Of a stretch of 64,000 nucleotides of DNA, positions 1 to 64,000 are shown one piece after another; positions within the stretch are counted from its first letter, which is position 1; every line of letters starts with the position of its first letter. Where the stretch lies: the NCBI GenBank assembly GCA_964534185.1, contig CAZHOH010000002.1, positions 10,558 to 74,557 of the forward strand, written 5' to 3'. The stretch comes from Candidatus Woesearchaeota archaeon. GTDB taxonomy: Archaea; Nanobdellota; Nanobdellia; Pacearchaeales; GW2011-AR1. The position numbers and the translations under genes were made by a program. Below the pieces are notes generated by a model, which was not told where the DNA came from, did not search any database, and saw nothing but the letters and a program-made list of their open reading frames with translations.

Positions 1-916
1 TGTAGAGCTTGTCCTGCTGCCTCGGGAGCAGGGACGGAGTGTCTCCGTATATGATACCGAGGGGCCATATCCTGCTGACCTTCCCCGGGGGAGGCTCCCA
101 CTCGCCGCACTCGATGGCGAGTCGCAGCACGTCCAGCCTCAGGGGCGGGTCGTTGCACCACCCGTGCTCCCTCTCAAGGAGGTCGACGAAGCGCTTCTTG
201 AGGCCGCGCTCGCGCATGGCCCGGATGATCCAGGACACGGGCCTGCCGTCCCTGGCGCCGAACCTCCGGCTCCCCCAGAGGCGCTCGAGCAGGTAGCGCG
301 CGGGCGCGCAGTCGTCCATCAGGTCTCCGACGCATGACCTCAGCGGCCTCCCCCGGGGGAAGACGTATCGCAGCCCGAGGTCCTTTCTCGTGCCGACGAA
401 GTACGCGCGCCGGCGCTGCTGGGGTATCCCGAAGTCCTTCGTGTCGAGCACCTCGCACGCCACGTCGTAGCCGCAGTCCTCTAGGTTTGCCATCAGGGTG
501 TCGAAGAAAGAGGACCCGTCCGCGTTCAGGATCGACCTTATCTCCTTGACGTTCTCGAGCACGAAGAAGCGCGGCTGCTTGGCGCGCAGCACGCCCATGA
601 GGGTTAGGGCGAGGTTCTTGCGGTCGTCGTCCCCAAGCGTCCTTGAGTTCTTGTTGTAGTAGCGGCCGTTCCTGGAGAATGGCTGGCACGGGAACCCTCC
701 CATGAGGAGGTCATGGTCGGGGATCCCCCGGGGGTCAATCCGGGTCATGTCGACGGCGGGTTCCTCGCCGTGGTTGGCCTCGTAGGTCGCGCGCGCCTGG
801 TCGTCCAGCTCCACGGACAGGACACATTCCAGGCGCTCCCCGGCCTCCTTGGCAGCGGCCTCCGCGGCCATCCTGAACCCGCCTATGCCGGCGAATGTAT
901 CGACGAATCGAATCAT
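1..916 (-). CDS. DNA (cytosine-5)-methyltransferase, 3' end cut by window edge
   Basis: Absent from the ORF track because it runs off the window. My translation from ATG at 916 gives MIRFVDTFAGIGGFRMAA (motif I), GGFPCQPFS (motif IV, ~675-700) and FFVLENVKE (motif VI, ~545-575). No in-frame stop down to nt 2. Confidence 0.9.
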   Translation of the reverse strand, partial: MIRFVDTFAGIGGFRMAAEAAAKEAGERLECVLSVELDDQARATYEANHGEEPAVDMTRIDPRGIPDHDLLMGGFPCQPFSRNGRYYNKNSRTLGDDDRKNLALTLMGVLRAKQPRFFVLENVKEIRSILNADGSSFFDTLMANLEDCGYDVACEVLDTKDFGIPQQRRRAYFVGTRKDLGLRYVFPRGRPLRSCVGDLMDDCAPARYLLERLWGSRRFGARDGRPVSWIIRAMRERGLKKRFVDLLEREHGWCNDPPLRLDVLRLAIECGEWEPPPGKVSRIWPLGIIYGDTPSLLPRQQDKLY

Positions 917-1016
917 TGTTTCTCCTTCCGGTTAATGATACCGGGAGGAAGGATCTGTCTGGTCAGGCGCGCTAGACCTTCGGGGCGCAGGCGAAGTCGC
1001 CGCGCCCCGGTTCTCC

Positions 1017-3113
1017 TTAAAGAAAATCGGAAACGATTCTGCTGATGTCGGTCGCGCGGATGTCGCAGTCGTCGTCTAGCCCGATCTTCACGTCGGCGTG
1101 GAGCTTGTCGGAGGCGGAGCCCCGGGCGCGGCGATGGATCTTGAACAGGTCGAACAAGTTGGGCTTCGACAAGGACGACATGCCCTTGAGCACCTTCTCC
1201 AAGTCCCCCTTGGAGCGCATGATGTTGTTGATGACCTGCGAAGGCATGCCGATGTCCGCCCAGACGAACTCCCTGGGGCTGAGCCCGTCCGCTGCTCCCA
1301 GGTCGAATATAACGGGGACGCAGCTCCTGGACTGCGAGGCAAGGTCGAACCTACCCTGCAGCGTCCTAGGCTCGAATGCCTCCCCCGTCTGCATGCCGCT
1401 CCGCGTCATCCACCCCGCGAAGCACTCGGGCAGATCGCAGTAGGGATGCTCGGAAAACGAGTGGACGGTCATTACCGCGTACCTCACCCCCGACGCCAGG
1501 GCCTCGGAGACGTCGACGTCGAGGAACTCGCAGGCCCCCTGCGGGGCGTTGACTATGTCCCCGCTGTGAACGGCGTAGGAGTTGCGCAGTCTCAAGTACG
1601 ACACCTGGCCCAAGAACTCATGGTTCGCGGAAAAGAAGCCGCAGGACATGTCAATATCCGTGTTCTGGCGAGGCACGTTCTTCCACCAGAGGAACATCCG
1701 CACGAACTGACCGACGAACGGGAGGCGGCTGCCCCTGGCCAGAGAACGGAGGGACTTGGACGCGCTGCGTTGGCTGAAGGGTATAACGCACTTCTCGAGG
1801 GCGGGGTCAATCCAGACCTTGCCCAACCAGGGGCGTCTGCTGAAGATGTTCACGAGCCCGTTGTACGCCTGGTTCGTCACGCTGGCGACGACCTGGGCGG
1901 GAAGGGGCTCGTGGCGGGGCAGAACCTCCAGCTTGGCCACGTTGCCCTTCGGAATGACCACCCTGTCGCAGTGGTTGCGGCCGCGGAAGTGAGCCATCAC
2001 CTGCAGCAGGACAGGTGCGGATATCCGCTCGCTTACGGACAGTTCGGCGAACTTGCTGATGACCTTGTCTCGCGTCGACGCGTCGTCGCAAAGGCGAAGC
2101 ATGTGATCCATCCGCCGCGCATAGAGGCTGGGGCGAAGCTCCAGCAAGGAAATGGCGCTCGTCACGTCCCTCCTGGCCAGGAAGGCCTCCACCATTCCAT
2201 CGAAGGTCTGTATGGTCTCTTCATGGTTGCGCAGCGTCCCGAAGGCGTCAGCGACCGGCCGCAGGCGACTCTTGCGCGCGAACTCCCCGGGATGGACTCG
2301 CTCTCCCAGGCGCAGCCACTTGCCTCTGTGCCTCGCGAAGTCCTCCATCTTCATGTTCGTGCCGGCGAGCATCTCCATCAAGGCGCGGCGCTCCGGGCGG
2401 GAGAAGCTGCGGAACCGCGTGTCGCTGGCCAGCGACACGTCTCCCCCGGAGAGGGCGACGGCGACCCGCAGCACGTCGGTCACGTTCTTGACAGCCCCAT
2501 TGATGAGGGACAGGGGCAAGACTTCGTCGCTCAGGATCCCGGCGACTGTGGCTATTATCTCCTTGTGCCTCATCTCTGGCACGCGCGCCTTCTCCCGGTA
2601 GGTCTTGAAGTACCACCTCAGGTCCTCGACGTCCGCTGGCGAGATCGAGGTCCCGGAGGAAAGCAACCCCTCGAATATGCCGAGGAAGTCCCCGTCGCTG
2701 CCCATGCGTATCAGCTTGAGGTTCGTATCCTCGCCTAGGGGTTCCCGTGGCGCCTTCTCGTAGGCCGGGAGTATCCGCAGCCCGAAGGCGGAACCTATGT
2801 AATGCATCATGGCATTGATGTACAACTCAGCGTCGCTTGCCTCCATGACCTGCTCGGGGAAGTTGGGATACATCGGCTCCCACTTCTTGTCAGCCCCGGT
2901 CATCTCGCGCAAGGCCCTCATGAGGCCATGGCCCCACTTGTTGAACTTCCTAGATCCGAGGCAATGCATGATGAGATCGGAGTCGAGCGTGAAGCCGAGC
3001 GACTCGATGTTCTTCAGGAGGGTTGCCACCTCTTTGGTGTTGTCCTGGTCCGCGACCCCCCTCGGGGGAAGGACCCTCATTCGGTGACGAAGATAAATGT
3101 TGTTGCGCCCCAT
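1017..3113 (-). CDS. large protein (698 aa) with C-terminal TerD-like beta-sandwich domain
   Basis: Long ORF with RBS AAGGAG 8 nt upstream of the ATG. The C-terminal ~180 aa (TDIDMSCGFF...HSGDIVNAPQGACEFLDVDV...VMTVHSF) follows the TerD pattern DxDxS...SGDN..G...E.i.vdL. The N-terminal 2/3 is unrecognised. Confidence 0.65.
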   Translation of the reverse strand: MGRNNIYLRHRMRVLPPRGVADQDNTKEVATLLKNIESLGFTLDSDLIMHCLGSRKFNKWGHGLMRALREMTGADKKWEPMYPNFPEQVMEASDAELYINAMMHYIGSAFGLRILPAYEKAPREPLGEDTNLKLIRMGSDGDFLGIFEGLLSSGTSISPADVEDLRWYFKTYREKARVPEMRHKEIIATVAGILSDEVLPLSLINGAVKNVTDVLRVAVALSGGDVSLASDTRFRSFSRPERRALMEMLAGTNMKMEDFARHRGKWLRLGERVHPGEFARKSRLRPVADAFGTLRNHEETIQTFDGMVEAFLARRDVTSAISLLELRPSLYARRMDHMLRLCDDASTRDKVISKFAELSVSERISAPVLLQVMAHFRGRNHCDRVVIPKGNVAKLEVLPRHEPLPAQVVASVTNQAYNGLVNIFSRRPWLGKVWIDPALEKCVIPFSQRSASKSLRSLARGSRLPFVGQFVRMFLWWKNVPRQNTDIDMSCGFFSANHEFLGQVSYLRLRNSYAVHSGDIVNAPQGACEFLDVDVSEALASGVRYAVMTVHSFSEHPYCDLPECFAGWMTRSGMQTGEAFEPRTLQGRFDLASQSRSCVPVIFDLGAADGLSPREFVWADIGMPSQVINNIMRSKGDLEKVLKGMSSLSKPNLFDLFKIHRRARGSASDKLHADVKIGLDDDCDIRATDISRIVSDFL

Positions 3114-3135
3114 GCCTCTGCTCCTTCATGAGTGC

Positions 3136-3163
3136 GGGCGCTAGGGGTAACCCCCTGGCGCCC
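3136..3163 (-). promoter_or_regulatory. GC-rich hairpin in the 5' leader of the TerD-like gene
   Basis: gggcgctagggg-taa-ccccctggcgccc forms ~12 bp with one bulge, 23-50 nt upstream of the ATG at 3113. No U-tract follows on the minus strand. Confidence 0.3.
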
Positions 3164-3334
3164 GACTTAGTAATTGGCGGTAATTGGACGCCCGGTATCA
3201 CGTAAAGTATAGAAGGATGGACGTCCGTAGCCGCCATTTTTAAAGGCAATTGGGAAACCGCTTATTTAGAAGGATGGCTTCCCGCATCCTCTTCGCCTTA
3301 AACATTATAGCAATAGAAGGCGCACGCGCAAGTT

Positions 3335-3736
3335 TCATCCCACACGAAGAACCATCAAGTCATCCGTCCTCCCGAGGCGAGCGATCTCCTCAAACCTCTT
3401 CCTCCAGTCCTCGGGGCAGAGCTCAACGCAATCAAAGACCACGGTGCGAATGCCCCTGTGGCCCCGGGCCGCGTCACGATTATTGTCCGAGAGCCATATC
3501 CCGTTATTGGAATATTTCGGGAAACGGCCCCTGTTCCTGTAGGCCATATCGTACGTCTTGGCAAAGTAAATGAACTTGCCGCGAGAGTTGGCCAGTCTAA
3601 GCGCGGCCGCAGTCGAACCCATTCTCCTGGGCAGGCCGAGCGTAAGCGTGGCGAAGTCCCGAATATAGTCCACGGGATTCAGGCGCGCGAGCTGATGTCT
3701 CCTAGCCTGGCGGCCTCCCTCCCATAGGCTGTTCAT
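3335..3736 (-). CDS. hypothetical protein (134 aa)
   Basis: ORF 3335..3844. I prefer the internal ATG at 3736 (MNSLWEGG), which has GACGGAG upstream and clears the stop of the upstream gene at 3763. Confidence 0.55.
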   Translation of the reverse strand: MNSLWEGGRQARRHQLARLNPVDYIRDFATLTLGLPRRMGSTAAALRLANSRGKFIYFAKTYDMAYRNRGRFPKYSNNGIWLSDNNRDAARGHRGIRTVVFDCVELCPEDWRKRFEEIARLGRTDDLMVLRVG

Positions 3737-3762
3737 CTCCGTCAGCACAGTGTCTGCATGAC

Positions 3763-4443
3763 TCAATTCTTTCTCCTTGTTGCCATCGGGTCGCAGGGGT
3801 TGTCCATTTCCTCGAGCCGCGGGTATCCGAAGCGGTCGAGCCAATCCCGACCGACGTCATCTATCACCTGCATCAGTTCCATGGGGAGCGCCCATGGCTT
3901 ACGCTCGGGAGGACGACCAAGCTCGTCTAGCATGGACTCAGTATCGCACTCCAGCCCGAGGTGGCGCGCCAACTTCAGAACCTGCGCGGCCGGGTCCTCG
4001 CGGAATTCCTCGTAGACGAACTCCACGGAGGATTCCCCCTCCCATTGCTCGTGCAGGCTGATCGCCTCGAGCGTCGCGGCTCTGGCGTCGGCCTTGCTAG
4101 ATACTATACCGCGGAGGTTCACGTGGTAGGAGCTTACCACCTCCCGGAGGTCTCTCCGGGGGAGGATCAGGTGGGTCGTCCAGTCCTCGACGTCCTGCCT
4201 CCAGGGGTGGAACTTGAGGACGCAGTGCTCCTTGCACTCGAACGAGTGATGCAAGCCTATGCCGAGGTGACTCTCGTGCTTGATCCCGTTCTGAGTCAAC
4301 ACGCGCTGCGCGGCCTTCCAGAGAAAACTGGATCCAGCGCGTCCTTGCCCGCACACCGATATGTGGTACTTCCGCGACTGGATGAGAGTCAAGTCAGGTT
4401 CCCGTTCTCGTCGTAGTCTCGATTCCCGGACATGGTGTCCCAC
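3763..4443 (-). CDS. sulfotransferase-like protein
   Basis: N-terminal YHISVCGQGRAGSSFLW resembles the PAPS 5'-phosphosulfate-binding loop. The start is uncertain; a TTG at 4392 overlaps the upstream stop as TTGA. Confidence 0.55.
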   Translation of the reverse strand: MGHHVRESRLRREREPDLTLIQSRKYHISVCGQGRAGSSFLWKAAQRVLTQNGIKHESHLGIGLHHSFECKEHCVLKFHPWRQDVEDWTTHLILPRRDLREVVSSYHVNLRGIVSSKADARAATLEAISLHEQWEGESSVEFVYEEFREDPAAQVLKLARHLGLECDTESMLDELGRPPERKPWALPMELMQVIDDVGRDWLDRFGYPRLEEMDNPCDPMATRRKN

Positions 4444-5153
4444 GAGGAGTACCCTGTGTCGTCACTGACCATCCTGTATTTGCCGTCGGGCCGCAGCTCC
4501 TCTACCCCGAGCATGAAGCCGATCGCGCGCTCCTCCGACATTCCCGAGAGCTCCTCCTCCCACTTGCCGCTCCAACGCTCAATGGAGTATGTGTGGTTGA
4601 ACTCGTCGTACCCCAGCGCGTCGAAGAGCATCTTGACCAGAGCGGCGTCCCGCACGTCTGATTTCCCGTTGATCCTCTCTCGGATCAGCGCCGCCGCCTG
4701 GGCGCAGGCCAGCCTGACGTCCTTGGATCGCTTCCCGATCGGGGCAACCTCTATGTGCACCACATCGGGGTCGTCGAAGCCCCAGAATTGATCGTCCTTC
4801 TTGCGGAGGTGGGATACCAATGCCTCCGTCGCCTTCTCGTATACTTCCTTCTCCCGCGCCTCGCTTTCCGCCTCGAAAGGCTGCGGCACCCCGTATTCTA
4901 TCAAGTCCTCGCTCATGGCCCTGATAATCCAGGCGCCGCAGAAGTATATGGTGTTGTCGTTCCAGTAGCGGGCGTAGCTCTGCACGAAGTTCAAGGACAC
5001 GTCAATGAGTTGACCGTCCTCGAGTTCGAGTATGACCCCGTAGTGCCTGCTGTGGTAGCCGGACGGGGTGCCCGATATGGAATCGTCGTTGTCCGTGATG
5101 TGCCGCACGGTAAGACTGGGCCTGGTCAAGATGCCTCCTCGTTGAGGTACCAC
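4389..5153 (-). CDS. hypothetical protein (~246-254 aa)
   Basis: ORF track entry. The likely real start is TTG at 5129, preceded by GAGGAGG+4 nt and overlapping the upstream TGA as TTGA. Confidence 0.65.
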   Translation of the reverse strand: MVPQRGGILTRPSLTVRHITDNDDSISGTPSGYHSRHYGVILELEDGQLIDVSLNFVQSYARYWNDNTIYFCGAWIIRAMSEDLIEYGVPQPFEAESEAREKEVYEKATEALVSHLRKKDDQFWGFDDPDVVHIEVAPIGKRSKDVRLACAQAAALIRERINGKSDVRDAALVKMLFDALGYDEFNHTYSIERWSGKWEEELSGMSEERAIGFMLGVEELRPDGKYRMVSDDTGYSSWDTMSGNRDYDENGNLT

Positions 5154-5485
5154 TGGCCATCTTCCCCCTCCTTGATGACCGGGGGCCTAGATGGGACGCC
5201 AGCGGAGGGCGCGGCGGAGTTAAATGAACCCGCGGGGCGAACCCCCGGGGGCTGCGGTTCCGAGTGCTCACGGGCGTACACAAGGGCAGTGGCCGCCACT
5301 GCCAGCAGGGAGACGGGCCAGATCAGGGACAGGACGCAGGCAAGGAGGCCGTCCGCCAAGACGTGCTCTAATCCTCTTGCCTGTCCATAGGACAGCCCGT
5401 GCCATATTCCAATTATATTCGCGCAGGCCGCCACGCCCAAGACATAGACGAAGAATGCTATCCAGACGATGATCATGTTTGTCAC
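5126..5485 (-). CDS. small integral membrane protein
   Basis: Two or three hydrophobic helices (IIVWIAFFVYVLGVAACANIIGIW; LLACVLSLIWPVSLLAVAATALV). Confidence 0.6.
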   Translation of the reverse strand: MTNMIIVWIAFFVYVLGVAACANIIGIWHGLSYGQARGLEHVLADGLLACVLSLIWPVSLLAVAATALVYAREHSEPQPPGVRPAGSFNSAAPSAGVPSRPPVIKEGEDGQWYLNEEAS

Positions 5486-5491
5486 CTTGTC

Positions 5492-5884
5492 TCAGCGAAT
5501 CGGGGTCAATTCCTGGGTCTCGTCGTCATCCTTCAAAGGTAATCCGTTGGCGTCGATGAACCTTTTGCGGACGTCGCTGATGAGATTGGCCTCTGACTCG
5601 GCTCCCATGCTGGTCTCAGGGGCCTCCTGGGGCTCGGACTTTCCCGGGGAAGCCGGGATGGGGGTGTTCTCTATGTAAAGGACCGGACGCATGCGGCGCT
5701 TAACTCTGACCTTTCCATGCGCGGGAAACACAACGAAGTCGACGTCCTTCGCGCCAAGCCCCGCGATCAGCTTGTTCCTTTCCTCAGTGGTCTCCAGCGC
5801 ATGGTACTGCATGCCTTGGGGTTCAAACACCAGCACGCCCCAGTGTCCCTTGTCAGGAAAATCACTTGATCGTCTGACGAACAT
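5492..5884 (-). CDS. hypothetical protein (130 aa)
   Basis: ORF tightly packed in the co-directional block. No recognisable motif. Confidence 0.55.
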   Translation of the reverse strand: MFVRRSSDFPDKGHWGVLVFEPQGMQYHALETTEERNKLIAGLGAKDVDFVVFPAHGKVRVKRRMRPVLYIENTPIPASPGKSEPQEAPETSMGAESEANLISDVRKRFIDANGLPLKDDDETQELTPIR

Positions 5885-5999
5885 GTATGGTACTCCACTA
5901 TCGGGTTTGCTAGTGGTTTCCAGACATAGACCTGCATTTCCTTTTGTCTCCGTTGTTATTCCCTCTAAGTCCTTGCGGCGCCTCCTCTTACATCATGTT

Positions 6000-7148
6000 T
6001 CACTCGCGGCCGAAGGTCCATTTCGCCACCCGAATCGCCTCTGGATCCCCCGTCTCCTTGCCTGGCTCATCACTCAATTTTACCACCGGAATGCCGTTCA
6101 CCGAGCGCAGCTTCATCACGATGCTGAGCGGGATGCAGTCGTCGAAGTCGTTGGTCAGGTGGGTTCCGATGCCGAACGACACCTTGAATGTGTCCTTGTA
6201 AGCCTCCTGCAGGGCGATGGCCTTGTCGATGGTCAGGCCGTCGCTGAAGATGATGGTCTTCCCCCGGGGGTCGACCCGCTGTTTCTCGTAGTGCTCGATC
6301 GCGGCCTGCGCGAACTCGAAGGGGTCTCCCGAGTCATGCCTTACCCCGTCGTACGCCCTGCTCAGTTCCATGTCGAAGTCCTCCCAGAACGCCTTGGTTC
6401 CGAATGTGTCGGTCAGGGCAATTCCGAGGCTCGCCTGGTAAACGCGCATCCACTGCCGGAGCGCGTAGCGATTGGCGTGACGCAGGGACTCAAGCGCGCT
6501 GACCCCCATTACCCACTCGTGCGCCATGGTTCCGATGGGCTTGAGCCCCATCGACCTGGCGAAGGAGACGTTGCTGGTCCCTGCCAGCGTCCCGAACGAC
6601 TTCAATTCTCCCAGCACGGCCGAATGCGCCATGTGGCACCGGCGCCGACGGGTCCCGAAATCGGCGTAGCTGGCTCCCGCGAGCTCCATCCGCTGCCCCT
6701 TGGCGCGAGCCTTCCTCACCGCCTCCTTGACGAGGTCCTCGTCCCGGCCGTCCCATGCCAGGTTATGACAGGCCTCGCACACGAGGGCAAGCAGGGGAAC
6801 CTCCCAGAGGATAGCGCGGCACCATGGCCCCCGGACGACGATCTGCAGGTCGCCGTCGTGGACCACCTCCACCTCCCGGGGGTCGAAGCGGTAGTTGCGC
6901 AGGTACTCGACGTACTGCGGCTTGAAGAACGGGATCGACCGGAGGTAGTCGGCCTCGGCGTCCGTCATCTTGAACTTCCCGACCGTGCCCGTGACCATGC
7001 GCTCAACCTCGCCTGCCACCCCCGGGGGGAGGGGAGCGGTGCCGCGGTTGTGGAACCGGTATTCCACCTGCGCGTCCGGGTAGAGTTCCAGGACGGCCTG
7101 CTGCATGGTGAACTTGTACAGGTCGTTGTCCAGAATGCCAGTGCTCAT
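6000..7148 (-). CDS. pncB: nicotinate phosphoribosyltransferase
   Basis: Colinear with E. coli PncB as I recall it (DNDLYKFTMQQAV, WEVPLLA, FGTRRR, GTSN, GTMAHEW, GIALTDT, RHDSGDP, SFGIGT, KLSDEPGK). Start reset to ATG 7148 (MSTGIL), which has a GAGGGGG RBS. Confidence 0.93.
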   Translation of the reverse strand: MSTGILDNDLYKFTMQQAVLELYPDAQVEYRFHNRGTAPLPPGVAGEVERMVTGTVGKFKMTDAEADYLRSIPFFKPQYVEYLRNYRFDPREVEVVHDGDLQIVVRGPWCRAILWEVPLLALVCEACHNLAWDGRDEDLVKEAVRKARAKGQRMELAGASYADFGTRRRRCHMAHSAVLGELKSFGTLAGTSNVSFARSMGLKPIGTMAHEWVMGVSALESLRHANRYALRQWMRVYQASLGIALTDTFGTKAFWEDFDMELSRAYDGVRHDSGDPFEFAQAAIEHYEKQRVDPRGKTIIFSDGLTIDKAIALQEAYKDTFKVSFGIGTHLTNDFDDCIPLSIVMKLRSVNGIPVVKLSDEPGKETGDPEAIRVAKWTFGRE

Positions 7149-7310
7149 GCCTGCCCCCTCGTTCCTTGTTTGTTTCCTGCTACGGGCATCCCTGAGGTCG
7201 CCGCCTGATAAACCTGTTTCCTCTCCAGACCGCGCGGACCCGGTCAACGCAGGATGACGCGGATCTCGTGATTTCCTGGGCTTCACGATTTCCGCAACTG
7301 TTTACCTGTT

Positions 7311-8363
7311 CTACGAGTCTCCTCCCGCCACTTCGAAGATGCGGTCGATTACTCTCTGCTTGAGTCCTTCCCACAAAGGCCCTTCCCCAACGGGGGCCGC
7401 AATGCCGAGTGGAGCGCTGGCGCCTCCCTGTCCCATCTTGCCCCCGGAGTGCTTCTTGCCGAAGATGCGCTTTGCGAAGTCGTCGACGTCGATCGACTTG
7501 TTCTGGCTACGGATGCTGGCCTGCAGATTTTCCCCGACGACGGAGAATATGATTGAGGTCTCGACTCCTTCCAGCCTTATCATCTTGTCCGCGATGACAG
7601 GCAGGCAGTCTCGCTTGGCCGCGGCGATGATCCCGACGGTGCCCACGAACGTGGAGTCGCGCTGCTCCCAGTTCCCGTCCTTGTTTATCTCCTTCTCAAG
7701 CTCGAAGAAGTATCGCGGGTAGGGGTACCTCTCTATCTGACTGAGTTTGGCCCGGTCAATGAAGGCGCTCAGTTCCCTGGACGCCTCCCAGTCCCTGTCA
7801 GTGCAGGTGTCAGAGGTAAGGTCCTGCGTGTCGCTGCGGATGCCAAAGAAAAGGGCGGTGGCGACCCTGGGGTCCAAGCTACTGGCGCTGGCGCTGGCGC
7901 CATCAGGCGTCTCATCCCCTTCTTCCTCGCGCCGGATATGCCCGACTACCCCCTTGATCATCTCCCAGACGAGGGTGCTGGCCGAGCCAACCTGATCTAT
8001 GATCGATATGCAATCCTTCTCCGACTCCTCAGACCTGTGATGGTCAATGACGAGTATGGGGTGGCCCTTCGGCTTGGAGTTAGCCGTCGTCGCGTCGACT
8101 ATGACACATCCCTGATAGTTGTCGTTGTCATCCGAGTCCTTTATCATCCCGACGTCGAGCGTGTTCAGCATGGTCTTGTTCTGCGGATGGGATATCTCGC
8201 CCGTATACAAGATCCTCGCCTTCCTGTCGAACGAGAAGGAAAGCAGCCACTGCATCCCCATGGCCGCGCCGATGGCGTCGGGGTCCGGGGTTCCATGGGT
8301 GACGATAGCAACCGGAGAGTCATCAAGCGACCTCAATCTGTCCTTGATCGCTTTTACGTCCAT
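7311..8363 (-). CDS. DHH/DHHA1 phosphoesterase (NrnA-like oligoribonuclease / pAp phosphatase family)
   Basis: DPDAIGAAMG (motif I), LVIDHHRS (DHH) and C-terminal GGKMGQGGA (DHHA1-like Gly motif). Confidence 0.8.
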   Translation of the reverse strand: MDVKAIKDRLRSLDDSPVAIVTHGTPDPDAIGAAMGMQWLLSFSFDRKARILYTGEISHPQNKTMLNTLDVGMIKDSDDNDNYQGCVIVDATTANSKPKGHPILVIDHHRSEESEKDCISIIDQVGSASTLVWEMIKGVVGHIRREEEGDETPDGASASASSLDPRVATALFFGIRSDTQDLTSDTCTDRDWEASRELSAFIDRAKLSQIERYPYPRYFFELEKEINKDGNWEQRDSTFVGTVGIIAAAKRDCLPVIADKMIRLEGVETSIIFSVVGENLQASIRSQNKSIDVDDFAKRIFGKKHSGGKMGQGGASAPLGIAAPVGEGPLWEGLKQRVIDRIFEVAGGDS

Positions 8364-8420
8364 GCCTGCCTCGCTTCCCTTTAACTGCTGACACCCTGGG
8401 GCAATTCGTCAGGCTACGAC

Positions 8421-9995
8421 CTAGGTCTCGAACTCGACAAGGTAACGCAAAACGTTCTGGTCTTCTTGATAAACGATCCACTCGTTGTTCATCACATGGC
8501 TGTAATTCGCCTTGCCAAACACGCTGTGGCAACCCCCCGGGGGGGAGGTATACCCGCGCGGGCCTGGAGCCAGGAAGGGTTTCCCGAGGACGACGTCGCC
8601 GAGGAACATGAAGGCCTTGCGGCCTCGCACTGCGCCGCGCCCTCCGGACCAGAACGAGTTCTGTAGGCTACAGTATCCCGCGGCCTTCTTCCAGTCGTCG
8701 GCCCAGTACGTTCCAGGTCCGAACATGGCTCCTGTGATGGCTACGCCCACCAGCTTCTTCGGCATCATCAGGCTCTTGGACAAGATTCCGCTGACATTGA
8801 CGGAGCGGGTGCCGTGGAACAGCAGGGCGGTTCTGGAGTCCCTATGGGCCGAGAGCGTCCCGTTCAGGTCGGGTCGCGAGCGAGGCGAGAACATAGGCTT
8901 CTCCCGGGAACTGGGCTTCTGCGCGGCAATCTGCGCCTGCTTGGCGTCGAACCGATGGCGGCAGGTCGGCTTGTTCGCCTCCCAGATGTTATGGACCTTC
9001 ATTTGCCCAAGTCCCCTGTGGAGGTTTCGCGTCGCCCGGGGCAGGAAGTCCATGATCCACTTGCCTTCCCCCCGGGGGTCAAGCCAGCGCATCTCGAGGT
9101 CTATCCCATCCAGGGGATTGCGGGTCATGTCGTCGATGTCCTCGAGGCTGGTGGACAAGGCTTGCTCGAACGCGTCAAGGTCCTGTTGCCATGTCAGGAT
9201 GTTCTTTTGCGACAGAACCCACGTGGACTCGTCCGCGCCGACGGGCTTGACCTTCGGGATGCGCGAGTAGAGCAGCCGACTGAATTCTCTCAGCCGCTTG
9301 TCCTTGACCTGACGGTCAGGGTCGTCGCCTACTTTCGACAGCCGCTTCAGGGCCTCCGTGAGGATGTGCCTACCTTCGTTGATGGCATCCTGGGTAGGGA
9401 TGCTGTCGTCCGCCATCGAGTTGCGCGTGTAGTTGGCGGTCGCTACGTTTAGGTCGTGCATCAACTGCATGACCTTCGGATCCGGCAGGGAGTCCGCGCG
9501 CCTCGCCTTGCTCGACTTCTTGGTTTTCTTGGCGGGAGCGTCTCCCGTCTGAATCTTCTTCGCCCCGGGCAATCCGGTCGACCTGGTTGCCTGCGGGCGG
9601 ACGAGGTAGCAGTCCTTGCCCTTTTTTGCCCGCAGGGCCTGTATCCCGGAGATCTTCGTCCATTCTCCGCGCTTGTCATTCTTGCTGTGCAGTTGCTTCT
9701 CGTATGCCTTCCGCGCCTCGTCCTCGCACATGGCCATGACGAACTGGAAGTCCGGACGGGAAGCGCCGGTGCGGCCCCACTCGAAATAGGCGTACCATTC
9801 CCCCGTCTGCTTGGATCTGACGACGGCCCCGTGGTAGAACTTGTTGGTGTCCCGTCCGTCCTGGGTGAAACATCCCAGGTCAGCGACCCCAGTGTCCTCG
9901 AACTCCCCATCCTTGACCGCAGGAGGGCCAAAGCACTCGAAGTCATCGGGGCCATGGCAAGCAGGAAACTGACGTTTTGGTAGTTTGGTAGCCAT
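8421..9995 (-). CDS. poly(ADP-ribose) polymerase-like protein (WGR + helical + PARP catalytic domains)
   Basis: WGR: KFYHGAVV...WYAYFEWGRTGASRP. Catalytic H-Y-E: LLFHGTRS, GPGTYWADD, NNEWIVYQEDQ. Confidence 0.85.
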   Translation of the reverse strand: MATKLPKRQFPACHGPDDFECFGPPAVKDGEFEDTGVADLGCFTQDGRDTNKFYHGAVVRSKQTGEWYAYFEWGRTGASRPDFQFVMAMCEDEARKAYEKQLHSKNDKRGEWTKISGIQALRAKKGKDCYLVRPQATRSTGLPGAKKIQTGDAPAKKTKKSSKARRADSLPDPKVMQLMHDLNVATANYTRNSMADDSIPTQDAINEGRHILTEALKRLSKVGDDPDRQVKDKRLREFSRLLYSRIPKVKPVGADESTWVLSQKNILTWQQDLDAFEQALSTSLEDIDDMTRNPLDGIDLEMRWLDPRGEGKWIMDFLPRATRNLHRGLGQMKVHNIWEANKPTCRHRFDAKQAQIAAQKPSSREKPMFSPRSRPDLNGTLSAHRDSRTALLFHGTRSVNVSGILSKSLMMPKKLVGVAITGAMFGPGTYWADDWKKAAGYCSLQNSFWSGGRGAVRGRKAFMFLGDVVLGKPFLAPGPRGYTSPPGGCHSVFGKANYSHVMNNEWIVYQEDQNVLRYLVEFET

Positions 9996-10019
9996 TTCTT
10001 TCGTCTTCTTTTCCCAGGG

Positions 10020-10907
10020 TTACAATAGCCTGCTTCCTGTGAACTGCCAGTCCGTGAACAACTTCCCGTCCGGGAAGAAGATCAATTGCCGGATGACGTT
10101 CGTATCCGGCTCCAGCGTCAGGCAGTTCGACACACAGACGTTTTGTCCCCGGAAGTCATAGACAGCGGCGCCGTGGGGCAGTGTGTAGAGCTTGGTCCCC
10201 TCCGTCTGAACATGCTCTTGAATAGCCAGACACGCGAGATCGCTGAGGCGATTCAAGTCGATCCACTTGTTGACCAACGGACTAGTGGTTGTCGCGTCCC
10301 ACGCGGGTGTCACGGGCCTCCATGTCAGTTGCTCGACTTTGTTCTCCAAGCAGAAGTCCACGAGGCGCTCGAAGGCCTTCGGGCCATCAACGCCCCCCTT
10401 GATGCCGATCGTGGTATACCTTACGATCAGGCCCGCGTCATGGGCGCGCTTGATGGCGTCCTTCATGTCAAGGAGCTTCTTCCTCTTTGGCCAGTAGATC
10501 CTGTGGTTGAGGTCGGGATCCGATCCGACGTTGGATATCATGATGGTAGTCATGCCCGCGCTGTACCAGTCGACAAGCATGTGCCCAACCCGATATCCTC
10601 TCCAAGTGGATTCCCCGAGGAACGCGCCGTTCGTTTGTAGTTCGACGAACGGGAATCGACCCTCGAGTTCCGCCAAGTAGGTGTATATCTGATTCGGATA
10701 GAGGGTAGGCTCCCCTTTCCCCGTTATGAGGACATTGGTGATGCCGCATCTCTCGGCTATCTGCACCGCCTTGCGCAGGTTCCGTATGTTCAATTCGATC
10801 AGAACATCGCAGCCTTTGTTCGTCTCCGTCATGCGCGACACGCAAAACGGGCACTGCGCGTTGCAGGCCTTGGTCCCCGCGACAAGCGACATCGTCTGAA
10901 ATTTCAT
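10020..10907 (-). CDS. radical SAM enzyme, unknown substrate
   Basis: CNAQCPFC (CxxxCxxC) at residues ~15-22 and ITGKGEPTLYP (SAM-binding GGE-like). AAGGAG RBS. Confidence 0.8.
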   Translation of the reverse strand: MKFQTMSLVAGTKACNAQCPFCVSRMTETNKGCDVLIELNIRNLRKAVQIAERCGITNVLITGKGEPTLYPNQIYTYLAELEGRFPFVELQTNGAFLGESTWRGYRVGHMLVDWYSAGMTTIMISNVGSDPDLNHRIYWPKRKKLLDMKDAIKRAHDAGLIVRYTTIGIKGGVDGPKAFERLVDFCLENKVEQLTWRPVTPAWDATTTSPLVNKWIDLNRLSDLACLAIQEHVQTEGTKLYTLPHGAAVYDFRGQNVCVSNCLTLEPDTNVIRQLIFFPDGKLFTDWQFTGSRLL

Positions 10908-11000
10908 CTGACATTCTCCTTATGTTCAATCGTCGGATGGCGCGGACCCTGTACCCCCCCTACTCCGATCGACGGATACGTCTTCTTGTCCCCTCACGTT

Positions 11001-11195
11001 TTACGGGTCTGCCGCGTGGAGTTCGACGGGGGAAAGCGATTCGAGAGACACTGCCCCAGCCTTCCCGCGGAGCCACGCCACCTCGCCCCCCGACAACAGG
11101 TGGCCTATGTATCGAACCTCGTAGACATTATCGTCGTGCGGACCGCCGATGATCGGGTGGTAACGTACCTTCTGACCTACACGGCATTCTGACAT
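11001..11195 (-). CDS. small hypothetical protein (64 aa)
   Basis: ORF 11001..11207. ATG at 11195 (MSECRVGQKVRYHP). Overlaps the 3' end of the upstream gene by ~68 nt. Confidence 0.4.
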   Translation of the reverse strand: MSECRVGQKVRYHPIIGGPHDDNVYEVRYIGHLLSGGEVAWLRGKAGAVSLESLSPVELHAADP

Positions 11196-11883
11196 TTTCA
11201 CCCCCATGGTCTTTGGCCAAGTCGGAAACCTCTTTGGTGCGAGCGTCTTCTTTTCCTAGTTCCTGCTCGCAATAACGCGCGACCTTGACGATCCGTCTGG
11301 CAACGAAGTTCTTAAGCCAACTCCTCGTTGCAGGCAGCGCGTCTAGGTGGCCCATGACTTTGTTCGCATATTCCTGGCCTCCGATCAATACGATTGCGAC
11401 GGCGGCGTTAGCAACAATGGCACTGAAATACGGGATGTCAAGCAGCAGGTCGTTGGCATGAGATGCAAACACCTGAAAAAGAGTTTCCTCCAGGTTCGCA
11501 TGAATATTGTCGGGGATAACGGTTGCCTTTCTCGCGACCATCTTGGTCGCCTCGCATACCAGAGCCTGGTTTTTCATGCTCATGAAACGAGCGATCACGT
11601 CACAGTCCAATGAACTACGGGAAGCCATCGCAATGAAGAGCCTGACGCCTGCGGAGGTAAAAACATTCATGTATTCGTTGTCGCGATGCTTTTCCACGAA
11701 ACTCACGACAGCATCCCTGAGCGGCTTCTCGCCGCGAGTCCACAAAGGAGCAAATGAATACATGTTGGCTAGGAACACCCCCTCGGCAGATAGAACCGCC
11801 CTGCCCTCCAAAGAGGGGTCAGTCATCTTGCCGTCAACAAACTGCTCGATTTCCCGCATCATCCGCTCGATTTTATCCGACAT
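11128..11883 (-). CDS. hypothetical helical protein (251 aa)
   Basis: ORF track entry in the co-directional block. No motif recognised. Confidence 0.6.
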   Translation of the reverse strand: MSDKIERMMREIEQFVDGKMTDPSLEGRAVLSAEGVFLANMYSFAPLWTRGEKPLRDAVVSFVEKHRDNEYMNVFTSAGVRLFIAMASRSSLDCDVIARFMSMKNQALVCEATKMVARKATVIPDNIHANLEETLFQVFASHANDLLLDIPYFSAIVANAAVAIVLIGGQEYANKVMGHLDALPATRSWLKNFVARRIVKVARYCEQELGKEDARTKEVSDLAKDHGGENVRMPCRSEGTLPPDHRRSARR

Positions 11884-11921
11884 CGTTATCTAGCCCCCGC
11901 CGATGAGCCAGAGGTACTCCG

Positions 11922-11953
11922 CTGGCCCCGGAGAGTCGTCGAACCGGGGCCAG
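11922..11953 (-). promoter_or_regulatory. perfect 10-bp-stem hairpin CTGGCCCCGG-N12-CCGGGGCCAG just downstream of the ParB-like gene
   Basis: Read directly: ctggccccgg agagtcgtcgaa ccggggccag. No U-tract, so it is not a canonical intrinsic terminator. Confidence 0.4.
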
Positions 11954-11963
11954 CGGGACGTTG

Positions 11964-12851
11964 CTACTTGGCGGAAGCCAAATCTGCGGCCGGCTTGCGG
12001 ACACGAAACATGCTTTCGTCGAACACCCGCGGGAAAGCCTCGCTCGTGGCGTAGCGGATCTGCTTCATGGGCTGCTCATTGGCCCAGGCGTTCATGGCCT
12101 TGACAAACAGCGCCAGCACGTAGTCTCGGAAGCCGCTGCCGTTGTGCCCCAGGCCCCTGTTGAGCCGAAGGATGGAACGGCGCAGTGCCAGCGACGGGCT
12201 GTCGGTCTCGAGGTTCACCCCCGTGGCCACCTCCTCGATGAAGGCGTCAGCTAGTTCCTCATCGTCCAGCGCGCGCATCAGGACGTACTTGCAGAACGCA
12301 GCCTGCGCGAGGCACCCCCCGATCTCGCGAAGGTATTTGCCGGCGGGCAGGCGGACTGCGTCCCGGGCCTTCGGATGGCGCTCGAGCACGCTCATGATGT
12401 CGACGTTGCCCGCGCGGTTGCGGGCGATGTTCTGCGACGATCGGTTCTCGTAGCGCCAGATGTACTTCAGCAGCGCGGCCAGCGCGGTGGAGTTCGCCTC
12501 GCCCCGTATCTGCATGATGTGGGCCGCGGTCCTGCCCATGCCGCAGTCGATGGTGGCCTGCGCGTTGTCGTCCGTCACGCCGCGAACGACGATGGTCTCG
12601 ATGCTCTGGCCTGACTCGATGATCGCTTGCAGACGGTGCTGGCCGTCGATCAGATGCCCCTCCTCGTCAAAGGTGATAGTCTGGCCGTTGAAAGACCACT
12701 GGTTCATACGCATCTGATCCGCGTAGAACTCGATGCGCCTCCGGGAAAGCTTGCGGTTCGCCTCCTGCGTTTCCAGCCACCGCTTGGCCTTGCGAGGTCC
12801 GACCTTCTCCCGGTTCGACTTGATGTACGTCCTTTTCTTGCTTTTGCCCAT
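11964..12851 (-). CDS. ParB/Srx-fold N-terminal domain protein (DGQHR motif)
   Basis: EEGHLIDGQHRLQAI is the ParB-like nuclease/Srx core motif. Start reset to ATG 12851 (MGKSKKRTY) with an AGGAGA RBS. Confidence 0.75.
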   Translation of the reverse strand: MGKSKKRTYIKSNREKVGPRKAKRWLETQEANRKLSRRRIEFYADQMRMNQWSFNGQTITFDEEGHLIDGQHRLQAIIESGQSIETIVVRGVTDDNAQATIDCGMGRTAAHIMQIRGEANSTALAALLKYIWRYENRSSQNIARNRAGNVDIMSVLERHPKARDAVRLPAGKYLREIGGCLAQAAFCKYVLMRALDDEELADAFIEEVATGVNLETDSPSLALRRSILRLNRGLGHNGSGFRDYVLALFVKAMNAWANEQPMKQIRYATSEAFPRVFDESMFRVRKPAADLASAK

Positions 12852-12914
12852 CTTCAGTCTCCTGTTTTCAAAAAGAAAAATACTATGCCCCAAGCGGGTT
12901 CCTCGAATGCGTCT

Positions 12915-12943
12915 ATAATACACAAAATGCGGCGCACGCACAA
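12915..12943 (-). promoter_or_regulatory. candidate sigma-70-type promoter of the ParB-like gene
   Basis: Minus strand: TTGTGC (12943-12938), 17 nt spacer, TATTAT (12920-12915), ~65 nt upstream of the ATG. Confidence 0.3.
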
Positions 12944-12954
12944 GCGTCGGCAAA

Positions 12955-12988
12955 GAGGCCCCGGAGCAACCGGGGCCTCTTTGCCTTA
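12955..12988. terminator. hairpin AAGAGGCCCCGG-AGCAA-CCGGGGCCTCTT, terminator-like on both strands
   Basis: Perfect inverted repeat read directly. It is followed on the plus strand by tgccttattttt, and it lies between two minus-strand genes. Confidence 0.4.
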
Positions 12989-13026
12989 TTTTTCAAACTC
13001 CTCAACGATAGCACCACCGCTATCGC

Positions 13027-13230
13027 TCAATGCTCGTTCTTCCGTTTCTCAAAGTAGCCCATCTCATCCGCCAGCGCCCCAATATAGCGCCCGTCCGCGT
13101 CAAAGCAGAAATGCGTCTGCGCCACGGAAATGCCATGGTCTCCACGGTACACGCCATATTCGTTTCGCCATTCCTCAAGCCCTACTCCCATGCAGGTGAA
13201 GAAGGCAACGAATTCCTCGTAGTCCGTCAT
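13027..13230 (-). CDS. small hypothetical protein (67 aa)
   Basis: ORF 13027..13308. ATG at 13230 (MTDYEEF) avoids overlap with the vWA gene. Confidence 0.45.
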   Translation of the reverse strand: MTDYEEFVAFFTCMGVGLEEWRNEYGVYRGDHGISVAQTHFCFDADGRYIGALADEMGYFEKRKNEH

Positions 13231-13304
13231 CGCTATGCTCCCGATGCAACTCACAGTGGCCACCGTAGTGGAAAGCGGGTCACGCTGCCTCCACAGGGAG
13301 TGCC

Positions 13305-14096
13305 TCAACTACCGAACCCCCCCATGGCCGTCTGGCTGAAACTGGCGCCGCCCTGGGACGCGCGTACCGCGCTCTGGCTGAAGACCTGGAAGGCCTTCCT
13401 GACTTCGGTCTCGCTGTTGCCAGGGGTCAGGATCCACTCGTCCTGGACGCCCATCTGCTGGAAGATGCGCTTGAAGTCGGCCCCCGCGTCGTCCTTGATC
13501 CCCATGGCGGCAATGATGTGGCACTCCTGCCGCAACATGTCCTCGACCAAGGGCTTGACGTCCAAGGCGCTGGATGAGGAGTGCTGGTCCGCTCCGTCGG
13601 TAACGATCAGGGTGATCGTCCGGGCCGGCACTCCAGAGTCCGCGAACTCGCGGTGCTTGGCCATGACCGTGCCCAGCAGGGCGATGGTCTGGTCGTACAG
13701 CGGCGTCCCCTTACGCGGGTCGTAGTTCTGCGGCGTCATGACCTCGGCGTCCTCCAGCTTCCGGTAGGGGAACAGCACGTCCCCGTTGAGATAGCGGGTG
13801 TGCGCCAGAACGGCGTCCGTCTGCTTCGATTTCTTCAGCGCATCCAGAACCAGGTTGTGCCCATCGATGACCGCCTGCTTGTTGCCTGCGAACTGGATCG
13901 ACCCGCTGTCGTCCGGCATCATCGTCACCAGAACGACCTCGCTGGCCTCCACGTCGTCGGCGGAGATGCCCAGACCGGCCTGAATCTGTGCCCCCAGGTC
14001 AATGGAGTTCAGGGCCTGCATCGACTGCAGGCTCAGATCCCCCTCGTCATGGGCTTGCTTGAATACCTCGCCCAAGTCTGCCACGTTGCTGCTCAT
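13305..14096 (-). CDS. von Willebrand factor A (TerY-like) protein
   Basis: MIDAS residues: MPDDSGSIQF (DxSxS) and LIVTDGADQHS. Start reset to ATG 14096 (MSSNVADLG) with a GAGGAG RBS. Confidence 0.85.
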   Translation of the reverse strand: MSSNVADLGEVFKQAHDEGDLSLQSMQALNSIDLGAQIQAGLGISADDVEASEVVLVTMMPDDSGSIQFAGNKQAVIDGHNLVLDALKKSKQTDAVLAHTRYLNGDVLFPYRKLEDAEVMTPQNYDPRKGTPLYDQTIALLGTVMAKHREFADSGVPARTITLIVTDGADQHSSSSALDVKPLVEDMLRQECHIIAAMGIKDDAGADFKRIFQQMGVQDEWILTPGNSETEVRKAFQVFSQSAVRASQGGASFSQTAMGGFGS

Positions 14097-14224
14097 GATC
14101 GTCTCCTCGTTCGATGAACCCCTCCCCCAACAAACTCCGCTGGAACGGCTCGACACAAAAACAGTAAGCGTTGGCACGTTCGATTGGAGTCCGGGGGAGG
14201 GGCTCGTATGTCGGTCAGCCTTAG

Positions 14225-15292
14225 CTACAGGCTGATGCCATCCCATTCCTCGATGGGCTTGGTGGATCTGACGACATGCATGCCAGCGTCCTTGAATTTC
14301 TGGATCGCCGCTACGGCGTCGTCGGTAAAGTCCGCCACGAACCCTCCCTGGCCGTCAGGGATCGCGACCGAGCTCATGCAGTCCTCCATGATGTAGCACT
14401 TGCGCGCCAGGGACTCGTCCTGCGCGCGGATCTCGCTCAGCAGGTCGTCGATCGTGAACTTGACGCAGTGGCTCGCGGCCTGCCCCGCGATGATGACGGC
14501 GTCGCTGTCCAGCAGCGTGTTCAGAAACCGGGTGTTCTTCTGGCCCACCGGCTTGTGGTCCTGGGTTGCCAGAACCTCCGGGCGCAGGACGGAATAGTTC
14601 TCCGTCAGCAGGGCGCCCCCCTTGACCTCCAGATCCCCCTTGGAGGACCGGGCGAAGGAATGGAAAGCCCGCGCCTCGGCGACTGTTCCCGCGAGCGCGT
14701 GTCCCTCAGAGCCGAGCAGGCAGTGGAAGGGCCAGAGGTAGAGCTGGTACTTGCCAGCCTTCTCCAGCTCCTGGCAGTAGTGCTTGACGTAGCTGACCAG
14801 CCACGTGTAGTTGCCGTTGCACAGCCACTTCGCCATGGCGGGGTTGGGATTCAGCTTGCCTTCCGAGATGTCCTGGGTGGAGACGGTCGTGTGCGCGGCC
14901 GGGGCCTTGCCGTCCTCGCCGACCCAGAAGCTCGGGAAGAATACCTGGAACGGGAAGTGAGTGTCCATCGTGCAGGTCACGTCGGTGATGGCGGGGAGGT
15001 TCTTGTAGATGAACTCCGCTGTCCGCGCGGAGTCCTCGATCGCGCCGCGTCCGCCGCGGCCACCTACGTAGAGCGTCCCCTCGGGGAAGCAGAAGTCCTT
15101 CTGGGCGTCGATCAGCAGCAGGTGGACGCGGAATTTGTCGGCGCCGGACGGAGCCACGCCATGCTTCTTAACCCACTCCTGCGCCTTCTCGAACAACATG
15201 GCCTCGTTCGGGCGGTAGCCCCACTTCTCGGCGGACTTCGGGTCGTAGAAGTCAGGCAGGGGCAGTTGCTTGACTGGCGTCGCGGTGCTCAT
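14225..15292 (-). CDS. isochorismatase-family cysteine hydrolase, nicotinamidase-like
   Basis: LLLIDAQKDFCFPEG (catalytic Asp region), MDTH (possible metal site) and IIAGQAASHCVKFT (nucleophile Cys). Start reset to ATG 15292 with an AAGGAGAA RBS. Confidence 0.75.
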   Translation of the reverse strand: MSTATPVKQLPLPDFYDPKSAEKWGYRPNEAMLFEKAQEWVKKHGVAPSGADKFRVHLLLIDAQKDFCFPEGTLYVGGRGGRGAIEDSARTAEFIYKNLPAITDVTCTMDTHFPFQVFFPSFWVGEDGKAPAAHTTVSTQDISEGKLNPNPAMAKWLCNGNYTWLVSYVKHYCQELEKAGKYQLYLWPFHCLLGSEGHALAGTVAEARAFHSFARSSKGDLEVKGGALLTENYSVLRPEVLATQDHKPVGQKNTRFLNTLLDSDAVIIAGQAASHCVKFTIDDLLSEIRAQDESLARKCYIMEDCMSSVAIPDGQGGFVADFTDDAVAAIQKFKDAGMHVVRSTKPIEEWDGISL

Positions 15293-15303
15293 CTTCTTCT
15301 CCT

Positions 15304-17148
15304 TCACTTCAAACTCAGGACGCCAACCTCCTGGCGCCCGGTGACGTACACGCCATTCTTCCCAGCGAAGAGATGGCAACCTTCATTCACGAACGGCTCC
15401 GTGTCGGGGAACTCCTTTTCCACCTCCAGTAAGCCGCCGTTGTTCCTGATCCGCCTCAAGCCCTCGTCAGAGGCGCTTAGCAGCATCTTGTCAAACGCCC
15501 ACTTTCCCCTGATTCCGGATAGCCAGGGATGGTCGGCCTGGTCGGTCTGCTCCGTCGCCAGAACCTCGCCGTGGCGACTGACCACGTGGCATTCGTTGAC
15601 CTTCCTCTTGCCCTGCTGCGTGCTCACGAAGAACCAGCAGCAATGATCCCCGAAAAAGCAGGTCGAGTCTATCAGTTGGCCGCGAACCTTGACGTTGACG
15701 GAGTCGTTGATCTTTCCGTTGACGTCGAATACGAAGGCCACGCTCAACTGGCCGGCGCGATAGAAGCCCAGGCCGAACTCCGGGCCCACCCAGAAGAGGG
15801 TCTGGTTCCTCAGCACGTCGCCTATCCTCTTGTATCCCAGTATATCATCACGATAGAGTACACCGTCCTGCAACCAGAACTTATCGCGCCCGTTGGCGTC
15901 GAATATGGGCAGGTTGCCGTAGAAGTCGACCGGCAACTGCTCCAACTTGCCATCCTTGTCCACGACCAGCGCCGGCTTCCCGGACATGCCAATGAGAGTC
16001 TGATTCCCGCAGATGCGAAAGCGCATCTGGTGATGCGCGGACCCCTTGAGGACCTTTACTCCCCCTTCTCTCCAAAAATGTCCGTCTTCCCAATAGAGCC
16101 ACCTCATCTGGCCATCCTGCATGGCGGCGAACAGGATGGTTCCCTTCGTGGAGAATATCTTCTTGTATTCCACGTTGCCCTTGACGACCTCCTTAACGAG
16201 CGGAACGACCTTCTGGCACTCCGGGCAGGACTTTCTCGCGTGCTCGAAGCCGCAGCCCGGGCAGACGCGCCACTGCGTGTTCAGCAACTGCAGCGGGAAC
16301 GGACCCCGCGTGTCCTTCTCGAACACCTGGCGTAAGTAGTCCGCCAGGTCGTCCGGCAGGGACTTGAGGGGCCGCGCGGGCTTCGGGTACTTGACCTCCG
16401 AGTCAAATACCGTGATCCGGTGCAGGGGCCGCGCCGGGTGGGGCACCTTGCGCTTCTTGTCCTTGGGACGAAAAACCCCCCCGTATGGGTCAACGAACAT
16501 CAGGGTCTGCATGACCATGACCGCGAAGGCGTACCAGTCGGAGTCCTCGTTGTGGGGCCTGACCAGGACGGGCCTGTTCTGGCGCGCGTCGCACAGCAGG
16601 GGATCCACGAATCGCTCCGTGTAGACACGGCAGGGAAACGTCCTGAACTGCCAACTGTCAGCGTCGATGACGTAGGGCGTATCGCCTTTGACGAGGACGT
16701 TGAGGTCGTTGAAGTCACCAACCACCGCGTCCTTCTCGTGGATCGCCTCGACCACCTGGGCCAGTTTCTTCAGAATCCTGTTGACGACATTGTTGTTGAC
16801 GCCATGCCGGAAGGACTTCTCTCCATAGCGGAGCAGAGGCTCTGCCCCCTCGACCATGTCCATCACGTAGCCAACGATCTTTCCTTTCCTGTCGGTCGCA
16901 ACGTCCAGCGGGACGATGACGTTCGACGGCACCCCCCGGGGGAACTGGGTCAACTTCTGCTGGTGCTCCTCTATGCGAATCCTCGCGGCCTGGCGCTGGT
17001 CGACGGTCAGGTGGTCGGGATGGTTCTCTCCCTTGAAGACTTTGAGCGCGTGACCACCGGGGATCCGGTAGACGTCAGCTTCGCCGCCTTTGCCTATGCT
17101 ATCGGTAGGAGCAACGCTTATGCGCTTGCTTCTGACGTAGACTTGCAT
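15304..17148 (-). CDS. Ser/Thr protein kinase with zinc ribbon and C-terminal repeat domain
   Basis: GKGGEADVY...ALKVFK (Gly loop plus Lys), VVGDFNDLNVLV (catalytic loop), VIDADSW (DFG-like) and CPGCGFEHARKSCPECQK. About 270 aa of beta-rich C-terminus. Confidence 0.85.
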   Translation of the reverse strand: MQVYVRSKRISVAPTDSIGKGGEADVYRIPGGHALKVFKGENHPDHLTVDQRQAARIRIEEHQQKLTQFPRGVPSNVIVPLDVATDRKGKIVGYVMDMVEGAEPLLRYGEKSFRHGVNNNVVNRILKKLAQVVEAIHEKDAVVGDFNDLNVLVKGDTPYVIDADSWQFRTFPCRVYTERFVDPLLCDARQNRPVLVRPHNEDSDWYAFAVMVMQTLMFVDPYGGVFRPKDKKRKVPHPARPLHRITVFDSEVKYPKPARPLKSLPDDLADYLRQVFEKDTRGPFPLQLLNTQWRVCPGCGFEHARKSCPECQKVVPLVKEVVKGNVEYKKIFSTKGTILFAAMQDGQMRWLYWEDGHFWREGGVKVLKGSAHHQMRFRICGNQTLIGMSGKPALVVDKDGKLEQLPVDFYGNLPIFDANGRDKFWLQDGVLYRDDILGYKRIGDVLRNQTLFWVGPEFGLGFYRAGQLSVAFVFDVNGKINDSVNVKVRGQLIDSTCFFGDHCCWFFVSTQQGKRKVNECHVVSRHGEVLATEQTDQADHPWLSGIRGKWAFDKMLLSASDEGLRRIRNNGGLLEVEKEFPDTEPFVNEGCHLFAGKNGVYVTGRQEVGVLSLK

Positions 17149-17942
17149 CTTCTCACCACCACTAGCGTCGTGTCGTCCGGCAGCAGGCCCTTCTGCTCTT
17201 CCAGAAGACGGTTCTCGTAATCCACCTTGCGCGAGTTCCTGTTGATCAGGCGCAGCCGTCGAGAGACGGCGAAGGAGTTCCTGAAGTAGCGGTCATCAGC
17301 CCAGAACTGGGAGAGAGCGCCAACCTCCTCGCTCTTCCCCGGGAGTCTCCGGCGCCTGAGTTCCGGGATGTTATCAACCCCGTCGGTCCCGACAAGAATG
17401 GACTCGATGTCCGCCGTCTTCCACTCCCAACGATCGAAGGCGCTCCTGTCCCGCTGGTCCGGGTTCGTAACCGCGTATCCGATATAGGACGGCGCGTTGT
17501 TCTGGTCGATGGAATGAACGACGAGTCCCTCCGACAAGGTGCAGCGGTTAATCAGGCCGTCCCCGCACGACAGCACGGTTGTCTTCTCGTCGTCCATGAC
17601 CAGGACGATGGAGGTAAAGAGGAAGAAATCTGAGACGGCACTCGAGAGGCTGTCACTGACCCATTCCGAGACCACGGACAACTTCGAGGCCACCTCCATG
17701 CGCAGCCTCTCCTGGTCGACGCGGCCCAGCCTCCTTTTCTGCGCCCATGCCGACATCACGAGCATGCGGGCCCCGAGCAGCGCGCCTGCCTCGCTATACC
17801 TCCCGCTGCCGCAGCCGTCGCACACGGCCGCGACAATTAGGTTGTCGTCGGTCTTCCAGAAGTAGGAGTCTTGGTTGTTCCGGCCGGCCATCTCGTGATC
17901 GCGGCCCCTGACGCTCCCACCGGCAATTTGGAATCCGTTCAC
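17118..17942 (-). CDS. PP2C-family protein phosphatase
   Basis: RGRDHEMAGRNNQDSY, AAVCDGCGSG, VGTDGV. GTG start. 31-nt overlap with the kinase start. Confidence 0.85.
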   Translation of the reverse strand: MNGFQIAGGSVRGRDHEMAGRNNQDSYFWKTDDNLIVAAVCDGCGSGRYSEAGALLGARMLVMSAWAQKRRLGRVDQERLRMEVASKLSVVSEWVSDSLSSAVSDFFLFTSIVLVMDDEKTTVLSCGDGLINRCTLSEGLVVHSIDQNNAPSYIGYAVTNPDQRDRSAFDRWEWKTADIESILVGTDGVDNIPELRRRRLPGKSEEVGALSQFWADDRYFRNSFAVSRRLRLINRNSRKVDYENRLLEEQKGLLPDDTTLVVVRRCKSTSEASA

Positions 17943-18038
17943 GGGTCAACTGCTTTCCTAAATGCGGCAACTCGTAGAAGTCACCAAGGATTGGGTTCTT
18001 GCCCGCAAGCGCACATGTACGTACGCTTTGACAAGAAC

Positions 18039-19040
18039 CTAAATGAACTCTACCCCCCGGGGGGACAGGCGAACGCGCCTTATCTTGATCGTCTCGCTCT
18101 CGTCAAGTTGCTCTTGCCAAGCATCCCGGGATAGGTCGATGGTTCTTTTGTCCTCGAAGAGGGCAGGCCCCGAAACCAACTCCAGAGGCACGTCTCCGAT
18201 GAAGGCCCCCCAGGCCTCCAGCGGCTCGCTCTCCTCCATTAGTTGGAGCGCGCGGCGGAAGGCTGGCATCAGGCGGGCAATGTAAAACGCCCGGTGAACA
18301 CCATGTTCGCTGTCGTCCGCAATCATATCCTGCCAACACACGTCCAGCGTATGTTTGTGTATGCGCAAGAGACAGTCATCCAGCTCTCCCTTGGGCAGGA
18401 CAGCCGGGGTTGCAACGTTCTCCTGTTCCCGGAGAACCTTCCACTCCTTGATGATGCGGACGATGGGGTCGCTCGGGGGCTGCTTCTCAAGGTCTTCCTC
18501 CATCCACCCTTCATGCGTTGTGGCAAGGTGGTAGAACTCCTCCATGCTGCAGACGTCACATTCGGACGACTGACGGAGCGCGTCGAACAAGATGTCTCGC
18601 ATGCGGCTGACGTTGGCGCAGCAGGCGGGCAGGATCTTGCTCTCGCATCCGCAAATATCGACCCATGTTATGGCGGCAAGTTGGATGCTGACGGCCCTGA
18701 GTTGGCCCTCAAAGTCATGGTCATATATCGGTTTCAATACGGATTCGTGACGGCTCTCATCTACCTTCAATGCGACGCGCGCATCCATGTTGCGCATGGC
18801 CTCGTCGGTTTTGCGCTGCGCGGCCTGGACAGCCTGGTCTCCCATCTCCTCTACGGTGCGCCGCCCCTTGAAGGTCGCCCGGATCTCGTAGGTCACCCGA
18901 ACCGCCTCGGCATAGCCGTGGTCCATCAGCCACTTCAGATCCTCCCACTCGGGATGGCTGCGCTCGGCATTTAACTGCTGCTCGTGAACCAGCCTCCGCA
19001 GGGTCGACAGACGTTGCTTCTTCTTCTCAACCATGGACAT
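18039..19040 (-). CDS. hypothetical protein (333 aa), Cys-rich centre
   Basis: ORF with an AGGAGA RBS. No family recognised. Confidence 0.65.
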   Translation of the reverse strand: MSMVEKKKQRLSTLRRLVHEQQLNAERSHPEWEDLKWLMDHGYAEAVRVTYEIRATFKGRRTVEEMGDQAVQAAQRKTDEAMRNMDARVALKVDESRHESVLKPIYDHDFEGQLRAVSIQLAAITWVDICGCESKILPACCANVSRMRDILFDALRQSSECDVCSMEEFYHLATTHEGWMEEDLEKQPPSDPIVRIIKEWKVLREQENVATPAVLPKGELDDCLLRIHKHTLDVCWQDMIADDSEHGVHRAFYIARLMPAFRRALQLMEESEPLEAWGAFIGDVPLELVSGPALFEDKRTIDLSRDAWQEQLDESETIKIRRVRLSPRGVEFI

Positions 19041-19093
19041 TGCGGTTCTCCTAGGCCAACTGGGGCTGTCATGCCTCGCGCTTGACTGTGTTC

Positions 19094-19122
19094 AATATAG
19101 ACCCCACGGAGATCAAAGGCAA
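19094..19122 (-). promoter_or_regulatory. candidate sigma-70-type promoter for the 333aa-PP2C-kinase-hydrolase-vWA block
   Basis: Minus strand: TTGCCT (19122-19117), 17 nt spacer, TATATT (19099-19094). It lies in the 158-nt gap upstream of the ATG at 19040. Confidence 0.35.
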
Positions 19123-19198
19123 GTTGGTCTGTACAACGAGTCCATGAGGCGCCCTATGACAGCCCGCATTGTCCGCAATCCCAGCTTCAACGTACGAT

Positions 19199-19945
19199 TC
19201 ACTCAAGGTTTTGATCATCCTGTTGCGGCAGCGGCAGTGGGCCAGGCGTATATTCAGCCTCGTCATGTTCTCGTCCGCAACAGGCGCACCAGTATGATCC
19301 ATCGGCAGGGTCAAGATCGATCTGCCCACACTCAGGACAGCAAGTCGGGACACCACACCAGTCCGTCAGTTCCTCCAGTTCATATTCTCGGCCTATTTCG
19401 TCGTAGGCCCTGAATTTCTCGGGCACATGGCAGGTCCGCTTGACCCGTACAATCCCGTAGTGCCCTCGCCACAACGCGTGGCGCGCAGCATACAGCCCCT
19501 CGCATCGTGGCTGATGCTTCATGGGCTCCCATATTTCGTCTGCTATCAAATTGCCTGCTTTCTCAAACTCGCCGTCTCGGTTTGCTTCAGCGTCTTGGTT
19601 GATTTCCTTGTCGAAAATCATTATGGCATCGACTTTCCCAGAGACGCATTGCGCCGAGCAGTTCAGGCCTATCCCCTGCGACAAGGCCACTCCCAGCATC
19701 GCGGTGTGTTGGCGTTCAGAGGTCTTGATGTGCTTCGCGGGGGCGTAAACGTATATACATACCTCACACTCAAGATCCTCGAAATTTACAAAGATCTTCT
19801 GTGGCCACAAGTTGTTAATGGCCCACTTGCGACAGACATCTCGCAAGACATTTAGTCTCCTCATCCACTTCCGATCAGCATCCTCATGCCTATGTCTCTT
19901 CTGGTACTCTTCCAGCAACTGCAAGATTTCGTTAGCGTCAGTCAT
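19199..19945 (-). CDS. hypothetical protein with C-terminal zinc ribbon
   Basis: CCPECGQIDLDPADGSYWCACCG. The start overlaps the upstream stop as ATGA. Confidence 0.6.
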   Translation of the reverse strand: MTDANEILQLLEEYQKRHRHEDADRKWMRRLNVLRDVCRKWAINNLWPQKIFVNFEDLECEVCIYVYAPAKHIKTSERQHTAMLGVALSQGIGLNCSAQCVSGKVDAIMIFDKEINQDAEANRDGEFEKAGNLIADEIWEPMKHQPRCEGLYAARHALWRGHYGIVRVKRTCHVPEKFRAYDEIGREYELEELTDWCGVPTCCPECGQIDLDPADGSYWCACCGREHDEAEYTPGPLPLPQQDDQNLE

Positions 19946-20361
19946 TTATTGTCCTTGTAGAGCGGTATGCCATCGGAGCACGCCCCGTCATATTTCTCGG
20001 CACAAGACGAACAAACGTCTGCCTCGTAAACCGTGCCCCAGCAGTTCCAATCTATCCTGCGCTCGGCCACCGCTCCGCAGCAATGACACTTCAAGTCGAG
20101 ATCCCACTTTCTCTTCGGTACGTAGGAGTGCCACATGAGTCCGTACCTGATGTCAAGGTAGGCCTTGTTCTCCTCTTCTTTCAGGTGCTCCTTGGTGGAA
20201 CTGGCCGCCGAGAAGAAGTCTGTCGCCTCGACCTTCCCACGGGCACGACCCAACTTCCAAGCCGCCTCCAGGGCTCTCGCTATAGCCACGGACGAGTCGT
20301 CAAGGCCAAACCTCTTTAGCACCATCGGTATTTCGCGGAATTCCAAGCAATCTAGTTGCAT
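19942..20361 (-). CDS. hypothetical Cys-rich protein (139 aa)
   Basis: KCHCCGAV...NCWG...CSSCAEKYDGAC. AGGAGG RBS. First gene after the divergent intergenic region. Confidence 0.6.
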   Translation of the reverse strand: MQLDCLEFREIPMVLKRFGLDDSSVAIARALEAAWKLGRARGKVEATDFFSAASSTKEHLKEEENKAYLDIRYGLMWHSYVPKRKWDLDLKCHCCGAVAERRIDWNCWGTVYEADVCSSCAEKYDGACSDGIPLYKDNK

Positions 20362-20382
20362 AATTCATGCCTCCTTACCTAT

Positions 20383-20432
20383 ATTATAGCGCGCCTTTTG
20401 AAAACAAGAAAGGGCCTCGAACGTTGTATAAT
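20383..20432. promoter_or_regulatory. divergent promoter region (strand switch)
   Basis: TATAAT on the minus strand (rc of atatta at ~20383-20388) lies just upstream of the AGGAGG RBS. TTGTATAAT on the plus strand is at 20424-20432. Confidence 0.3.
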
Positions 20433-20461
20433 TAAGACGGAGAGTATTAAGGAGTACAACA

Positions 20462-20722
20462 GTGAGTGACACGACGGACAAGAGTTTTCACGACGCGGGG
20501 CCGCTCATGCGGCCTCAGGTAAAGACCGACGGCGGCCCCTGGGCCACCCACAACATGCCCTGCTGCATTCATGCCGATTCGCACGCTGTATACGATCTTG
20601 GCACGGGCATATTCCACCCCTCCTGGAAGGCCCAGAAAGAGGGATGGGCCTTGGTGAAACTGCCCGGCTGGGCATGCTGGCTTCTCAAGAAGTACCGCAT
20701 GCGGAACGGACCGCCTCGATAG
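20462..20722 (+). CDS. hypothetical protein (86 aa), GTG start
   Basis: TAAGGAG lies 7 nt upstream of the GTG. No motif recognised. Confidence 0.4.
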   Translation: MSDTTDKSFHDAGPLMRPQVKTDGGPWATHNMPCCIHADSHAVYDLGTGIFHPSWKAQKEGWALVKLPGWACWLLKKYRMRNGPPR

Positions 20723-20822
20723 GGTCCGCGCGCCTTGGAAAGTTACTTGGGTCCGCGCCGGAGCACGGCGGCGTGACACTAAGTAAAAAAGACAGACTTT
20801 TGTCTTGACCAAGGAGCGCGCT

Positions 20823-21467
20823 ATGAGTAACCTGACTTTCCGCTACCCCGACGACCCCGCACGGATGCCGGCGGACCAACTCCCCAGACTGGAGAGAATG
20901 AGTCCGGGTCTATGGTGGGGGTTTACAAAGGGTGACGGATGGCGACGGCCTGCCTACTGCGAAGGGAGTGGAGTCTGGACGTTCCACTCGAAGCGCGGTG
21001 ACGGAATCGAGGCCCGCAAGTCCCCTCCCAAGGGGCTAGTCGAACTTTTCTCCGCGATGGATTGGCCTGAAGGTATCGCCATCGACATGGAGTGGATGGG
21101 GCCCCGGCTACGGGAACATTTCCCAACCGAAGACGACCACGAGTTCTGGATCTTCGACATGACCTACTGCGCGTGGAAATGGCAGGGAAAGACACCCTTT
21201 GCAAAAAGGTGGGTGCACCTGTCAGAAATCTTCCACGACGCGGCCCGCGGCAAACCCGAGAACTTCCCCCGGGTGAGGCTGCTGGCGCCCTACAAGGAGA
21301 ACCTGGCGCAGGCGTTCGAGCAGGAACAAGCAAACCCCCTGTCCGAGGGCCTGGTTCTGCGGCACGTCCGAGGGCACCTCGTTGGCGACCTCAACGGACC
21401 CAGGAAGAATCCGGGCGCCATGAAGAAAGTAAAGTACCGGAACGCGAAAGAGAAGACTGCATTCTAA
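20823..21467 (+). CDS. minimal ATP-dependent polynucleotide ligase (nucleotidyltransferase domain only)
   Basis: FTKGDGWR (motif I KxDGxR), WIFDM (III), EGLVLRH (IV), MKKVKY (V). Start reset to ATG 20823 with an AAGGAG RBS. At 214 aa there is no room for an OB domain. Confidence 0.65.
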   Translation: MSNLTFRYPDDPARMPADQLPRLERMSPGLWWGFTKGDGWRRPAYCEGSGVWTFHSKRGDGIEARKSPPKGLVELFSAMDWPEGIAIDMEWMGPRLREHFPTEDDHEFWIFDMTYCAWKWQGKTPFAKRWVHLSEIFHDAARGKPENFPRVRLLAPYKENLAQAFEQEQANPLSEGLVLRHVRGHLVGDLNGPRKNPGAMKKVKYRNAKEKTAF

Positions 21468-21483
21468 TTATGATTCCGAGTTG

Positions 21484-21504
21484 CTCCCGGGTTTTGCCCG
21501 GGAG
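21484..21504 (+). promoter_or_regulatory. 8-bp GC hairpin CTCCCGGG-ttttg-CCCGGGAG between the ligase and sigma genes
   Basis: Read directly. It sits 17 nt after the ligase stop and 27 nt before the sigma ATG. No U-tract. Confidence 0.35.
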
Positions 21505-21531
21505 ATGATTGAAAGAAAAAGGAGGATGACC

Positions 21532-22407
21532 ATGGGCAGAGGCAACGAGAAGGACGATATTCGCTTGTATCTCGAGCAAGCAGGGGAGTATGAATTGCTT
21601 ACGCGCGATGAGGAGATGCGTCTCGCGAGGGCCTGGCGTGAGAACCATGACGAGACAGCACGAGAGAAACTTGGCTTGCATAACCTGCGTCTTGTCGTGA
21701 GCATCGCCGTCAAGTACACGTGCTCCTTCATGTCTCTCATGGACTTCATCCAGGAGGGCAACATCGGGCTGATGAAGGCGATCGACAAGTTCGACCCAGA
21801 CAGGGGAAACAGGCTCTCCACCGTCGCTACTTGGTGGATATGGCAGTCGATCGGTCGCGCGGTAAGCGAGAAAGGCGGCAACGTAATCCGGCTCCCCGTC
21901 AATACGAGGAACATCCTGCACAAGTTCAGCAAGACCAAGTCGGAACTCGCCCACAGTCTCATGCGCGACCCGGAAGACGAGGATGTCATCGAGGCGATGG
22001 ACCTGTCGGAGCCCCAGGAGGCGTGCCTGAGGAACGCTTTGGCTTCCAGGGTCGTCTCCGTGGAGGACGAAGAGAGTAGCTGCGGGATCGAGAACCTCTT
22101 CGGAGAGCTCGAGGAGAACATCTCTGAGTTCGATGACTACCGGGTAAGGGACGCCATCAGCATTGCGCTTAACAGCAAGGAGCGCATGATCATCAGCCTC
22201 CGCTACGGGCTAGACGACGGCAAGCAACGCACGCTCGATACGGTGGGCCAAGAGCTCGAGCTGACGAGGGAGCGCGTCCGCCAGATCGAAAGCCAGGCCC
22301 TGGACAAATTGTCGCTCTTCCTGTCAGGGTCGCTTATTTATTTAAATCCACGCCACTCGGGCAAATCCGGCTTGCAGCAGGACTGCAAATCAGGAGTTGA
22401 CTGCTGA
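21532..22407 (+). CDS. sigma-70 family RNA polymerase sigma factor
   Basis: DFIQEGNIGLMKAIDKFDPDRGNRLSTVATWWIWQSI (regions 2.2-2.4) and LDTVGQELELTRERVRQIESQALDKL (region 4.2). ATG 21532 lies 6 nt after GGAGG. Confidence 0.9.
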   Translation: MGRGNEKDDIRLYLEQAGEYELLTRDEEMRLARAWRENHDETAREKLGLHNLRLVVSIAVKYTCSFMSLMDFIQEGNIGLMKAIDKFDPDRGNRLSTVATWWIWQSIGRAVSEKGGNVIRLPVNTRNILHKFSKTKSELAHSLMRDPEDEDVIEAMDLSEPQEACLRNALASRVVSVEDEESSCGIENLFGELEENISEFDDYRVRDAISIALNSKERMIISLRYGLDDGKQRTLDTVGQELELTRERVRQIESQALDKLSLFLSGSLIYLNPRHSGKSGLQQDCKSGVDC

Positions 22408-22408
22408 C

Positions 22409-22678
22409 CTAGCGGCCGCCCGCTAGCGACTGTAACCAATTCTCCGTACCTATATTCACGCGACCACTCCAAAGGACCTCATCAAGGTCCTGATCAGCCA
22501 CCTCTATATCCCAAGCTACCCGATCAGTCGATTGATGGCCGGTGAGGACAATATTATCATCAGTCACCTGCCACATCTGCGGAATACCACTGCGATCCAC
22601 TTCAAATGCAGTTGCCTTCCAAGGTCCACCAGAAGCCAACATCTGCACAACCGTAGGGCCGGTTGGATCCTCAGGCAA
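22409..22678 (-). CDS. hypothetical protein (89 aa or shorter)
   Basis: ORF convergent with the sigma gene, in a lower-GC islet. The start (TTG 22678 or ATG 22642) is uncertain. Confidence 0.4.
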   Translation of the reverse strand: MPEDPTGPTVVQMLASGGPWKATAFEVDRSGIPQMWQVTDDNIVLTGHQSTDRVAWDIEVADQDLDEVLWSGRVNIGTENWLQSLAGGR

Positions 22679-22703
22679 ATTATCAGCAATCCTATCGATT
22701 TCA

Positions 22704-23216
22704 TTAATCCGTCTTCGCCCCTTTAGGTACCCATTCTACGAAGTCAGCGCAAATTTGATAAAATTCCTGACCCTCCTCATCAGGATGGTGGAACGACAAT
22801 ATCTGTATCCCCCGATACAGCCGTGTAGATTCTACTGTGAGAAGCCTCCCCTTCAACTCCTCACCCCTTTTCCTGGCCCATTCCTTTTCTTCCTTCGTAG
22901 CCCTATCATCCCCTTTGGGCCAAGTCACTATCCTGAAGAAATCGCCCTTCTTGAATCTGTGAGACATCCTCAATCCTGCAGAGCCAATCTTGCCTCCTCC
23001 ATGCCCCTTTTTTCCGGACTGCTTATCAAGATACAACATCTTAGGAACAACCACCGAAGTATACTCACGTACAGTGTCCTCATCTGGCGAGAACTCACGA
23101 TCATCTGGATCACAATAAACACGACAATAAGCCAAAAACCGCGCCTGCAGCTCATCATCAGTCTGCACATAATAAAAAGCGTCCTCACCACTATTCATCA
23201 TAACCTGGATCAACAT
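22704..23216 (-). CDS. hypothetical protein (170 aa)
   Basis: ORF 22704..23255. ATG 23216 (MLIQVMMNSG) is preceded by GGAAGGAGAG. Lower-GC islet. Confidence 0.5.
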   Translation of the reverse strand: MLIQVMMNSGEDAFYYVQTDDELQARFLAYCRVYCDPDDREFSPDEDTVREYTSVVVPKMLYLDKQSGKKGHGGGKIGSAGLRMSHRFKKGDFFRIVTWPKGDDRATKEEKEWARKRGEELKGRLLTVESTRLYRGIQILSFHHPDEEGQEFYQICADFVEWVPKGAKTD

Positions 23217-23355
23217 AATTCTCTCCTTCCTTGCCCCTGGTCTTGCCTCCTCCACGCCCCTTTTTTCCGGGCTGGTGGGCGCAGTCCGGACTTAATAAAG
23301 ACCTCCAAAGACCTCCTCCAAGACCTACCACCGGTTGCATATTAAAATGCATACT

Positions 23356-25599
23356 TCAGTTGTCAATTTCTTGATCCACGTCCACCCACTGGTTGGCCAA
23401 GGGGTAGATGACCTTCATGATCGCCTTGTCAATTCTATGGCTTTTCCCGTTGATCATGTGCCATATTACCCCCCTCAAAACGGCCGGGGCATCTTTCTGG
23501 GCGATTCCTAGCTTCTTCTTGGCCTGCGAGTCGCCCTTGTCGTAGTGCTTGGCCAGAAAGTCGTTGGCCATGGCCAAGATCCTAGACTTTGCCTCGTCGT
23601 ACTGGGACTCGATCTTGTCCTTGTATTGCTCGGCCAGTTCGCGCATTTCCTCCGGAATCTCGGCCATTCGAGACTCCGAGACCTTGCCGTCCGACATCGC
23701 CTCCCACATCAAGATGGGCGAGAGGCCCATCATGACCTTCGACATGTCCTTGTACCAGTCGGTCTTGACCTTTACCCTGCGGCCGTCCTGAAACCTTATG
23801 ACGTACCCCTCGAAGTGCTTGGCTTTACTCGCCACCTCCAGGCAGTCTTCCAGGCTCAGCGAGTCGTAGCGCCGAACGACATGCAAATCGGCCAGTCTGG
23901 CCCACTCCTCGACCAGGTCGCGCGGGTACTCCTCCCCGGTATGGCGGTTGAAGGCCGCCAGCACGTAGAGCCCCGTCTCGTCGTAGTCCAGGATGATCTT
24001 CTGGTCATGATTGATGATCTCGAAGACCAGCGTCGCCTCGTCCGGCAAGGCCGACAGGTTCTTGCGCGAGATGTACTGTGTGGCCCACTGCGACCCAGGG
24101 GAATGGAACGACCCCCGGCTGGCCACCTTGTACTCGCCCTGGTGGCGGTAGAGGACGCCAAGCCATCCATCCAGCTTCTCGTAGACCTCGTAGGGCTTGT
24201 CCCACGGGAGGTTCTCGCGAAGGGTCTCCTCGCGCTCCCCGAGGTTGAAGAACTTTGGAAACGCCCAGGCCACGCACTCCCCCGTCTCAAGATCATAGAT
24301 GTGGCCACGGCAGTTCAGCGTCACGTCGTCCCAGGCGCGATCGAATACACACTGGTCGGTATAGGTGTAGATCGCCAGCCTGTCGTCGTCCGTCCTGTCC
24401 CCGCGCAGCAGGCCCGCCTCCATGTACGCCTCCCTGCGGGCGACGTGCTCGTGGGGGTTCTCCTTACACCCGGGGAAGGAGTTCGTCGCGTAGGCGCGCT
24501 TGGCCTGGACGTAGTGGGGCCGCTGGGTAGCGGAGTCCCAGAACTTCAGGTACCCGCCGAACACGCAGCCGCCGTCAAGGTGGGCGATGTTGTTATAGCA
24601 TGGCCCCGCGGGGTCGGGGTTGTGCCCGAAGAAGACCCTCGGGGCGTCGGACGGCCATAGACGGTTCCACAAGATCCCCGTCTGCGCGTCGAAGTAGGAG
24701 TCCCCTCCGTAGTAGCGCATGTAGAGGCAGTCGGACCTGAACTGCTCGTCCGGGTCTCGCGTCGGGTCGAATCCCGCGTGGACAACGTAGCCATGGGGAA
24801 CCCGGAGGATCAGTGGGCAGCCCTTGAGGAAGGAGACGAACTCATCCTTTACCTGCTCGCCGTCCTCGTCCTGCTGGAACGAGTCGATCGTTGCCTGCAG
24901 GCCATGGGCTAGCTTGACCGGGTTGCCCTTGGCCCAGCGCAGGAACTTGTCCTCGTGGTTTCCAAGGACCATGTGGAGGTTGAGGGACATGAGGTGTCGC
25001 ACCACCCCCAAGGGGTCTGGCCCTCGGTCGATGACGTCCCCTACCGAGACGAGCACGTCCTGCTCGGGACGAAACCCAAGCTCGACGAGGCCCTGCTGAA
25101 ACTCGTCATAGCACCCGTGTATGTCGCCGACGATGATGTAGCGGCGGCCCCCGATCTCATCGCGGACGTCCTTAACGAGGACGCTGCACGGGGCTTCGCC
25201 CTCTACTGTCAACTCGTCGGCCTCCCTCCTCGATGGCGCCTGGAACTGCGAGAAGTACATGCCGAGGGCCTTTCCCGCGTTCTCCGGGCGCAGCGTGGGA
25301 TGTTTGCCACGCGAGGCGATCCTCTCGCGGCACACGTCGCAGTTCTCGTTCAGCCATACGATCTTAGTGTGATAACCGGCCTTCTTGGCGGGAGACAGGT
25401 ACCGGCGCCGCTGCTGGCGATTGTGGTTGATGCGGTCGACGACGACGTTGTCCCCGCGCGCCACTGCCTCCTCGAACAGGCGCAGGTGATCCTTGCCCTG
25501 ATCGTCCTGGGAAACCCGCACGTAGCCCTTGAGGTTCTTGTCGCAGTAAGTCGTCTTGCCCGACCCCTGCGGGCCAACCATCAGCACGAGATCGCTCAT
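23356..25599 (-). CDS. trifunctional polynucleotide kinase / metallophosphoesterase / RNA-ligase-type protein (Pnkp-like)
   Basis: N-terminus: GPQGSGKTT (P-loop kinase). Middle: VGDIHGC, GDVIDRGPD, GNHE (calcineurin-like phosphatase). C-terminus: YEKLDGWLGV (KxDG adenylyltransferase motif I). AAGGAGG RBS. Confidence 0.85.
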   Translation of the reverse strand: MSDLVLMVGPQGSGKTTYCDKNLKGYVRVSQDDQGKDHLRLFEEAVARGDNVVVDRINHNRQQRRRYLSPAKKAGYHTKIVWLNENCDVCRERIASRGKHPTLRPENAGKALGMYFSQFQAPSRREADELTVEGEAPCSVLVKDVRDEIGGRRYIIVGDIHGCYDEFQQGLVELGFRPEQDVLVSVGDVIDRGPDPLGVVRHLMSLNLHMVLGNHEDKFLRWAKGNPVKLAHGLQATIDSFQQDEDGEQVKDEFVSFLKGCPLILRVPHGYVVHAGFDPTRDPDEQFRSDCLYMRYYGGDSYFDAQTGILWNRLWPSDAPRVFFGHNPDPAGPCYNNIAHLDGGCVFGGYLKFWDSATQRPHYVQAKRAYATNSFPGCKENPHEHVARREAYMEAGLLRGDRTDDDRLAIYTYTDQCVFDRAWDDVTLNCRGHIYDLETGECVAWAFPKFFNLGEREETLRENLPWDKPYEVYEKLDGWLGVLYRHQGEYKVASRGSFHSPGSQWATQYISRKNLSALPDEATLVFEIINHDQKIILDYDETGLYVLAAFNRHTGEEYPRDLVEEWARLADLHVVRRYDSLSLEDCLEVASKAKHFEGYVIRFQDGRRVKVKTDWYKDMSKVMMGLSPILMWEAMSDGKVSESRMAEIPEEMRELAEQYKDKIESQYDEAKSRILAMANDFLAKHYDKGDSQAKKKLGIAQKDAPAVLRGVIWHMINGKSHRIDKAIMKVIYPLANQWVDVDQEIDN

Positions 25600-25656
25600 C
25601 TTGCCTCCTTGCCGGGTATTCTACCAACGCACGACAGGTTCGGCAACAGCCGGAAA

Positions 25657-26646
25657 TCAATCGTCGATGCGGCTCAATAGGTCTGATTTGAGCGCGTCGG
25701 GCAATGCCTTCAAAATAAGCAGCCATTCCTCTGTGTTTTTGACGGGATGAAGAGTGAATATCTCGTTGGCCCTTGAAATGGCTTGATTTGCGACCCCGGG
25801 GCCTACGCGACCCTCAGCCACGTCGTAATGGAGCCTTTTCTCGTCCTCGTAATAGCAGACTCTCTCGGATAAAGGTTTGGTTTTTCGAGCCTCAAATCTA
25901 GCCTTTCTCAGATATATACCGAAGAACAACTCGCTGCTAGTAATCGTATTGTCACGCATGACGAGAGGGAATGTGTTGCCTGGGATCTCATTCAGGACGA
26001 GAGATACAGCCCTGCGTGATAGCCACCAGAAATGGCCCTGAAGAGAATGCAGGCAACCTATGTTAGGAACGTCTCTATGGTTCCTCTGCCATTGCTCCGA
26101 TGCATTGTCGTACCTCTTTCTGATCAGTTTGGGCAGGTAGCGCACCAGTAAGCCTGACACGTCATACGGGGCAGCATCATGGCGCAAGATCAGGGTGTCC
26201 GGGTCTACGACGGCCAGAAAATCCGAGTCGCCCTGATTGATGAATTTACGAAAAATGTCCCTGTACGAGGAGAAGAGGTGATGCCTGTTGTCTCCGGCAA
26301 AGACGCTCAGCGGTAGTCCTACGTCGGGCAGTTTCCTTTCGCGACGCTGGCATATCCATACATTACCAACGTTTTGAAAGGCGGTAACGGCGAGCCTGAG
26401 GCATCTGTGGATGACCTCGTCCGGCTCGTCATAGACCAAAGCAGCCACGTCTATCTTCATTTTTCTTCTAGGGGCGCCTCCCGTCGCAAGCACCGAACCG
26501 ATCCCCTCGACCTCAACCTGCTTGGCCTTGGCCTTGGCCTTGGCCTTGGCTTTGGCCGGAGGATTGAGCGAGAAGCCCCAGCACCTCTCAGATCCGTAGG
26601 AGCAACCTCGTCCCCCGGGGGACGAGGTTTTTCTTTGTCGAGCCAT
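25657..26646 (-). CDS. GT-A-like glycosyltransferase carrying the shared 31-aa N-terminal module and an (AK)n linker
   Basis: MARQRKTSSPGGRGCSYGSERCWGFSLNPPA + AKAKAKAKAKAK + a body with FLAVVDPD (DxD-like). TAGGAGG RBS. Confidence 0.65.
   Translation of the reverse strand: MARQRKTSSPGGRGCSYGSERCWGFSLNPPAKAKAKAKAKAKQVEVEGIGSVLATGGAPRRKMKIDVAALVYDEPDEVIHRCLRLAVTAFQNVGNVWICQRRERKLPDVGLPLSVFAGDNRHHLFSSYRDIFRKFINQGDSDFLAVVDPDTLILRHDAAPYDVSGLLVRYLPKLIRKRYDNASEQWQRNHRDVPNIGCLHSLQGHFWWLSRRAVSLVLNEIPGNTFPLVMRDNTITSSELFFGIYLRKARFEARKTKPLSERVCYYEDEKRLHYDVAEGRVGPGVANQAISRANEIFTLHPVKNTEEWLLILKALPDALKSDLLSRIDD
26521..26556 (-). repeat. hexanucleotide microsatellite (GCCAAG)x6 in frame, encoding (AK)6
   Basis: Plus strand reads cttggc x5 then tttggc. 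Confidence 0.9.
26604..26629. repeat. 26-nt perfect palindrome AACCTCGTCCCCCGGGGGACGAGGTT (copy A)
   Basis: Read directly. Identical copies are at 28763-28788 and 49612-49637. It covers roughly codons 6-14 of the shared N-terminal module. Confidence 0.9.
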
Positions 26647-26701
26647 GTTGCCTCCTACCAGCCTGTTGGGATGCCGAGAGAAAAATCCCTTCCAGGAGAT
26701 G

Positions 26702-26731
26702 TTACATTCAACTTCAAGTGGCCCGTATAAT
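26702..26731 (+). promoter_or_regulatory. candidate promoter giving a leaderless methyltransferase mRNA
   Basis: TTACAT (26702-26707), 18 nt spacer, TATAAT (26726-26731). The ATG at 26738 is 7 nt after the -10 box, and no RBS lies between. Confidence 0.4.
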
Positions 26732-26737
26732 TACGGA

Positions 26738-27880
26738 ATGAACATCGTATCGCTGTTTACGGGAGCCATGGGGCTAGATCTGGGGCTAGAGGCCGCGGGC
26801 TTCCAGGCCGAGGTATGCGCCGACACCGACCGGTTCTGCCGCGAGACCATCGCCGCCAACAAGCCAGAGTCCAGGATCCTCGATGACGTCGCCAAGGTAA
26901 CGATAGACACGGCGCCGCGAAACCCCTGCATAGTGGCAGGGGGGCCTCCCTGCCAGTCATGGTCGACGGCCGGCAGGCGCAAGGGGTTCGACGACCCCCG
27001 GGGGGAACAAGTCCTAGAGTTTGGGCGGGTGGTTGCCGACTTGCGGCCCCGCTTTTTCGTGATGGAGAACGTGCGCGGACTCACCTCCATGCTGACCGGC
27101 GACAACCGCTTGGCCATAAACGTCATAGAGGAAGAGTTCGAGTCCATCGGCTACAAGGTGGTCCGCGGCGTGCTGAACGCGGTCGACTATGGAACCCCAC
27201 AGTTTCGGGACAGACTCATCATGATCGGATCCCGCGACGGCGAAGACATCTTCCTGCCATTGCCCACGCACTTCCAGAAACACCAGGAAGAAAGCATGAG
27301 GTGGGTGACTCTTGGCAAAGCCCTCCAGGGCATAGCCATAGATTCCCCGGGGGACTTCCAGGAATTCTCGCCCCGGCGCAAATCATGGCTGGAGAAGATC
27401 CCCCCGGGGGGGAATTGGAAGAGCCTGTCGGAGCAAGACCAGAGGAAGGCCATGGGAGAGGCCTACAACTCTGGGGGAGGCAAGACAGGCTTCTTCCGCC
27501 GGTTGTCCTACGACGAGCCCTCCCCGACGCTGGTGACCTCGCCGACGCAGAAATCCACGATTTTGTGCCACCCGGAGAAAACCCGCCCCCTAAGCACGCT
27601 GGAATACGCGCGGATACAGGACTTCCCCCGGGGGTGGAGCATACGGGGGAACACAACGGAAGTCTACAGGCAGATAGGGAACGCCGTCCCCGTCAGGCTT
27701 GGGCGCGCAATCGGGCAGGCGTTGCTCTCGACCATGAGCAAAAGCCACGTGGTAAAGGCCTCCCGCGTGCGCAAAGACGCCAGCGAGGAAGAAAGGACGC
27801 CAGTCCGCCCGCGCAAGAGAGCGGAGGAAGAAGAGCTCACCAAAGCAGGCATGGAGGCCTGGGGGATGCAAGATGTTTGA
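26738..27880 (+). CDS. DNA (cytosine-5)-methyltransferase
   Basis: SLFTGAMGLDLG (I), GGPPCQSWS (IV), FFVMENVRG (VI), QFRDRLIMIG (VIII), YRQIGNAVPV (X). Start reset to ATG 26738. Confidence 0.92.
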   Translation: MNIVSLFTGAMGLDLGLEAAGFQAEVCADTDRFCRETIAANKPESRILDDVAKVTIDTAPRNPCIVAGGPPCQSWSTAGRRKGFDDPRGEQVLEFGRVVADLRPRFFVMENVRGLTSMLTGDNRLAINVIEEEFESIGYKVVRGVLNAVDYGTPQFRDRLIMIGSRDGEDIFLPLPTHFQKHQEESMRWVTLGKALQGIAIDSPGDFQEFSPRRKSWLEKIPPGGNWKSLSEQDQRKAMGEAYNSGGGKTGFFRRLSYDEPSPTLVTSPTQKSTILCHPEKTRPLSTLEYARIQDFPRGWSIRGNTTEVYRQIGNAVPVRLGRAIGQALLSTMSKSHVVKASRVRKDASEEERTPVRPRKRAEEEELTKAGMEAWGMQDV

Positions 27881-28658
27881 CGATTTGAACGTAACCACCG
27901 AAGTAAAAAAGGCGTGGGTTAACCGATTCAAAGCATTTGAACACGGAACTGCCTACCTTCTTCCATACAAGGTCAAACAGATCCGCAAAGTAGTTGTTCG
28001 CGCCGTGGAACCAGAATACGAACTTGAAATGTCATCCGGTAACAAGGTTATAGCCGACCTAAAAAACCAACTGACGCCTTTCTTCTCGGTCAACAGCCAG
28101 CTAGACGCAATGCTCAGGCTTCCTGAGGAAACGTTGCGCGCAATCAAGGAGGCCGGACTGATCGGCAAGGGCATGGCCCGAAGGGACATGGTGCACCCTG
28201 GATTCTCGCGGCTGGAGGACGCCGTCTCCATCAACGTCAAGACCATAGTCAAGTATCCCCGGGATACTGCCCTGATAATCGTGGTGTCCTGGAACAAGCC
28301 TTGGAAAGGCAGAATGGCCAATGATCCCGTCAACTCAATCTACGCAACTACGGTCGGCAAGGTCAGGGACCTTGTTGCGGACCGGCCTCTTGTTCACTGT
28401 TACAAGAGACGTTTGCCCGTAAAGGACGGGGTCGAAGTATACCCGAGCACCGTGGAAGAGCTCTGTTACTCGCCGATCAATGACGAGAATGGAGAAAGAA
28501 ACTCAGCGGCATCGGCCATTCTGGACATCAATGACTTCAAAAGGATCGCGACCTTCGACCCCGATTGGCTTGAAGAAACAAAACGTGTTGGCGAACGCTT
28601 GCACGAACAAGCCCTTCAGGACAAGAAAAAAGAACTAACCGACTTCCTGGGCTTCTGA
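27873..28658 (+). CDS. hypothetical protein translationally coupled to the methyltransferase (261 aa)
   Basis: The ATG at 27873 overlaps the MTase stop by 8 nt. No catalytic motif recognised. Confidence 0.6.
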   Translation: MFDDLNVTTEVKKAWVNRFKAFEHGTAYLLPYKVKQIRKVVVRAVEPEYELEMSSGNKVIADLKNQLTPFFSVNSQLDAMLRLPEETLRAIKEAGLIGKGMARRDMVHPGFSRLEDAVSINVKTIVKYPRDTALIIVVSWNKPWKGRMANDPVNSIYATTVGKVRDLVADRPLVHCYKRRLPVKDGVEVYPSTVEELCYSPINDENGERNSAASAILDINDFKRIATFDPDWLEETKRVGERLHEQALQDKKKELTDFLGF

Positions 28659-28745
28659 TGTTAAAACGAGCCCCCTCCACGTCCCCCCGGGGCGCCAGGG
28701 AAGGAATTTTTCTCTCGGCATCCCAACAGGCTGGTAGGAGGCAAC

Positions 28746-31127
28746 ATGGCTCGACAAAGAAAAACCTCGTCCCCCGGGGGACGAGGTTGTTCCTACGGAT
28801 CCAAGAGGTGCTGGGGCTTCTCGCTCAATCCTCCGGCCGCGGCCCCACGTCAGGCCAAGGTCGAGGCCAAGGTCAAGGCCAAGGTCAAGGCCAAGAACAA
28901 GGAGGAAGAGACGGTCATCGAACTAGCCTCATTGAACCCGGACGTCGTCTACTCGACCCAAGGCGGCGGGTTCGGCGACCACTGGCTCCTCTGCGGCGCT
29001 CTCCTACAGGCAAGTGAACTGCATGGCAAGCCATTCAGGCTGCGCCGGGGCAAGACGAGGGGTGAACCAAGGCCTTTCGCCGTGGACTACCAGGAGTACT
29101 TCGACACGCAAGGAGAGATCGTCGAGTCGGACAGCGAAGCCAAAGTCGTATTCTTCTCCAGGGATGGCGGCAAGAACGACCTCGAAAGGCTCATGAAAGA
29201 CGGGTATGACAATCCTGTCCCGGAGCGCATCATCCCCTGGAACTACCTTTTCGAGGTTCCCCTTGCCAAGACAAGAAAAACACACCTTGGATTGCGCTCC
29301 AGGGTCATCGCCTATCAGTTCAGGGCCAGATCCAGAAAGGACATCAAGGAATGCGCCCCCGGGGAGGAGGATCGCTTCCTGGAGGAGGCGGCGCTCGCCG
29401 GCTATAGAACGATCGAGGTAGGGAAGCATGTCCCCTTGGATAGATGTTTGGAAGTTCTGTCATGGTGCGAGTTCTACGTCGGCATAGACACAGGACCTAC
29501 CCACCTCGCGCTCAACGTCGGCGCGCCGACGTGGGTCGTCCGCAACGGCGCCGACCTTGACTTTACATACAAGCATAGGAACATCACCGCGCTTCCGCGC
29601 CTCGGGGACGCAGGCTCTCTCCTGACGGCCTGCCAGCCACAAAAGAAAGCCTCCTTCCTCGTCCCCTGCAAGAACCGCTTGGAGTTTGCCAAGCAGACTC
29701 TCCCTCTGCTGGATTTCTTCGTGGGACAGGGGCACGAGGTCATATTCGTGGACTACGATTGCCCGCAACGATCAGGGGAGTGGGTCAAGAGCAACCATCC
29801 CGGCGTGACGGTCATCGAGGTAAAGGACAAGAAAAAGTATAACGCTGGAGAGGCTCGCAACCTAGCGGCCGCGGCGGCTAGGAACGACTGGCTTTGCTGG
29901 ATGGACTGCGACATAAAAGTCCATCCGAACTTCCTGGCCGAGCTGTGCCGCCTGGAAAAAGGCCAGTTCCTGTTCTTCGCCAAGAACGACCTCGTCCCCC
30001 GCAGGGGGATGGGTGGCTTGATGGCATGCTCCCGAGACGCGTATTACGAAGCAGGAGGCTACAGCAGTTACTACGACGAGTACGGCGGCAAAGACATAGA
30101 GTTCAAGTACAGGCTCTTCCAGAACGGAGAGGAGCCGCTGCAAGTCAACCCGCTCTGCGTCGAGCACGTCCCGCACCCTGATCATCTAAGGGTTCAGTTC
30201 TACGACAAGAAGAACCGACGGCTCGCGATCAAGGACAGCAACGCGGCGCTCAAGCAACGCATGCGGCACTTCGCAAAGAGAAACGAGCCACCCCCGTGGC
30301 AATTGAACTATGACAAGGCCGAGTACTCTCAGTTCTTCAACAAGGTCATCGTCAAACAACTTAGCCTTCATGTCACCGACCATTGCAACTTCAACTGCAT
30401 CGGGTGCAACCACGCTTCCCCATACTACGAGCCGAACAATCTCGACCCGGTATGCTTCTCGGAGCCGCTCCAGAAACTGGGGGAATTCTGCTACGCCAAG
30501 GAAATACACCTAGTTGGAGGAGAACCCTTCCTGCACCCTGACCTGTACGGATTCATCCGCTCCATCAAGGAGAGCAACAAGGTAAGCGACTTCATTCGCC
30601 TCTATACAAACGGCTTCTGGCTGTCAGAGCGCGGCCTGCTGCGTCACGCGCCAGTCCTCGACCAAATAGATGCGCTTCATGTCAGCATGCACCCCGAGTC
30701 CCCCGGGGGCGAGGTTGTTGAACAGATGCTGAGAACGATCAAGAAGAAACATCACATAGTGGCCCAGAAACACCGTAACGACAGGTTTTACAAGGTCGGG
30801 TTTCGAGAATCCCCCGCTGGGAGAGGATCCTGTCCCGTCAAGAAGTGCATGCACCTGTTGCCTGACGGAAGACTGGTCAAATGTGCCGTCGCGGGCTACT
30901 ACGCCCCGAAAAGCGAGGATGTTACGAAAGGCTTCATGGACCATTCCGGATCCGCTTTCTACGATGTGTCCCAGGGAAATTGCGAAAGCTTTGCCAAGTG
31001 GTATAATGGCATGGCTCAGTGCTGCAGGTTCTGTGGCTACGCGGAAGACTCCATACCATACGTGGGCAGAGTTGCAGGAGTTGGTCATGTCAAGAATCAG
31101 CGGAACAAAAGAGTGGGCGACGGATAG
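28746..31127 (+). CDS. multidomain protein: shared N-terminal module + GT9-like + GT2 + radical SAM (SPASM/twitch-like Cys tail)
   Basis: MARQRKTSSPGGRGCSYGSKRCWGFSLNPPA. GGGFGDHW...VGIDTGPTHLALNVGAP (GT9/heptosyltransferase-like). FLVPCKN...WMDCD (GT2 DxD). HCNFNCIGC (CxxxCxxC). C-terminal CPVKKC...C...CCRFCGY. Confidence 0.8.
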   Translation: MARQRKTSSPGGRGCSYGSKRCWGFSLNPPAAAPRQAKVEAKVKAKVKAKNKEEETVIELASLNPDVVYSTQGGGFGDHWLLCGALLQASELHGKPFRLRRGKTRGEPRPFAVDYQEYFDTQGEIVESDSEAKVVFFSRDGGKNDLERLMKDGYDNPVPERIIPWNYLFEVPLAKTRKTHLGLRSRVIAYQFRARSRKDIKECAPGEEDRFLEEAALAGYRTIEVGKHVPLDRCLEVLSWCEFYVGIDTGPTHLALNVGAPTWVVRNGADLDFTYKHRNITALPRLGDAGSLLTACQPQKKASFLVPCKNRLEFAKQTLPLLDFFVGQGHEVIFVDYDCPQRSGEWVKSNHPGVTVIEVKDKKKYNAGEARNLAAAAARNDWLCWMDCDIKVHPNFLAELCRLEKGQFLFFAKNDLVPRRGMGGLMACSRDAYYEAGGYSSYYDEYGGKDIEFKYRLFQNGEEPLQVNPLCVEHVPHPDHLRVQFYDKKNRRLAIKDSNAALKQRMRHFAKRNEPPPWQLNYDKAEYSQFFNKVIVKQLSLHVTDHCNFNCIGCNHASPYYEPNNLDPVCFSEPLQKLGEFCYAKEIHLVGGEPFLHPDLYGFIRSIKESNKVSDFIRLYTNGFWLSERGLLRHAPVLDQIDALHVSMHPESPGGEVVEQMLRTIKKKHHIVAQKHRNDRFYKVGFRESPAGRGSCPVKKCMHLLPDGRLVKCAVAGYYAPKSEDVTKGFMDHSGSAFYDVSQGNCESFAKWYNGMAQCCRFCGYAEDSIPYVGRVAGVGHVKNQRNKRVGDG
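28854..28901 (+). repeat. 12-nt in-frame tandem repeat (GCCAAGGTCRAG)x4 encoding AKVE/AKVK
   Basis: gccaaggtcgag gccaaggtcaag gccaaggtcaag gccaagaacaag. Confidence 0.85.
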
Positions 31128-31881
31128 CGTCAACTGCTGCCTTGGCTGCAGCCACAACTGCAGGTACTGCTACGCCCGGGCCAACGCGATGCGCTTCGGC
31201 AAAATATCATCCCCCGGGGAATGGTCCGATGAACAGGTCAATGACAAGGCCCTCGAGAAGAAGTTCGGGAAGAAGGCCGCGGGGCGACGGTTCATGTTCC
31301 CGACCACCCACGACATTACTCCCACGAACGTCGACGCCTGTCTGAAACTGCTGAAGAACGTCCTCTCCCCCGGGAACGAGGTTCTGATCGTCAGCAAGCC
31401 CCACCTCGAGTGCATCTCGCGCCTGACCGACGAGCTGGTCCAGTTTAAGGGACAGTGCATGTTCCGGTTCACAATCGGGGCCTCTGACGACGACATCCTG
31501 TCGTTTTGGGAGCCAGGCGCCCCTGGATTCAAAGAGAGGTTGGATTCTCTGCGTCTCGCTCGCGACCGCGGGTGGCAGACCTCAGTCAGCGCAGAACCCA
31601 TGCTTGACGCGGACAATGCCTACGATCTCTTCCATGCCCTGGAGCCATGGGTCACCGACAGCATCTGGATTGGCAAGATGAACCGCATCACCCTTCGTGT
31701 CATCGACAATGATGACCCCCTGGTCTCGAGGCACGTCGCGAAGATAGAGGCGGGCCAGACTGACGAGCGGGTGAGGCAGATTTACGAGATGCTGAGGAAC
31801 GAGCCGAAGGTCAGGTGGAAGGAGTCGTACAAGAAGGTCACTGGGATCGAACTATCCCAAGAGGCCGGACTTGACATTTGA
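31087..31881 (+). CDS. radical SAM protein, SplB / DNA-photolyase-like (COG1533-type)
   Basis: CCLGCSHNCRYCYARAN cluster near the N-terminus. Start reset to ATG 31087 (AGGAG RBS), overlapping the upstream gene by 41 nt. Confidence 0.75.
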   Translation: MSRISGTKEWATDSVNCCLGCSHNCRYCYARANAMRFGKISSPGEWSDEQVNDKALEKKFGKKAAGRRFMFPTTHDITPTNVDACLKLLKNVLSPGNEVLIVSKPHLECISRLTDELVQFKGQCMFRFTIGASDDDILSFWEPGAPGFKERLDSLRLARDRGWQTSVSAEPMLDADNAYDLFHALEPWVTDSIWIGKMNRITLRVIDNDDPLVSRHVAKIEAGQTDERVRQIYEMLRNEPKVRWKESYKKVTGIELSQEAGLDI

Positions 31882-32133
31882 GCCAATCCTGTTGCATTTT
31901 GCAACCTCTCGCAAGGATTGTGCGTGAACTAGGTTGTGCGCCGCTCCCGTCGCTGGAGGCAAAACCTGTTCCATCGTTGTGACACAAACCGAGTAAACCA
32001 TAGCCGGTTCCACGGGTGTAGGCACTACGTAGGGCGCAGGTTTCGTTGTCACGAAGTTAAGGATCTCGCGATTCCAGTTTTCAGTGAAGTTGGATAGATT
32101 CACACAGATATCAGGTGGCACGGTCTCTGGATG

Positions 32134-32475
32134 TTACGCAGCGCCCAAGTTCAGTTCTGACATGACGCTTGAAAGCTCATTTACTGAACCTGGCTTCTTG
32201 AGGGTATGGCCTGACCGACGGATGTCCGACCATAGAACAACGGTCGCGGAAATGCCATCAAGCTGTTGCTTGATCTCGTCTTCCTCCATGGAGACCGAGA
32301 GGTCGGCGAGAACCAATTGGTAGTCCTTCAGTTGTAGGCGCCTTCGTACCTCGTAGACATTTGACGCAGTGTCGATTACTGCGTTCAGGAGGTTCTCGGA
32401 AAGAATGCTTTGAATTTCCTTGGCATAAACCTTATTTGTATCAACTACCAGAATCATGGTCGGTCTGCCCATCAC
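32134..32475 (-). CDS. stand-alone response-regulator receiver (CheY-like) domain protein
   Basis: MILVVDTN...YQLVLADLSV...VVLWSD fits the REC beta1/beta3/beta4 pattern. Confidence 0.65.
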   Translation of the reverse strand: MMGRPTMILVVDTNKVYAKEIQSILSENLLNAVIDTASNVYEVRRRLQLKDYQLVLADLSVSMEEDEIKQQLDGISATVVLWSDIRRSGHTLKKPGSVNELSSVMSELNLGAA

Positions 32476-33061
32476 GGAAACTCCCTTCCCTCGACAGGAT
32501 TCGCGTCTCTAAGGTATGCGCATTCGTCTCTGATCTTTCTCTTCGGTCTTCCCTGTATTCTTTCCTTGTGAGGAAGTCCTTGCCAAATCCGACTAGGGTT
32601 TCTCGCGCATCGGCAAGATCCTCGCGCATCTTCTCCACTGTCTTGCCTATCGCGCACAGATCCCACTCTAGTCGCTCGATTACCTTGACGCTGACGGCCC
32701 CCTGCTCCTTGACCTTGGACAACTCGTCCTTCAGGCTGTTTATGGCATCGCTCAGGGAAGCACTGGTATGGTCTAGAACCTCCATTCTCTTCATGTAGAC
32801 TTCGATTTCGATGACCTTATCGAAAACTCGCCCGAACTTCTGGGCCTTCTCCTCGATGATCGATACCTTCCCCTGTAGGCGCGGCAGTTCGCCGAGTTGC
32901 TTCTCCATGTTGCCCCAGCGTTTCTCGTCGCTGTTGCGAATGATCTTGATCAGCAACATGAACATGCCGCTGATGACGCCAACGGCGGCCAGAACCGTGG
33001 TCAGGTCCAGCGGGATTGTTACGTTCGCGTTTGCAAGCATTGGGTTCTCCCGGAGGTTCAC
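32441..33061 (-). CDS. membrane-anchored coiled-coil protein
   Basis: One N-terminal TM helix (LTTVLAAVGVISGMFMLLIKII) followed by heptad-like sequence. Confidence 0.55.
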   Translation of the reverse strand: MNLRENPMLANANVTIPLDLTTVLAAVGVISGMFMLLIKIIRNSDEKRWGNMEKQLGELPRLQGKVSIIEEKAQKFGRVFDKVIEIEVYMKRMEVLDHTSASLSDAINSLKDELSKVKEQGAVSVKVIERLEWDLCAIGKTVEKMREDLADARETLVGFGKDFLTRKEYREDRRERSETNAHTLETRILSREGSFRDGQTDHDSGS

Positions 33062-33693
33062 CCGTATCTTCTATTCAAAGCAATGGTGTTCCTGTTGCCC
33101 TTACAATTCATCAATACCCATGAGCGAGCCGTCTCTACAATTCCAGCAATGTCCCTAATTCTTTTTAAGGCGTCGTCAAGTTCATCGTCGTCATCAATCC
33201 CGTTGAATGGGGAGACCTTGATCACCCTCTCCGCCGATACCCCGCTGGCCTCCATCTTGCGCTCTGTATTTGGGTGACCAACAGGAAGGTCGTCCACCAA
33301 GACGCCCTTCTCGAAGCGCGGAACAACGTCGTACCTGTCCCGGCCAATGACGTCCTTGAACCAGCCATGGATTCCCATGGCTTCCATCGGATCTTTTTGG
33401 CCACTAGACGTTCCCATGGTCAGGCAATAGACGTCAGGGGTCATCGTCTTCACCGCCTCGACGAAAGCGGCGGCACCGGGGCGCATTGACACGAGGTGTC
33501 GGAATCCACCTCGCTCAAATATGGAAAAAGGAACGTTGCAGTCCCTCTCCACCTCTCTTCTTAGTTCCTCTTCGTTCATGTTGAGGACATGCAGGCCCCC
33601 TAGGCCCGTCCTCCGGAACAACGGGTGAGACTTGCAGTATGACTGCAGTATCAGAGTATGGTCAAGATCTATGAACACACCTAAGTCAGACAT
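33058..33693 (-). CDS. HAD-superfamily phosphatase, FCP1/NIF-like
   Basis: VFIDLDHTLI (DxDxT) then MRPGAAAFV. Start reset to ATG 33693. Confidence 0.65.
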   Translation of the reverse strand: MSDLGVFIDLDHTLILQSYCKSHPLFRRTGLGGLHVLNMNEEELRREVERDCNVPFSIFERGGFRHLVSMRPGAAAFVEAVKTMTPDVYCLTMGTSSGQKDPMEAMGIHGWFKDVIGRDRYDVVPRFEKGVLVDDLPVGHPNTERKMEASGVSAERVIKVSPFNGIDDDDELDDALKRIRDIAGIVETARSWVLMNCKGNRNTIALNRRYG

Positions 33694-33824
33694 GGGATCG
33701 TTCCTGCTTTGATTCCTTCCGTAGCTTCTTTCCTTTTCTTTTGTTCCATAGCGCGCAGAAACAGTCCTTGAGGCCTCGAAAGGAACTGCCGACAAGTCAA
33801 CGAACAGATATTTGAGGAGATGAT

Positions 33825-34532
33825 ATGCGATCCATAGGCTGGATAGACAGAAACTGCCGCTTCGCGCAGATACTGGCCCCGGAGCAGGCCAAGCAAGTAG
33901 AAGAACAATTGCTCGCCCCCGGGGAGTCCCCTGCGATGATCGGGACTCCAGAGGTAAACATCATCGGTGACCATCCGGTCGACTTGAACGTCGGCGGCCA
34001 CCAGATACACATCGACCTCACGATATCCAAGGTCTTCGAGGCTATAAAGTCGTACCTGCAGCAGATGCAATCCGCGCCCCTGACCGAACCGGATTTGGCC
34101 AGTCTGGCAGGAAAGATTGCCGACAAACTAGGCAGCATAACGACCGTGGTTGTAGGTGACTTCGGAGAAGGCGAGTTCGGACACGCTTCTTCCGCCACGC
34201 CTCATACAGTCTACATAAACTGGGATGGCATGATACGCCTCATACAAAACGCCTTGGACATGCAAGTGGGGCAACTGGCGGCCCAGATGAACGTCCCCCC
34301 CGAGGAGATCATCAAGGCTGACGGGGTCGAGGACAAAGTGCGCATCAAGGTCGCTGAGCAACTTTTCGAGTGGGCCAAGAAAACGATCCCCCACGAGATG
34401 CAGCATGCCTCGGACTTCCAGGAAATTCTGCGGCAGATGATACTCTCCGGGGAGGGGGATCTGTCCCAGGCCTCAGAGGCGCGGGCCGAGCAACAAGAAG
34501 GAACCGCCGGAATAGCGACTGTCCCCATATAA
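33825..34532 (+). CDS. putative zinc metallopeptidase (HExxH)
   Basis: TIPHEMQHASDF. GAGGAG RBS. Confidence 0.5.
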   Translation: MRSIGWIDRNCRFAQILAPEQAKQVEEQLLAPGESPAMIGTPEVNIIGDHPVDLNVGGHQIHIDLTISKVFEAIKSYLQQMQSAPLTEPDLASLAGKIADKLGSITTVVVGDFGEGEFGHASSATPHTVYINWDGMIRLIQNALDMQVGQLAAQMNVPPEEIIKADGVEDKVRIKVAEQLFEWAKKTIPHEMQHASDFQEILRQMILSGEGDLSQASEARAEQQEGTAGIATVPI

Positions 34533-34585
34533 TCATTGCATCGCGATTAGCCCACTTTTTCGCATCATTGACAGTGGAGAGAGAA

Positions 34586-34957
34586 ATGGAGACCAAGGAC
34601 TGGATCAAGTCTAAGGTGGGAGACCGTGACGTGGTCGTCATGGAGCACCTGAGCAAGTTCATCGTGTGGCTCGGCGAGCACGAGCATTACTTCGCGGCGG
34701 GCCCAGAGGACAACCAGCCCGTGCCGATAGCATCCTCGCCCAAGAGCACTTCCGCCGAGGACATCAAGAAGTCCTTCCTGGGCCTGTGTCGAGAGAAACT
34801 GCTCGCGGAGATGCTCGTCTGGAACAAACTAGCGGAGAAAATGGCCGACGAGGCCGCGATCTCGGGGGACTGCCGGGTCACATACCAGGACATCCTGGAT
34901 TTCCTTGGGAATCAGTATCAAGTAAGCCCGTACGAAGACAAGGAGGGTGACAAGTAG
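34586..34957 (+). CDS. hypothetical protein (123 aa)
   Basis: ORF 34370..34957. ATG 34586 (METKDWIK) is preceded by GGAGAGAG. Confidence 0.5.
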   Translation: METKDWIKSKVGDRDVVVMEHLSKFIVWLGEHEHYFAAGPEDNQPVPIASSPKSTSAEDIKKSFLGLCREKLLAEMLVWNKLAEKMADEAAISGDCRVTYQDILDFLGNQYQVSPYEDKEGDK

Positions 34958-35325
34958 TGGCTACTGCAACACTGTTTGTTAGGTTCAAGAGCGAGGAATT
35001 CGCCAATTCGCAATCTTTCGATCCAGACATCGTCTACCCCGTCTACGAGATTGACATCGAGGAAGACGAGCAAGGAGGGGCCTCAACGGTCTTCTTGCTC
35101 GCCAACAGATCCGGTGACTTCAAGTGGATAAAGATGGATGACGTGCGAAGGGCATCTCCTCCCAGGCAAGGCGGCGGCAACAGTGGCTTCTTCAAGAAGG
35201 GCCAGCGCGACCGTCGACGGGATAATCAGGAAGAGAAGTCAGGCAACGTGAAGAATGACGCGAACCCATACGTGCGCCGCCACGGCAGCATCCTCGGGGG
35301 GCGAGACCCCGGTAGCCTGAGCTGA
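34957..35325 (+). CDS. hypothetical protein (122 aa), GTG start, basic/Gly-rich tail
   Basis: ORF track entry. The GTG follows the upstream stop immediately. Confidence 0.45.
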   Translation: MATATLFVRFKSEEFANSQSFDPDIVYPVYEIDIEEDEQGGASTVFLLANRSGDFKWIKMDDVRRASPPRQGGGNSGFFKKGQRDRRRDNQEEKSGNVKNDANPYVRRHGSILGGRDPGSLS

Positions 35326-35377
35326 GAGGATGTTGTGCGTCGCTCCCCGAAGTAAAACGTAGCAAGGAGAGCGAGTC

Positions 35378-35755
35378 ATGAAACTTCCTAAGCCTGTGAC
35401 AGTTCGTTACGCGCAAACAATCCCTGGGGTTCAGGGCATACCCGCGGCCCCTGCCGCGGAGCCGATGGTCGAGCTTGACCCAACCTTTATCGCCGAGGGC
35501 ATCCAGAGCATGCCCGACGTGGCAAAGGACGTAATCACTAACAACCCGGAACCCATGGTCGAGGTCATTAGCCGGCACCCCGAGGTGATTGCCAAAAACC
35601 CCGCCGTTATGGATTCGCTTATGCGTGACGCGAACTTTCCTGTATACCTCTCGCACCAGCCCGCCTTCGTGAACATGATCGTGCAGAACCCGGCCTTCGC
35701 GCAGTGGCTGTCCACGCGCGCGGCCCAAGCAGCCCAAGCGGCAGGATATGCGTAA
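35378..35755 (+). CDS. hypothetical protein (125 aa)
   Basis: AAGGAGAG RBS. Internal repeat NPEPMVEVISRHPEVIAKNPAVM. Confidence 0.55.
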   Translation: MKLPKPVTVRYAQTIPGVQGIPAAPAAEPMVELDPTFIAEGIQSMPDVAKDVITNNPEPMVEVISRHPEVIAKNPAVMDSLMRDANFPVYLSHQPAFVNMIVQNPAFAQWLSTRAAQAAQAAGYA

Positions 35756-35759
35756 CCAC

Positions 35760-37172
35760 TCAGATAGTCCCGAACTTCTCCCCGGCGAGCGCCAAGACGT
35801 CAGGGTATAGAACCCCGAAGTTCGCCAGCCTCGCGTGGCTAAGGCCCCTCTCGAAGTGAATTATCGGGGGCTCGTTGCCCAGCGGATCAGAGATGATCCT
35901 GCTTGAGAAGTCGACCGTCGCGGGAACCGACGTCCAGAACCTGTTCATGGAGAAGTCGTCTTCGCCAACCTCGAACGACATCAGCAGGCTGACCTCGTCC
36001 ATCGTCCTGTCAAGACTGATGTCCCCGGCTTCTAGGTGTCGCGACATTGCCTCGTACTTGTCAAGGATGCGCCCTGCCGGCCCGCCGTGAAGTCCTCCGT
36101 GCGGCATCCCTCCCACGGGGGCCGGGGACCCCGTCCGAGGGTCGGGCTCCGAGTATGCCGCCAGGACGCGGACGTACTTGTCCTGGAGGCCAGGCATCTT
36201 CTTCACGAATAGTTCCTGCCCGTGCCAGGACCCAAAAGCGCACCTCTCCCGGATGACAGGGAAAATGTCCGCCATGCTTGATTGCACCCAGGCGTCCGTG
36301 TCCATGAACAGCACGGGGGACTCCGGGGGGCATTGTCGAAGCAGGGGCCTGATGTCCAGGAACCTCTGAACCATCATCTTCCCCGGGGGAGGCCCCTTGG
36401 GACAGACCTCTACGCCAAGCCTGTCAAGGGCATCCGTTTGCCGCTGACCCAGGTCGCCATAGACGAGGTGCGCGATCCTGCCATGGTATCCTCCAAGCAT
36501 CCTAAGGCTGACCGCTTGATCGATCGCCCATGGCCAGAAGTCGGGGGTATAGCAGCCAACCTGAAGGACATCCTCCCCGCCGTCCATGGGGCGCAGGTTG
36601 CCCCGGGACGGCCACTCGAGGCCGAGGGCGGAGAGCAACGCGCTACGGTGCCCCGGGCCAAGTCCGCCCTCCATCGACCCCAGCAACGCGGGGTCGACCA
36701 CCCTCCCGGGGAAGTCACGCATCAGCTCGGCATGTCCATAGCCCGGGTCTCCATGTCCCATGTATGACTCGACGGGCAACAGGTATAGGTTGGGGAACTC
36801 GCGAAGGAGGTAGGATACGTACCTGGCGTATTTCTCTCCTAGGCCTCCCTCGTATTTGTTGTGAACCCTGCTCCTCTCGCTGACGTTCCTGTGGCCCGGC
36901 ACGAAGTCACGGTCGCTCTCCACGGAGTCGCGATACAGGGTGGCGCCTACGCCGCAAGGCGGGAGCAAGTATACCACGAAGCGACAGTTGCGCGCGTTGC
37001 CGCGGAGCCACCTCAGGGCGATGTCGGCACATACCGTGTAGGACTCGCCATGGGGACGGCCCGTCTTGCGCTCGCACCAGACCCAGTCTTGCCTGCCTGA
37101 TCCAGACCGGGTCACCGCGCCAGCCAGCAGCGGATCGATGTGCTCGCGAAGCCCAATGATGCCGTATCGCAT
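35760..37172 (-). CDS. hypothetical protein with possible GT-A (DxD) C-terminal half
   Basis: 470-aa ORF. VLFMDTDAW is the only motif I can point to. Confidence 0.55.
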   Translation of the reverse strand: MRYGIIGLREHIDPLLAGAVTRSGSGRQDWVWCERKTGRPHGESYTVCADIALRWLRGNARNCRFVVYLLPPCGVGATLYRDSVESDRDFVPGHRNVSERSRVHNKYEGGLGEKYARYVSYLLREFPNLYLLPVESYMGHGDPGYGHAELMRDFPGRVVDPALLGSMEGGLGPGHRSALLSALGLEWPSRGNLRPMDGGEDVLQVGCYTPDFWPWAIDQAVSLRMLGGYHGRIAHLVYGDLGQRQTDALDRLGVEVCPKGPPPGKMMVQRFLDIRPLLRQCPPESPVLFMDTDAWVQSSMADIFPVIRERCAFGSWHGQELFVKKMPGLQDKYVRVLAAYSEPDPRTGSPAPVGGMPHGGLHGGPAGRILDKYEAMSRHLEAGDISLDRTMDEVSLLMSFEVGEDDFSMNRFWTSVPATVDFSSRIISDPLGNEPPIIHFERGLSHARLANFGVLYPDVLALAGEKFGTI

Positions 37173-37177
37173 GGGGG

Positions 37178-38134
37178 CTATTCCTGGGTCTCCCCCTTGT
37201 AGAGAGACGTGCCGAAGGAGTGCAGGTAGTCGGTGAATACAGACGTCGGGTCAGGATCGCTCCTGATGAGACGGGAGGTATACTCGCTCCTCGAGTCAAT
37301 CATGTCTATGTAGTGCAGGGTCATCGCCTCGGTCGTCGCGGGGGCCACGGGCGACCCCCACTCGAGCTTGCCGTGGTGGCTCAGGATCATGTGCAGGACT
37401 AGCATCCTCAACTCCTGCGGGAACCCGTCGATGCCAGAGATGGCCTTGTCCACGTAGTTCGCCCCTAGGAATATGTGCCCGAGCATCACCACCGGGGGGG
37501 TTATCTCACGATCCAGGTAGTCCTTGTAGTTCCATACCTTGCCAATGTCATGCAGCATCGCCCCCGCGACCAGGATGTCCTTGTCCAGCCTCGGGTTGGA
37601 CTCGCAGAACGACGCCGCGGCGCGGGCCATCATGCAGGAGTGTTCCAGCAGACCCCCGCGGAAGCAGTGGTGGTTGTTGCGGGCGGCCGGGAGCTGGCTG
37701 AACTTCTGCCACAGTGGCAGCGACTCGAACACCTTCTTCAGGAGGGCCTTGAGGTGCTCGTTGCTAACCTCGTCGATGTAGTCGAGGAACTCGGTTCCAA
37801 GAGCGTCCAGGTCGAAGGAAGACGACATCACGATGTCATTCATGTCGTACTCGGACTCCTCCGCGGGCCGCGCGTCCTTGATGGTCAAGCTGTTGATGTT
37901 CTTGTAGACGTCGACGTGCCCAGTCATCCGCACGACGGTTCCGACGGGGAAGTTGCTTTTCAGGGTCTCCTGCGCCGCGTCCCACATCCGGCCCTCGATC
38001 TGGCCCGTCTTGTCGACGAGCGTGGCCTGGATGTATTTCGACTGGTTCTTGGCCTTTCGCACGCGCGCCTGTGAGACGTAGAAGCAAGAATCGAATGCCT
38101 CCCCGCCGACGAGATCCTTGATCAATGTCTTCAT
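37178..38134 (-). CDS. yhaM: 3'-5' exoribonuclease YhaM-like (OB fold + HD domain)
   Basis: N-terminal OB pattern (ATLVDKTGQIEGRMWD). HD domain: HHCFRGGLLEHS, MLHDIGK, LSHHGKLEWGSP. Start at ATG 38134 after GAGGGAG. Confidence 0.8.
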   Translation of the reverse strand: MKTLIKDLVGGEAFDSCFYVSQARVRKAKNQSKYIQATLVDKTGQIEGRMWDAAQETLKSNFPVGTVVRMTGHVDVYKNINSLTIKDARPAEESEYDMNDIVMSSSFDLDALGTEFLDYIDEVSNEHLKALLKKVFESLPLWQKFSQLPAARNNHHCFRGGLLEHSCMMARAAASFCESNPRLDKDILVAGAMLHDIGKVWNYKDYLDREITPPVVMLGHIFLGANYVDKAISGIDGFPQELRMLVLHMILSHHGKLEWGSPVAPATTEAMTLHYIDMIDSRSEYTSRLIRSDPDPTSVFTDYLHSFGTSLYKGETQE

Positions 38135-38247
38135 AAGCTCCCTCAATTCCAGCGGAAAAGTCCGTTACCGATTCAGATTCTACTACAGGCCCACGCAAGA
38201 AGCAAGCCTTGCACGCGCCTTCGCGAATCCGCCAACTTAAGGGGATG

Positions 38248-38523
38248 TCAAACTCCAGAAATGTACTGGCTTACTTTTGCCATGGAACTGAGGCGGTAGA
38301 GCATGCCGGAGCCGACGTGCTGCACGATTATGTCCTCGTCCTCCCTGACGGGACGAGGATCCCCGTGGAAGAAGTCGGGAAGTTCCCGGACCCGCTCGAG
38401 GCCAGGGGCGCGCGCCAGCGCGGCGTCAACCCTCTTTAGTTCCGCTCCTTCAACGCGGAATACCTCGAGTTGTCCAAGTTTGCCGGCCTCGATCTTTTCG
38501 TCGCTGAGAATGCCTGAGATCAT
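38248..38523 (-). CDS. hypothetical protein (91 aa)
   Basis: Terminal part of ORF 38248..38670. ATG 38523 is preceded by AGGAGGAGG. Preferred over the antisense ORF 38209..38439. Confidence 0.45.
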   Translation of the reverse strand: MISGILSDEKIEAGKLGQLEVFRVEGAELKRVDAALARAPGLERVRELPDFFHGDPRPVREDEDIIVQHVGSGMLYRLSSMAKVSQYISGV

Positions 38524-38581
38524 GCTGAGTCCTCCTCCTGAAACACCCAACATTATATTCGAAGCACGTCTCACGCAACAC

Positions 38582-39748
38582 TCACTCGGGGAACGGCTCC
38601 CCGCCTTTCTTCTTCTTCTTGGGATGGCCATAGGGATGTATATACTTCTCGCCCTTCTGTGAAGGGGCATATCCCTCGGAGATGTCCGTTTCGAAGTCTG
38701 GGCCGCAGACCCGGCACTTCTTGCCGCGGTGCGTTGATCCCGGGGCGGGACTCATGCTGACCTGGCCCTGCTCCTCTTCTTTCTCCTTGGCGAACCGGCA
38801 ACTGGCGAGCAGCCAGGCCTTCTCTAGCTCTTCTTTGGAGGAATATCCACCGAACTTGTCCCTGAAGAACGCGCCGCGCCGCGGGTAAGACTTGGCCAGT
38901 TCCTCGATCTCCTCTATCCGTTTGTTCTCCAGTTGCTCGAAGGACTTCGCTATGGCCACGTTCTCCTCGAGTTGGGCCACGGAGTCCACCCCGGCAATCA
39001 CCGTGCTGACAGGCTGAGACAACGCATACGAGAGCGCTTCCCAGGGGGTGGTGACCCCGCCTTCGCGGAATATAAATCCTTGCGCAAAGACTTTCATCCC
39101 CACGACCCCCATGCGTCGCCGTCGCGCGGCCGGGATCAACTCGTCGGAGAAGCTCGGCTTCACGTGGACGTCCGCCGGGTTTACCGGACACAGGACGACG
39201 TCGAAGGAATGGCGCCTCATGGCCTCTATCAGCACCCCTGGGTTCTCGTGTCCGGTTATGCCCAAGAACCGCACCATGCCCTCCTCCTGGGCCTTGAGGA
39301 GCGCCTTCATGGCTCCGTCGTCGCCAAATATCTGATCCAGTTCTTCGGGGGTGGCCAGGTGGTGCAACTGCCACAAGTCGATATGGTCGGTTCTCAGTCG
39401 CTTGAGCGATGATTCCAAGAGTCCCATGGACGCCGAGTAGGATCTGTTGTGCGTCTTGGACGCCAGGAAGACCTTGTCGCGGAACCCATCAAGGGCCTCC
39501 CCGTACGCCAGTTCCGAGGCATGGTGCTTGCCATATATCGGTGACGTGTCAAAATAATTGACGCCAAGTTCATACGCGCGACGTATAATGTCTATGTTGC
39601 ATTTCGCCCCTGGGTTGGATTCTAGCGAGCCCTGGCCGCCAAGGGAGAAGATTCCGACCTGGTGCCCTGTCCTCCCCAAGGGGCGCTTGGGCATCCTTTT
39701 GGCCGCGGCGAAGCGGCAATTTTGCAGTACCCAGTTTGACGTGATCAT
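38582..39748 (-). CDS. aldo/keto reductase with C-terminal extension
   Basis: NYFDTSPIYG, KVFLASK, DHIDLWQLHH, GITGH. Start reset to ATG 39748 after AAGGAGAGGAG. Confidence 0.85.
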   Translation of the reverse strand: MITSNWVLQNCRFAAAKRMPKRPLGRTGHQVGIFSLGGQGSLESNPGAKCNIDIIRRAYELGVNYFDTSPIYGKHHASELAYGEALDGFRDKVFLASKTHNRSYSASMGLLESSLKRLRTDHIDLWQLHHLATPEELDQIFGDDGAMKALLKAQEEGMVRFLGITGHENPGVLIEAMRRHSFDVVLCPVNPADVHVKPSFSDELIPAARRRRMGVVGMKVFAQGFIFREGGVTTPWEALSYALSQPVSTVIAGVDSVAQLEENVAIAKSFEQLENKRIEEIEELAKSYPRRGAFFRDKFGGYSSKEELEKAWLLASCRFAKEKEEEQGQVSMSPAPGSTHRGKKCRVCGPDFETDISEGYAPSQKGEKYIHPYGHPKKKKKGGEPFPE

Positions 39749-39884
39749 GAATTCTCCTCTCCTTGAAGTTCGCAAGGAGCCGAAAGCAATCCTTGAGCCG
39801 CTAAAACTTGAGTGTGCATCGCATGATGTCATCATGTACTAATGCCCCCTGGCAAAGAGGGCTGCTATGTGGTGATGCAATAGA

Positions 39885-40247
39885 ATGAAGGGTCAGCCAT
39901 GCGAGAACCAGACAACGAAAGGAAATATCGTGGGGGACACAGAAGATACACAGGCGATCAATGAGGCGATCAATGAGGCCATCGAACTGAATATAATGGG
40001 ACAGGTTGGAGATCGCGTTCCAGACTATTGTTCGTCGCTGGACGCCGTAGCGGAGGCAGAAGCCAAGGCAAGAGAGATGGGCCTATGGCACGAGTATGGA
40101 AGGGCGCTGAAGGATCTGCTCCTAGGCAACGCCGACCTGCTTGTAATGAGCACCGAGCAGTTCATGACAGGAGCTGCGGCCACGGCCGAACAGAGATCCC
40201 GGGCCATCCTGTCCGCTGTTAAACAAGCAAGGAAAGGAAAGAAGTAA
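39885..40247 (+). CDS. hypothetical protein (120 aa), C-terminal tail shared with the next gene
   Basis: Ends ILSAVKQARKGKK; the next gene ends FLSAIKQAREGKK. Confidence 0.45.
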   Translation: MKGQPCENQTTKGNIVGDTEDTQAINEAINEAIELNIMGQVGDRVPDYCSSLDAVAEAEAKAREMGLWHEYGRALKDLLLGNADLLVMSTEQFMTGAAATAEQRSRAILSAVKQARKGKK

Positions 40248-40283
40248 TGGCCAGGAGATTCTTCTACGACACAGAGTTCATAG
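40209..40283 (+). repeat. 75-bp direct repeat, copy 1
   Basis: ctgtccgctgttaaacaagcaaggaaaggaaagaagtaatggccaggagattcttctacgacacagagttcata. Four mismatches to copy 2. Confidence 0.9.
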
Positions 40284-40786
40284 AATATCCACCCCTGTTG
40301 AAGGACGGTCGATCCCGGAAGGGAACGATCGACCTAATAAGCATTGGCATCGTGTCAGAGGAAGGGGAGACGTTCTACGCCATCAACAGCCACTTCGATC
40401 CGACCATGGCCAACCAGTGGGTGACCGACAACGTCCTCTCGAAGCTCCCCTCGAGGGAGTCGCCGGAATGGATGTCCCTGCCGGCCATGAAGAAGAGGGT
40501 GCTAGGCTTCCTGCGGCCATCGAATGATGACCCGGTCGAGTTATGGGCATACTACGGGGACTATGACCACGTGGCCCTCTGCTGGTTATTCGGATCCATG
40601 GTCGAATTGCCAGAGGGAATGCCAATGCTAACCATGGATCTGAAGCAACTTGCCAAGCACCTCGGGGATCCTGACCTACCCGAGCAAGGGGAAGGAGAGC
40701 ACGATGCCCTCGAGGACGCTAAATGGAACCTCGAGGTCTTCGAGTTTCTGTCCGCTATTAAACAAGCAAGGGAAGGAAAGAAGTAA
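40247..40786 (+). CDS. DEDDh 3'-5' exonuclease (DnaQ-like fold)
   Basis: FFYDTEF (ExoI DxE), YYGDYD (ExoII), EHDALEDA (ExoIII Hx4D). TAATG start/stop overlap. Confidence 0.8.
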   Translation: MARRFFYDTEFIEYPPLLKDGRSRKGTIDLISIGIVSEEGETFYAINSHFDPTMANQWVTDNVLSKLPSRESPEWMSLPAMKKRVLGFLRPSNDDPVELWAYYGDYDHVALCWLFGSMVELPEGMPMLTMDLKQLAKHLGDPDLPEQGEGEHDALEDAKWNLEVFEFLSAIKQAREGKK

Positions 40787-40822
40787 TGGCCAGGAGATTC
40801 TTATACGACACAGAGTTCATAA
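40748..40822 (+). repeat. 75-bp direct repeat, copy 2
   Basis: 539 bp downstream of copy 1. Spans the exonuclease stop plus a second start. Confidence 0.9.
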
Positions 40823-40852
40823 TAAGTTTGCCAATGAGACCGTCGCCTTAAG
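40787..40852 (+). pseudogene. 21-codon remnant of a second exonuclease copy
   Basis: MARRFLYDTEFIISLPMRPSP*. The first 12 codons repeat the exonuclease N-terminus, then the sequence diverges to a stop. Confidence 0.6.
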
Positions 40853-40909
40853 TCGACGGAGGAATCGGCACCTCCCTTGGTTTCTTGAATAAACACCTCG
40901 CGTTGTGCC

Positions 40910-41107
40910 CTACACGCTTAAAATTCCGCGCTCGACCAAGCTGTTACAGACATCCAATGCTTGGAAATGCCCTATTTGCAAGTAATTGGATATGTCTTCG
41001 GCGTCTTTTCCGGGATTTGCCGTTAGGAAGCACAGAACGTCTTTTTCTGTACTGGTTAGCACATGTGATCGGTCGTAGTTTGTTCCGATGTTGCTTGTAT
41101 AATTCAT
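40910..41107 (-). CDS. small winged-helix-like DNA-binding protein (65 aa)
   Basis: LTSTEKDVLCFLTANPGKDAEDISNYLQIGHFQALDVCNSLVERGIL has a MarR/wHTH-like pattern. GAGGAG RBS. Confidence 0.45.
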   Translation of the reverse strand: MNYTSNIGTNYDRSHVLTSTEKDVLCFLTANPGKDAEDISNYLQIGHFQALDVCNSLVERGILSV

Positions 41108-41130
41108 CACTCGTCTCCTCATCGTTAAGC

Positions 41131-43065
41131 CTAAAGCATCGCCTCGAACTCGTTCATTCCTATGATCTGTACGCCCAACTCGCGGGCCTTCTGAGCCTTG
41201 CTTTTCGTGCTGGACGTATCCTTGAGGACGAGGTAACTGAGTCCCTTGCTCACGCTCTTCTTTTCCTTGCCTCCCGCCGCTTCCAGACGTTGCCTCTGAT
41301 CAGGATCCATTCGTACCCCAGAGAAGCAGAAGGTCTTCCCGTACAACTTGCCGTCGGACACCTCCTTCTTGAGCGGGGTCACCTTGATTATCCTGACCAG
41401 CCTCTCTATTAGATCCTTGCGGGACTGGATCGACTCTGTAACCTCCTTGGCCGGCTCCTCGCCGAACGTTCCCTTCTCGCTGAATGGCTTTCCGACGAGA
41501 TCCTTGGGTGCGAGGCCAAGATATTCCTCGACGGTATCGATGCCGATAAGGCGAGCGCGAGACCTGCCGAGCATCTTGATGGACAGCGATCCCATGAACA
41601 TGTCGATCGGGAGTTCTCGCGTCTTGTCAATCTCTGACACGATCTTCTTGGCGTTGCTGCCGATGACCCCGTTGCCCACCGGGCACTTCGACACGCTGGC
41701 CTCGTCGAGCGAGTAAAGGTCATCTATGTCCTTGACCAGACTCGCCTCGACCAGGGACCTGAGCGCCGTGGAGCCAAGTTGCTTGATGTCTAGCTTGTCA
41801 ACCCAGTTCCTGATCCTCTGGAAGTAGAGGTCTGGGCAGGTGGGGTCGGTCACCAGCAGGCGCTTGCCCTCCCAGGACAGGTCGTATTCCTTGCCATCGG
41901 AGGCCTTCCATGCCCCCGGGGGAGGAAAGGGGCCGGCCGTGTTCTTCTTGGCCACCCTCGTTATGTGCGGGATGATGTCCCCTCCCTTCTCCACCTCGAC
42001 GACGTCTCCGACGTTGATGTTCTTCTCGCTGACGTACTTGAAGTTGTTCAGCAAGCAGTGCGTAACGGTCGTCCCCGCTAGCCTCACAGGCTCGAACACG
42101 GCGGTGGGTATGATCGCCCCCGTTTGGCCGATGGTAAGCTCTATCGAGAGGATCTTGGACTCGGCCTTCTCCGTCTCGAACTTCCAAGCCACCTGCCCCC
42201 GGGGGCGGCTCCCCCCGTCGCTGTACCCCATGGATTCCTGCTTCTCGAGGTCCTCGACCGCGACGACCATGCCGTCGATCTCGAACTCGAGTTCGACGCG
42301 GGAGTCCTCGTATCGCTTGCGGCACTTGACGAGGTCGTCCCAGGTCCGGCAACGGAACCACCGGATCGTCTCGAAGCCCATGGACTCGAGCGCCTTGAAC
42401 TTGTGGCTCTGCTTCTTGAACGCAACCTCGGGGTGAACCAGGTCGAACGCCCGGAACGTGATGTGCTTGTTCGCGCTGGGGTCGCTCTTCGCCACGATGA
42501 CGCCGTTGCCGCCGTTGCGGGGGTTTTCCTTGTCTGGGAGATGCTCCCTCCACGCGCTGACGGACAACTGGGCCTCACCCCGGACGATGACCTGAGCCTT
42601 GACGTCGATCTTCTCCGGCAACCCCTCCCACATGCGGGCGTTGCGGGTGATGTCCATGCCGATCTTGCCGTCGCCGCGGGTGGCAACGCGCCAGAGGCTG
42701 CCCCCGCGATAGACCGCCTCGGCGCTGGAGCCGTCAGCCTTGTCCGACACGATGACCTCGGGCTTGCCGGCCTTCTCGAACCATGCCAGGATGCCGGCCT
42801 CGTCCTTGGCCTTGTTCTGGCTTCCCATGTGCATCAGAAGCCTGACCTCGTCCCGATGCCCGGAGACAGGGGCGCCGACCTCGCTGAAGAACGAGTGCCC
42901 CGGGGCCGCGCGCCGGAGCTCGTCGCGAAGCGCGTCGAACTCCGCGTCGGTCATCAGGGTCATGCCCGTATTGTAATAGGCCTCGCTGGCCGCCCTCAAG
43001 TCGGCAGCGATCTCGTCAGGGGACCTCCTGTCGCCTGGCCCAAAGTTGATTGCTGGATCTTTCAT
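41131..43065 (-). CDS. ligA: NAD-dependent DNA ligase
   Basis: EAYYNTG...TDAEFDAL (Ia), SDKADGSS (KxDG), OB, Zn/HhH region, and C-terminal BRCT (GKTFCFSGV...LSYLVLKD). Start reset to ATG 43065. Confidence 0.92.
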   Translation of the reverse strand: MKDPAINFGPGDRRSPDEIAADLRAASEAYYNTGMTLMTDAEFDALRDELRRAAPGHSFFSEVGAPVSGHRDEVRLLMHMGSQNKAKDEAGILAWFEKAGKPEVIVSDKADGSSAEAVYRGGSLWRVATRGDGKIGMDITRNARMWEGLPEKIDVKAQVIVRGEAQLSVSAWREHLPDKENPRNGGNGVIVAKSDPSANKHITFRAFDLVHPEVAFKKQSHKFKALESMGFETIRWFRCRTWDDLVKCRKRYEDSRVELEFEIDGMVVAVEDLEKQESMGYSDGGSRPRGQVAWKFETEKAESKILSIELTIGQTGAIIPTAVFEPVRLAGTTVTHCLLNNFKYVSEKNINVGDVVEVEKGGDIIPHITRVAKKNTAGPFPPPGAWKASDGKEYDLSWEGKRLLVTDPTCPDLYFQRIRNWVDKLDIKQLGSTALRSLVEASLVKDIDDLYSLDEASVSKCPVGNGVIGSNAKKIVSEIDKTRELPIDMFMGSLSIKMLGRSRARLIGIDTVEEYLGLAPKDLVGKPFSEKGTFGEEPAKEVTESIQSRKDLIERLVRIIKVTPLKKEVSDGKLYGKTFCFSGVRMDPDQRQRLEAAGGKEKKSVSKGLSYLVLKDTSSTKSKAQKARELGVQIIGMNEFEAML

Positions 43066-43214
43066 GAAAAACTCTCCGAGGAGACCATCGCCTTCGGCGG
43101 CCAAACTCGTCGAGGACAAGGCCTCGACGATCGGTCCCCGGCGAAGCGCGAGCCGCCCCGGGGCCTAGCCCCGGGAATCCGCACCCTTCAGGGGGCGGAG
43201 GATGTCAAGTCTTG

Positions 43215-44204
43215 TTAGCTGCCGAAGCCTACGATCGCGTTCTCGTCGCGATCGTCGATGGCGTCCTTCATACCCTTCAGGCGCTCCAAGGAGGCAGAAT
43301 AGTCAGTCTGCCCCTGGATTACCACTGATATGAATAGTTCCTTCAAGTGGGCAACGGACAGGCCGTCCGTATCCTCTGCCCACTGAACCAAGTCGTAGTC
43401 GTCGATGTTATCCACGTTACGAAACAGGTATTCCAGGTAAGACAGGCGATCATCCTCGCGAGGAAGCCCCACCTTGAGCCGACGGTCGAAGCGCGACGGC
43501 CTGTTGACGATGCGCGCGCCTAATTCACCCGGGTAATTGGTCGTGGCCAGGAAGACTATTTTGTGAACTTTGCCGACCCCGTCCAACAGGTTCAGGACCT
43601 CGCTCTCTTCGTGCTTATTCAGAATGGCCTCGAGGTCCTCCATCAGCACGACGACGGGGGTGTCCAGTTGAACGTCACGTATGACGCCCAGCACTTCCTT
43701 AACGATGCAAGGAGAAGCATCGAAGACCACGACGATGCCTCCCATGCTTATGACCTGCTCGCATATGGCGCAGCACGCGGACGTCTTGCCGGATCCCGCG
43801 GGTCCCCACATGAGGATACCCCGCTTGTATGAAAGCCCATGCCGCCTGAAAACATCCTCCCTTTGCCAGAACGTCTGGATGTCTTCTATGATCTCGTCGG
43901 TCGGGGAGTCCTTGAACCGGATGACCTCCTCCTCCTTCATGGGCAGCCTCTCTAGGTAGACGCTATCAGGCAAACGTCTTGGCCCATAGACGCCCGGGGG
44001 CAACTTCGGGATCGTGTTACTTACGGGCAACAGGTTACGGCCGTTCTGCGTCCATTGCACGTAGGCGTTCGTATCTGCATCTGCATGCCTCGGTGTCTCG
44101 TATGCCTCGCATACCTCCTCTGTCTTTTGCCACTGTTTTGGATTTGGCGGGCAACTCACCGACAGGAGTTCTGTTAGCTCCGCTTCTTCTTGCTTTATGG
44201 ACAT
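43215..44204 (-). CDS. AAA+ ATPase (classical AAA clade)
   Basis: MWGPAGSGKTS (Walker A), VVLMEDLE (Walker B), FLATTNYP (sensor 1), NRPSRFDRRLKVGLP (Arg fingers). Confidence 0.85.
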   Translation of the reverse strand: MSIKQEEAELTELLSVSCPPNPKQWQKTEEVCEAYETPRHADADTNAYVQWTQNGRNLLPVSNTIPKLPPGVYGPRRLPDSVYLERLPMKEEEVIRFKDSPTDEIIEDIQTFWQREDVFRRHGLSYKRGILMWGPAGSGKTSACCAICEQVISMGGIVVVFDASPCIVKEVLGVIRDVQLDTPVVVLMEDLEAILNKHEESEVLNLLDGVGKVHKIVFLATTNYPGELGARIVNRPSRFDRRLKVGLPREDDRLSYLEYLFRNVDNIDDYDLVQWAEDTDGLSVAHLKELFISVVIQGQTDYSASLERLKGMKDAIDDRDENAIVGFGS

Positions 44205-44213
44205 TTCTCCTCC

Positions 44214-44402
44214 CTACAACTGAATGCCCCGCTGCGCTTCCCAATCAGCTAGTTCCACGCGTTCTCGCTCAGCTCGTTCAAGGATATGGCGAGCAATTTG
44301 AAGGGCTTCTGCCCGGGAGATCGGGCGTCCAATCAAATGTTCAAACTGCTGACCGTCAATATGCACCTTGCCAGTTCCGTCTTGGTCAGTTGCTCCCATC
44401 AT
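44214..44402 (-). CDS. small hypothetical protein (62 aa)
   Basis: C-terminal part of ORF 44214..44900. ATGATG at 44402 follows GGAGAAG. 17-nt overlap with the Thg1-like gene. Confidence 0.4.
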   Translation of the reverse strand: MMGATDQDGTGKVHIDGQQFEHLIGRPISRAEALQIARHILERAERERVELADWEAQRGIQL

Positions 44403-45276
44403 CGTCAACTTCTCCCAGCAGCAGATCCGCGCGCTCCTCCCACGGAGAATCCGTCTCAGGCTCCGCGCCATAAAAAAGAACCTCCACCCTGTTCCTAACC
44501 TGTCGCAGCGGAGGAAGCACTGCCTCGTGATAGGCCCTCCTCTGGCAGACGACGGATGACGGCTCATCCCCAAGGGCGATCGCTCGCGTCTTGGTAACGG
44601 AAACTTCCCTGCGGATGAAGTACGTCCCCCGCTTGAAGAATCCAGGATAATCGTCCCAGTGGGCCCCTTCCTGCGAGAGCATGTCCCGTAACTGGTCGGA
44701 GTTCTTGTTGACGCACTGCTTGTGTGAGAAAACGGCGCGGGCGGCGCTCTGCACGCTGTTACGAGTCGCGTCCAACTCGCGCCATAGGATGCAGTTTGCT
44801 GCCTCTTCCAGCGACGGAACGTTCCATACGCGACAGTCGAAGGAGGCGGTCTTGCCACAGAGCTCGGGAATGCCACCCTCCGCAGGCACGAAGCATCCAT
44901 TCCTCTTGGTGTTTACCGCTTGGTTAAACTTGACCGATGCCATGGCGGCGATGACGCTAACCATCTTCTGTATCTTGCCCCCGAAGAACAACTGTGACGC
45001 CGGGTGGTCCGCATGGAGTACGAGGCTGATCTCGTCGGACTGCGTATACGCGCACCTGGCCCCTGTTTCCTTGGCCAAGTATTTGGCCACCTTGGCCATG
45101 GCCACGGACATGCGCCTGTCGTATGGGCGCCCCAGCCCCCGGGTCATCCTGCTGAAACTGCGGCCATCGACTCGAATGCAAGCGGGCAGGCGAGGCATCA
45201 GCCTGCGGCCCGATTCCATCCGCTCGTATTCCTTCATCCTGTCGCCAATGTCAGTTTTGTCCATTTCCTGCTTCAA
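44386..45276 (-). CDS. tRNA-His guanylyltransferase (Thg1)-like 3'-5' polymerase
   Basis: CIRVDGRSFSRMT...PYD...AYTQSDEISLVL...KMVSVIAAMASVKFN matches the Thg1/TLP palm-domain signature. Confidence 0.85.
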   Translation of the reverse strand: MKQEMDKTDIGDRMKEYERMESGRRLMPRLPACIRVDGRSFSRMTRGLGRPYDRRMSVAMAKVAKYLAKETGARCAYTQSDEISLVLHADHPASQLFFGGKIQKMVSVIAAMASVKFNQAVNTKRNGCFVPAEGGIPELCGKTASFDCRVWNVPSLEEAANCILWRELDATRNSVQSAARAVFSHKQCVNKNSDQLRDMLSQEGAHWDDYPGFFKRGTYFIRREVSVTKTRAIALGDEPSSVVCQRRAYHEAVLPPLRQVRNRVEVLFYGAEPETDSPWEERADLLLGEVDDDGSN

Positions 45277-45337
45277 TCCACCCCGGGGGAAACCTTACTT
45301 CGGAAGCCATTTTACCATCCCCCGGGGGCACGGCAAA

Positions 45338-45844
45338 TCAATAGACGTAGAAGAAGCTGGTTCTGTCGCCATAGTAACTGCGGATGGCAGTCTCGGCGTC
45401 GGGGAACGATCCCTTGCAGTTCTGGTTGGACATCATCCACCACTTGTCTTCGTTGTCTCGCATGACGACGATGACGTGGCCCTTTCTTATGGAAACGTTG
45501 GTCTGTGCGCGTCTTACCTCGGGGTACTTGCCCTTGAGGACTTGCTCCGCCAACGCTGCCATGTCATCGCAGTCACCCGACTTGCGGGCGAAGGAGACCC
45601 ATGGCCGGGAGGCATAGTCCAGGGCGCCGCCGAGGGGATCCCCCTTCCAGGCGAACCCTACCTCCTCGTACCAGTCCTCTAGGTCCCCAGCCGTGCGGCA
45701 GGACTCGCGAAGCCCCTCGAGCCCCTCTATCATCTTGGCCCGATCGTAGTACATCCTCAGGAACAGGGACTCAATCGCTGCAACGACGGAACTGAATATC
45801 GGCTTTGATATGTAGAACACGAGGAAACGGAGTAATTTATTCAT
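45338..45844 (-). CDS. putative papain/transglutaminase-fold cysteine peptidase with N-terminal TM helix
   Basis: KSGDCDDMAALAEQ ... KGHVIVVM ... (C/H pattern). The start could be 45844 or 45877. Confidence 0.4.
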   Translation of the reverse strand: MNKLLRFLVFYISKPIFSSVVAAIESLFLRMYYDRAKMIEGLEGLRESCRTAGDLEDWYEEVGFAWKGDPLGGALDYASRPWVSFARKSGDCDDMAALAEQVLKGKYPEVRRAQTNVSIRKGHVIVVMRDNEDKWWMMSNQNCKGSFPDAETAIRSYYGDRTSFFYVY

Positions 45845-45873
45845 TTTTTCCCCAGTAGGGTGGATGGGAATGC

Positions 45874-46473
45874 TCAACTCTTGCGGCGCTTTTTCTTTGG
45901 CCTTGGCCTTGGCATGCGCCTCGCTGGCCTCAAGTCCTCGCCTCTTAGCAATTTCAGGTGTTTCTCGATCATTCCTTTCTTGACGGGGCCGATTTTATCG
46001 ACGAACAACACCCCGTCCAGATGGTCGATCTCATGTTGTATCGCTTGAGACAATAGCCCCGTGGCGTTCATTCCCTGCTTGACGCCGGTCACGTCTTGGT
46101 ATTCCACGGACACCTTCGAAGCCCGCCGAACGTGTCCCGTCACCTTCTGCAGGGGGAGGCTCAGGCAGGCCTCTTGCATGCTCTGCTCGCCAGACGACTC
46201 CACCACGACGGGGTTCACCATCGCGAAAACGCTCATCTTCTCGCCATCGGGGACGCGAAGGACTATGATTCTCTTCGTCTCGCCAACCTGTGGCCCCGCG
46301 AGGCCAATGCCCCTCTCCAGCGACAGGGTATGAAGCATGTCGTGCGCGAGGAAGGCGACGGACTCGTCGAAGGACGTAACCTCCTTGGCCTCCCCCCGGA
46401 GGACGGGATCCGGATACGTGAGAATCTTCAGGGCGCTTGGCTGGCGCGAAGGCGCGGAAGAGGTATCGGCCAT
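45874..46473 (-). CDS. def: peptide deformylase with Lys/Arg-rich C-terminal tail
   Basis: GIGLAGPQVG, EACLSLP, QHEIDHLDG. Tail RPRPKKKRRKS. Confidence 0.92.
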   Translation of the reverse strand: MADTSSAPSRQPSALKILTYPDPVLRGEAKEVTSFDESVAFLAHDMLHTLSLERGIGLAGPQVGETKRIIVLRVPDGEKMSVFAMVNPVVVESSGEQSMQEACLSLPLQKVTGHVRRASKVSVEYQDVTGVKQGMNATGLLSQAIQHEIDHLDGVLFVDKIGPVKKGMIEKHLKLLRGEDLRPARRMPRPRPKKKRRKS

Positions 46474-46510
46474 GACTTCTCCGTTCTAGTCGAACATGTT
46501 AGGCGGCTCG

Positions 46511-48604
46511 TCACCACGTGGCGGCCAATCGAAAGGATAACACTCCGAAAGCGCACGCAGCAGCAACTGGGACGACGCCATTTCCCAGCAGGCGTAGCTG
46601 GTCTGTTCGACGCTCGTGGTCGAGTCTGTCCATCCCGGAGGCCACCCCATCAGCCATTCTACAAAGAGCGGGTTCAAGAAGCGGCTCGGCTTCAAGGACT
46701 TGCTCCCATTCCCTGAAGTCCCCTGGCCCCGGGGGCGCGAGGGGGAGGATTGTTCCAGATGGGCCTCGAAAACCTGCGACCACACCTTTGCCAGCGTCTC
46801 GACATGAACCTGATGGCTGCCGCTCTCCGACTGCCCCTTCCGAAGAACCTGCTCGACGCTCATAGCCCTGCCCCCGTTGGGCACGTTCGGCGTTGGCCAG
46901 AGACAGTTCCACACGTCGCTCCACATTTTCGCTACGACCTGGAGGCTCGTCGGAGTCTTCCGGGGGCCTCCCTTCATGCGCCGCTTCATCGCCATGTGGG
47001 CCCCAGGGGTCTTGTTGTCGTCGTTCGCCACCGCCGTTGGCCACAGCGGCCCATTCTGCCGCCCGGAGGATGGCCTCTTCTCCCGGTCTCGCGCCGGCGA
47101 TGAAGAGACGCTTTCGGACATGGCACAGTCCGACTTCCGCCGCCGAGAATAGTCCTGCTTCAACGTCGTAGCCCAGGCCTTGTAGGTCTCTGGCGACCTC
47201 GTCGAAGCCGACGTTAACGTGGTTGGGTACGTTCTCGAAAAAGAGGACGCGGGGTTCTGCCTCCTGGACGATCCTCCTGACGCTGGGCCAGAGGTGGCGG
47301 GGATCCTCCTTGCCCTTGATTCTCCCGGCACAGGAGAACGGCTGGCAGTTGTGGACGACAGTTCCGTCTGCCACGTAAGACTCATCGTCTCGGACTGCGA
47401 TGTTATAGACTGTGTCCTTGCCAACAGGGGCGTTTGAGCTGACGCGCTTCCATCCAAGACCTTGGTCGACGAAGGATGCACGATTGCGATCAGGGATGGA
47501 CACGATCCATGACGGCCTTTGTCTGACGAGTCTGCCTTCGATGACCTTATCTTTTGCGCTTTGGCAGCATCGAACGGCAGCAATGACCCCAAATGCTCGC
47601 TGAGAGAGCAGAGCGACACTGAGAGCAAGGGCCTTGCTCGCGGACTGAACTCGACGAAATCCCCCCTTTCCAACAGGGTTCTTATGTGCTCCTCCGTCTC
47701 CAGACAAGCATCCCTCAAGCAAGGCCCTGGCCTTTCCCTCTCCGAGGGAAAGGTACTTTCCGGGGATACGCTTGCCGCGGGCATGTCGTCCGAATTGCTG
47801 CAAGAACTTGAAGAAACATGTTCTTGTAATGGCGAATCTGGTTGTTGTTCGCTCCTCGCTCCTGTAGGCGCTAAGCCCTGCTTCTTGTATTCGCCTTTCA
47901 AGTTCGTCTGCCTCTGGTCTGTTGCAACAGATGTTGACACGACCATTTCTGTGGGAAGGAGATTTTTGGAGCCAACCGTCAGCCAAGTACCTCCCGACGA
48001 GCCACCAGAATTCTTTTGATCGTTTGTCTGGGCGCACTGGAGGGAGAGCCTGAGCCACCCAATGCGCTCCGGTGAGTTCCTTTGCCTGCACCCAATCAGG
48101 GGAACCAAAAGATCGCTGTCTTCCCTTTTGTTTGCACCTAGCGAAGAAGGGGTGCTCTTCTGTGCATCTGATTCCCGGGGTTCCTTGCGCCTTGATTTCC
48201 CTGATTGGGGCACCGTCCTTGCGCATGACCGCTGTGACTGGCTTCCATCTGGCTCGGTGGGTAAGGACCAGATCTCCAACTCGAACGTCTTCGATGGGGA
48301 CATATCCTCGCTTGCATAAGACGAGGGTTCCTGAGACGAAGCACGGGTACCCTCCAGTGACGCAATCCACGACGCCACGCCATCTTCTGCCGTCGAAGGT
48401 CTTGGCATCCGTCCAAATAGGCGCGTCGTCCAGCCGCCCTTCTTCCATGCGTGATGCCAGTACTTCGATGGCATATCCTTCCCTCTCCACGTAGCAGACG
48501 ACGCGAGAGCCTCCGACCGCCATTCGGAGTCCGAGCTCGAGTCCGCCGCCGCCGGAGCAGAGAGACAGAACGTTGAAGGTACGTATGCCCACATCTTTGT
48601 TCAT
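46511..48604 (-). CDS. DNA (cytosine-5)-methyltransferase interrupted by an intein
   Basis: LSLCSGGGGLELG (I), GGYP|C...HN|CQPFS (IV split), LFFENVPN (VI), RKRLFIAG (VIII), LLGNGVVP (X). See findings for the second open frame. Confidence 0.85.
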   Translation of the reverse strand: MNKDVGIRTFNVLSLCSGGGGLELGLRMAVGGSRVVCYVEREGYAIEVLASRMEEGRLDDAPIWTDAKTFDGRRWRGVVDCVTGGYPCFVSGTLVLCKRGYVPIEDVRVGDLVLTHRARWKPVTAVMRKDGAPIREIKAQGTPGIRCTEEHPFFARCKQKGRQRSFGSPDWVQAKELTGAHWVAQALPPVRPDKRSKEFWWLVGRYLADGWLQKSPSHRNGRVNICCNRPEADELERRIQEAGLSAYRSEERTTTRFAITRTCFFKFLQQFGRHARGKRIPGKYLSLGEGKARALLEGCLSGDGGAHKNPVGKGGFRRVQSASKALALSVALLSQRAFGVIAAVRCCQSAKDKVIEGRLVRQRPSWIVSIPDRNRASFVDQGLGWKRVSSNAPVGKDTVYNIAVRDDESYVADGTVVHNCQPFSCAGRIKGKEDPRHLWPSVRRIVQEAEPRVLFFENVPNHVNVGFDEVARDLQGLGYDVEAGLFSAAEVGLCHVRKRLFIAGARPGEEAILRAAEWAAVANGGGERRQQDPWGPHGDEAAHEGRPPEDSDEPPGRSENVERRVELSLANAERAQRGQGYERRAGSSEGAVGERQPSGSCRDAGKGVVAGFRGPSGTILPLAPPGPGDFREWEQVLEAEPLLEPALCRMADGVASGMDRLDHERRTDQLRLLGNGVVPVAAACAFGVLSFRLAATW
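47348..48343 (-). mobile_element. 332-aa class-1 intein with LAGLIDADG homing-endonuclease domain
   Basis: Starts CFVSGTLV (block A). Contains CTEEHPFF (block B TxxH), LVGRYLADGW and LLEGCLSGDGG (two LAGLIDADG motifs). Ends VADGTVVHN, followed by the +1 Cys of CQPFS. Confidence 0.85.
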
Positions 48605-48631
48605 TCCTGGCCCCTGTTGCCTGTAAATATT

Positions 48632-49654
48632 CTACGGGGCCAGCCTCCTTTTGATTTCCTCGCGGACAAACACGCGCGTCGCGTCCAGTTTTTCCTGGAG
48701 AGTCATCTTATCCCGCTCCTTTCCCCAGTAGAGAACGCTCACGTCGGGCCTGTCATGGAGCGGAAGCCATCCTGGCACGTATAGTCCCCAGAACTCGTCT
48801 ACCGAGATCGCCGGCATACCAAAGGAAGGGGCAAGAAAGCCCCCGCCTCCCATGCTTAATGTAAACTCCGCCCCGCTCATTACCTCTAGCTGTCTCTGCA
48901 GGTACTCGGTTCGAACCGGCTTCTTCAGTGTCTCCAGAAACATAGTCTCGTTGCCAATCCTGTTACGGTCTACCCGATCCAGCCGATCTAGGCCCGTGTG
49001 TGGGGCCCAACCAACCCCGATGACTTCGTAGCCGTAGTGGTTGACCAACTCCTTTAATTCCAGCCATTCTAGGAAAGGCAGGCTCCTGCCTCCCGCCGTG
49101 CCACCAAACTCGTCTCCTTTCAGCCACCTTTCGGACAAGCAGGGTATGAAGCACACGTACTTGCGAGGATCCTTCTTGACCCAGGACCAGTCCATCTTCG
49201 CATTGACCAGTTCCCTCGGGAAGTCCCTCCGCATCTTGGAAAATAACTTCAGAACGGCGCTCTTTCCCGTCCCCTCCTTGGCCGGGAAATGATATGAATC
49301 GCTGAACTGGCTCCAAACCTCTTCCTTCAGGTCGTCAAGCCACTCGGAATGTATATTGACCTCGTCTCCGAGCCACCGCTTCAACAGGAAAGCTGGCCAT
49401 ATGCGGGTGACGCATACCTCGCCGAACTCACCGCCGTGAATGATGTTCCTAAGATCCAGATCTATCTTCTCCCTGGGACGGCGCAGAGGGGAGGCCTCAA
49501 CCTCCTCCTCAACCTTGGCCTCAACCTCCTCCTCCTCAACCTTGGCCTGACGTGGGGCCGCGGCCGGAGGATTGAGCGAGAAGCCCCAGCACCTCTTGGA
49601 TCCGTAGGAACAACCTCGTCCCCCGGGGGACGAGGTTTTTCTTTGTCGAGCCAT
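48632..49654 (-). CDS. GT9-like glycosyltransferase carrying the shared 31-aa N-terminal module and a VE/AK linker
   Basis: MARQRKTSSPGGRGCSYGSKRCWGFSLNPPA + AAAPRQAKVEEEEVEAKVEEEVEA + a GT-B-like body. Start reset to ATG 49654 with a TAGGAGG RBS. Confidence 0.65.
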   Translation of the reverse strand: MARQRKTSSPGGRGCSYGSKRCWGFSLNPPAAAPRQAKVEEEEVEAKVEEEVEASPLRRPREKIDLDLRNIIHGGEFGEVCVTRIWPAFLLKRWLGDEVNIHSEWLDDLKEEVWSQFSDSYHFPAKEGTGKSAVLKLFSKMRRDFPRELVNAKMDWSWVKKDPRKYVCFIPCLSERWLKGDEFGGTAGGRSLPFLEWLELKELVNHYGYEVIGVGWAPHTGLDRLDRVDRNRIGNETMFLETLKKPVRTEYLQRQLEVMSGAEFTLSMGGGGFLAPSFGMPAISVDEFWGLYVPGWLPLHDRPDVSVLYWGKERDKMTLQEKLDATRVFVREEIKRRLAP

Positions 49655-49906
49655 GTTGCCTCCTACCAGCCTGTTGGGATGCCGAGAGAAAAATTCCTTC
49701 CCCCGGGGGGCGCGGGAGGGCGTCCATGGCATCGCCGAGGAGGCCAAGCCCTATGCGCTCCTGTTGGCAGTGACGCGAGACTCGGGTGCGTCGGCATTCG
49801 TCAACCTAGTTCAGGATCGGTATGACCTTCACGTACCCGCGACGAGAGGGCCACAGCATGCACCATCCAAACATGATAGCCTCTGGCCTGTCGTACGAGA
49901 TCTCGG

Positions 49907-50641
49907 TCACTCCGTATGCGGTGATTCTTGGGTGCATGACACTATCCTGTTGGCTGTGACATAGGACTCGGGGGTGCCAGCGTCGGTCCACTCCCCATCC
50001 AGGCAGGCGATCCGCAGCTTGCCCTCCCGAACGAACTCCATGTTCAGATCAGTGACCTCTAACTCGCCGCGGTTGCTAGGCTGCAGCCTAGGCAACAAAG
50101 AGAAGGCATGCGGCGGGTAAAAATAGATGCCCGTCTGTGCCAGATTCGACCTTGGCTCCCGGGGCTTCTCCTCGATCGCGACGACGCGATCCTCGCTTAC
50201 CTCGACCACCCCGTACCTGCGGGGATCCTCGACTTCCTTGACGAGAATCATGGCGTGGTCGTCGGGCAGCGCGTCGTAGGACTGAACGAAAGGAAGCAGC
50301 GGATCCGAGAATATATTGTCGCCAAGGAGCACGCAGAACCGATCCCTGCCGACGAAGTCGTCGCACAACATAAGCGCTTGCGCTATTCCGCCCGCCTCGT
50401 CCTGGATGCGGTAGGTCAGCTCGCACCCCAGTTTCCTTCCGGAGCCGAGGAGCGCCATGAAGTCCCCGGAATGCTCGGGTCCGCAAATGACCATGATCTT
50501 TCGGATGCCGCCCTCGATGAGTTTGGCCAAGGGCCACATGATCATCGGCTTCATGCCGACGGGCAACAAGTGCTTGTTTGTCACCTGCGTCAGGGGGTGC
50601 AGCCTAGTGCCCGTGCCGCCGGCAAGGATGATTCCTTTCAT
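49907..50641 (-). CDS. sugar-1-phosphate nucleotidylyltransferase (RmlA/GalU-like)
   Basis: MKGIILAGGTGTRLHPLT and LLGDNIF. Start reset to ATG 50641. Confidence 0.85.
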   Translation of the reverse strand: MKGIILAGGTGTRLHPLTQVTNKHLLPVGMKPMIMWPLAKLIEGGIRKIMVICGPEHSGDFMALLGSGRKLGCELTYRIQDEAGGIAQALMLCDDFVGRDRFCVLLGDNIFSDPLLPFVQSYDALPDDHAMILVKEVEDPRRYGVVEVSEDRVVAIEEKPREPRSNLAQTGIYFYPPHAFSLLPRLQPSNRGELEVTDLNMEFVREGKLRIACLDGEWTDAGTPESYVTANRIVSCTQESPHTE

Positions 50642-50876
50642 GATGTCATTATACGTTGAAGGTTGGGAAATAGGCGCTGCGGTTGGACGAGCGCGCGGCG
50701 GAAGGCATGAGGCCACGGCAGTCGAGCGTGTGCCGGCATCCGCCTGCTACGCTGAACTGTTTGGCGCCGGGACTGATTTTTGTTCCCTAGGTTGGGCCGT
50801 TCTTTTCACTGCCGGCACGACGTATTTTCTTTTCAACAGTACTCCGCAGGGGGCGTTATTGGTCTAGCGGCCTTCG

Positions 50877-51596
50877 CTACCTTTGCCGGGTCGAGCATCC
50901 CAGGGCCTGATGGACGTATTCCTCCAGTGACTTCTGCGGCAACCTAGAGAGATCTAATCTCTTGGTGCATGTCGCTTTCAGCCCAATGGCCTCGAACTGC
51001 CGGAGGAGCCCCTCCCATGGAAGATAAAATATTACGTTGCCCCCGTGGGAGACAATCAGGTTCCTAAGGTCGAGGAAGTCCGGGTTAATCCTCGTACAGA
51101 ACACTTCTACGTGTGCGTAGCGAGCCAAGGGCCTGACGACGTCAATAAGACTGCGGTTAGACAGGCCCCTGATGTCAAACATTAGAGAGTACGGGACGTC
51201 GTCCGTGGGCACGTTCTTCGGGAGGCAAAAGGAATCCACGAAGGCCACGTCGTCGCGGAAGACGACCAAGTGAGTCGCCCAGCGTCCATGAGGCAGCTTT
51301 CCCCCGAGGCATTCCTTTATAAGGGAAGAATCCTCTATTGCCAGGATGCGGATGGGCCGCCCGCCGGGGATATTCCGCTCAAGAAGGAAAAGGTAAGCGA
51401 TTGGCCAGCCCAGCAGGACCGCGAGAAAGACGAGGAAAGGCTCCCAGTGCACCCCCGCGGGCCTCTTTCCATCGATGAACACTTGCTGAGCCCTGTACAA
51501 CAGGACATCCCGGCACCGGCATGACGCGATCCACGTCCCTAGCGCCAAGTAGGGCAACGACAGGGCGATCAGGACATACCACCCGTAATGCATCAA
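50877..51596 (-). CDS. membrane protein with cytoplasmic alpha/beta domain
   Basis: Two TM helices, then IRILAIEDSS. Function unknown. Confidence 0.55.
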   Translation of the reverse strand: MMHYGWYVLIALSLPYLALGTWIASCRCRDVLLYRAQQVFIDGKRPAGVHWEPFLVFLAVLLGWPIAYLFLLERNIPGGRPIRILAIEDSSLIKECLGGKLPHGRWATHLVVFRDDVAFVDSFCLPKNVPTDDVPYSLMFDIRGLSNRSLIDVVRPLARYAHVEVFCTRINPDFLDLRNLIVSHGGNVIFYLPWEGLLRQFEAIGLKATCTKRLDLSRLPQKSLEEYVHQALGCSTRQR

Positions 51597-52027
51597 TCTA
51601 TCCTCAGGGCTTCAATCGCGAGGTCACGGAACACGCTCTTGAACAAGTCGACCGAGACCTCCTTCTGTAGCTCCTTGGGAAGGTCGCACTCCTTGAACTC
51701 GGAAAGGATGACGTCGATCGCGTCCAGCGCCTCGGCGACCCTGGCCCTGAGGGCCTCCTTCAAGTCGTCGCTCATCCCGGCATCCCGCCGCGGCCTCCCC
51801 CGGGGAGGAGCTGACTTGGCGTCCTCTTCCGAGGCCTCCTCCAGGTCAGAGATGACGGGGTCCTCGTGGTTCAGGACCGTCTTGAATTCCTCCCCGTCCT
51901 TGGCGATGGCGTTGAGGTAGAGTCCTTCCTCCCGCAGTTGCTGGGTGGCCGCCTCCACGTCGCTCGCCTCTATCGACCCGGCCTTGGTTGCGCCGTCCTT
52001 GGTGAATCCCTCGTAGTTGAACTTCAT
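51593..52027 (-). CDS. hypothetical acidic protein (144 aa)
   Basis: ORF in an operon with ATGA-type overlaps. Confidence 0.55.
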   Translation of the reverse strand: MKFNYEGFTKDGATKAGSIEASDVEAATQQLREEGLYLNAIAKDGEEFKTVLNHEDPVISDLEEASEEDAKSAPPRGRPRRDAGMSDDLKEALRARVAEALDAIDVILSEFKECDLPKELQKEVSVDLFKSVFRDLAIEALRID

Positions 52028-52091
52028 TTCTCAATCATCTCCCGGTCAAAACCATGGCCAACGATGCCATCGCCACTTGGCGGCAGCCAAT

Positions 52092-52499
52092 TCAGTTCCC
52101 TTCAGTTTTCCACTGGAGGCCCCACTGTATGTTGCGCGCATCGGCGTAGATGCCGAGCCTTTCCAGTTCCCCGAGCAGCGTGCCGTCCAGCATCAAGACC
52201 TCCCTCGGGTTCATCGGATCTGCCATCGTGATGCCGGCATGGGGCTCGTGCGCATGCTTGACCTCGAACCTTACCGCCTCGACGCCGACCGTGACGAAAG
52301 GACTCGTCATTGCCGTGGGCTTCGAGGGCCAGATGAACCTGACCTTCGGGTTAAGAAGCCCGAACTTCTCCTGGATGCACTCCTTTATTTCCGCCCCCGT
52401 GGCGTCCCGACCTAGTTTGTCGGACTTCTTGTTCGCGGCCGCGAGGAAGTACTCTATGTTTACCTTGATCATCCGCATCAGAACCACGTCCGCCTTCAT
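52092..52499 (-). CDS. hypothetical protein (135 aa)
   Basis: ORF whose start overlaps the upstream stop (ATGA). Confidence 0.55.
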   Translation of the reverse strand: MKADVVLMRMIKVNIEYFLAAANKKSDKLGRDATGAEIKECIQEKFGLLNPKVRFIWPSKPTAMTSPFVTVGVEAVRFEVKHAHEPHAGITMADPMNPREVLMLDGTLLGELERLGIYADARNIQWGLQWKTEGN

Positions 52500-53563
52500 T
52501 CTTGCTCCCCTATGGATACGCCGTACCTCTCCTCGGCCAGTCGCCGGTAGATGGCGGCTATTGCCTTGTAGTCCGGCTTCTTCCTCAGTCTGGTGGTCTT
52601 GGCCGCCTCCTCGATCCTCTCGTTGAGAGAATCGACGTGGACCATCAGGTCATCATACGTCCAGCCACCGTCGCGAATGTGAAGCAACTCGGCCGCGTCC
52701 GGCCTGTACACGTTGACCTGGCAAGACTCGAGGATCTCTAGCGCCATCCTGAGTAGCCTGACCAAGTGCATCGCATGCTTCGAGTCGTAGCCCGCCTTGG
52801 CCTCCAGCTCGCGCCTCTTCGGGTTGCGCTCACGGGCCCACCTCGCGTAGGCCTTCCAGTCACCCGCGGCCTCCTGGTACGCCTTCTCCCTGCGGACGGA
52901 GTCCCTGTACTCGGGCTGCACATACTCGTCTGGTACCGAGAGGATGGCGCCCCGGTACTGCTGCGGCACGGTGGTCTCCTCGGGGAGGCCAAAGGCTTTC
53001 CGAGAGGGCTTTTCCTTCGGAGGGTTGAGCAGATACCGACGGTGGTTCTGGATGCGCCTCAACTGCGCGGTGGCGTAGCCCGCGAATGTAGAGCGCGCCT
53101 TCTGCGACAGGAACAGCCCCCTCGCGTCACGGATGAGCCCCCATTCCTCGGTCTCGTGAAGGATGTTGCGGTCGACGTAGAGGAACTCAATGATGTTGGG
53201 GTTGCACTGCGCCGCCAGTTTTATGAACTTGCGCAGCTCCTGCATCTCCTCGTCCGCACCTGGCCTCCGAACCGTTCCCGCGGACCAGTTCATGTCTCCC
53301 TGGTCGACCTGCAGCGCGTGGCCTAGATGCCCCATCGCGGAGTCCGGCAACCCCGCCTCCACGGCCTCCAGCGCCCCAACGATGTGATCATGCAGGGATC
53401 CCTGCCCGACGAACGACGTGTGGAATAGGTCGAATGCGAGGCTAAGGGGAGCCATGAAGACGCCCCTGATGTCCTCGTCGGACTCGGGGGTGCTGGTTCC
53501 GTAGGCGCGGCTCCCGGATATGAAGCGGAATATGCAGTTGCGCGCGGCTTGCTCGTAGTTCAT
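52496..53563 (-). CDS. Pol-beta superfamily nucleotidyltransferase (RlaP-like, RNA-repair-associated family)
   Basis: ISGSRAYGTSTPESDEDIRGVF (GS...DxD NTase motif) plus a ~250-aa helical extension. The family assignment is from memory of the PF10127-type pattern. Confidence 0.65.
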   Translation of the reverse strand: MNYEQAARNCIFRFISGSRAYGTSTPESDEDIRGVFMAPLSLAFDLFHTSFVGQGSLHDHIVGALEAVEAGLPDSAMGHLGHALQVDQGDMNWSAGTVRRPGADEEMQELRKFIKLAAQCNPNIIEFLYVDRNILHETEEWGLIRDARGLFLSQKARSTFAGYATAQLRRIQNHRRYLLNPPKEKPSRKAFGLPEETTVPQQYRGAILSVPDEYVQPEYRDSVRREKAYQEAAGDWKAYARWARERNPKRRELEAKAGYDSKHAMHLVRLLRMALEILESCQVNVYRPDAAELLHIRDGGWTYDDLMVHVDSLNERIEEAAKTTRLRKKPDYKAIAAIYRRLAEERYGVSIGEQE

Positions 53564-53621
53564 CACGGATCCTCGCTAGATCGCCTAAAGGAAGGATATC
53601 CGCACGCGGCGTCCGTTGCAA

Positions 53622-53963
53622 CTACTTGCTCTTCCTGCCAAAGCCCCTGACCTGGGGAAGGCCCCCCACCCCCGGGAGACCGGGGATGCCGGGCTGCGGG
53701 GCAACCCTGCCCCGCAGCACCTTAGGGTCCGAGGACGGCTGCTCCTCACGGGGAGTCCTTGACGCTGCGGCGAGCTTGTCGATTTTCTCGCAGACCTTGC
53801 CCTTCATCGACTCGACGTCGACGCCCGTGTCCACGTCGCAGATCGCGGCGGGGACGAGGGTGACGGTGCGGTTCCGGGTCTCGAGCCGCACCGGCTGCTT
53901 GCCTTCCTGAAGCAGGCTCTCCTCCGGCACGGCGGCCATGAAAACGACGATCTTATAGGACAT
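53622..53963 (-). CDS. hypothetical protein (113 aa), Pro/Gly-rich tail
   Basis: Only the last 113 codons of ORF 53622..54599 are used. ATG 53963 follows GGAAGGAAG. Confidence 0.45.
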   Translation of the reverse strand: MSYKIVVFMAAVPEESLLQEGKQPVRLETRNRTVTLVPAAICDVDTGVDVESMKGKVCEKIDKLAAASRTPREEQPSSDPKVLRGRVAPQPGIPGLPGVGGLPQVRGFGRKSK

Positions 53964-53992
53964 GCCTGTCTTCCTTCCTGCGAGCAGTCTAC

Positions 53993-55354
53993 CTACTCGC
54001 GCTTGAAATCGAGGTTGATCTTGTAGTTCCACGTCTTGCCGTGCTCCGGGTGCACCCCGAAAACGGACTGGGTTGGCCGCGACGCCTTGCGGAGCTGGTG
54101 CATCGAGTAGATGTCTCCCCCCACGAAACTGCCGTTGACCATGATCTCGCCGCGCGTCGTCTGCAGGTCGCTGAAGGAGTGAAAGTGCCCGAGGCAAAGG
54201 TAGTCGAAGGGCTTTCGCGTCGCTCCCGACACCAGGTTCTGCAGGCTCAGCTCCTCCTTGTAGATGGAGTTGATGTTCTGGGAGATGTAGTCGCCGTGAA
54301 CAAGCAGGAACTCCCAGTCGTTGATGGTCTTCGTTTGCCACCATGCCTGTGAATAGTTGACGTTGATGTTCGGCCTGTTCTGCAGGAGGGCCTGCAGTAA
54401 CTTGTACGATATGAGGTCCCAGTTGGCCGACACCTTGTCGGAGCTCTTCGAGACCCCCGCGCGCCCATGGTTGCCAAGAACTCCGTCGAACTCGACCCGC
54501 TCGAAGTAGGCGCTCCAGGCGTCCAGCATCTCGGAGACCACCTGCGCGGCCATGATGGCCTGCTGAGTGATGTCTAGCGTCGTGTAGGCCGGCCCCCACT
54601 CCCCCGCGAGGTTGGCCCCCTGGACAAAGTCGCCCAGGCCCATAACGTGCAGCACGGGCACCTGCCTGACCTCGCTGTGCAGGGACAGTATCTCGAGCAC
54701 GGCGCTGCGAAGGTTGCTGGCCCTCTCCTTGAACACCTCGACGTCGTAGCCGCCGAGGCCACCCGTGTCCTGCGGGGAGAACTCCTGTCCCACGTGCAGG
54801 TCGGACAGCATGAGCACCATGTGCTCGTCGGAATGCTTCTTATTTTTCGCCCTGTTGAGCGTCAGCTTTGGCAGGGCCTGGCGGGGCAGCGGGGTGGCGC
54901 TCCGCTCGATCGCCTCCTGGAGTTCGCGCAGGAAGGCCTTGTTGCTGACTTCCTTTCTCCGCACCTTGACGACATTCTTCGCGGCCTCCCTGTCCCGGAC
55001 CGACTCGGCCTCCAGGTGCAGGACGTCGTCGTAGGTCATGTCGCACAACTCGGCCAGCACCTCGGCGAACCTATCCCAGTCGACGCTATTGACCTTCCTC
55101 GTGATCGTGGAGCGCTCGTAGCCGAGGGCGTCGGCCATCGCGGCATGGGACAGCTTGGAATTACTGGACACCAGCTCGTATAGGGCGACCATCTTTGGGG
55201 CGTCCCACGCGGCTGTCACGCCGGGCAGGCACGAGAACCGCAGCGGATCCTCCCCGTGCTTCTCCATGAACGCACTGACGGCGTCCACCCTCCGAGTTGA
55301 CTTTCTCTTCGCCAGCCTCTTCCGAATGGCGTCGGCACGATCCTTCCTGTTCAT
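53993..55354 (-). CDS. calcineurin-like metallophosphoesterase with N-terminal HTH-like region
   Basis: LSDLHVG, GLGDFVQG, GNHG, VHGD, GHFH. Start reset to ATG 55354 (TAATG overlap). Confidence 0.8.
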   Translation of the reverse strand: MNRKDRADAIRKRLAKRKSTRRVDAVSAFMEKHGEDPLRFSCLPGVTAAWDAPKMVALYELVSSNSKLSHAAMADALGYERSTITRKVNSVDWDRFAEVLAELCDMTYDDVLHLEAESVRDREAAKNVVKVRRKEVSNKAFLRELQEAIERSATPLPRQALPKLTLNRAKNKKHSDEHMVLMLSDLHVGQEFSPQDTGGLGGYDVEVFKERASNLRSAVLEILSLHSEVRQVPVLHVMGLGDFVQGANLAGEWGPAYTTLDITQQAIMAAQVVSEMLDAWSAYFERVEFDGVLGNHGRAGVSKSSDKVSANWDLISYKLLQALLQNRPNINVNYSQAWWQTKTINDWEFLLVHGDYISQNINSIYKEELSLQNLVSGATRKPFDYLCLGHFHSFSDLQTTRGEIMVNGSFVGGDIYSMHQLRKASRPTQSVFGVHPEHGKTWNYKINLDFKRE

Positions 55355-56526
55355 TAAGATCTCCCTGGCAGGACTGATACGGGTAAAACGTCGCTCGCCC
55401 GGAACCATAAGTCTCGCCGAGCCTCGTCAAGGGGCAGGCTCTCGTCCAAGCCTCCCACTTTTTCCAGCACTGTTCTCCTCGCGACGAAACTATCGGGCGC
55501 GCCAGCGGCGAATATGTGGCCGGGGCCCTCCAGTGCCTTTAGTTGGGCCGCCAGCCGACGCGGTTCCTGCCTGTCGGCCAGCCAGACGTACTTGGTACGG
55601 GTCATCAAGAGGCCCAGGTTGAAGGCTCCCGTGTTGGATGCCCCCGGGGGTGGGACTACGGCCCTGACTCCCTCTGGCGCCGGCCCGTCGGATACGAGTG
55701 TGACCTCGAAGTCATGAAGGCCGCTTCCGCTCAGTTCCCTTGTGACCTTGGACAAGTCGTTCATACTGCCTATTATTACGATTCCCAATGTTGGGACCCG
55801 AAATTTGTCCACGTATTGGGAGGACAAGGAAAATTCCCCGGCCTCCCCCATCTTCCTGAGGCGCGCCTCCACGACGTCCCTTAGCATGCAGGCCATGGAG
55901 TACGAGAACGGGCTGCCGCTTCCGCGCGAGGGCCCGCCTCCCCTATGGATGACGTTTGTCACGGCGTCGGCTTTGCCCGGCGCTCCGCACGCGATGTACA
56001 TGCGCCCCCAGAAGTCCCAGTCCTCCATTTTTTGCAGGCTTTCGTCCCATCCCCCTACGAGCTCGAACGCCTTTCTCGTGTGGATGAACGATGAGACGGG
56101 CGCGATGTTCTGCGACAGGAGCGCGTCGGGGTCGTAATAGCGCTTCGGCCCGGGGTTGTTTGGCTCGGGGTCGGTGGTCTCGAAGCCGTCGGCATAGCGG
56201 AACAACGCCCGGGAGAAGGAGAACTCGTGGCTCCCTATGGCGCGGAGTTGTTCTCCCACGTAGTTCGGCAGCAGCTCGTCGTCGTCGTCGAGATAGCAGA
56301 TGTAGTCCGCGGAAGACATCTTGACGCCGAAGTTGCGGGCGTAGGCAGGGCCCCTTCCCCCGGGGGTGGACAGGAGCCTGGTTCCAGGAACAGGATTCGG
56401 GGCACGGGGACCGTCGTTGACGACAATAATATCCATCACCTTGACTGTTTGGTTCAATGCGGATTTGACAGCACGCCCAAGCAAATCCGGCCTGCTGTAT
56501 GTCGGGATTATAATGGCTATATTCAT
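55354..56526 (-). CDS. family-2 glycosyltransferase (tandem GT-A halves)
   Basis: IIIPTYSRPDLLGRAVKSALNQT and YLDDDDELLP. Start reset to ATG 56526. Confidence 0.85.
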   Translation of the reverse strand: MNIAIIIPTYSRPDLLGRAVKSALNQTVKVMDIIVVNDGPRAPNPVPGTRLLSTPGGRGPAYARNFGVKMSSADYICYLDDDDELLPNYVGEQLRAIGSHEFSFSRALFRYADGFETTDPEPNNPGPKRYYDPDALLSQNIAPVSSFIHTRKAFELVGGWDESLQKMEDWDFWGRMYIACGAPGKADAVTNVIHRGGGPSRGSGSPFSYSMACMLRDVVEARLRKMGEAGEFSLSSQYVDKFRVPTLGIVIIGSMNDLSKVTRELSGSGLHDFEVTLVSDGPAPEGVRAVVPPPGASNTGAFNLGLLMTRTKYVWLADRQEPRRLAAQLKALEGPGHIFAAGAPDSFVARRTVLEKVGGLDESLPLDEARRDLWFRASDVLPVSVLPGRS

Positions 56527-57113
56527 TGTTTCCGAAAAGCCCGAAGAGCTTCTGTCCCTTCGAGACTTTCTTGAAGAACATTTATTCTGTCTGAGACTTC
56601 TGGCGATACCCACCAGTCCTCAAACGGGTACCCATCGTTTCGGATGTCAGGCGCCGCCAAAACGTAACCACGCGCAAGAAAGATGCCGCGGGACGCGCCA
56701 CGAAGATCATCCCCGAGCCTGTAAGAATCGTGCTCGAATGTTACGACGGAGAATTTATAGTCATCGAGTACGTCCGCCTCGATCTTCTTCAACGTAGACA
56801 ACGAAGCGTCGTCTACATCAAGACTCAGGTAGTCTATCTGCGCGGGAAAGGATAGCCTACGAAAAAGCGACCCATAGTCTATGGATGTAGAGTCCCGCAT
56901 AACTGCCTCGGAGCGCGGACGTTTCTTCTCGTACGAGGCTCTTCTGCTCGCGTCCATGTCTACAAGGCATCCGCGCCAGCCATACCGGGTCTCCAGCGCG
57001 TATGTATTACTGATCTGAATGGGGTCTCCCGCTCCGATATCAACAAACGTTCCTTCCCTTTTGGCGTTGAGGCAAAAGACTACGAATTCGTCCTGTAACG
57101 CTTGACTTTGCAT
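56523..57113 (-). CDS. FkbM-family SAM-dependent methyltransferase
   Basis: GTFVDIGAGDP. Confidence 0.7.
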   Translation of the reverse strand: MQSQALQDEFVVFCLNAKREGTFVDIGAGDPIQISNTYALETRYGWRGCLVDMDASRRASYEKKRPRSEAVMRDSTSIDYGSLFRRLSFPAQIDYLSLDVDDASLSTLKKIEADVLDDYKFSVVTFEHDSYRLGDDLRGASRGIFLARGYVLAAPDIRNDGYPFEDWWVSPEVSDRINVLQESLEGTEALRAFRKQ

Positions 57114-58186
57114 TAGAAACCCAATACTTTGTTGGATACGACCTGGCTAACGTTATCGACCGCGTATTCCGGGGGTATCAACCACTTGGAATCATTGTCC
57201 CTTATAATACGAACGCAGCGCATGATGTCCTCTGGTAGGACACCGGATAAAATGTTACTGCCACACTCGATGGTTTCCGGGCGCTCTGTGGAATCGCGAA
57301 TCGTAATATTGGGGATGCCCATGATGCAGCACTCTTCCTGAACGGTACCGCTGTCAGTTAGAACGAAGCAAGCCTGCTGCTCGAGTTTTACGAAGTCAAA
57401 TAGCCCGAACGGCTGCAAGAAGTGTATTTTGTTGTCTACGAGGTCCTTGTCCATCTCCTCCAAGCGATTTCTAGTTCGGGGATGAACACTGCATACGACA
57501 GGGAGTTCGTAATCCCTTCGGATGCTTCCAAGGGAGTCCAGCAGATGTCTCAATCGAAGTTTGTCGTCGACATTCTCCTGACGGTGCATAGTAACCAAGC
57601 AATAGGATTCATAAAGTCCTAGGTCATCAAGAATGCGTGACTCTGAGATTTTGTTTGCGTAGTATCGAAGTACCTCGGCGATGGGATTTCCCGTTACGAA
57701 TATCCGATTACCTTCTATACCTTCGCGCAGGAGGTTACTTCTGCTTCTTTCTGTATAAGGCATCAGCACATCGCTCGAATGGTCTATGATACGTCTGTTT
57801 ACTTCTTCGGGCACGCGGTCATCGAAGCACCTATTGCCAGCTTCCATGTGGTAGACCGGGATGCCGAGCCTCTTGGCAACAATAGCCGACAATGCGCTGT
57901 TGGTATCCCCCAGCAAGAGGACGCGATCGGGGAGCTCCTCCTCCATTACCTCTTCGGACAAGGCAAGGATGCGGCCAATTTGTGCACCGAAAGTAGACTC
58001 TCGTATTCCAAGGAGACGATCCGGAGTACGAACCCCCAGCTCATCAAAAAATACGTCATTCAGTTTGGCGTCATAGTTCTGACCCGTATGAACTAGGACA
58101 TGATCACACAACGCGTCTAACTTGGGGATTATCCGGCTCAACCTGATTATCTCAGGCCTGGTTCCGAGTAGTGTTAGAACCTTCAT
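57113..58186 (-). CDS. wecB: UDP-N-acetylglucosamine 2-epimerase (non-hydrolysing)
   Basis: LLGTRPEIIRL, HTGQNYD, GDTNSAL, HMEAGNR, VTGNP, TDSGTVQEE. Confidence 0.9.
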   Translation of the reverse strand: MKVLTLLGTRPEIIRLSRIIPKLDALCDHVLVHTGQNYDAKLNDVFFDELGVRTPDRLLGIRESTFGAQIGRILALSEEVMEEELPDRVLLLGDTNSALSAIVAKRLGIPVYHMEAGNRCFDDRVPEEVNRRIIDHSSDVLMPYTERSRSNLLREGIEGNRIFVTGNPIAEVLRYYANKISESRILDDLGLYESYCLVTMHRQENVDDKLRLRHLLDSLGSIRRDYELPVVCSVHPRTRNRLEEMDKDLVDNKIHFLQPFGLFDFVKLEQQACFVLTDSGTVQEECCIMGIPNITIRDSTERPETIECGSNILSGVLPEDIMRCVRIIRDNDSKWLIPPEYAVDNVSQVVSNKVLGF

Positions 58187-59097
58187 CGGTTTCCTCCGTA
58201 AATCTTCCCCCTAGTTTTGATGCCAGGAAAATCTACCCATTCATCCCCAAAATGCGCATAATCTTTTTCCGTCGTAATTCGAATCTCATGAACACACCCT
58301 GATTTCTTCAACTTTATGAATGATAACTTCTTATAACTCTTGCGATCCAAAACCCAGATGCCACCATCAGAATGATTCCTCGCAGCACGGCTCCCATCCC
58401 ATACTGACTGGCCCATGAGAATGAGATCTCGCGAAATAGCCAACCCACGAGTAAGGACTCTTTTCTCGGCTTGACAAAGAATTTCCCCTGACGAAGCCTC
58501 AATCAATTGTCCCCTGTTGGTAGCGCATACTAGGGTCTGGCCTTGCACGCGGCATACATTATGCGCCCACAAAGAAGCCTCCATCGAGATGTATTTCTCA
58601 ATGACTTTTGTAGTTAAATCTACTATGAATATCTTGGAAGGGCGCTCCCAATTATGCGCACATACGTACAGTTTACCCCCCTTGACATAGACAGAGTTGA
58701 AATGGTTTCCGGTACCTTTTGGGCCTAGTCGATCCCATTTCTTATCATTGATCCAGAAGTTCTCATATTCTAGAGTTTGCGTATCAAGGATACCTATGGC
58801 ATTCCGCCCCGTATTAGTACATATTACTTTGCCATTATTGCAAACAATCTGGTGGGGCTGAGAAAGAAACGCGGCGGACGTTCTTCGAGCTACGGATACT
58901 GTTCCCTTTATTGAGTTTCTATATGATTCTTCCGTTCCGAGAGAAGCATTGTCTATGTTGCTATGCGAGAAGCACAGCCCCTCTCTTGTCCAAGAAATGC
59001 CATAGTATTCAGTACGACCGCTCTCGACTACTTCGTAGCGTCCCGTCTCAATATCAACCCAGAGGATATTCTTCGGACATGCAACCAATACTTCCAC
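58183..59097 (-). CDS. hypothetical beta-propeller-like protein
   Basis: 304-aa beta-rich ORF inside the sugar cluster. Confidence 0.55.
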   Translation of the reverse strand: MEVLVACPKNILWVDIETGRYEVVESGRTEYYGISWTREGLCFSHSNIDNASLGTEESYRNSIKGTVSVARRTSAAFLSQPHQIVCNNGKVICTNTGRNAIGILDTQTLEYENFWINDKKWDRLGPKGTGNHFNSVYVKGGKLYVCAHNWERPSKIFIVDLTTKVIEKYISMEASLWAHNVCRVQGQTLVCATNRGQLIEASSGEILCQAEKRVLTRGLAISRDLILMGQSVWDGSRAARNHSDGGIWVLDRKSYKKLSFIKLKKSGCVHEIRITTEKDYAHFGDEWVDFPGIKTRGKIYGGNR

Positions 59098-59106
59098 TTT
59101 CTTCTC

Positions 59107-59796
59107 CTATGACAACGTCTTGATGTAGGCCTCAGCGAACCTTCTGCCCAGCATCCCCATCCCTTGGAAAGTATGGTGAAGTGCGTCATCCTTGAGAGGA
59201 ATGTCATCCGTATTCAAACAGATTACTCTGTCCAGAACAGACGCTGCCTTATCTTGAGCGTCCCTTACATTGGGCCGAAACGGGAATCTCCCAACAGGAG
59301 GATTAACGCGACCCAAGAACAATGGTACGTCTGAGATATCCTTCCTCAACCGGGATACCAAGAGACGAAAGTTGTCCAAGTAAGTCATGGCTGCTGGCTT
59401 ATACTTGCAGTCTCTTTCTCCTTGCATCCAGAAAATGGCTCGTACACCATCCCCCTTCCGGTAAATACGACCAAACTCGCTGACGAGTTTTTGGTACATC
59501 GGGCCATCGGAAACGTTTTGGGTAATCGCAGCTCTTTTCTCGGTCCACTCGGGTGCCCATGCCAAGAGAGAAGTACCGTTCGCGGCGCACTTGAGTATCT
59601 TGACAGGTTCCTTTACCCGTTTTCGTATGTGTGACGCAAATTCATACTCAGGGCCCGCAAAAGGAAGTTCACAAAAACCTTTTTTTTTGCCGTCCCAGTA
59701 AACTTCGACGCCATCTATTGAGTTGGACACCGTCCGGCTAGAAGAGCACGTACCTACCATGTTGGACTGTCCGGCAAGAATAAAAATATGAGCCAT
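59107..59796 (-). CDS. carbohydrate esterase, sialate O-acetylesterase-like (GQSNM motif)
   Basis: IFILAGQSNMVG at the N-terminus. Confidence 0.7.
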   Translation of the reverse strand: MAHIFILAGQSNMVGTCSSSRTVSNSIDGVEVYWDGKKKGFCELPFAGPEYEFASHIRKRVKEPVKILKCAANGTSLLAWAPEWTEKRAAITQNVSDGPMYQKLVSEFGRIYRKGDGVRAIFWMQGERDCKYKPAAMTYLDNFRLLVSRLRKDISDVPLFLGRVNPPVGRFPFRPNVRDAQDKAASVLDRVICLNTDDIPLKDDALHHTFQGMGMLGRRFAEAYIKTLS

Positions 59797-59799
59797 CGA

Positions 59800-60651
59800 C
59801 TATCTCCTGTTTGTCATGATATTGGAAGGAAGTTCATCTGTAGGCACAAAACCTAAATCAGCGAGTTCCTTGGTTTCTTTCGTCGCGACGGCAAACCAAA
59901 ATGGCTCTTTTAGCCATGGTCTAGGCTCGCCTTCTGCAATGCCAATCTCATAGCCCGCCTCCTGGAGCGCCCTCAGGCCTTTCATGCGATACTCGAACAT
60001 GCAATGGGACGATGACTTCATCGCCAAACAGAATATAGCCCCTTTGGCTATGACCATACTAGCACCCTGAATCGCATCCGTCTCCGCTCCATTGATCGTC
60101 AAGTTGACAAAATCAAATTCATATTTCTTGTACAAAGCATCAAGCGTTGTTGTCTCTACAGAAATTTTCGTACCGATTGCAAACTGGTCAACGAGGCTGC
60201 TACCGTTTCTAAGATTCTCGGTAACATTGAAGATTTTCTCTCCAATGTTGCTCCATACAGCCGCTTCTACGACTTCCATGTTTTCTATCGAGTAGTCACG
60301 AATGTACTTCCTGACTACAACTACGTTTACGGGGTCTGGCTCTACTACAACTACATGACCAGTATGGCCAACAACCGCAGAAAATGCCATCGGCTGCGAC
60401 ATGCCTGCCTTGATTAAGCCCATCCAGGCCCCGCAACATACGACAGTATTACCTGGCACTACAAACTGATAGGGATGGAGCCGGGACAACCAGGAAGTAG
60501 ATGATAGATAGTCCGCCCTATAGGATCCCGGCTCGCCACTCGACCTTAGTATTCTGGCCCTATTTTGAGGAGAAGGAGGAGGTCTCCCTCCCTCCCACAT
60601 CTTCAAGTACGATCGCTGTACCCTTGTTTTTCTCTGAACATGGAATCCCAT
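59800..60651 (-). CDS. FkbM-like methyltransferase
   Basis: GNTVVCCGAWMG ... NLTINGAE pattern. Start uncertain. Confidence 0.55.
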   Translation of the reverse strand: MGFHVQRKTRVQRSYLKMWEGGRPPPSPQNRARILRSSGEPGSYRADYLSSTSWLSRLHPYQFVVPGNTVVCCGAWMGLIKAGMSQPMAFSAVVGHTGHVVVVEPDPVNVVVVRKYIRDYSIENMEVVEAAVWSNIGEKIFNVTENLRNGSSLVDQFAIGTKISVETTTLDALYKKYEFDFVNLTINGAETDAIQGASMVIAKGAIFCLAMKSSSHCMFEYRMKGLRALQEAGYEIGIAEGEPRPWLKEPFWFAVATKETKELADLGFVPTDELPSNIMTNRR

Positions 60652-61401
60652 CTATAGAGTTCCTTTATAGCGACCAAGCCACTCGAACTGTTGAATATAC
60701 CCATTTATTGTTTCCAGCATCCCGGGTTCCCACTTATTGTCATACCGGGTACAATTAGGTTTATTGAATACTACGGCAGTACACTTTTTTACATAGTCAT
60801 CATGGGTTTCAAGCCCGAGGTACTGCAGTATGTTCTGGATCTCTCTCTCCGGGGCAACAATTAAGTCCTCCAAATAGACGTCCAAAACGTCGTACTCAGA
60901 CTTGATACTACTTACCGTTTGGCTCGCCATCCGAAAAAGGTCACGCGCTGATGCTGCGCCAATCAATTTGGACCATGTTGCCAACGTATCGTATGGATTT
61001 CTGATTACATGTATCAACCGCAGGTCAAAACCCGTTTTTCGGGAGAACCGCCCCAAGAAGCCAGGATGCGCGTTGATGAATTCTGTAGAACTGAATCCCC
61101 TCTTGTCCCCTAGGAGAACCGGATTAGGCGATACTATACCTTGATATAGGCCAGGTATCTGGTAACTGTAACCCAAAACGGGTTTACCCTCTGCTGATAT
61201 CTTTTGGCCCTTCTTTCCAGCCCTCGCATGTGTTACAGAGTTTTCCTTTATGGCCCGTACCATTTCATCCCTACCCACGGTCGAATAAAGAGAAATCGCA
61301 TTGAGTTCATGGGATACTACGGCATCCTTGTGGGCGTCTATAATTGCCCCAACAAGGCTATGGCCCGTACGGGGGTTACCTATAAAGATCAGGAACTTCA
61401 T
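60652..61401 (-). CDS. sulfotransferase-family protein
   Basis: FIGNPRTGHSLVG (PAPS-binding loop-like). Confidence 0.7.
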   Translation of the reverse strand: MKFLIFIGNPRTGHSLVGAIIDAHKDAVVSHELNAISLYSTVGRDEMVRAIKENSVTHARAGKKGQKISAEGKPVLGYSYQIPGLYQGIVSPNPVLLGDKRGFSSTEFINAHPGFLGRFSRKTGFDLRLIHVIRNPYDTLATWSKLIGAASARDLFRMASQTVSSIKSEYDVLDVYLEDLIVAPEREIQNILQYLGLETHDDYVKKCTAVVFNKPNCTRYDNKWEPGMLETINGYIQQFEWLGRYKGTL

Positions 61402-61402
61402 A

Positions 61403-62503
61403 TTATGCTCCTTTCAACGTCTTGACGTAGCTGCGTATCTTATCACATATGAACCAAATATCTTTCGTTGGCAATTCGGGGTAGCTGGGGAACATAACAA
61501 CCTCGCGAGATAGCAGGTGAGCAATCGATTCATCCGACGGTGCCAAATGCCTTAGGTACGGATGTTTGGATATGGGGACGAACATGGGCCTCGTATCAAT
61601 GGAAAACTGAGTGAAATAGTCTTTGGCTCTTTCGTAAGACGGGTTGCCGACGAATTTGGCAGCGAATATCCAGTTGGCATGAGAGGTTCCCGGTTCAACC
61701 TCTTGCACCTGAATACCCTCCTCTGAATCAAGCCCCTCCTTATAGGCGTCGAATACCCTCGCCTTCTCTTCCTTTATCTGGTTCATGCTTTCCAGTTGCC
61801 CTAATAGAATCGCCGCTTGAACGTTCGTCATCCTGTAATTGGATCCCAAAATCTCATGGTGGTATAACTTGCTACCTTGGCCCTGTCCTCGAACCTTGCG
61901 AGCAAAATCAGCGACATCCTTGTCATTGGTAATAAAAGCCCCACCCTCGCCACTTGTTATGCTCTTGTTAGCGAAAAAACTCATGGCAGAACAAAAAGAG
62001 GCGCTCCCGGCCGGATAACCTTCGTAGTTGCCAAAAAACGCTTCACAGGCGTCCTCAACAAAAACCAGTTTTGGAAAGTTCTTCTTTAGCCTTGGAACGT
62101 TCATGACATTCCCGACGTTATGCACGATTAGTATGGCATCGGCGTCTGCATCGGGCGGTAGATCGGCGTTCCATGTCCTCGGGTCTACGCCCATGACGCA
62201 CATGTCATAGTGTTCGCGAACAAAGGAATTCCATGCCGCAACAAAGACGCTATTCGGAACAAGAATTCTTTTGGCTCCCTTAAAATGGCGCAAGCAACGG
62301 GCTACAAGATTCATAGCCATCGTTCCACTGGAAGTCAAAAGGACATACTCTGCCCCCAAAATCTCAGACAGTTTCTTTTCGACGACAGGCGCATACTTGC
62401 CTCGCCACGAAATCCACCCCGATTGGATGGCCTCCGTAGCGTACTGGCGGCTCAGGGCCGGGACAAAGGGCCTATATACTGGAAACACGATGATTCCAAT
62501 CAA
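61403..62503 (-). CDS. DegT/DnrJ/EryC1/StrS-family sugar aminotransferase
   Basis: LLTSSGTMAMNL, HNVGNV, SFFANKSITSGEGGAF (PLP lysine). Confidence 0.88.
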   Translation of the reverse strand: MIGIIVFPVYRPFVPALSRQYATEAIQSGWISWRGKYAPVVEKKLSEILGAEYVLLTSSGTMAMNLVARCLRHFKGAKRILVPNSVFVAAWNSFVREHYDMCVMGVDPRTWNADLPPDADADAILIVHNVGNVMNVPRLKKNFPKLVFVEDACEAFFGNYEGYPAGSASFCSAMSFFANKSITSGEGGAFITNDKDVADFARKVRGQGQGSKLYHHEILGSNYRMTNVQAAILLGQLESMNQIKEEKARVFDAYKEGLDSEEGIQVQEVEPGTSHANWIFAAKFVGNPSYERAKDYFTQFSIDTRPMFVPISKHPYLRHLAPSDESIAHLLSREVVMFPSYPELPTKDIWFICDKIRSYVKTLKGA

Positions 62504-62808
62504 TAGGTCTTGTGTTTACGCTGTATATTTCTTCCATCATCAAGTTGCTCCCCCCGGGAACTGGCCTCAAGCAGTTGTACAAGATTTTCGTCTATCTCAT
62601 CCATTAGTTGGTTGCGCTGAACATTGAGATCGCATGCCTTCTTCAGACATGCCCAAAGCCTTTGTGCCCCATCTTCCGTATTCCAGTACTTGTCCTTGAA
62701 TTCCTTGAAAGACATCCGCCGGATCTCGTAGAGGAGTTCCTGGTTATCCCACATCTTGAGGTCAACGGTAATCAACTTATCTATCAATCCACCAAACGTA
62801 TCTGCCAT
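62500..62808 (-). CDS. small helical protein (102 aa), possibly DUF4254-like
   Basis: ORF coupled to the aminotransferase (ATGA-type overlap). Family call is tentative. Confidence 0.5.
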   Translation of the reverse strand: MADTFGGLIDKLITVDLKMWDNQELLYEIRRMSFKEFKDKYWNTEDGAQRLWACLKKACDLNVQRNQLMDEIDENLVQLLEASSRGEQLDDGRNIQRKHKTY

Positions 62809-62811
62809 ACC

Positions 62812-63951
62812 TTAGCTCCTTATATAGAAGCAGATATTGTCTTTCTGCTTCATTCTCTCAAAACCAAGACTTTCGTATAACCTACACGCTCTCATGTTGT
62901 CTGCGTCTACACTTAAATGTATAGTACGAATACCTTTGGCTCGCGCATGCCTCAAAAGAGCCAGCATCATGGCGCGACCATACCCCCTTCCCTGTGCGCT
63001 TGGAATAATACATATACCCAACCAGGTTTTTCCGTCCTCCGGGTCTAAGTGCCCATAGGCAACGGGAGCATCGCCCTCGCGACACAGAAGCGTTACTTCA
63101 TGACTGCGGATAATTGATGCTGGTCTCTTGTTAAAATATCTGAACGTTGACAGAGAATCCCCTGCAATGTCGAGGAATTTATGTACTTCGGGTTCTGTAG
63201 CTGACGTTATCTTGGTGGCAAATTTGACATCTTGCTTGAAGTCTTGCATGGTACAGGAATGTGCCAAACGATGGCCAAACATTCTAGGCAGCAACGAGTC
63301 AAAAACTGTATTCTTGAACCACGGTTCAGATACGATACACGTCATCCTGCCTACTGCTGCTCCCAGTATTAGTCCGCCCCCTACCCCTATGCTTATGGAA
63401 TATAGTGCGCGGCTCATGATGTATGTATCCTTCATGAGTTTTTCCAAATTCGGAGCCGTCACCCCAAGACGCGGAACGGTCAGGTCAACAACATTACTGA
63501 GTCCCTTCAAATAATCATATGCGGAACTAAAATATTCTCTGTACCTCAAATATTCTTGGTTTAGCTCAACGTCACGCTCTCCAAGCAAAACTACCTTGCA
63601 TCCTTGTTTATCCAACAAGGGTACAAGTTCTTTACATATTTGCCGGACGGTATCCTTGTGTATTTCCCGAACTTTCGTATTGATGCAGATATAGTCCCCT
63701 TCCGGTATCTTGGTCTTCTTAGTTAACCTGTCTACAAAATCTATTGGTACTACCCTCTTTCTTGGCCCGTATTGATGCCAGTTCATCGCAGGGCCATCTT
63801 GTGCCCTTACGCTACAGTCAAAACAATCCTCTCGATAGATAAGAGGCATAAACCCTTCCAAAAACTTGCTGTATTCCGAACCCCTGAAAGCCAAATATGC
63901 TACGTGGGGGAATACCAATATCTCTTCCTCGCTTGCCGCCATGGCGCGCAA
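62812..63951 (-). CDS. two-domain protein with C-terminal GNAT acetyltransferase
   Basis: C-terminal QGRGYGRAMMLALLRHA...LSVDADNMRACRLYESLGF (GNAT motif A). Confidence 0.75.
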   Translation of the reverse strand: MRAMAASEEEILVFPHVAYLAFRGSEYSKFLEGFMPLIYREDCFDCSVRAQDGPAMNWHQYGPRKRVVPIDFVDRLTKKTKIPEGDYICINTKVREIHKDTVRQICKELVPLLDKQGCKVVLLGERDVELNQEYLRYREYFSSAYDYLKGLSNVVDLTVPRLGVTAPNLEKLMKDTYIMSRALYSISIGVGGGLILGAAVGRMTCIVSEPWFKNTVFDSLLPRMFGHRLAHSCTMQDFKQDVKFATKITSATEPEVHKFLDIAGDSLSTFRYFNKRPASIIRSHEVTLLCREGDAPVAYGHLDPEDGKTWLGICIIPSAQGRGYGRAMMLALLRHARAKGIRTIHLSVDADNMRACRLYESLGFERMKQKDNICFYIRS

Positions 63952-64000
63952 AATGCTCCATTGACAAATCAGGTCACCGATCCCGACTCGTAGTCCGAAT

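What the first reader, a model, noticed from the sequence alone, without database searches (positions are those of the whole stretch)
13305..17942. TerY-P-like triad (PP2C - Ser/Thr kinase - vWA) with a nicotinamidase-like hydrolase inserted between kinase and vWA
Gene order on the minus strand is PP2C (17942-17118), kinase with zinc ribbon (17148-15304), isochorismatase/nicotinamidase-like hydrolase (15292-14225), then vWA/TerY (14096-13305). Spacing is tight: a 31-nt overlap and an 11-nt gap.

The vWA + PP2C + kinase triad is the TerY-P module described by Anantharaman et al. 2012 and reported as an antiviral system (Gao et al. 2020). Here it sits on what looks like a phage or mobile element and carries a fourth, NAD-salvage-type enzyme inside the operon.

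That composition couples a phospho-signalling switch to nicotinamide or NAD chemistry. I do not know it as a described variant.
Basis: partly seen in the sequence, partly recalled or inferred. Interest (0 to 1): 0.75.

Follow-up and report, generated by a model that had tools for sequence, protein, structure and literature searches.

The report
Phospho-switch-linked nicotinamidase cassette on a phage
Four tightly packed genes (a phosphatase, a protein kinase, a nicotinamide-deamidating enzyme and a vWA partner protein) form a real module that recurs in hundreds of bacteria and phages. It most likely puts the first step of vitamin-B3-to-NAD recycling under a phosphorylation switch, an arrangement I could not find described.

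Summary
The four minus-strand ORFs, the 31-nt overlap and the 11-nt gap are exactly as stated.

- **PP2C:** all metal-binding Asp are invariant.
- **Kinase:** an active Ser/Thr kinase with a CxxC..CxxC ribbon and an all-beta C-terminal domain.
- **Hydrolase:** a nicotinamidase by motifs (D62/K224/C276; D110/H112/H190), by profile and by fold.
- **vWA:** a complete MIDAS site plus an invariant C-terminal Ser motif.

The hydrolase is not a one-off insertion. At least 583 bacterial and 177 viral relatives exist. In 152 of 169 loci anchored on the hydrolase, the vWA gene lies downstream of it, usually within 300 nt. PP2C and kinase genes are nearby in most loci.

Myxococcota chromosomes carry nrtR-PP2C-kinase-pncA-vWA in the window's gene order. 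Gut and huge phages carry pncA-vWA-PP2C-kinase. Starting instead from the kinase, 13 of 14 viral loci again hold the nicotinamidase.

The neighbours (NrtR, PncB, NadE; here PncB, a pyrophosphatase, PARP and an NAD-dependent ligase) point to regulated NAD salvage, not defence. No PADLOC TerY-P model matches.

Best reading: a phospho-regulated nicotinamidase/vWA module serving phage Preiss-Handler NAD recycling. The regulatory mechanism and any counter-defence role are inferred. I found no description of it in the literature I could search.

The parts
17118..17942 (-). PP2C-type Ser/Thr phosphatase (274 aa), first gene of the cassette
   Evidence: Pfam PP2C_2 at 3.7e-17. Invariant metal-binding residues D25, D42-G43, D128, D187-G188 and D256-D257 across 22 orthologues.
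15304..17148 (-). Ser/Thr protein kinase (614 aa): kinase domain 1-~290, CxxC..CxxC zinc ribbon 296-311, all-beta propeller-like C-terminal domain 320-614
   Evidence: Invariant G21-G22-E23, K36, H137, D145, N150 and D162. The profile hits RSK, StkP and RIPK1. AF2 pLDDT is 89.7. The best Foldseek match is LRRK2 (kinase plus WD40), followed by Ser/Thr kinases. The ribbon cysteines are at least 90% conserved.
14225..15292 (-). Long-form (355 aa) nicotinamidase (PncA family)
   Evidence: Invariant D62, K224, C276 (catalytic triad) and D110, H112, H190 (metal site, WPxHC motif). The profile hits yeast Pnc1 at 2e-9 and Mtb PncA. The AF2 model has pLDDT 83.7, and the 12 best Foldseek matches are all nicotinamidases. 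More than 4600 homologues exist, many named nicotinamidase by their source.
13305..14096 (-). vWA-domain partner protein (263 aa) with a complete MIDAS site and a conserved C-terminal Ser motif (S240/S242/S247)
   Evidence: Invariant D62, S66, T131, D167, S240 and S247; S64 and S242 at least 90% conserved. The profile hits vWA structure 4cn8. A GAGGAG ribosome-binding site precedes the ATG. It lies downstream of the nicotinamidase in 152 of 169 loci.
13027..13308 (-). Small ORF (93 aa, unknown) overlapping the vWA stop codon; a possible fifth gene of the transcription unit, not conserved elsewhere
   Evidence: ORF list. No Pfam hit. No homologue in any fetched locus.
12949..12985 (.). Perfect 16-bp-stem GC-rich hairpin downstream of the cassette; probable end of the transcription unit
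   Evidence: Terminator scan.
6000..7286 (-). Nicotinate phosphoribosyltransferase (PncB), the next step of Preiss-Handler salvage; functionally associated neighbour
   Evidence: NCBIfam NF003704 at 7.5e-136, above the curated cut-off. Pfam NAPRTase and NAPRTase_N. NAPRTase is also adjacent to the cassette in L169, L177, L179, L180, L183, L184 and several other loci.
7311..8363 (-). DHH-family (family II pyrophosphatase-like) protein next to PncB; associated neighbour
   Evidence: Pfam DHH at 1.6e-10. NCBIfam Mn-dependent inorganic pyrophosphatase at 2.5e-14, below the cut-off.
8421..9995 (-). PARP catalytic domain plus WGR domain protein: an NAD+ consumer that releases nicotinamide; associated neighbour
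   Evidence: Pfam PARP at 8.1e-21 and WGR at 1.8e-6.
41131..43119 (-). NAD-dependent DNA ligase: a second NAD+ consumer on the same element
   Evidence: phrog_3869 at 2.8e-129.

Best explanation
The four genes are one conserved functional module. Its catalytic output is a nicotinamidase (nicotinamide to nicotinate plus ammonia), which is the entry step of Preiss-Handler NAD+ salvage.

The module consists of two fixed gene pairs. The nicotinamidase is always followed by its vWA partner, which I infer to be a physical complex formed through the MIDAS site. The PP2C phosphatase is always followed by a Ser/Thr kinase carrying a beta-propeller-like sensor domain, which I infer to be a phosphorylation switch. 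The likely target is the invariant C-terminal Ser motif of the vWA protein, or the enzyme itself.

In Myxococcota the module sits in the chromosome directly behind the NAD regulator NrtR. The large phage-like element in this window carries a copy in the same gene order. The direction of transfer was not tested, although the bacterial distribution is much wider.

On this element the module works alongside PncB and a pyrophosphatase. Together they would recycle nicotinamide, released by the element's own PARP-like enzyme or by host NAD+-cleaving defences, back towards NAD+. The host NadD and NadE would complete the pathway. This keeps NAD+ available for the element's NAD-dependent ligase and PARP.

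**Shown:** gene content, catalytic residues, folds, conservation and the neighbourhoods.
**Inferred:** the nicotinamidase-vWA complex, the phospho-target, the direction of regulation and any counter-defence benefit.
For: **Enzyme identity**
- Invariant catalytic triad and metal ligands.
- PDB profile hits are nicotinamidases.
- The fold matches nicotinamidases.

**Functional linkage**
- 583 genome and 177 viral relatives.
- The vWA gene is downstream of the nicotinamidase in 71 of 80 bacterial, 73 of 78 gut/huge-phage and 5 of 5 window-type viral loci.
- A full PP2C + kinase + vWA set is found in 56 of 68 viral loci and at least 32 of 51 bacterial loci with full flanks, by a conservative caller that loses genes in GC-rich DNA.
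- Two circular permutations keep both gene pairs intact.
- A search started from the kinase returns the nicotinamidase and vWA in 13 of 14 viral loci.
- The vWA protein is as conserved as the enzyme.

**All partners look active**
- PP2C Asp residues.
- Kinase K36, D145, N150 and D162.
- MIDAS residues.

**NAD-salvage setting**
- An NrtR homologue is present in 36 of 80 bacterial loci and usually lies directly upstream on the same strand. Loci without the triad read pncB-nrtR-pncA.
- L169 has the cassette followed by NAPRTase, a radical SAM gene and NAD synthase.
- The window has PncB, a DHH pyrophosphatase-like gene, PARP/WGR and an NAD-dependent ligase.
Against: - No biochemical or genetic data exist. 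Nicotinamidase activity, the enzyme-vWA complex and the phospho-target are all untested.
- The nicotinamidase falls below the curated cut-offs of Pfam (17 vs 27 bits) and NCBIfam PncA (23 vs 174 bits), so it is a divergent branch.
- Long-form nicotinamidases from loci without the triad show no distinguishing segment that would mark a regulatory interface.
- No NadD or NadE was found among the window ORFs I scanned, so the element cannot complete the pathway alone.
- That the window is a phage rests on PHROG hits and on homologues in large phages. No structural genes were identified in the window.
Confidence: 0.55

Rival explanations
1. The cassette is a TerY-P-type antiviral or superinfection-exclusion system. 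The kinase senses infection, the switch activates the nicotinamidase, and the enzyme destroys free nicotinamide so that competing phages cannot rebuild NAD+ through nicotinamide-dependent pathways (NARP1, NARP2).
For: The domain trio vWA + PP2C + Ser/Thr kinase is the TerY-P architecture. TerY-P was reported as a defence system; this rests on my own knowledge of Gao et al. 2020 and is listed in the papers. The kinase weakly resembles the PD-T4-6 defence kinase at 5.2e-5. NARP1 and NARP2 both consume nicotinamide (abstracts). The module is mobile between bacteria and phages.
Against: No PADLOC TerY-P model matches any of the proteins at E<=10. The bacterial copies keep a stable position behind nrtR across many Myxococcota genera, among housekeeping genes, unlike patchy defence islands. 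Phage copies are often next to PncB or NadE, which use the nicotinate product to make NAD+. That suggests recycling rather than destruction.
Confidence: 0.15
2. The PP2C-kinase-vWA trio is a general signalling unit with other targets, and the nicotinamidase is only a co-transcribed metabolic passenger.
For: Long-form nicotinamidases also occur without the trio, as pncB-nrtR-pncA, and those show no distinguishing sequence segment. In some Myxococcota (L024, L025, L047) several kb separate the PP2C-kinase pair from the pncA-vWA pair.
Against: The association survives down to 20-35% identity and through a permutation of gene order. The vWA gene follows the nicotinamidase almost invariably. Kinase-anchored searches return the nicotinamidase in 13 of 14 loci. 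No kinase of this subfamily was seen without it, apart from the degraded locus L181.
Confidence: 0.1
3. The enzyme has the nicotinamidase fold and site but acts on a different pyridine amide or related substrate, for example NMN, nicotinamide riboside or a modified nucleotide. The module would then control a signalling metabolite rather than bulk salvage.
For: The protein is about 150 residues longer than canonical PncA, with an N-terminal extension, an insert at about 120-185 and a C-terminal extension. It scores below the curated PncA cut-offs. Related folds act on other amides, such as biuret hydrolase and maleamate amidase.
Against: The complete nicotinamidase-specific metal triad and the WPxHC motif are invariant. 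The 12 best structural matches are all nicotinamidases. The PncB and NrtR neighbourhoods fit nicotinate as the product.
Confidence: 0.1

Closest known systems
TerY-P triad (vWA TerY + PP2C phosphatase + Ser/Thr kinase; Anantharaman, Iyer & Aravind 2012; tested as a defence system by Gao et al. 2020). Cited from my own knowledge; the 2012 paper could not be read here.
   Same: The same three domain types sit in one tight operon. All three look catalytically or ligand-competent, and the kinase carries a zinc ribbon. The predicted logic of a phosphorylation switch acting on or through a vWA protein is the same.
   Different: No PADLOC TerY-P model matches. The vWA protein is not recognised by Pfam or NCBIfam models on its own. 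The trio is obligatorily joined to a nicotinamidase. The vWA gene is paired with the enzyme rather than with the kinase and phosphatase. The kinase has a beta-propeller-like C-terminal domain. The bacterial copies lie behind NrtR in an NAD-salvage setting.
Bacterial PncA-PncB Preiss-Handler salvage genes under the Nudix-related regulator NrtR (Rodionov et al. 2008; own knowledge)
   Same: The nicotinamidase catalytic triad and metal site are the same. NrtR and PncB are adjacent. Loci without the trio are plain pncB-nrtR-pncA.
   Different: The enzyme is the roughly 350-aa long form. Three signalling genes are built into the operon between nrtR and pncA. The vWA partner follows the enzyme.
Phage NAD+ reconstitution pathways NARP1 (Adps + Namat), NARP2 (Nampt + Nmnat) and NARP3 (PnuC + NadR)
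   Same: These are NAD-salvage enzymes encoded on a phage or mobile element, placed to reuse nicotinamide released by NAD+ cleavage.
   Different: The chemistry differs. Here the route is deamidation through PncA and PncB, which needs NadD and NadE to finish. None of the NARP enzymes is present. None of the NARPs includes a kinase, phosphatase and vWA switch. A counter-defence role here is untested.
Yeast Pnc1 / Drosophila nicotinamidase control of nicotinamide-sensitive NAD+ consumers (own knowledge)
   Same: A nicotinamidase that clears nicotinamide would relieve product inhibition of sirtuin- or PARP-type enzymes. The window encodes a PARP/WGR protein nearby. Pnc1 and the Drosophila enzyme are among the best structural matches.
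   Different: Sequence identity is only 16-18%. No phospho or vWA regulation is known for those enzymes.

Membership tests
TerY-P triad / TerY-P defence system | vWA (TerY-like) protein with a MIDAS site | tested here: met
   D62, S66, T131 and D167 are invariant and S64 is at least 90% conserved. The profile hits vWA structure 4cn8.
TerY-P triad / TerY-P defence system | PP2C phosphatase with intact metal-binding aspartates | tested here: met
   PP2C_2 at 3.7e-17. Invariant D25, D42, D128, D187, D256 and D257.
TerY-P triad / TerY-P defence system | Ser/Thr protein kinase with intact catalytic residues | tested here: met
   K36, D145, N150 and D162 are invariant. Profile and fold match Ser/Thr kinases.
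TerY-P triad / TerY-P defence system | The three genes form a self-contained, contiguous three-gene unit | tested here: not met
   A nicotinamidase gene is a constant fourth member. In the window-type order it separates the kinase from the vWA gene. In the other order it precedes the vWA gene.
TerY-P triad / TerY-P defence system | Sequence match to the defence-system models (PADLOC-DB v2) | tested here: not met
   No hit for PP2C, vWA or the hydrolase at E<=10. The kinase hits only PD-T4-6, MkoA and mad6 weakly. I did not independently confirm which TerY-P models the library holds.
TerY-P triad / TerY-P defence system | Confers protection against phage | not testable with these tools
   This needs infection assays.
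Nicotinamidase (PncA, isochorismatase-like cysteine hydrolase) | Catalytic triad Asp-Lys-Cys | tested here: met
   D62, K224 and C276 are invariant in 16 sequences down to 35% identity. They align to the Pnc1 and Mtb PncA motifs.
Nicotinamidase (PncA, isochorismatase-like cysteine hydrolase) | Metal site Asp/His/His, including the WPxHC motif | tested here: met
   D110, H112 and H190 are invariant. W187-P188-x-H190-C191 is conserved.
Nicotinamidase (PncA, isochorismatase-like cysteine hydrolase) | Isochorismatase-like fold closest to solved nicotinamidases | tested here: met
   The AF2 model has pLDDT 83.7. Foldseek ranks 1-12 are all nicotinamidases, with target TM-scores of 0.47-0.76, mostly about 0.7.
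Nicotinamidase (PncA, isochorismatase-like cysteine hydrolase) | Score above the curated family cut-offs | tested here: not met
   Pfam Isochorismatase 17.2 bits against 27. NCBIfam PncA 23.4 bits against 174. Some close homologues carry a precomputed PF00857 hit.
Nicotinamidase (PncA, isochorismatase-like cysteine hydrolase) | Hydrolyses nicotinamide to nicotinate | not testable with these tools
   This needs an enzyme assay.
Phage NAD+ reconstitution pathway (NARP-like counter-defence) | Encoded on a phage genome | tested here: inconclusive
   The window has many PHROG hits, a sigma factor and RNA-repair genes. One neighbouring gene has homologues in large phages. Relatives of the cassette lie on IMG/VR contigs of 41-545 kb. 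No capsid, portal or terminase gene was identified in the window, and there is no DNA match to deposited phages.
Phage NAD+ reconstitution pathway (NARP-like counter-defence) | A complete enzyme set converting NAD+ cleavage products to NAD+ | tested here: not met
   PncA and PncB are present. No NadD or NadE was found among the window ORFs scanned. A relative, L169, does carry NAD synthase.
Phage NAD+ reconstitution pathway (NARP-like counter-defence) | Restores NAD+ and rescues phage from NAD+-depleting defence | not testable with these tools
   This needs infection and metabolite assays.

The most novel reading that the evidence does not exclude
The cassette together with PncB is a fourth, mechanistically distinct phage route for rebuilding NAD+. 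It would be a deamidating Preiss-Handler route that is switched on by a kinase/phosphatase/vWA sensor when NAD+ is being cleaved. The same module in Myxococcota, Cyanobacteria and other bacteria would be the first known case of Ser/Thr phosphorylation and a vWA partner controlling nicotinamidase, and hence nicotinamide levels and NAD+ homeostasis, under NrtR.
Probability: 0.3. Interest if true: 0.8.

Novelty: new variant of a known kind. Interest (0 to 1): 0.66.

Why it matters
NAD+ depletion is now recognised as a major bacterial anti-phage strategy. Three phage NAD+-rebuilding pathways have been described since 2024, and none uses nicotinamidase or carries a signalling switch.

This module is widespread: at least 583 bacterial species representatives, at least 177 viral contigs and about 3000 vWA homologues. 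Three of its four proteins are almost always annotated as 'hypothetical' or carry no name.

If the inferred logic holds, it would add a regulated entry point to Preiss-Handler salvage. It would give the TerY-P-type vWA/PP2C/kinase architecture a concrete enzymatic output that can be assayed. It would also supply a testable candidate for phage control of nicotinamide and NAD+ pools.

Tried and rejected
- **DNA search:** a distant-mode blastn of 13000-18000 against deposited phages found nothing. Only three huge uncultured phages and one faecal phage scaffold carry protein-level relatives. No cultured phage in that collection has the cassette.
- **Source record:** I could not retrieve it. Proteins 100% identical to the window's kinase and vWA exist on an NCBI contig of 107,729 bp, but the contig look-up failed and the clusters carry no names.
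- **ORF caller:** my first iterated vWA HMM was contaminated by alternative-frame ORFs in GC-rich DNA, giving spurious 'vWA' hits inside the hydrolase gene. I rebuilt it from trimmed envelopes. Simple overlap filters then undercounted the trio in GC-rich genomes, so the bacterial co-occurrence figures are lower bounds.
- It was redone with database hits (A4). Locus searches with the divergent alignments A3 and A2 failed for lack of a conserved stretch.
- **Regulatory segment:** I looked for a segment that distinguishes trio-linked from trio-less nicotinamidases and found none.
- **Literature:** the Anantharaman 2012 TerY-P paper is not held, so I cannot exclude that it mentions this association. 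Searches for nicotinamidase together with vWA, PP2C, kinase, phage or Myxococcus found nothing relevant. The Iyer et al. 2022 survey of viral NAD+ systems does not mention nicotinamidase.
- **Rejected idea:** the hydrolase is not a lone insertion unique to this element.

Full report
**1. Observation**

- PP2C, 17942-17118, 274 aa.
- Kinase, 17148-15304, 614 aa.
- Hydrolase, 15292-14225, 355 aa from the ATG. The mechanical ORF extends to a TTG at 15379.
- vWA, 14096-13305, 263 aa from the ATG. The mechanical ORF extends to 14246.

The PP2C/kinase overlap is 31 nt and the kinase/hydrolase gap is 11 nt, as stated. The hydrolase/vWA gap is 128 nt. The vWA ATG is preceded by GAGGAG. A 91-94%-identical metagenomic relative (L008) has gene calls of 356 and 263 aa for these two genes, which supports the shorter starts. 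A small unconserved ORF (13308-13027) and a perfect 16-bp-stem hairpin (12949-12985) follow the vWA gene.

**2. What each protein is**

*PP2C.* Pfam PP2C_2 scores 3.7e-17. In an alignment of 22 orthologues down to 17% identity, the metal-binding residues D25, D42-G43, D128, D187-G188 and D256-D257 are invariant.

*Kinase.* The single sequence only grazes Pkinase (0.0034), LanL-type kinase domains and phrog_37888.
- A family alignment shows invariant G21-G22-E23, K36, H137, D145, N150 and D162.
- Its profile hits RSK, StkP and RIPK1 at 1e-6 to 2e-8.
- An AlphaFold2 model (pLDDT 89.7) has a kinase fold at 1-290, a ribbon at 296-311 and an all-beta domain at 320-614. The ribbon cysteines are at least 90% conserved among close homologues.
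- The best PDB match is LRRK2, which is a kinase plus WD40 propeller. Ordinary Ser/Thr kinases follow.

*Hydrolase.* The single sequence is weak against Isochorismatase (0.0057) and NCBIfam PncA (4e-5), both below the curated cut-offs.
- In 16 sequences down to 35% identity, the nicotinamidase catalytic triad (D62, K224, C276) is invariant. So are the metal ligands (D110, H112, H190, the last within WPxHC).
- The profile's six best PDB hits are nicotinamidases or close relatives: yeast Pnc1 at 2e-9, Mtb PncA, Leishmania, Acinetobacter and Pyrococcus.
- The AF2 model (pLDDT 83.7) has nicotinamidases as its 12 best structural matches.
- It is a long form. Compared with the roughly 200-aa enzymes it has an N-terminal extension, an insert at about 120-185 and a C-terminal extension.

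*vWA.* It has no Pfam hit alone.
- The MIDAS residues D62, S66, T131 and D167 are invariant and S64 is at least 90% conserved across 23 sequences down to 19% identity.
- A C-terminal serine motif is equally conserved: S240 and S247 are invariant and S242 is at least 90% conserved (FSQSAVRASQ).
- The profile hits a solved vWA domain, and 3 of 23 members reach Pfam VWA.

**3. The cassette is conserved and widespread**

The hydrolase has more than 4600 database relatives. The top ones are 60-65% identical, about 350 aa long, and are named nicotinamidase in Myxococcota and Planctomycetota records.

A scan of IMG/VR found 177. I fetched 80 and 79 loci with 10-kb flanks and searched their ORFs with iterated HMMs built from the window proteins.

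- The vWA gene lies downstream of the nicotinamidase on the same strand in 71 of 80 bacterial loci, 70 of them within 300 nt. Most of the remaining loci are cut by contig ends or are pncB-pncA loci.
- The same holds in 73 of 78 gut/huge-phage-type viral loci and 5 of 5 window-type viral loci. Overall this is 152 of 169 loci.
- PP2C, kinase and vWA are all present in 56 of 68 viral loci with full flanks. In bacterial loci with full flanks the figure is at least 32 of 51. That is a lower bound, because my ORF caller merges frames in GC-rich DNA.

There are two gene orders:
- PP2C-kinase-nicotinamidase-vWA, as in the window. This is the main bacterial order and also occurs in large viral contigs.
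- Nicotinamidase-vWA-PP2C-kinase, the main order in gut-phage and huge-phage contigs, including LR756500, LR745208 and MT837596.

Both orders keep two pairs intact: nicotinamidase followed by vWA, and PP2C followed by kinase.

Against the Myxococcota-type copies, the nicotinamidase and vWA proteins are equally conserved (medians 61% and 62%). The kinase is at 43-48% and PP2C at about 35%.

The reverse test started from the kinase. It returned 14 viral loci, of which 13 carry the nicotinamidase and the vWA gene next to it. The exception, L181, looks degraded. Kinase hits on contigs of 183 kb and 1.7 Mb show the same four genes. The vWA protein alone has 2962 relatives, including copies in Cyanobacteria and Planctomycetota. 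Most carry no name, and those that do are called hypothetical protein.

**4. Neighbourhoods point to NAD salvage**

In one bacterial contig the cassette follows a gene with NUDIX and WHD_NrtR domains, among riboflavin, glycosyltransferase and Zip-transporter genes.

Homologues of that NrtR, about 70% identical, occur in 36 of 80 bacterial loci. In Sorangium, Polyangium, Archangium, Corallococcus, Myxococcus and others, nrtR lies directly upstream of PP2C on the same strand. This gives nrtR-PP2C-kinase-pncA-vWA. The loci that lack the trio read pncB-nrtR-pncA.

On phage-like contigs, NAPRTase is often adjacent (L177, L179, L180, L183, L184). In L169 the cassette is followed by two LSDAT-domain genes, NAPRTase, a radical SAM gene 41% identical to the window's, and NAD synthase.

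The window itself carries several NAD-related genes:
- A bona fide PncB (7.5e-136, above the cut-off).
- A DHH pyrophosphatase-like gene next to PncB.
- A PARP/WGR protein.
- An NAD-dependent DNA ligase.

I found no NadD or NadE among the roughly 60 window ORFs scanned against Pfam, NCBIfam or PHROGs.

**5. What the element is**

The window has no tRNA genes. It has many PHROG hits, a sigma-70 factor, a Pnkp-like RNA-repair enzyme, a C5 methylase and peptide deformylase. One neighbouring protein has homologues in Rhodococcus, Mycobacterium and Xanthomonas jumbo phages.

This fits a large phage. However, no structural gene was identified and no deposited phage matches at the DNA level, so I treat 'phage' as likely rather than shown.

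**6. Mechanism**

*Shown:* four co-conserved genes, all with intact active or ligand sites, and an NAD-salvage neighbourhood.

*Inferred:*
- The nicotinamidase and its vWA partner form a complex through the MIDAS site.
- The kinase/PP2C pair toggles it. The invariant C-terminal serines of the vWA protein are the most obvious candidate acceptor.
- The kinase's propeller-like domain senses an unknown signal.

On the phage, the output (nicotinate) feeds PncB, and the pyrophosphatase pulls that reaction. Host NadD and NadE finish the synthesis. This would recycle nicotinamide made by the phage's own PARP-like enzyme or by host NADases, and would keep NAD+ available for the phage ligase. Clearing nicotinamide would also relieve product inhibition of the PARP. 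That point is an analogy with yeast Pnc1 and Sir2, drawn from my own knowledge.

**7. Comparison with known systems**

By architecture this is a TerY-P-like trio, but I do not file it as a member.
- No PADLOC model matches PP2C, vWA or the hydrolase even at E<=10.
- The trio is never self-contained.
- The setting is NrtR-linked salvage, not a defence island.

The enzyme belongs to the nicotinamidase family by motifs and fold, as a divergent long branch. The known phage NAD+ reconstitution pathways (NARP1, NARP2 and NARP3, the last being PnuC + NadR) use other enzymes and have no signalling genes.

**8. Novelty**

Full-text searches for nicotinamidase together with vWA, PP2C, kinase, phage or Myxococcus found nothing relevant. 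The 2022 survey of viral NAD+/ADP-ribose systems does not mention nicotinamidase. A paper on phage G notes a PncA-like gene of unknown role. I could not read the 2012 TerY-P paper.

I therefore rate this a new variant of a known kind: real, widespread and apparently undescribed. The regulatory mechanism and any role in phage-host conflict remain to be tested.

Noticed in passing
window 8421-9995 (-): A 524-aa protein with a WGR domain and a PARP catalytic domain (Pfam 1.8e-6 and 8.1e-21), rare on a bacterial or phage element. It lies between the cassette and PncB. It consumes NAD+ and releases nicotinamide. No homologue was found in any fetched locus.
   Followed up: partly
window 6000-8363 (-): A full-length PncB (NAPRTase, 7.5e-136) sits directly next to a DHH protein resembling a family-II pyrophosphatase. 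The pyrophosphatase may pull the PPi-releasing PncB reaction.
   Followed up: partly
window 10020-10907 (-) and L169 14953-15882: A radical SAM protein with weak MoaA, viperin and QueE-like hits has a 41%-identical orthologue next to NAPRTase and NAD synthase in L169. It may be a recurrent but unexplained companion of phage NAD-salvage genes.
   Followed up: partly
L010-L089, e.g. L030 6478-11035: In many Myxococcota genera, nrtR lies directly upstream on the same strand, giving a five-gene nrtR-PP2C-kinase-pncA-vWA cluster. Loci without the trio are pncB-nrtR-pncA.
   Followed up: yes
window 41131-43119 (-): An NAD-dependent DNA ligase (phrog_3869, 2.8e-129) is a second NAD+ consumer on the element.
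   Followed up: no
window 20805-21467 (+), 23356-25599 (-), 52496-53566 (-): An RNA-repair gene set: a Pnkp-like kinase, phosphoesterase and T4-type RNA ligase fusion (747 aa), an RlaP-family nucleotidyltransferase and a weak RNA-ligase-like ORF. This suggests a counter to tRNA- or RNA-cleaving defences.
   Followed up: no
window 56000-64000: GC content drops from about 0.60 to 0.47 over a block of sugar-modification genes: UDP-GlcNAc 2-epimerase, a DegT aminotransferase, an FkbM methyltransferase and a GNAT. The block may have been acquired separately.
   Followed up: no
L169 11981-13552: Two LSDAT_prok (SLOG-like) genes lie between the cassette's vWA gene and NAPRTase. The contig comes from an 'Aenigmarchaeota' MAG and also carries archaeal exosome genes. 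It may be a prophage, a mis-binned contig or a chimera.
   Followed up: no
L185 (1.7 Mb JGI contig) 9137-13791: The cassette is intact, but the surrounding genes are called as many very short fragments. This suggests a reassigned stop codon or a very unusual genome.
   Followed up: no
window 12949-12985: A perfect 16-bp-stem GC-rich hairpin lies between the small ORF after the vWA gene and the ParB-like gene (phrog_5931, 8.8e-58). It is probably a terminator.
   Followed up: no

Follow-up and report, generated by a model that had tools for sequence, protein, structure and literature searches.

A shared leader cassette on three glycosyltransferase-type genes within a possible mosaic of accessory modules in phage DNA

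Three genes of glycosyltransferase type, one of them a candidate, were found to begin with copies of the same leader cassette in the 64-kb window, as we call the whole stretch of DNA that was analysed. Two of them lie in a five-gene region that also encodes a C5 cytosine DNA methyltransferase, a 261-aa orphan protein and a radical SAM protein (Table 1). The reading that we tentatively prefer, at rather less than even confidence, is that cytosolic glycan-building enzymes carry one shared tag and that the DNA-methylation and radical SAM modules are separate from them; the region would be a mosaic of accessory modules and not a single pathway. The original prediction had taken the five genes as one island acting on DNA. 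We could not uphold this: the SPL-like radical SAM gene is independent and widespread in phages, the window contains two further C5 methyltransferases, the cassette was inserted recently, one linker is acidic and a large glycan gene set is present.

The window is phage DNA, with PHROG matches at 1e-80, 9e-58 and 2e-50 and with distant relatives among large phages. Its source is, judging from these similarities, probably a large uncultured phage, one relative of which came from a faecal sample. Megablast of 20 kb of the window against phages gave no match, and Rfam and tRNA scans revealed nothing. No structural gene for capsid or tail was found within the 64-kb window of the ~108-kb contig (107.7 kb).

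The sequence CCCCCGGGGG is overrepresented through the whole window, with 22 copies against 0.2 expected (~100-fold) in all codon phases, a separate DNA-level signal without explanation so far. A local peak of this sequence had been taken to fit a DNA substrate; the five-gene region indeed holds 6 copies against 2.1 expected, but the peak is weak, because the enrichment is window-wide and two of the six copies lie inside the leader cassette.

All five genes were recovered where they had been placed, and the divergent gap between the first two, given as 90 bp, is 91 bp long. By inspection of the sequence, a TATAAT at 26726-26731, 6 nt upstream of the methyltransferase ATG, may be read as a promoter.

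Table 1. Coordinates of the five-gene region, the cassette copies and the sugar and glycan genes in the window
Feature	Position	Strand	Remarks
Leader-tagged 329-aa glycosyltransferase	25657..26646	-	Body from ~residue 63; predicted GT-A fold, DxDT motif
Leader cassette copy 1	26554..26693	-	Core; differs from copies 2 and 3 at 4 positions
Divergent intergenic region, 91 bp	26647..26737	.	26647-26693 is the leader-cassette 5′UTR with AGGAGG Shine-Dalgarno
C5 cytosine DNA methyltransferase, 380 aa from Met32	26738..27880	+	ORF opens at 26645; PF00145, TIGR00675
261-aa orphan protein	27873..28658	+	Overlaps methyltransferase stop by 8 nt
Cassette copy 2 in 255-nt insertion relative to L002	28661..28915	+	Core 28699-28866, ATG 28746, palindrome 28763-28788, AK(V/E) repeat linker
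793-aa fusion	28746..31127	+	Leader, GT-B/GT9-like N-domain (sub-threshold), GT2 (GT-A), radical SAM, Cys-rich SPASM/twitch-like tail
264-aa radical SAM protein, COG1533/SPL superfamily, phrog_13321	31087..31881	+	ORF from 30883; Radical_SAM above cutoff
Second C5 methyltransferase	46511..48604	-	Intein within catalytic P|CQ motif; directly downstream of third leader gene
Third leader-tagged protein, 340 aa	48632..49654	-	Candidate GT; acidic linker; weak GT-B-like G-rich motif
Leader cassette copy 3	49534..49701	-	One mismatch to copy 2 across ~169 nt
RmlA-type glucose-1-phosphate thymidylyltransferase	49907..50716	-	Directly upstream of third leader gene; PDB 3hl3 1e-78
Glycan gene cluster, mostly low-GC	55354..63951	-	GT2, UDP-GlcNAc 2-epimerase, SASA esterase, FkbM methyltransferase, sulfotransferase, DegT aminotransferase, GNAT

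The cassette spans ~140-170 nt and is composed of a 5′UTR, a Shine-Dalgarno sequence, an ATG, 30 basic codons and a 26-nt palindrome. The encoded leader is a basic peptide with a net charge of +4 to +6 and an SPGGRG motif; the linkers behind it consist of slippage-prone repeats of 6-12 nt, variable in length and charge. Basic leaders with AK linkers had been put forward as fitting a DNA substrate. The leader was confirmed, with a further copy, the third, at 49654(-), but the linker of this 340-aa protein is acidic (net -4). The leader-tagged glycosyltransferases contained no transmembrane segment, with a maximum KD19 hydropathy of ≤1.02, and a lipobox, Sec or Tat signal was rejected because the leader has no hydrophobic segment.

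Through comparison with an 82%-identical relative (L002), we found that the 255-nt insert with the cassette is missing there at the same site, seen as a gap in BLASTN. In the relative, the methyltransferase, the 261-aa gene and the fusion are coupled via overlaps, and the leaderless fusion starts with MAAIELSS. Considering that dS between the two phages is 0.6-1.0 and that the cassette copies diverge by 0-3%, the cassette spread recently or its copies were homogenised. A search of 5.8 billion proteins with the 50-aa leader gave no match, though two database proteins carry the leader, so that filtering probably accounts for the empty result. Viral and genome collections contained no exact copy of the palindrome.

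The leader might primarily be a regulatory DNA/RNA cassette, mobile or recombining, which provides translation initiation and an antisense terminator, with the peptide as a tolerated by-product. We consider this possible, though rather unlikely. The three copies share 97-100% nucleotide identity, 47 nt of untranslated sequence included, the insertion takes the place of the ancestral coupled start, and on the strand opposite the ORF the perfect palindrome, with TTTTTCTTTG behind it, has the form of an intrinsic terminator; the variable, slippage-prone linkers and the leader query without a match are also consistent with it. However, all three insertions are in frame and in GT-type genes only, for which the chance is ~4e-4 by estimate if ~5 of ~70 genes are GT-like, and the RNA fold is unexceptional overall (z = -2). 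Moreover, past the leader the fusion ORF contains no other start codon, so the leader peptide must be translated.

Mobile regulatory cassettes and internal-protein capsid-targeting sequences of the T4 type place a conserved promoter or 5′ end and a short N-terminal tag on unrelated genes. Similarly, the near-identical 5′ regulatory region and N-terminal peptide described here, stem-loop included, stand on unrelated bodies; in contrast to the T4 type, the sequence is different, the tag is much longer (30 aa plus a repeat linker) and the carriers are of GT type only. The leader might also be a propeptide like the capsid-targeting sequence (CTS) of T4 internal proteins, in which case the enzymes would be packaged, cleaved at x-V-E, injected and active early on host targets. 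The identical tag and the conserved upstream region on unrelated bodies follow the pattern of the T4 IP locus, and all three linkers contain K/Q-V-E motifs, the type of site cut by prohead proteases. But neither a prohead protease nor a capsid gene lies within the window, there was no homologue evidence, and the glycosyltransferases need NDP-sugar donors, which are phage-made only after infection. This function of the leader is very unlikely.

The 329-aa protein gave no match in Pfam, PHROG or NCBIfam, and scans of viral, genome and metagenome contigs revealed no relatives of its GT-A family. A D-x-D-T motif is invariant among its 10-11 distant homologues, one of which is fused to a GT1 domain. 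The AF2 model (pLDDT 75, pTM 0.76) matched ABO GT6, chondroitin synthase and CpsY in Foldseek at E ~1e-7, with modest TM values of 0.37-0.55. On the strength of this model the protein is a predicted GT-A fold glycosyltransferase, as had been proposed, and it does carry the leader. The body of the 340-aa protein had no family match.

The 793-aa protein had been described as a GT9-GT2-radical SAM fusion, of which the last two parts stood. The middle domain scored 37.8 bits with GT2 (PF00535, cutoff 23.3), and the Radical_SAM domain (PF04055) scored 36.1-39.6 bits (cutoff 29.5), with the CX3CX2C motif C547NFNC551IGC554 and PDB 7wzv as its best match (1e-14). The N-domain remained below the GT9 (PF01075) cutoff, with 17.3 bits against 22 and only 38 model positions covered. 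Glyco_transf_7C reached 23.3 bits against a cutoff of 23, and the GT2 segment is similar to polypeptide GalNAc-transferases and chondroitin synthase. Scans of viral, genome and metagenome contigs found no relatives of the fusion, and tblastn against phages gave only weak MoaA-like matches. Among 5.8 billion proteins there was one close relative only, which makes this GT-B-like/GT2/radical SAM fusion unusual whatever its acceptor.

RmlA together with the set of aminotransferase, acetyltransferase, 2-epimerase, sugar methyltransferase, sulfotransferase and GT2 genes is typical of glycan building. In the reading that we prefer, the three leader-tagged proteins (329-aa GT-A protein, fusion and 340-aa protein), all soluble, would most likely build and modify a glycan attached to an acceptor other than DNA, with a virion protein as the leading candidate. 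The sugar donors would be dTDP- and UDP-sugars from the phage RmlA, DegT aminotransferase, GNAT, 2-epimerase, FkbM methyltransferase and sulfotransferase, and the radical SAM/SPASM-like domain of the fusion may tailor the sugar or the acceptor. With the cassette, recently acquired by all three genes, would come a Shine-Dalgarno sequence and a start codon, followed by a basic Cys/Gly-rich peptide of 30 residues and a repetitive helical A/K/E/V linker; we infer that the three are expressed alike and probably share a tag for docking or localisation. Owing to the large set of sugar-nucleotide and glycan-tailoring genes, a virion or surface glycan, which the original prediction had named as its own alternative, fits at least as well as a DNA substrate. 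Counting against our reading, the window offers no capsid or tail gene through which the enzymes could be linked to a glycosylated virion protein.

Virus-encoded systems glycosylate the capsid and tail of mycobacteriophages, and giant viruses build fibril glycans with viosamine or rhamnose pathways. Virion glycosylation by virus-encoded systems is also mentioned in PMC11256854. In gene content the phage is compatible with such systems, as it encodes predicted cytosolic multi-domain glycosyltransferases together with aminotransferase, acetyltransferase, methyltransferase and 2-epimerase. In contrast to those systems, there is no adjacent structural gene, and a radical SAM fusion and a shared leader tag are not described there.

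The methyltransferase proved to be a true C5 DNA methyltransferase, as had been claimed. It matched PF00145 over its full length (5e-63, 213.9 bits, cutoff 22; HaeIII/HhaI-like) and TIGR00675 with 186 bits (cutoff 100.65), with a HaeIII match at 1e-38, and both catalytic motifs, GGPPCQ and ENV, are present. Through the Pfam scan three C5 methyltransferases were revealed in the window. The 261-aa ORF, which does overlap the methyltransferase stop as had been noted, is a real gene, since its dN/dS against the relative is 0.13, indicating purifying selection. The relative (L002/L003) carries a homologue with 83% amino acid identity, likewise coupled to the methyltransferase. No family match to the 261-aa protein was found in PADLOC, Pfam, PHROG or PDB, no relatives came from scans of viral, genome and metagenome contigs, and none were found in plasmids. 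A Vsr-type partner was ruled out, with no Pfam match. In the preferred mosaic, the methyltransferase and its translationally coupled orphan would form a module that methylates phage DNA.

The pair might instead be a type II restriction-modification system unrelated to the glycosyltransferases, with a diverged endonuclease directed against host or competing DNA. Type II systems typically show such an arrangement, a methyltransferase followed by an overlapping ORF, and a partner of such a size (261 aa). Type II MTase models were matched by the methyltransferase at 1e-92, purifying selection has kept the pair conserved, and an orphan partner is consistent with the extreme diversity of restriction endonucleases. 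However, no endonuclease model was matched in PADLOC, Pfam or PDB, and inspection found no clear PD-(D/E)xK motif; the single-sequence AF2 model had a pLDDT of 35. We regard a restriction-modification pair as unlikely.

The 264-aa protein had been called a SplB radical SAM enzyme. It scored 32-32.8 bits with Radical_SAM (cutoff 29.5), with the motif CSHNCRYC, and it belongs to the SPL superfamily, but it is only weakly SPL-like, as it missed the cutoff of SPL (PF20903; 16-17.3 bits against 27) and matched PDB 4fhg at E 0.099. The NCBIfam models Rv2578c, PA0069 and mobile-pair-B were all far below their cutoffs. In IMG/VR, 34 homologues with 41-58% identity were found on other viral contigs, next to terminase, portal, ParB, integrase and helicase genes; glycosyltransferases were neighbours at none of these 34 loci, and the neighbourhood is not conserved. 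The gene is an independent one, widespread in uncultured phages, and its product probably acts on nucleic acid.

DNA hypermodification was the reading of the original prediction. In this case the methyltransferases would make 5mC, a radical SAM enzyme (the C-domain of the fusion and/or the SPL-like protein) would functionalise its methyl group or the base independently of O2, and the leader-tagged glycosyltransferases, tethered to DNA through the basic tag, would add sugars provided by RmlA and the other sugar enzymes. Burke et al., in PNAS in 2021, reportedly described phage clusters of C5 methyltransferase, TET/JBP dioxygenase and glycosyltransferase which hypermodify 5mC. As in those clusters, a C5 DNA methyltransferase here adjoins soluble glycosyltransferases in a phage genome; unlike them, the window contains radical SAM domains and a much larger set of glycosyltransferase and sugar genes, and no TET/JBP or other 2OG oxygenase was found in it. 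The earlier failure to find a 2OG oxygenase agrees with our Pfam scan, in which none of the ~58 window ORFs (~44 kb of the contig lies outside) matched a 2OG oxygenase, TET/JBP or a thymidylate-synthase-like enzyme. Within the window, no dioxygenase for TET/JBP-dependent 5mC hypermodification was found with the methyltransferase and glycosyltransferase, and no ThyA-like match for the hmC/hoC mononucleotide route of T4 and RB69.

Two other precedents were compared. In Pseudomonas phage M6, gp53 is an SPL-like radical SAM isomerase that acts on N-alpha-glycinyl-thymidine in DNA (PMC8989533). The 264-aa protein is likewise a phage radical SAM protein of the spore-photoproduct-lyase superfamily, but tblastn showed no similarity to M6, its family usually lies near terminase, portal or ParB genes, and the 5-HMUDK kinase, aGPT-Pplase and PLP decarboxylase of M6-type thymidine hypermodification were not found in the window scans. 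In RB69 and DLP3, phage-encoded NDP-sugar synthesis and glycosyltransferases yield arabinosyl-5-hydroxycytosine (PMC13326640). The present phage would similarly make its own nucleotide sugar and has several glycosyltransferases, but no counterpart of the thymidylate-synthase homologue from which those systems start, by making the 5hoC mononucleotide, was seen in the window.

Several observations agree with hypermodification, and some of them count against our preferred reading. Of the three leader-tagged glycosyltransferases, two directly adjoin C5 methyltransferases, and the third lies in one operon with a C5 methyltransferase. Interleaving of the two gene types is seen at two loci, one of them with the row of RmlA, leader-tagged glycosyltransferase and intein-containing methyltransferase. 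By a rough estimate the probability of such adjacency by chance is p ~0.02, which is less telling as the window holds three methyltransferases. Methyltransferase, 261-aa gene and fusion are translationally coupled in L002, the glycosyltransferases are soluble, and the basic leader with SPGGRG and AK repeats could bind nucleic acid. By analogy, the M6 gp53 and RB69/DLP3 precedents may point the same way, and three radical SAM proteins and a faecal relative would fit an anaerobic host, where TET would presumably have no activity.

Nevertheless, no known enzyme for a hydroxyl handle was found among the ~58 window ORFs, the SPL-like gene has no glycosyltransferase neighbours elsewhere, and the tag is recent, is missing at its site in the relative and has one acidic linker. 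The toolkit also holds a sulfotransferase, an FkbM O-methyltransferase and a SASA esterase, which to our knowledge do not occur in DNA modification, and we know of no radical SAM hydroxylation of 5mC. Taken together, DNA hypermodification is quite improbable. A specific O2-independent route, in which 5mC would be activated by radical SAM chemistry and then glycosylated by DNA-tethered glycosyltransferases with the dTDP- and UDP-sugars of the phage, is highly doubtful; if true, it would add a new class to the known DNA hypermodification pathways, one that replaces TET/JBP.

By a recently spread cassette, three unrelated enzymes have been given the same translation start and N-terminal tag. The cassette may be a compact natural case of modular tagging, or a mobile regulatory element, in a phage. 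Should the glycosyltransferases act on DNA, theirs would be the first radical SAM-based, TET-independent route to sugar-modified cytosine, of importance both for the biology of anti-restriction in phages and as an enzymatic tool.

The window comes from an NCBI contig of 107.7 kb. Window genes showed strong PHROG matches (1e-80, 9e-58, and 2e-50 for an exonuclease), only distant relatives were found among large phages, and GenBank phages gave no nucleotide match to the window. Through an ORF check, the five genes of the original prediction (a 329-aa protein, a C5 methyltransferase, a 261-aa ORF, a 793-aa fusion and an SPL-like radical SAM protein) were located where it had placed them. The observation is confirmed, and three findings add to it: a third gene with the tag, the GT-A fold, and the nature of the tag as an insertion. 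As the best explanation of these genes we tentatively favor a mosaic of three parts.

Several phage genes relate to NAD and could help to counteract host defences that deplete it: they encode a PARP catalytic domain with WGR, an enzyme of the NAPRTase family, a DHH phosphoesterase and an NAD-dependent DNA ligase. A third radical SAM gene adjoins the PARP gene; its product resembles MoaA/QueE and scores under all family cutoffs. The dense RNA-repair and RNA-processing complement includes a Pnkp-like kinase-phosphatase-RNA ligase fusion, a second weak RNA-ligase-like ORF, an HD/OB protein, an Rv2179c-like exoribonuclease, a Thg1-like enzyme and RlaP. The phage also carries genes for a peptide deformylase and a PP2C phosphatase, and an ORF read as sigma-70-like from its translation alone.

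Features of the window and their positions
Feature	Position	Strand	Remarks
Cassette copies	26646; 28746; 49654	-; +; -	
Leader palindrome with TTTTTCTTTG	26604-26640; 28753-28788	+; -	terminator-like; antisense to each leader ORF
Third C5 DNA methyltransferase	2-916	-	PF00145 8e-50; truncated by window start
Second C5 DNA methyltransferase, intein in P/CQ motif	46511-48604	-	GGYP/CFVSG...VVHN/CQPFS
Glycan gene cluster	55354-63951	-	GT2, UDP-GlcNAc 2-epimerase, SASA esterase, FkbM methyltransferase, sulfotransferase, DegT aminotransferase, GNAT
CCCCCGGGGG example sites	350, 725, 5242, 26995, 27401, 27625, 30700, 41913, 56357		window-wide
470-aa orphan	35760-37172	-	
Third radical SAM protein	10020-10907	-	
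NAD-related set	6000-9995; 41131-43119	-; -	
RNA-repair/RNA-processing complement	23356-25599; 20805-21467; 37178-38146; 40247-40786; 44386-45276; 52496-53566	-; +; -; +; -; -	
Peptide deformylase	45874-46473	-	
PP2C phosphatase	17118-17942	-	
Sigma-70-like ORF	21481-22407	+	

The C5 methyltransferase is unambiguous, as predicted (PF00145 5e-63, TIGR00675, HaeIII 1e-38), and its true start is probably Met32 at 26738, with TATAAT 6 nt ahead. The 261-aa ORF does overlap the methyltransferase stop, the shared stretch being 8 nt. Pfam, PHROGs, NCBIfam, PADLOC and PDB gave no match for it, and it is a real gene because a relative from another sample keeps the protein at 83% identity with dN/dS of 0.13. 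In this relative (L002/L003), the methyltransferase, the 261-aa gene and the fusion are linked by stop/start codon overlaps. The methyltransferase and the 261-aa protein could form a restriction-modification pair, which is unlikely and would be compatible with the mosaic. Three C5 methyltransferases were found within 64 kb, including the one of the five-gene region. In the second, the intein is inserted exactly within the catalytic motif, therefore the catalytic Cys would be the +1 extein residue.

The 329-aa protein had no family match. Exhaustive HMMER search found eleven distant homologues with an invariant D-x-D-T and common GEE and HPVK motifs, including some tandem duplications and one fusion to a GT1 domain. 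The AF2 model built on the homologue alignment (pLDDT 75) resembled GT-A enzymes at a Foldseek E of about 1e-7 with modest TM of 0.37-0.55. This match and the invariant motif bear out the original call of a GT-A enzyme. In the fusion, described before as GT9-GT2-radical SAM, GT2 and Radical_SAM passed the curated Pfam cutoffs, but the N-terminal GT9 was a sub-threshold match of 38 positions. Its GT2 segment comes closest to polypeptide GalNAc-transferases and chondroitin synthase, and its C-terminus contains C547x3Cx2C followed by a Cys-rich tail of SPASM/twitch type; the closest solved relative is an unnamed 4Fe-4S protein, followed by viperin and MoaA. The glycosyltransferases contain no transmembrane segments. 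Viral, genome and metagenome contig collections held no relatives of the fusion, the 261-aa protein or the GT-A family. The 470-aa orphan, with a DxD-like motif (FMDTDAW) and no match in Pfam, PHROG, NCBIfam, PADLOC or PDB, could by its sequence be another nucleotide-sugar transferase.

Three genes start with a nearly identical cassette of about 140-170 nt (97-100% nucleotide identity), composed of a 47-nt 5'UTR with AGGAGG, the ATG and 30 codons, MARQRKTSSPGGRGCSYGS[K/E]RCWGFSLNPP, and holding a perfect 26-nt palindrome, AACCTCGTCCCCCGGGGGACGAGGTT. Past the leader there is no sequence relationship among the three proteins. Downstream of the block, slippage-type repeats give AK, AKV(K/E) or E-rich linkers; the leader is basic as predicted, and so are two of the three linkers, but the third is acidic (net -4). 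The fusion of the relative begins with MAAIELSSLSPDV and lacks the leader, and by BLASTN 255 nt of the window (28661-28915) stand in place of 5 nt there. Because the copies differ by only 0-3%, against synonymous divergence of 0.6-1.0 between the two phages, either the spread of the cassette or a homogenisation of its copies must be very recent. No other start codon exists in the fusion ORF, therefore the leader peptide is translated; that it is a capsid-targeting propeptide is very unlikely. On the antisense strand of each leader ORF, the palindrome with TTTTTCTTTG has the score of an intrinsic terminator, and the 171-nt cassette RNA as a whole is only a little more stably folded than shuffled controls (z = -2). 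A purely regulatory or mobile element, also compatible with the mosaic, is a somewhat unlikely reading of the cassette.

The commonest 10-mer of the window is CCCCCGGGGG (22 copies against 0.2 expected), found in all three codon phases; GGGGGCCCCC does not occur in the window. At two sites checked in the 82%-identical relative, the decamer is not complete. The enrichment is a window-wide, lineage-specific DNA-level signal. The 6.2 kb of the five genes holds six copies against 2.1 expected, two of them within the cassette; without cassette copies there are four against 1.9, not significant by our own Poisson estimate. The local peak earlier taken to fit a DNA substrate is weak, and the enrichment is no evidence for a local DNA substrate.

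Judged by its homologues, the SPL-like gene most likely starts at 31087. Its product, called SplB-type before, belongs to the broad SPL/COG1533 superfamily of radical SAM proteins but falls short of the SPL model (17 bits against a cutoff of 27). We found 34 homologues (41-58% identity) on IMG/VR contigs of up to 527 kb. Relatives of the GT-A protein, the 261-aa protein and the fusion are missing from all of these loci, and a weak methyltransferase match came from only two of them. The Pfam tally of 134 neighbouring ORFs revealed terminase, portal, integrase, ParB, helicase and two C5 methyltransferases, and no glycosyltransferase. The proposed single DNA-hypermodification island is borne out only in part: its enzymes are present, but this comparison speaks against their forming one unit. 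In seven loci (L015, L016, L017, L021 and others) a same-strand protein of about 212 aa precedes the radical SAM gene, 300-860 nt upstream, with SAM-methyltransferase-like motifs (VLDCCQGSG, DVDTYGSP) reminiscent of Trm1/TcmP; the two may be a conserved pair, and the window contains no homologue of the partner. ParB-like proteins recur in six loci.

The third leader-tagged gene is flanked by an RmlA-type glucose-1-phosphate thymidylyltransferase (PDB 3hl3, 1e-78) and the intein methyltransferase. The gene content at 55-64 kb is that of elaborate glycan synthesis; most of this cluster is low in GC (0.47 from about 58 kb on, compared with about 0.6 in the rest), and it looks like a module acquired separately. 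DNA hypermodification is not known to involve sulfation, O-methylation or esterase functions. In keeping with the original note, the scan of about 58 ORFs brought up neither TET/JBP or another 2OG oxygenase nor a thymidylate-synthase homologue. DNA glycosylation via radical-SAM chemistry is quite unlikely. In its favor, glycosyltransferase and methyltransferase genes lie side by side at two loci (two of the three tagged glycosyltransferases directly adjoin a methyltransferase; with three methyltransferases in about 70 genes we estimate p at about 0.02), the leader is basic, and M6 gp53 is an SPL-like radical SAM protein able to act on modified DNA (PMC8989533). The SPL-like protein of the window showed no tblastn similarity to M6 gp53.

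In the mosaic, the first part would be a DNA-methylation module with its coupled 261-aa partner. The second would comprise three cytosolic glycan-building enzymes under a common, newly acquired expression and tagging cassette, which would draw on dTDP- and UDP-sugars made by the phage and whose product would most likely be a virion or other non-DNA glycan. The third would be an independent, widespread radical SAM protein of the SPL superfamily, probably acting on nucleic acid.

Follow-up and report, generated by a model that had tools for sequence, protein, structure and literature searches.

In T4-type phages, the PeSL/PmSL are repeated units of an SD, a start codon and a stem-loop that mediate indels between close relatives (PMC2839356, PMC4122927). 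In Cluster K mycobacteriophages, the SAS/ESAS are RBS-region sequences that are repeated before the starts of unrelated genes and are presumed to act in translational co-regulation (Pope et al., 2011, PMC3203893). At the protein level, short N-terminal address labels are found on different enzymes, as in the BMC encapsulation peptides (PMC4594438, PMC12339742) and the T4 capsid targeting sequence (CTS; PMC3012670). In this paper we looked at a module that heads three genes of an uncultivated large phage, within one stretch of 64,000 nucleotides (the window).

The module is similar to the PeSL in several ways. Short cassettes, near-identical to one another, head unrelated accessory genes of a large phage (here three copies, 97–100%), the cassette includes an SD, a start codon and a G-tract/C-tract stem-loop with terminator character (here antisense only), and it marks insertions or replacements between close relatives, here 502 nt for 30 nt at the rmlA/C junction. 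PeSL are also thought to spread, and to shuffle genes, via recombination between copies. Yet, PeSL are intergenic and stop at the start codon, whereas the module adds 93–120 coding nt and a repeat linker and so makes N-terminal fusions. PeSL have a strong sigma-70-like or Mot-type promoter with AT-rich upstream sequence and none is detectable in the module; their stem-loop is found in the promoter or upstream of it and ends upstream sense transcription, while that of the module lies inside the ORF with antisense polarity. Dozens of PeSL copies are described, against three of the module in this window. As in the SAS, an RBS-containing sequence is repeated at the starts of several unrelated phage genes, but the SAS motif has 13 bp, with an imperfect extended form besides, and comes without a shared coding leader, palindrome hairpin or linker. 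The SAS reportedly lies wholly upstream of the start codon, at many genes. With targeting peptides the module shares a short N-terminal peptide and a poorly conserved linker on several enzymes, and in the known systems such peptides are dispensable for catalysis. Their likeness is at the protein level, as an amphipathic helix (BMC) or as ~10 aa with a protease site (T4), whereas the module is identical at the nucleotide level, 5' leader included, and its peptide is Gly/Ser/Pro-rich and non-helical by inspection.

Module copies and carrier genes

A sequence-only reading of this DNA had reported three copies, and these are borne out to single-base accuracy, as are the coordinates of the three ORFs (Table 1). 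By repeat search and blastn, copies B and C form 169-nt arms with one mismatch, at 28862 (GTC/GTT, synonymous), so that 28698–28861 is identical over 164 nt as claimed. Copy A differs from B or C at 4 of 140 nt, again as counted before: one difference lies in the leader, two are synonymous (TGT/TGC, TCC/TCT) and one gives K20E. The 31 leader codons are followed by AAPRQAKV(E) in B and C only; A has no AAPRQ segment. The 50-nt string singled out by the sequence-only reading has three matches, at 26644–26693 (minus strand, one mismatch), 28699–28748 (plus) and 49652–49701 (minus), where zero are expected in shuffled sequence, and no additional or diverged copies were found within the 64-kb window. 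Elsewhere in the same genome, a 74-nt repeat lies over a gene junction (40209–40282 and 40748–40821), where it flanks one gene and heads a truncated duplicate.

The sequence comes from a metagenomic contig (107,729 nt), but an assembly or duplication artefact can hardly be credited, as all three junctions between unique flank and module recur at 100% identity in two independent Logan contigs, a copy-specific SNP included, and all three fusions are in frame with the genes intact. Logan contig L003 (SRR7048225) equals window positions 26657–28727 at 100%, ends ~30–37 nt into modules A and B and retains the A-specific SNP on the A side; L007 equals 60641–49673 at 100% and ends 30 nt into module C.

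Table 1. Positions of the module copies, their palindromes and linkers, the carrier genes and the replaced junction, numbered from the first letter of the window.
Feature	Position	Strand	Description
Module copy A	26554–26693	−	140 nt; ATG 26646; identity begins 47 nt 5' of ATG
Module copy B	28698–28866	+	48-nt leader 28698–28745; SD AGGAGG 28736–28741; ATG 28746; 31 leader codons 28746–28838
Module copy C	49534–49702	−	ATG 49654; identity begins 48 nt 5' of ATG, as in B
Palindrome, copy A	26604–26629		terminator polarity on + strand
Palindrome, copy B	28763–28788		perfect palindrome/hairpin AACCTCGTCCCCCGGGGGACGAGGTT; codons 7–14 (TSSPGGRG), +18 to +43; 22–26 nt, GC-rich
Palindrome, copy C	49612–49637		terminator polarity on + strand
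Linker A	26521–26557	−	(GCCAAG)x6.2, in frame; encodes (KA)6
Linker B	28852–28902	+	(GCCAAGGTCAAG)x3.7, in frame; encodes AKVEAKVKAKVKAKNKEEE
Linker C	49495–49534	−	12-nt unit x3.3, in frame; encodes EEEEVEAKVEEEVEA
Gene A, 329 aa	25657–26646	−	module and (KA)6 linker; body without family match
Gene B, 793 aa	28746–31127	+	module and linker aa 1–55; GT9-like ~56–290
Gene B, other domains			GT2 ~303–400 and 422–462; radical SAM with Cys-rich tail ~536–790
Gene C, 340 aa	48632–49654	−	module, linker and 12 residues ASPLRRPREKID = aa 1–66, body beyond
502-nt block	49442–49943	−	stands in place of 30 nt at the rmlA/C junction in the related phage

The three gene bodies are mutually unrelated by BLASTP, as had been noted. 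The description of all three carriers as glycosyltransferases is borne out for B only; A and C show no family match. For A, which had been called GT-A-like, no family was matched, and for C, which had been called GT9-like, only a weak GT9-type C-terminal motif is seen. In B, the GT2 and radical SAM parts of the proposed GT9+GT2+radical SAM architecture are detectable, together with weak SPASM/twitch-type matches, while the GT9-like first domain is sub-threshold. The NCBI record calls gene B with the module included; the 329-aa product of gene A is absent from the protein collection. The carriers sit among sugar-nucleotide genes and are spread over 24 kb. They look like enzymes of one functional area, which a shared protein tag would account for equally well.

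The view that the leader belongs to no described family agrees with our searches, in which no matching family or homologue was found in the databases scanned. Rfam gave nothing at the gathering threshold across the whole window and only chance-level matches around the module (E ≥ 0.76). No domain match for the module was found in Pfam, PHROGs or NCBIfam and no homologue of it in the phage, IMG/VR, JGI and GTDB scans. The peptide had no homologue among 1.84 billion protein representatives. Two of the protein searches, however, did not recover the window's own proteins either.

Relatives without the module

The module had been described as portable, and it is indeed missing from the C orthologue in a related phage and from a stand-alone homologue of the first domain of B. 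In the related phage (L001/L002), the C orthologue P0002 has 81% amino acid and ~80% nucleotide identity to C, and the rmlA–C–intein methylase synteny is kept. P0002 has no module and no linker; its own ATG overlaps the rmlA stop and its start corresponds to about codon 66 of C. At this junction the window has the 502-nt block, in which rmlA ends with a new C-terminal tail and a 204-nt spacer leads up to the module and its linker. The ATG seen in P0002 is gone from the window's gene C, and since this original start is lost, the cassette is now essential for gene C. By BLASTP (9e-14), the first domain of B has a homologue in the huge phage LR756511.1, a stand-alone ORF of 241 aa that is coupled to an RmlC-like gene and whose Met aligns with about residue 55 of B, the end of the linker. 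In A, the internal ATG at codon 63 (26460), just 5' of MKIDVAALVY, is the probable original start. These alignments show, or strongly suggest, that the module and its repeat linker are an add-on set before the enzymes' natural N-termini.

Hairpin, translation start and leader peptide

The palindrome, which like the linker repeats and the inverted arrangement of the copies does not figure in the sequence-only reading, forms a perfect 11-bp stem with a 4-nt loop and a central GGGGG/CCCCC, with a dG of −19.4 to −22.3 kcal/mol. Perfect stems of at least 11 bp occur at five loci in the 64-kb window, three of them being the modules, versus 0.13 expected. In B, AAAGAAAAA lies directly 5' of the palindrome, and this A-tract (8/9) flanking the stem makes the opposite strand terminator-like: on the minus strand at B, the hairpin is followed by TTTTTCTTTG, the canonical form of an intrinsic terminator. 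The strand opposite the three genes has the best terminator-like site in both scanned regions, and it is solely on this strand that the intrinsic terminator feature is found for A, B and C; on the sense strand the tail, TTGTTCC in B and C or TTGCTCC in A, fails the terminator scan. The codon-usage score of the leader frame (−0.20) is in the bottom 3.6% of in-frame windows and inside the off-frame range.

Several observations count against a regulatory reading. In the present map no antisense transcript that the hairpin could stop is obvious, and neither an operator-binding protein nor a regulator that binds RNA was found. As a whole, the module folds no more stably than its shuffles (z = −0.76). 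The SD of the module (AGGAGG-N4-ATG) is typical for this genome. Its predicted base-pairing (p > 0.9) in all contexts tried speaks for the regulatory reading, with anti-SD-like partners inside the module, one at +44 to +50 and another at +79 to +87 that adjoins the shared 3' boundary; against it, the pairing partner shifts with the context. Of the coding differences that set A apart from B/C, two out of three are synonymous, which is weakly protein-like. A sigma-70-like promoter was not found in or adjoining any copy; a promoter read by the phage's own sigma factor (21481–22407) is conceivable. No leader motif is shared with other upstream regions, and no two-hexamer leader motif recurs 5' of other genes.

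It had been suggested that two of the genes have no other start codon, and this is nearly right: C, and almost certainly B, rely on the module ATG, although in-frame starts after it do exist at TTG63 and GTG113 in B and at TTG91 in C, besides GTG52 and ATG63 in A. TTG91 lies inside the conserved body of C, so the module must, as proposed, be translated in C at least. TTG63 of B has no SD, and B very probably depends on the module ATG for its translation. As the module supplies the RBS and the only usable start for C and B, these enzymes carry an N-terminal extension of ~55–66 aa.

The 31-aa leader MARQRKTSSPGGRGCSYGSKRCWGFSLNPPA contains 5 Gly, 5 Ser and 3 Pro and no hydrophobic stretch of more than three residues. 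Its net charge is +6 in B and C, with zero acidic residues; Trp, Phe and Tyr are present, as are Cys15, Cys22 and several Ser/Thr. In the AF2 model residues 1–60 are coil, at unusably low confidence. Among the tandem repeats of the window the three linkers rank strongest, and they are found in these three genes only. Their net charge ranges widely, from (KA)6 to E-rich, and this strong variation argues against a conserved protein-level role for the linkers. Sec, Tat and lipoprotein signals have a positive n-region and a 7–15-residue hydrophobic core, followed by a cleavage site or lipobox; by inspection, such a signal peptide was rejected, with neither a hydrophobic core nor an L-x-x-C lipobox in the leader. 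A BMC encapsulation or encapsulin cargo-loading peptide (an ~18-aa amphipathic helix or CLP motif) was likewise rejected by inspection, as no helical periodicity is seen, and among the Pfam-scanned ORFs of the window neither a BMC nor an encapsulin domain turned up; nor is a partner such as a shell, a scaffold or a prohead protease visible there. CTS protease sites are L/I-x-E in T4 and S/A/G-x-E in phiKZ-like phages, and proteins tagged in this way occur in virions. The linkers include K-V-E / E-V-E, and the window is without protease or head genes. To our knowledge, the leader has no sequence resemblance to any known CTS.

Origin and possible roles of the module

The module is real and in no known family. 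Both a shared control element and a protein tag were considered, and we lean towards a nucleic-acid element on account of the perfect palindrome with its A-tract and of the atypical codon usage. Judged from three near-identical copies, the leader seems to resemble a nucleic-acid element more than old coding sequence. The reading that fits best, to which we give a probability of roughly 0.4, is that of a recently propagated expression or "gene-head" cassette, loosely PeSL-like, whose peptide is largely a passenger. This lineage-specific cassette of ~140–170 nt is composed of a leader of ~48 nt with a consensus SD, a start codon, 31 palindrome-centred codons and an in-frame repeat of 6- or 12-nt units coding for a charged linker. 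In all likelihood it was transferred as DNA to the starts of three unrelated enzyme genes through recombination, with recent copying or gene conversion afterwards, and selection would act chiefly on its nucleic-acid part. Three scattered sugar-enzyme genes would thereby gain one common translation-initiation region with a common stable hairpin at +18 to +43, which could act as a translational throttle, a regulator-binding site or a roadblock. As a polar terminator, the hairpin would let sense transcription pass and stop antisense or incoming transcription. Gene C, which appears to be translationally coupled to rmlA in the related phage, would have been uncoupled by the cassette, and the basic Gly/Ser/Pro-rich peptide would be tolerated as a passenger held off the enzyme by the repeat linker.

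Another option, which is possible but on the evidence doubtful, is a shared, disordered and strongly basic N-terminal tag by which three enzymes of a single glycosylation pathway are tethered or targeted to one site. This site could be an anionic face of the membrane, DNA, a scaffold or the interior of the capsid, with the linker as a flexible or helical spacer, and the identity of the DNA would merely reflect the recency of copying. That three unrelated enzymes each bear a tag and a variable linker at their natural N-terminus fits this option, as do the obligatory translation in B and C, the synonymous substitutions and the confinement of the linkers to these genes. The carriers are surrounded by sugar-nucleotide genes; two of them are GT9-like, and enzymes of that family work at the membrane. 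Precedents are given by the BMC encapsulation peptides and the T4 CTS. Yet, a perfect 22–26-nt palindrome with an A-tract within 93 coding nt is very unlikely to arise under protein-driven shaping, and the off-frame-like codon usage of the leader and the change of linker charge from strongly basic to strongly acidic point in the same direction. A homologous peptide in the databases searched, an amphipathic helix, a hydrophobic core, a known cleavage motif and a shell, protease or scaffold gene in the window are all missing.

It is unlikely that the module is a neutral recombination scar, a head that belongs natively to B or to some gene beyond the window and that was copied and tolerated without a dedicated function. 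Illegitimate or microhomology recombination at GCCAAG-type repeats could have placed it and gene conversion could have homogenised the copies. The divergence among copies of 0–3%, against ~20% between the phage and its relative, agrees with such an origin, and so do the absence of the element from the relative, its lack of wider distribution in the phage, IMG/VR, JGI and GTDB scans and the 74-nt gene-junction repeat of the same genome. However, at least two independent in-frame graftings on functionally related genes, ending just 5' of the natural N-termini, exceed accident, and the cassette has become essential in C.

Less likely still is a recombination switch ("plug-board"), in which the identical heads act as inverted repeats and re-wire the enzyme bodies with respect to a promoter. 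A and B form 140-nt inverted repeats 2005 nt apart, and B and C 169-nt inverted repeats 20,667 nt apart, with 97–99% identity for these pairs. Exchange between A and B would flip a 2.0-kb methylase–orf261 segment that bears the only recognisable promoter, and that between B and C a stretch of 20.7 kb, leading to population-level variation of glycosylation enzymes by DNA inversion, with the head as a common RBS, N-terminus and polar insulator that makes each arrangement functional. The promoter (TTACAT-N18-TATAAT) lies within the 2-kb segment, at its end next to A, and is directed towards B, while A, B and C themselves are without a visible promoter. The polar hairpins are oriented to block transcription into the segment and to pass transcription out, and the central GGGGG/CCCCC palindrome resembles the G/C-tract stem-loops of PeSL that were proposed as recombination targets. 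Against this, the Pfam-scanned ORFs of the window (64 of 107.7 kb) contain no invertase or recombinase, the assembly has a single orientation, and the Logan contigs end at the repeats and hence carry no linkage information; A and C, moreover, are direct repeats whose exchange would delete 23 kb. The Mu Gin/G segment, P1 Cin and the shufflons have one constant head, one promoter, sites of ~26–34 bp and an adjoining serine or tyrosine recombinase. The locus is similar to them in a constant 5' part that can be joined to alternative bodies and in inverted repeats in coding sequence at the constant/variable boundary, but here each body has a full head, the repeats are of 140–169 nt and no recombinase was found in the scanned ORFs.

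Self-modification of the leader, as a RiPP-like substrate of the radical-SAM or glycosyltransferase domains, was also proposed, and we regard it as very improbable. The two Cys, several Ser/Thr and the GT2, radical SAM and weak SPASM/twitch-type matches of B invite the idea, but nothing favours it beyond the two Cys and a radical SAM domain in one of the three carriers. RiPP precursors of radical-SAM/SPASM or glycocin-type maturases belong to recognisable families and are encoded by a small stand-alone gene, with leader and core, beside the maturase; here the leader is fused to three large enzymes, two of them without a radical SAM domain, and there is no separate precursor gene, no leader/core organisation and no family match for the peptide, whose atypically encoded sequence is mostly dictated by the palindrome.

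With the related phage as an outgroup, this case shows the re-heading of genes in a large phage, in which a grafted cassette swapped translational coupling for an autonomous, shared gene start. Should the peptide prove to be a working tag, phage glycosylation enzymes would have a new and compact address label, with an obvious application as a fusion tag. Should the inverted copies recombine, they would form a new type of phase-variation device, a shufflon-like system of new design in which each variable body has its own copy of the constant head. If the module is regulatory, it would carry the idea of mobile expression cassettes, known from PeSL and SAS, over into coding sequence. "Orphan" N-terminal extensions may then be by-products of nucleic-acid elements, which would call for caution in annotation and in reading shared N-termini as targeting signals.

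Three copies of one gene head

The module is a gene head that consists of a leader with a Shine-Dalgarno (SD) sequence, an ATG and 31 codons, and it heads three genes of the window, here called A, B and C. Scanning for the 50-nt string of the sequence-only reading gives three sites, 26644-26693 (minus strand, one mismatch), 28699-28748 (plus) and 49652-49701 (minus), where none is expected by chance, and in all copies the identity starts 47-48 nt upstream of the ATG. The copies, their degree of identity and the ORF coordinates are as that reading had described them. A fourth or degenerate copy was not detected in the window by three sub-motifs, low-stringency blastn or tblastn, and the bodies of genes A, B and C are mutually unrelated in BLASTP.

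Coordinates of the module copies, their linkers and other features of the window
Feature	Position	Strand	Description
Module copy A	26554-26693	-	4 of 140 positions differ (repeat finding, alignment, blastn)
Module copy B	28698-28866	+	169 nt, one mismatch to C at 28862 (GTC/GTT)
Module copy C	49534-49702	-	identical to B across 164 nt
Linker A			(GCCAAG)6, encodes (KA)6
Linker B			(GCCAAGGTCAAG)3.7, encodes AKVEAKVKAKVKAKNKEEE
Linker C			12-mer x3.3, encodes EEEEVEAKVEEEVEA
Promoter	26695-26740	+	TTACAT-N18-TATAAT
Sigma-70-family factor	21481-22407	+	regions 1.2, 2 and 4
PARP-WGR protein	8421-9995	-	PARP catalytic domain and WGR domain
RNA-repair fusion	23356-25599	-	polynucleotide kinase-phosphatase-RNA ligase, 747 aa
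Other RNA-repair genes	20805-21467; 52496-53566	+; -	second, weak RNA-ligase-like ORF and RlaP-family nucleotidyltransferase
C5 DNA methylase	46511-48604	-	697 aa; intein (Hint_2 / Intein_splicing domains) directly after GGYPCF motif
Overlapping open frame	46486-48594	-	702 aa, Ser-rich, stop-free
Glycan island	~55350-64000	-	GC3 0.45-0.56
Junction repeat	40209-40282; 40748-40821	+	74 nt, 96% identity
Long hairpin	12949-12985		16-bp stem, T-tract on plus strand
Long hairpin	3135-3164		20 nt upstream of an SD

One concern of the earlier reading was that the three loci may result from an assembly or duplication artefact, which is now hardly credible. In Logan run SRR7048225 one contig matches positions 26657-28727 at 100%, covers the entire interval between heads A and B and ends 30-37 nt into them, with the A-type leader SNP at its A-side end. 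Another contig of this run matches 60641-49673, also at 100%, and reaches head C past a unique 204-nt spacer, ending 30 nt into the head. Contigs that match the flanks up to the heads and break precisely at the shared sequence are expected of a genuine repeat longer than k.

A cassette ahead of natural N-termini

A protein search with C gave two matches, C itself (P0001), which means that NCBI calls the gene with the module included, and an orthologue from a related phage (P0002). P0002 is a 280 aa protein with 81% identity over the body, and its start, MIHLENCIHGGEFGEV, aligns with C from residue ~66 onwards. It is encoded on contigs L001 (JGI 3300037504) and L002 (Logan SRR12689834), where the gene order (rmlA, C orthologue, intein-containing methylase) is that of the window and the ATG of the C orthologue overlaps the rmlA stop codon (ATGA). 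L001 and the window share 79-80% nucleotide identity on either side of the C junction, at which 30 nt of L001 correspond to 502 nt in the window (49943-49442), made of a new rmlA tail, the 204-nt spacer, the module and the linker. A target-site duplication was not found at this insertion and the similarity at the left junction is not significant (p ~0.5). The window codon that aligns with the ATG of the orthologue is GAT, and past the module ATG no in-frame ATG, GTG or TTG occurs until codon 91 (TTG), deep in the conserved body; gene C therefore depends on the start codon that the module supplies.

The first domain of B (aa 66-288) is homologous to a stand-alone 241-aa ORF of the huge phage LR756511.1 (BLASTP 9e-14). 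In the alignment B residue 66 is paired with residue 12 of this ORF, which places the Met of the ORF at about B residue 55, the final residue of the linker. Past the module ATG, gene B has in-frame starts at TTG63, without an SD sequence, and at GTG113, and the module almost certainly supplies its start codon. The earlier statement that two of the genes have no other start codon was too strict for B and C, yet dependence on the module start stands for C and, almost certainly, for B. In gene A, an ATG at codon 63 lies immediately upstream of a typical beta-1 strand (MKIDVAALVY) and is probably the original start, still present. The cassette is positioned ahead of natural N-termini, a result with comparative support from two outgroups, which are a close relative in the case of C and a distant homologue in the case of B. 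The finding itself comes from a single genome with three near-identical copies. The portability proposed from the sequence alone is upheld by P0002 and by the stand-alone homologue of the first B domain, both of which are without the module. The cassette is real, portable, and recently copied or homogenised.

In the 595-kb uncultured phage LR756511.1 (segment 136886-140503), the GT9-like homologue of the B domain overlaps an RmlC-like cupin gene by 4 nt and is translationally coupled to it. This mirrors the rmlA-C coupling in L001, and huge phages may repeatedly carry a module in which a small GT9-like transferase is coupled to dTDP-sugar genes.

Exact scans for the module DNA found nothing in IMG/VR and GTDB genomes, back-translated peptides (MARQRKTS, CWGFSLNP and others) were absent from IMG/VR and JGI metagenomes, and blastn and tblastn against INPHARED phages showed no match to the module. 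The hairpin, too, was missing from these collections. When the 36-aa leader was compared by phmmer with 1.84 billion protein representatives, only a spurious WD40-repeat match came back, and a word-indexed search with a 40-aa peptide returned none. The word-indexed database does contain P0001 and P0003, the window's own proteins with the leader peptide, and both were likewise missed in the 1.84-billion search; the protein-level negatives are therefore weaker, whereas the DNA-level negatives are solid. For gene A no orthologue was found, and a chimeric A+B query matched only B itself. No Rfam family matches the module and phmmer gave no true homologue of the leader, in agreement with the earlier remark that no described family has it. 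As far as the evidence goes, the element is confined to this phage lineage; it either arose after the divergence from the L001 phage or has been lost from the latter.

The three carriers had been called glycosyltransferases. This holds for B, the only module gene with clear domains (GT2 and radical SAM, after a GT9-like first domain that is sub-threshold); for a second gene it is only plausible and the third is without family assignment. A and C have no match in Pfam, PHROG, NCBIfam or PDB sequences, and C shares just a GT9-type C-terminal motif with B and a huge-phage protein. AF2 models of C (two-sequence alignment) and A (single sequence) reached a pLDDT of ~33 and were set aside.

The window appears to be a section of the genome of a large, uncultivated phage. 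Besides the PARP-WGR protein, found here in a phage context, the RNA-repair set and the sigma-70-family factor, it encodes an NAD-dependent DNA ligase, an SbcD-like exonuclease, two C5 methylases (one with an intein) and several radical-SAM proteins. A conserved 698-aa protein has its best relatives in an uncultured faecal phage fragment (39%) and in jumbo phages, e.g. XacN1, SCTP-2 and LR745208. The large sugar-nucleotide and glycan set comprises rmlA and, in the glycan island, GT2, UDP-GlcNAc 2-epimerase, SASA esterase, FkbM methyltransferase, sulfotransferase, DegT aminotransferase and GNAT; the GC3 of the island, against 0.7-0.87 elsewhere in the window, suggests a separate acquisition. 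The methylase intein is also found in the related phage (L001 1179-1510). The overlapping open frame of the table runs on the same strand as the methylase ORF, in a different frame, and covers it throughout. Other window genes of 470-790 codons have 4-29 stops per off-frame; the alternative frame is open too over the 110 codons visible in L001. A second junction repeat spans the last codons of one gene, an SD, an ATG and ~12 codons (MARRF(F/L)YDTEFI). Its copies flank a 179-aa Rv2179c-like exoribonuclease gene, the downstream one heading only a truncated duplicate ORF. The repeat resembles a scar left by duplication or insertion, and it shows that such recombination happens in this genome.

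Leader, palindrome and linkers

The leader has AGGAGG 4 nt upstream of the ATG, a motif and spacing typical for genes of this genome. The 31 codons encode MARQRKTSSPGGRGCSYGS(K/E)RCWGFSLNPPA, a peptide with a net charge of +6 (+4 in A), 13 Gly, Ser or Pro among its 31 residues and no hydrophobic core. When scored with a log-odds codon table from 27 window ORFs, the translated frame reaches -0.20 per codon. In-frame windows of 31 codons have a mean of +0.35 (SD 0.23) and just 3.6% are as low, off-frame windows have a mean of -0.35 (SD 0.21) and 21% are as high, and the first 31 codons of genes have a mean of +0.16, with 2/24 below the leader. Based on these scores, the leader is unlike long-standing coding sequence of this genome. 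A counterpoint is that, of three coding differences between A and B/C, two are synonymous (TGT/TGC, TCC/TCT) and one is K20E, too few for statistics.

Codons 7-14 form a perfect palindrome, (AA)CCTCGTCCCCCGGGGGACGAGG(TT), with AAAGAAAAA just upstream. As RNA it gives an 11-bp stem with a 4-nt loop (-19.4 to -22.3 kcal/mol), and its opposite strand reads as a hairpin with TTTTTCTTTG, the top terminator-like site in both regions scanned. Perfect Watson-Crick stems of at least 11 bp occur at five loci in the 64-kb window, three of which are the modules, against 0.13 in first-order Markov simulations. The perfect hairpin or palindrome in the cassette is non-random, and on the antisense strand it has the character of a terminator. 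By inspection the terminator closes no antisense ORF (such an ORF would span only 18 codons), and no antisense promoter was seen inside the shared sequence. Among the window's other long hairpins, in a listing that allows G-U pairs, two are intergenic: the one at 12949-12985 lies between two minus-strand genes and, like the module hairpins, has its T-tract antisense to them, and the one at 3135-3164 is in the 5' leader of the 698-aa gene.

In partition-function folding of each copy in four contexts the SD is predicted to pair in every case (p > 0.9). The predicted partner is UCCUAC at +44 to +50, AAUCCUCC at +79 to +87, shortly before the point at +93 where the shared part ends, or C-runs upstream, depending on the case. 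These predictions suggest that the translation-initiation region may be sequestered. No defined riboregulator is claimed, since the MFE of the 164-nt module is not below that of shuffles (z = -0.76) and the SD partners vary with context.

A sigma-70-type promoter was not found in or adjoining any module copy, and the AT-rich motifs and two-hexamer combinations of the leader do not recur upstream of other genes. The sole clear promoter nearby ends 6 nt upstream of a methylase ATG at 26738, which implies a leaderless or near-leaderless mRNA, and reads through this methylase and orf261 toward B, divergent from gene A. A non-canonical promoter may lie in the leader, and some promoters of this phage in general may be non-canonical, since it has a sigma-70-family factor of its own.

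Directly downstream of the shared part, all three genes have in-frame tandem repeats, which are the best-scoring tandem repeats of the window and its sole K/A/E/V-rich stretches across all reading frames. The net charge of the encoded linkers spans strongly positive to strongly negative.

A proposed expression cassette and its rivals

The reading that we put first, with a probability of about 0.4, is that the module is primarily an expression cassette and the peptide a tolerated passenger. Through the shared initiation region and a shared element, either structured or operator-like, three sugar-enzyme genes would be co-ordinated; the cassette would have uncoupled C from rmlA, and the slippage-prone linker would hold the peptide away from the enzyme. 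The closest named precedent is the PeSLs of T4-type phages (PMC2839356, PMC4122927). These repeated units, which mark places where closely related phages differ by indels, combine an AT-rich region with a sigma-70 promoter, a G/C-tract stem-loop terminator, an SD and a start codon, and their copies recombine among themselves. The module lacks the promoter, the intergenic location and the stem-loop position of these elements. It is thus not a PeSL, and is at most a fresh variant of the PeSL idea that extends into coding sequence.

Another option, somewhat unlikely in our view, is that the peptide is a protein tag that tethers three enzymes to membrane, DNA or a scaffold. As a tether, an N-terminus that is polybasic, aromatic and disordered, joined by a spacer to each of three enzymes of the same pathway, is a sensible design, and both BMC encapsulation peptides and the T4 capsid-targeting sequence are analogous. 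Yet a tag leaves the palindrome, the codon usage and the widely differing linker charges unexplained, and no partner structure is visible. An improbable explanation is a neutral recombination scar, which fits the recency and narrow distribution of the module but poorly fits at least two precise in-frame graftings onto related functions. More doubtful still is a recombination switch between inverted heads. It is attractive in that heads A and B, and likewise B and C, form long inverted repeats, that the only visible promoter lies in the 2 kb between A and B, and that the polar hairpins are oriented to stop transcription that enters this segment and to let exiting transcription pass; however, no recombinase was found in the scanned ORFs of the window, and the contigs carry no information on an orientation mix. 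Self-modification, an idea of the sequence-only reading, is rated very unlikely.

The finding is genuine and unusual, and the anatomy of the module is now much better defined. The element would belong with the mobile 5' expression cassettes and the gene-head shuffling of large phages.
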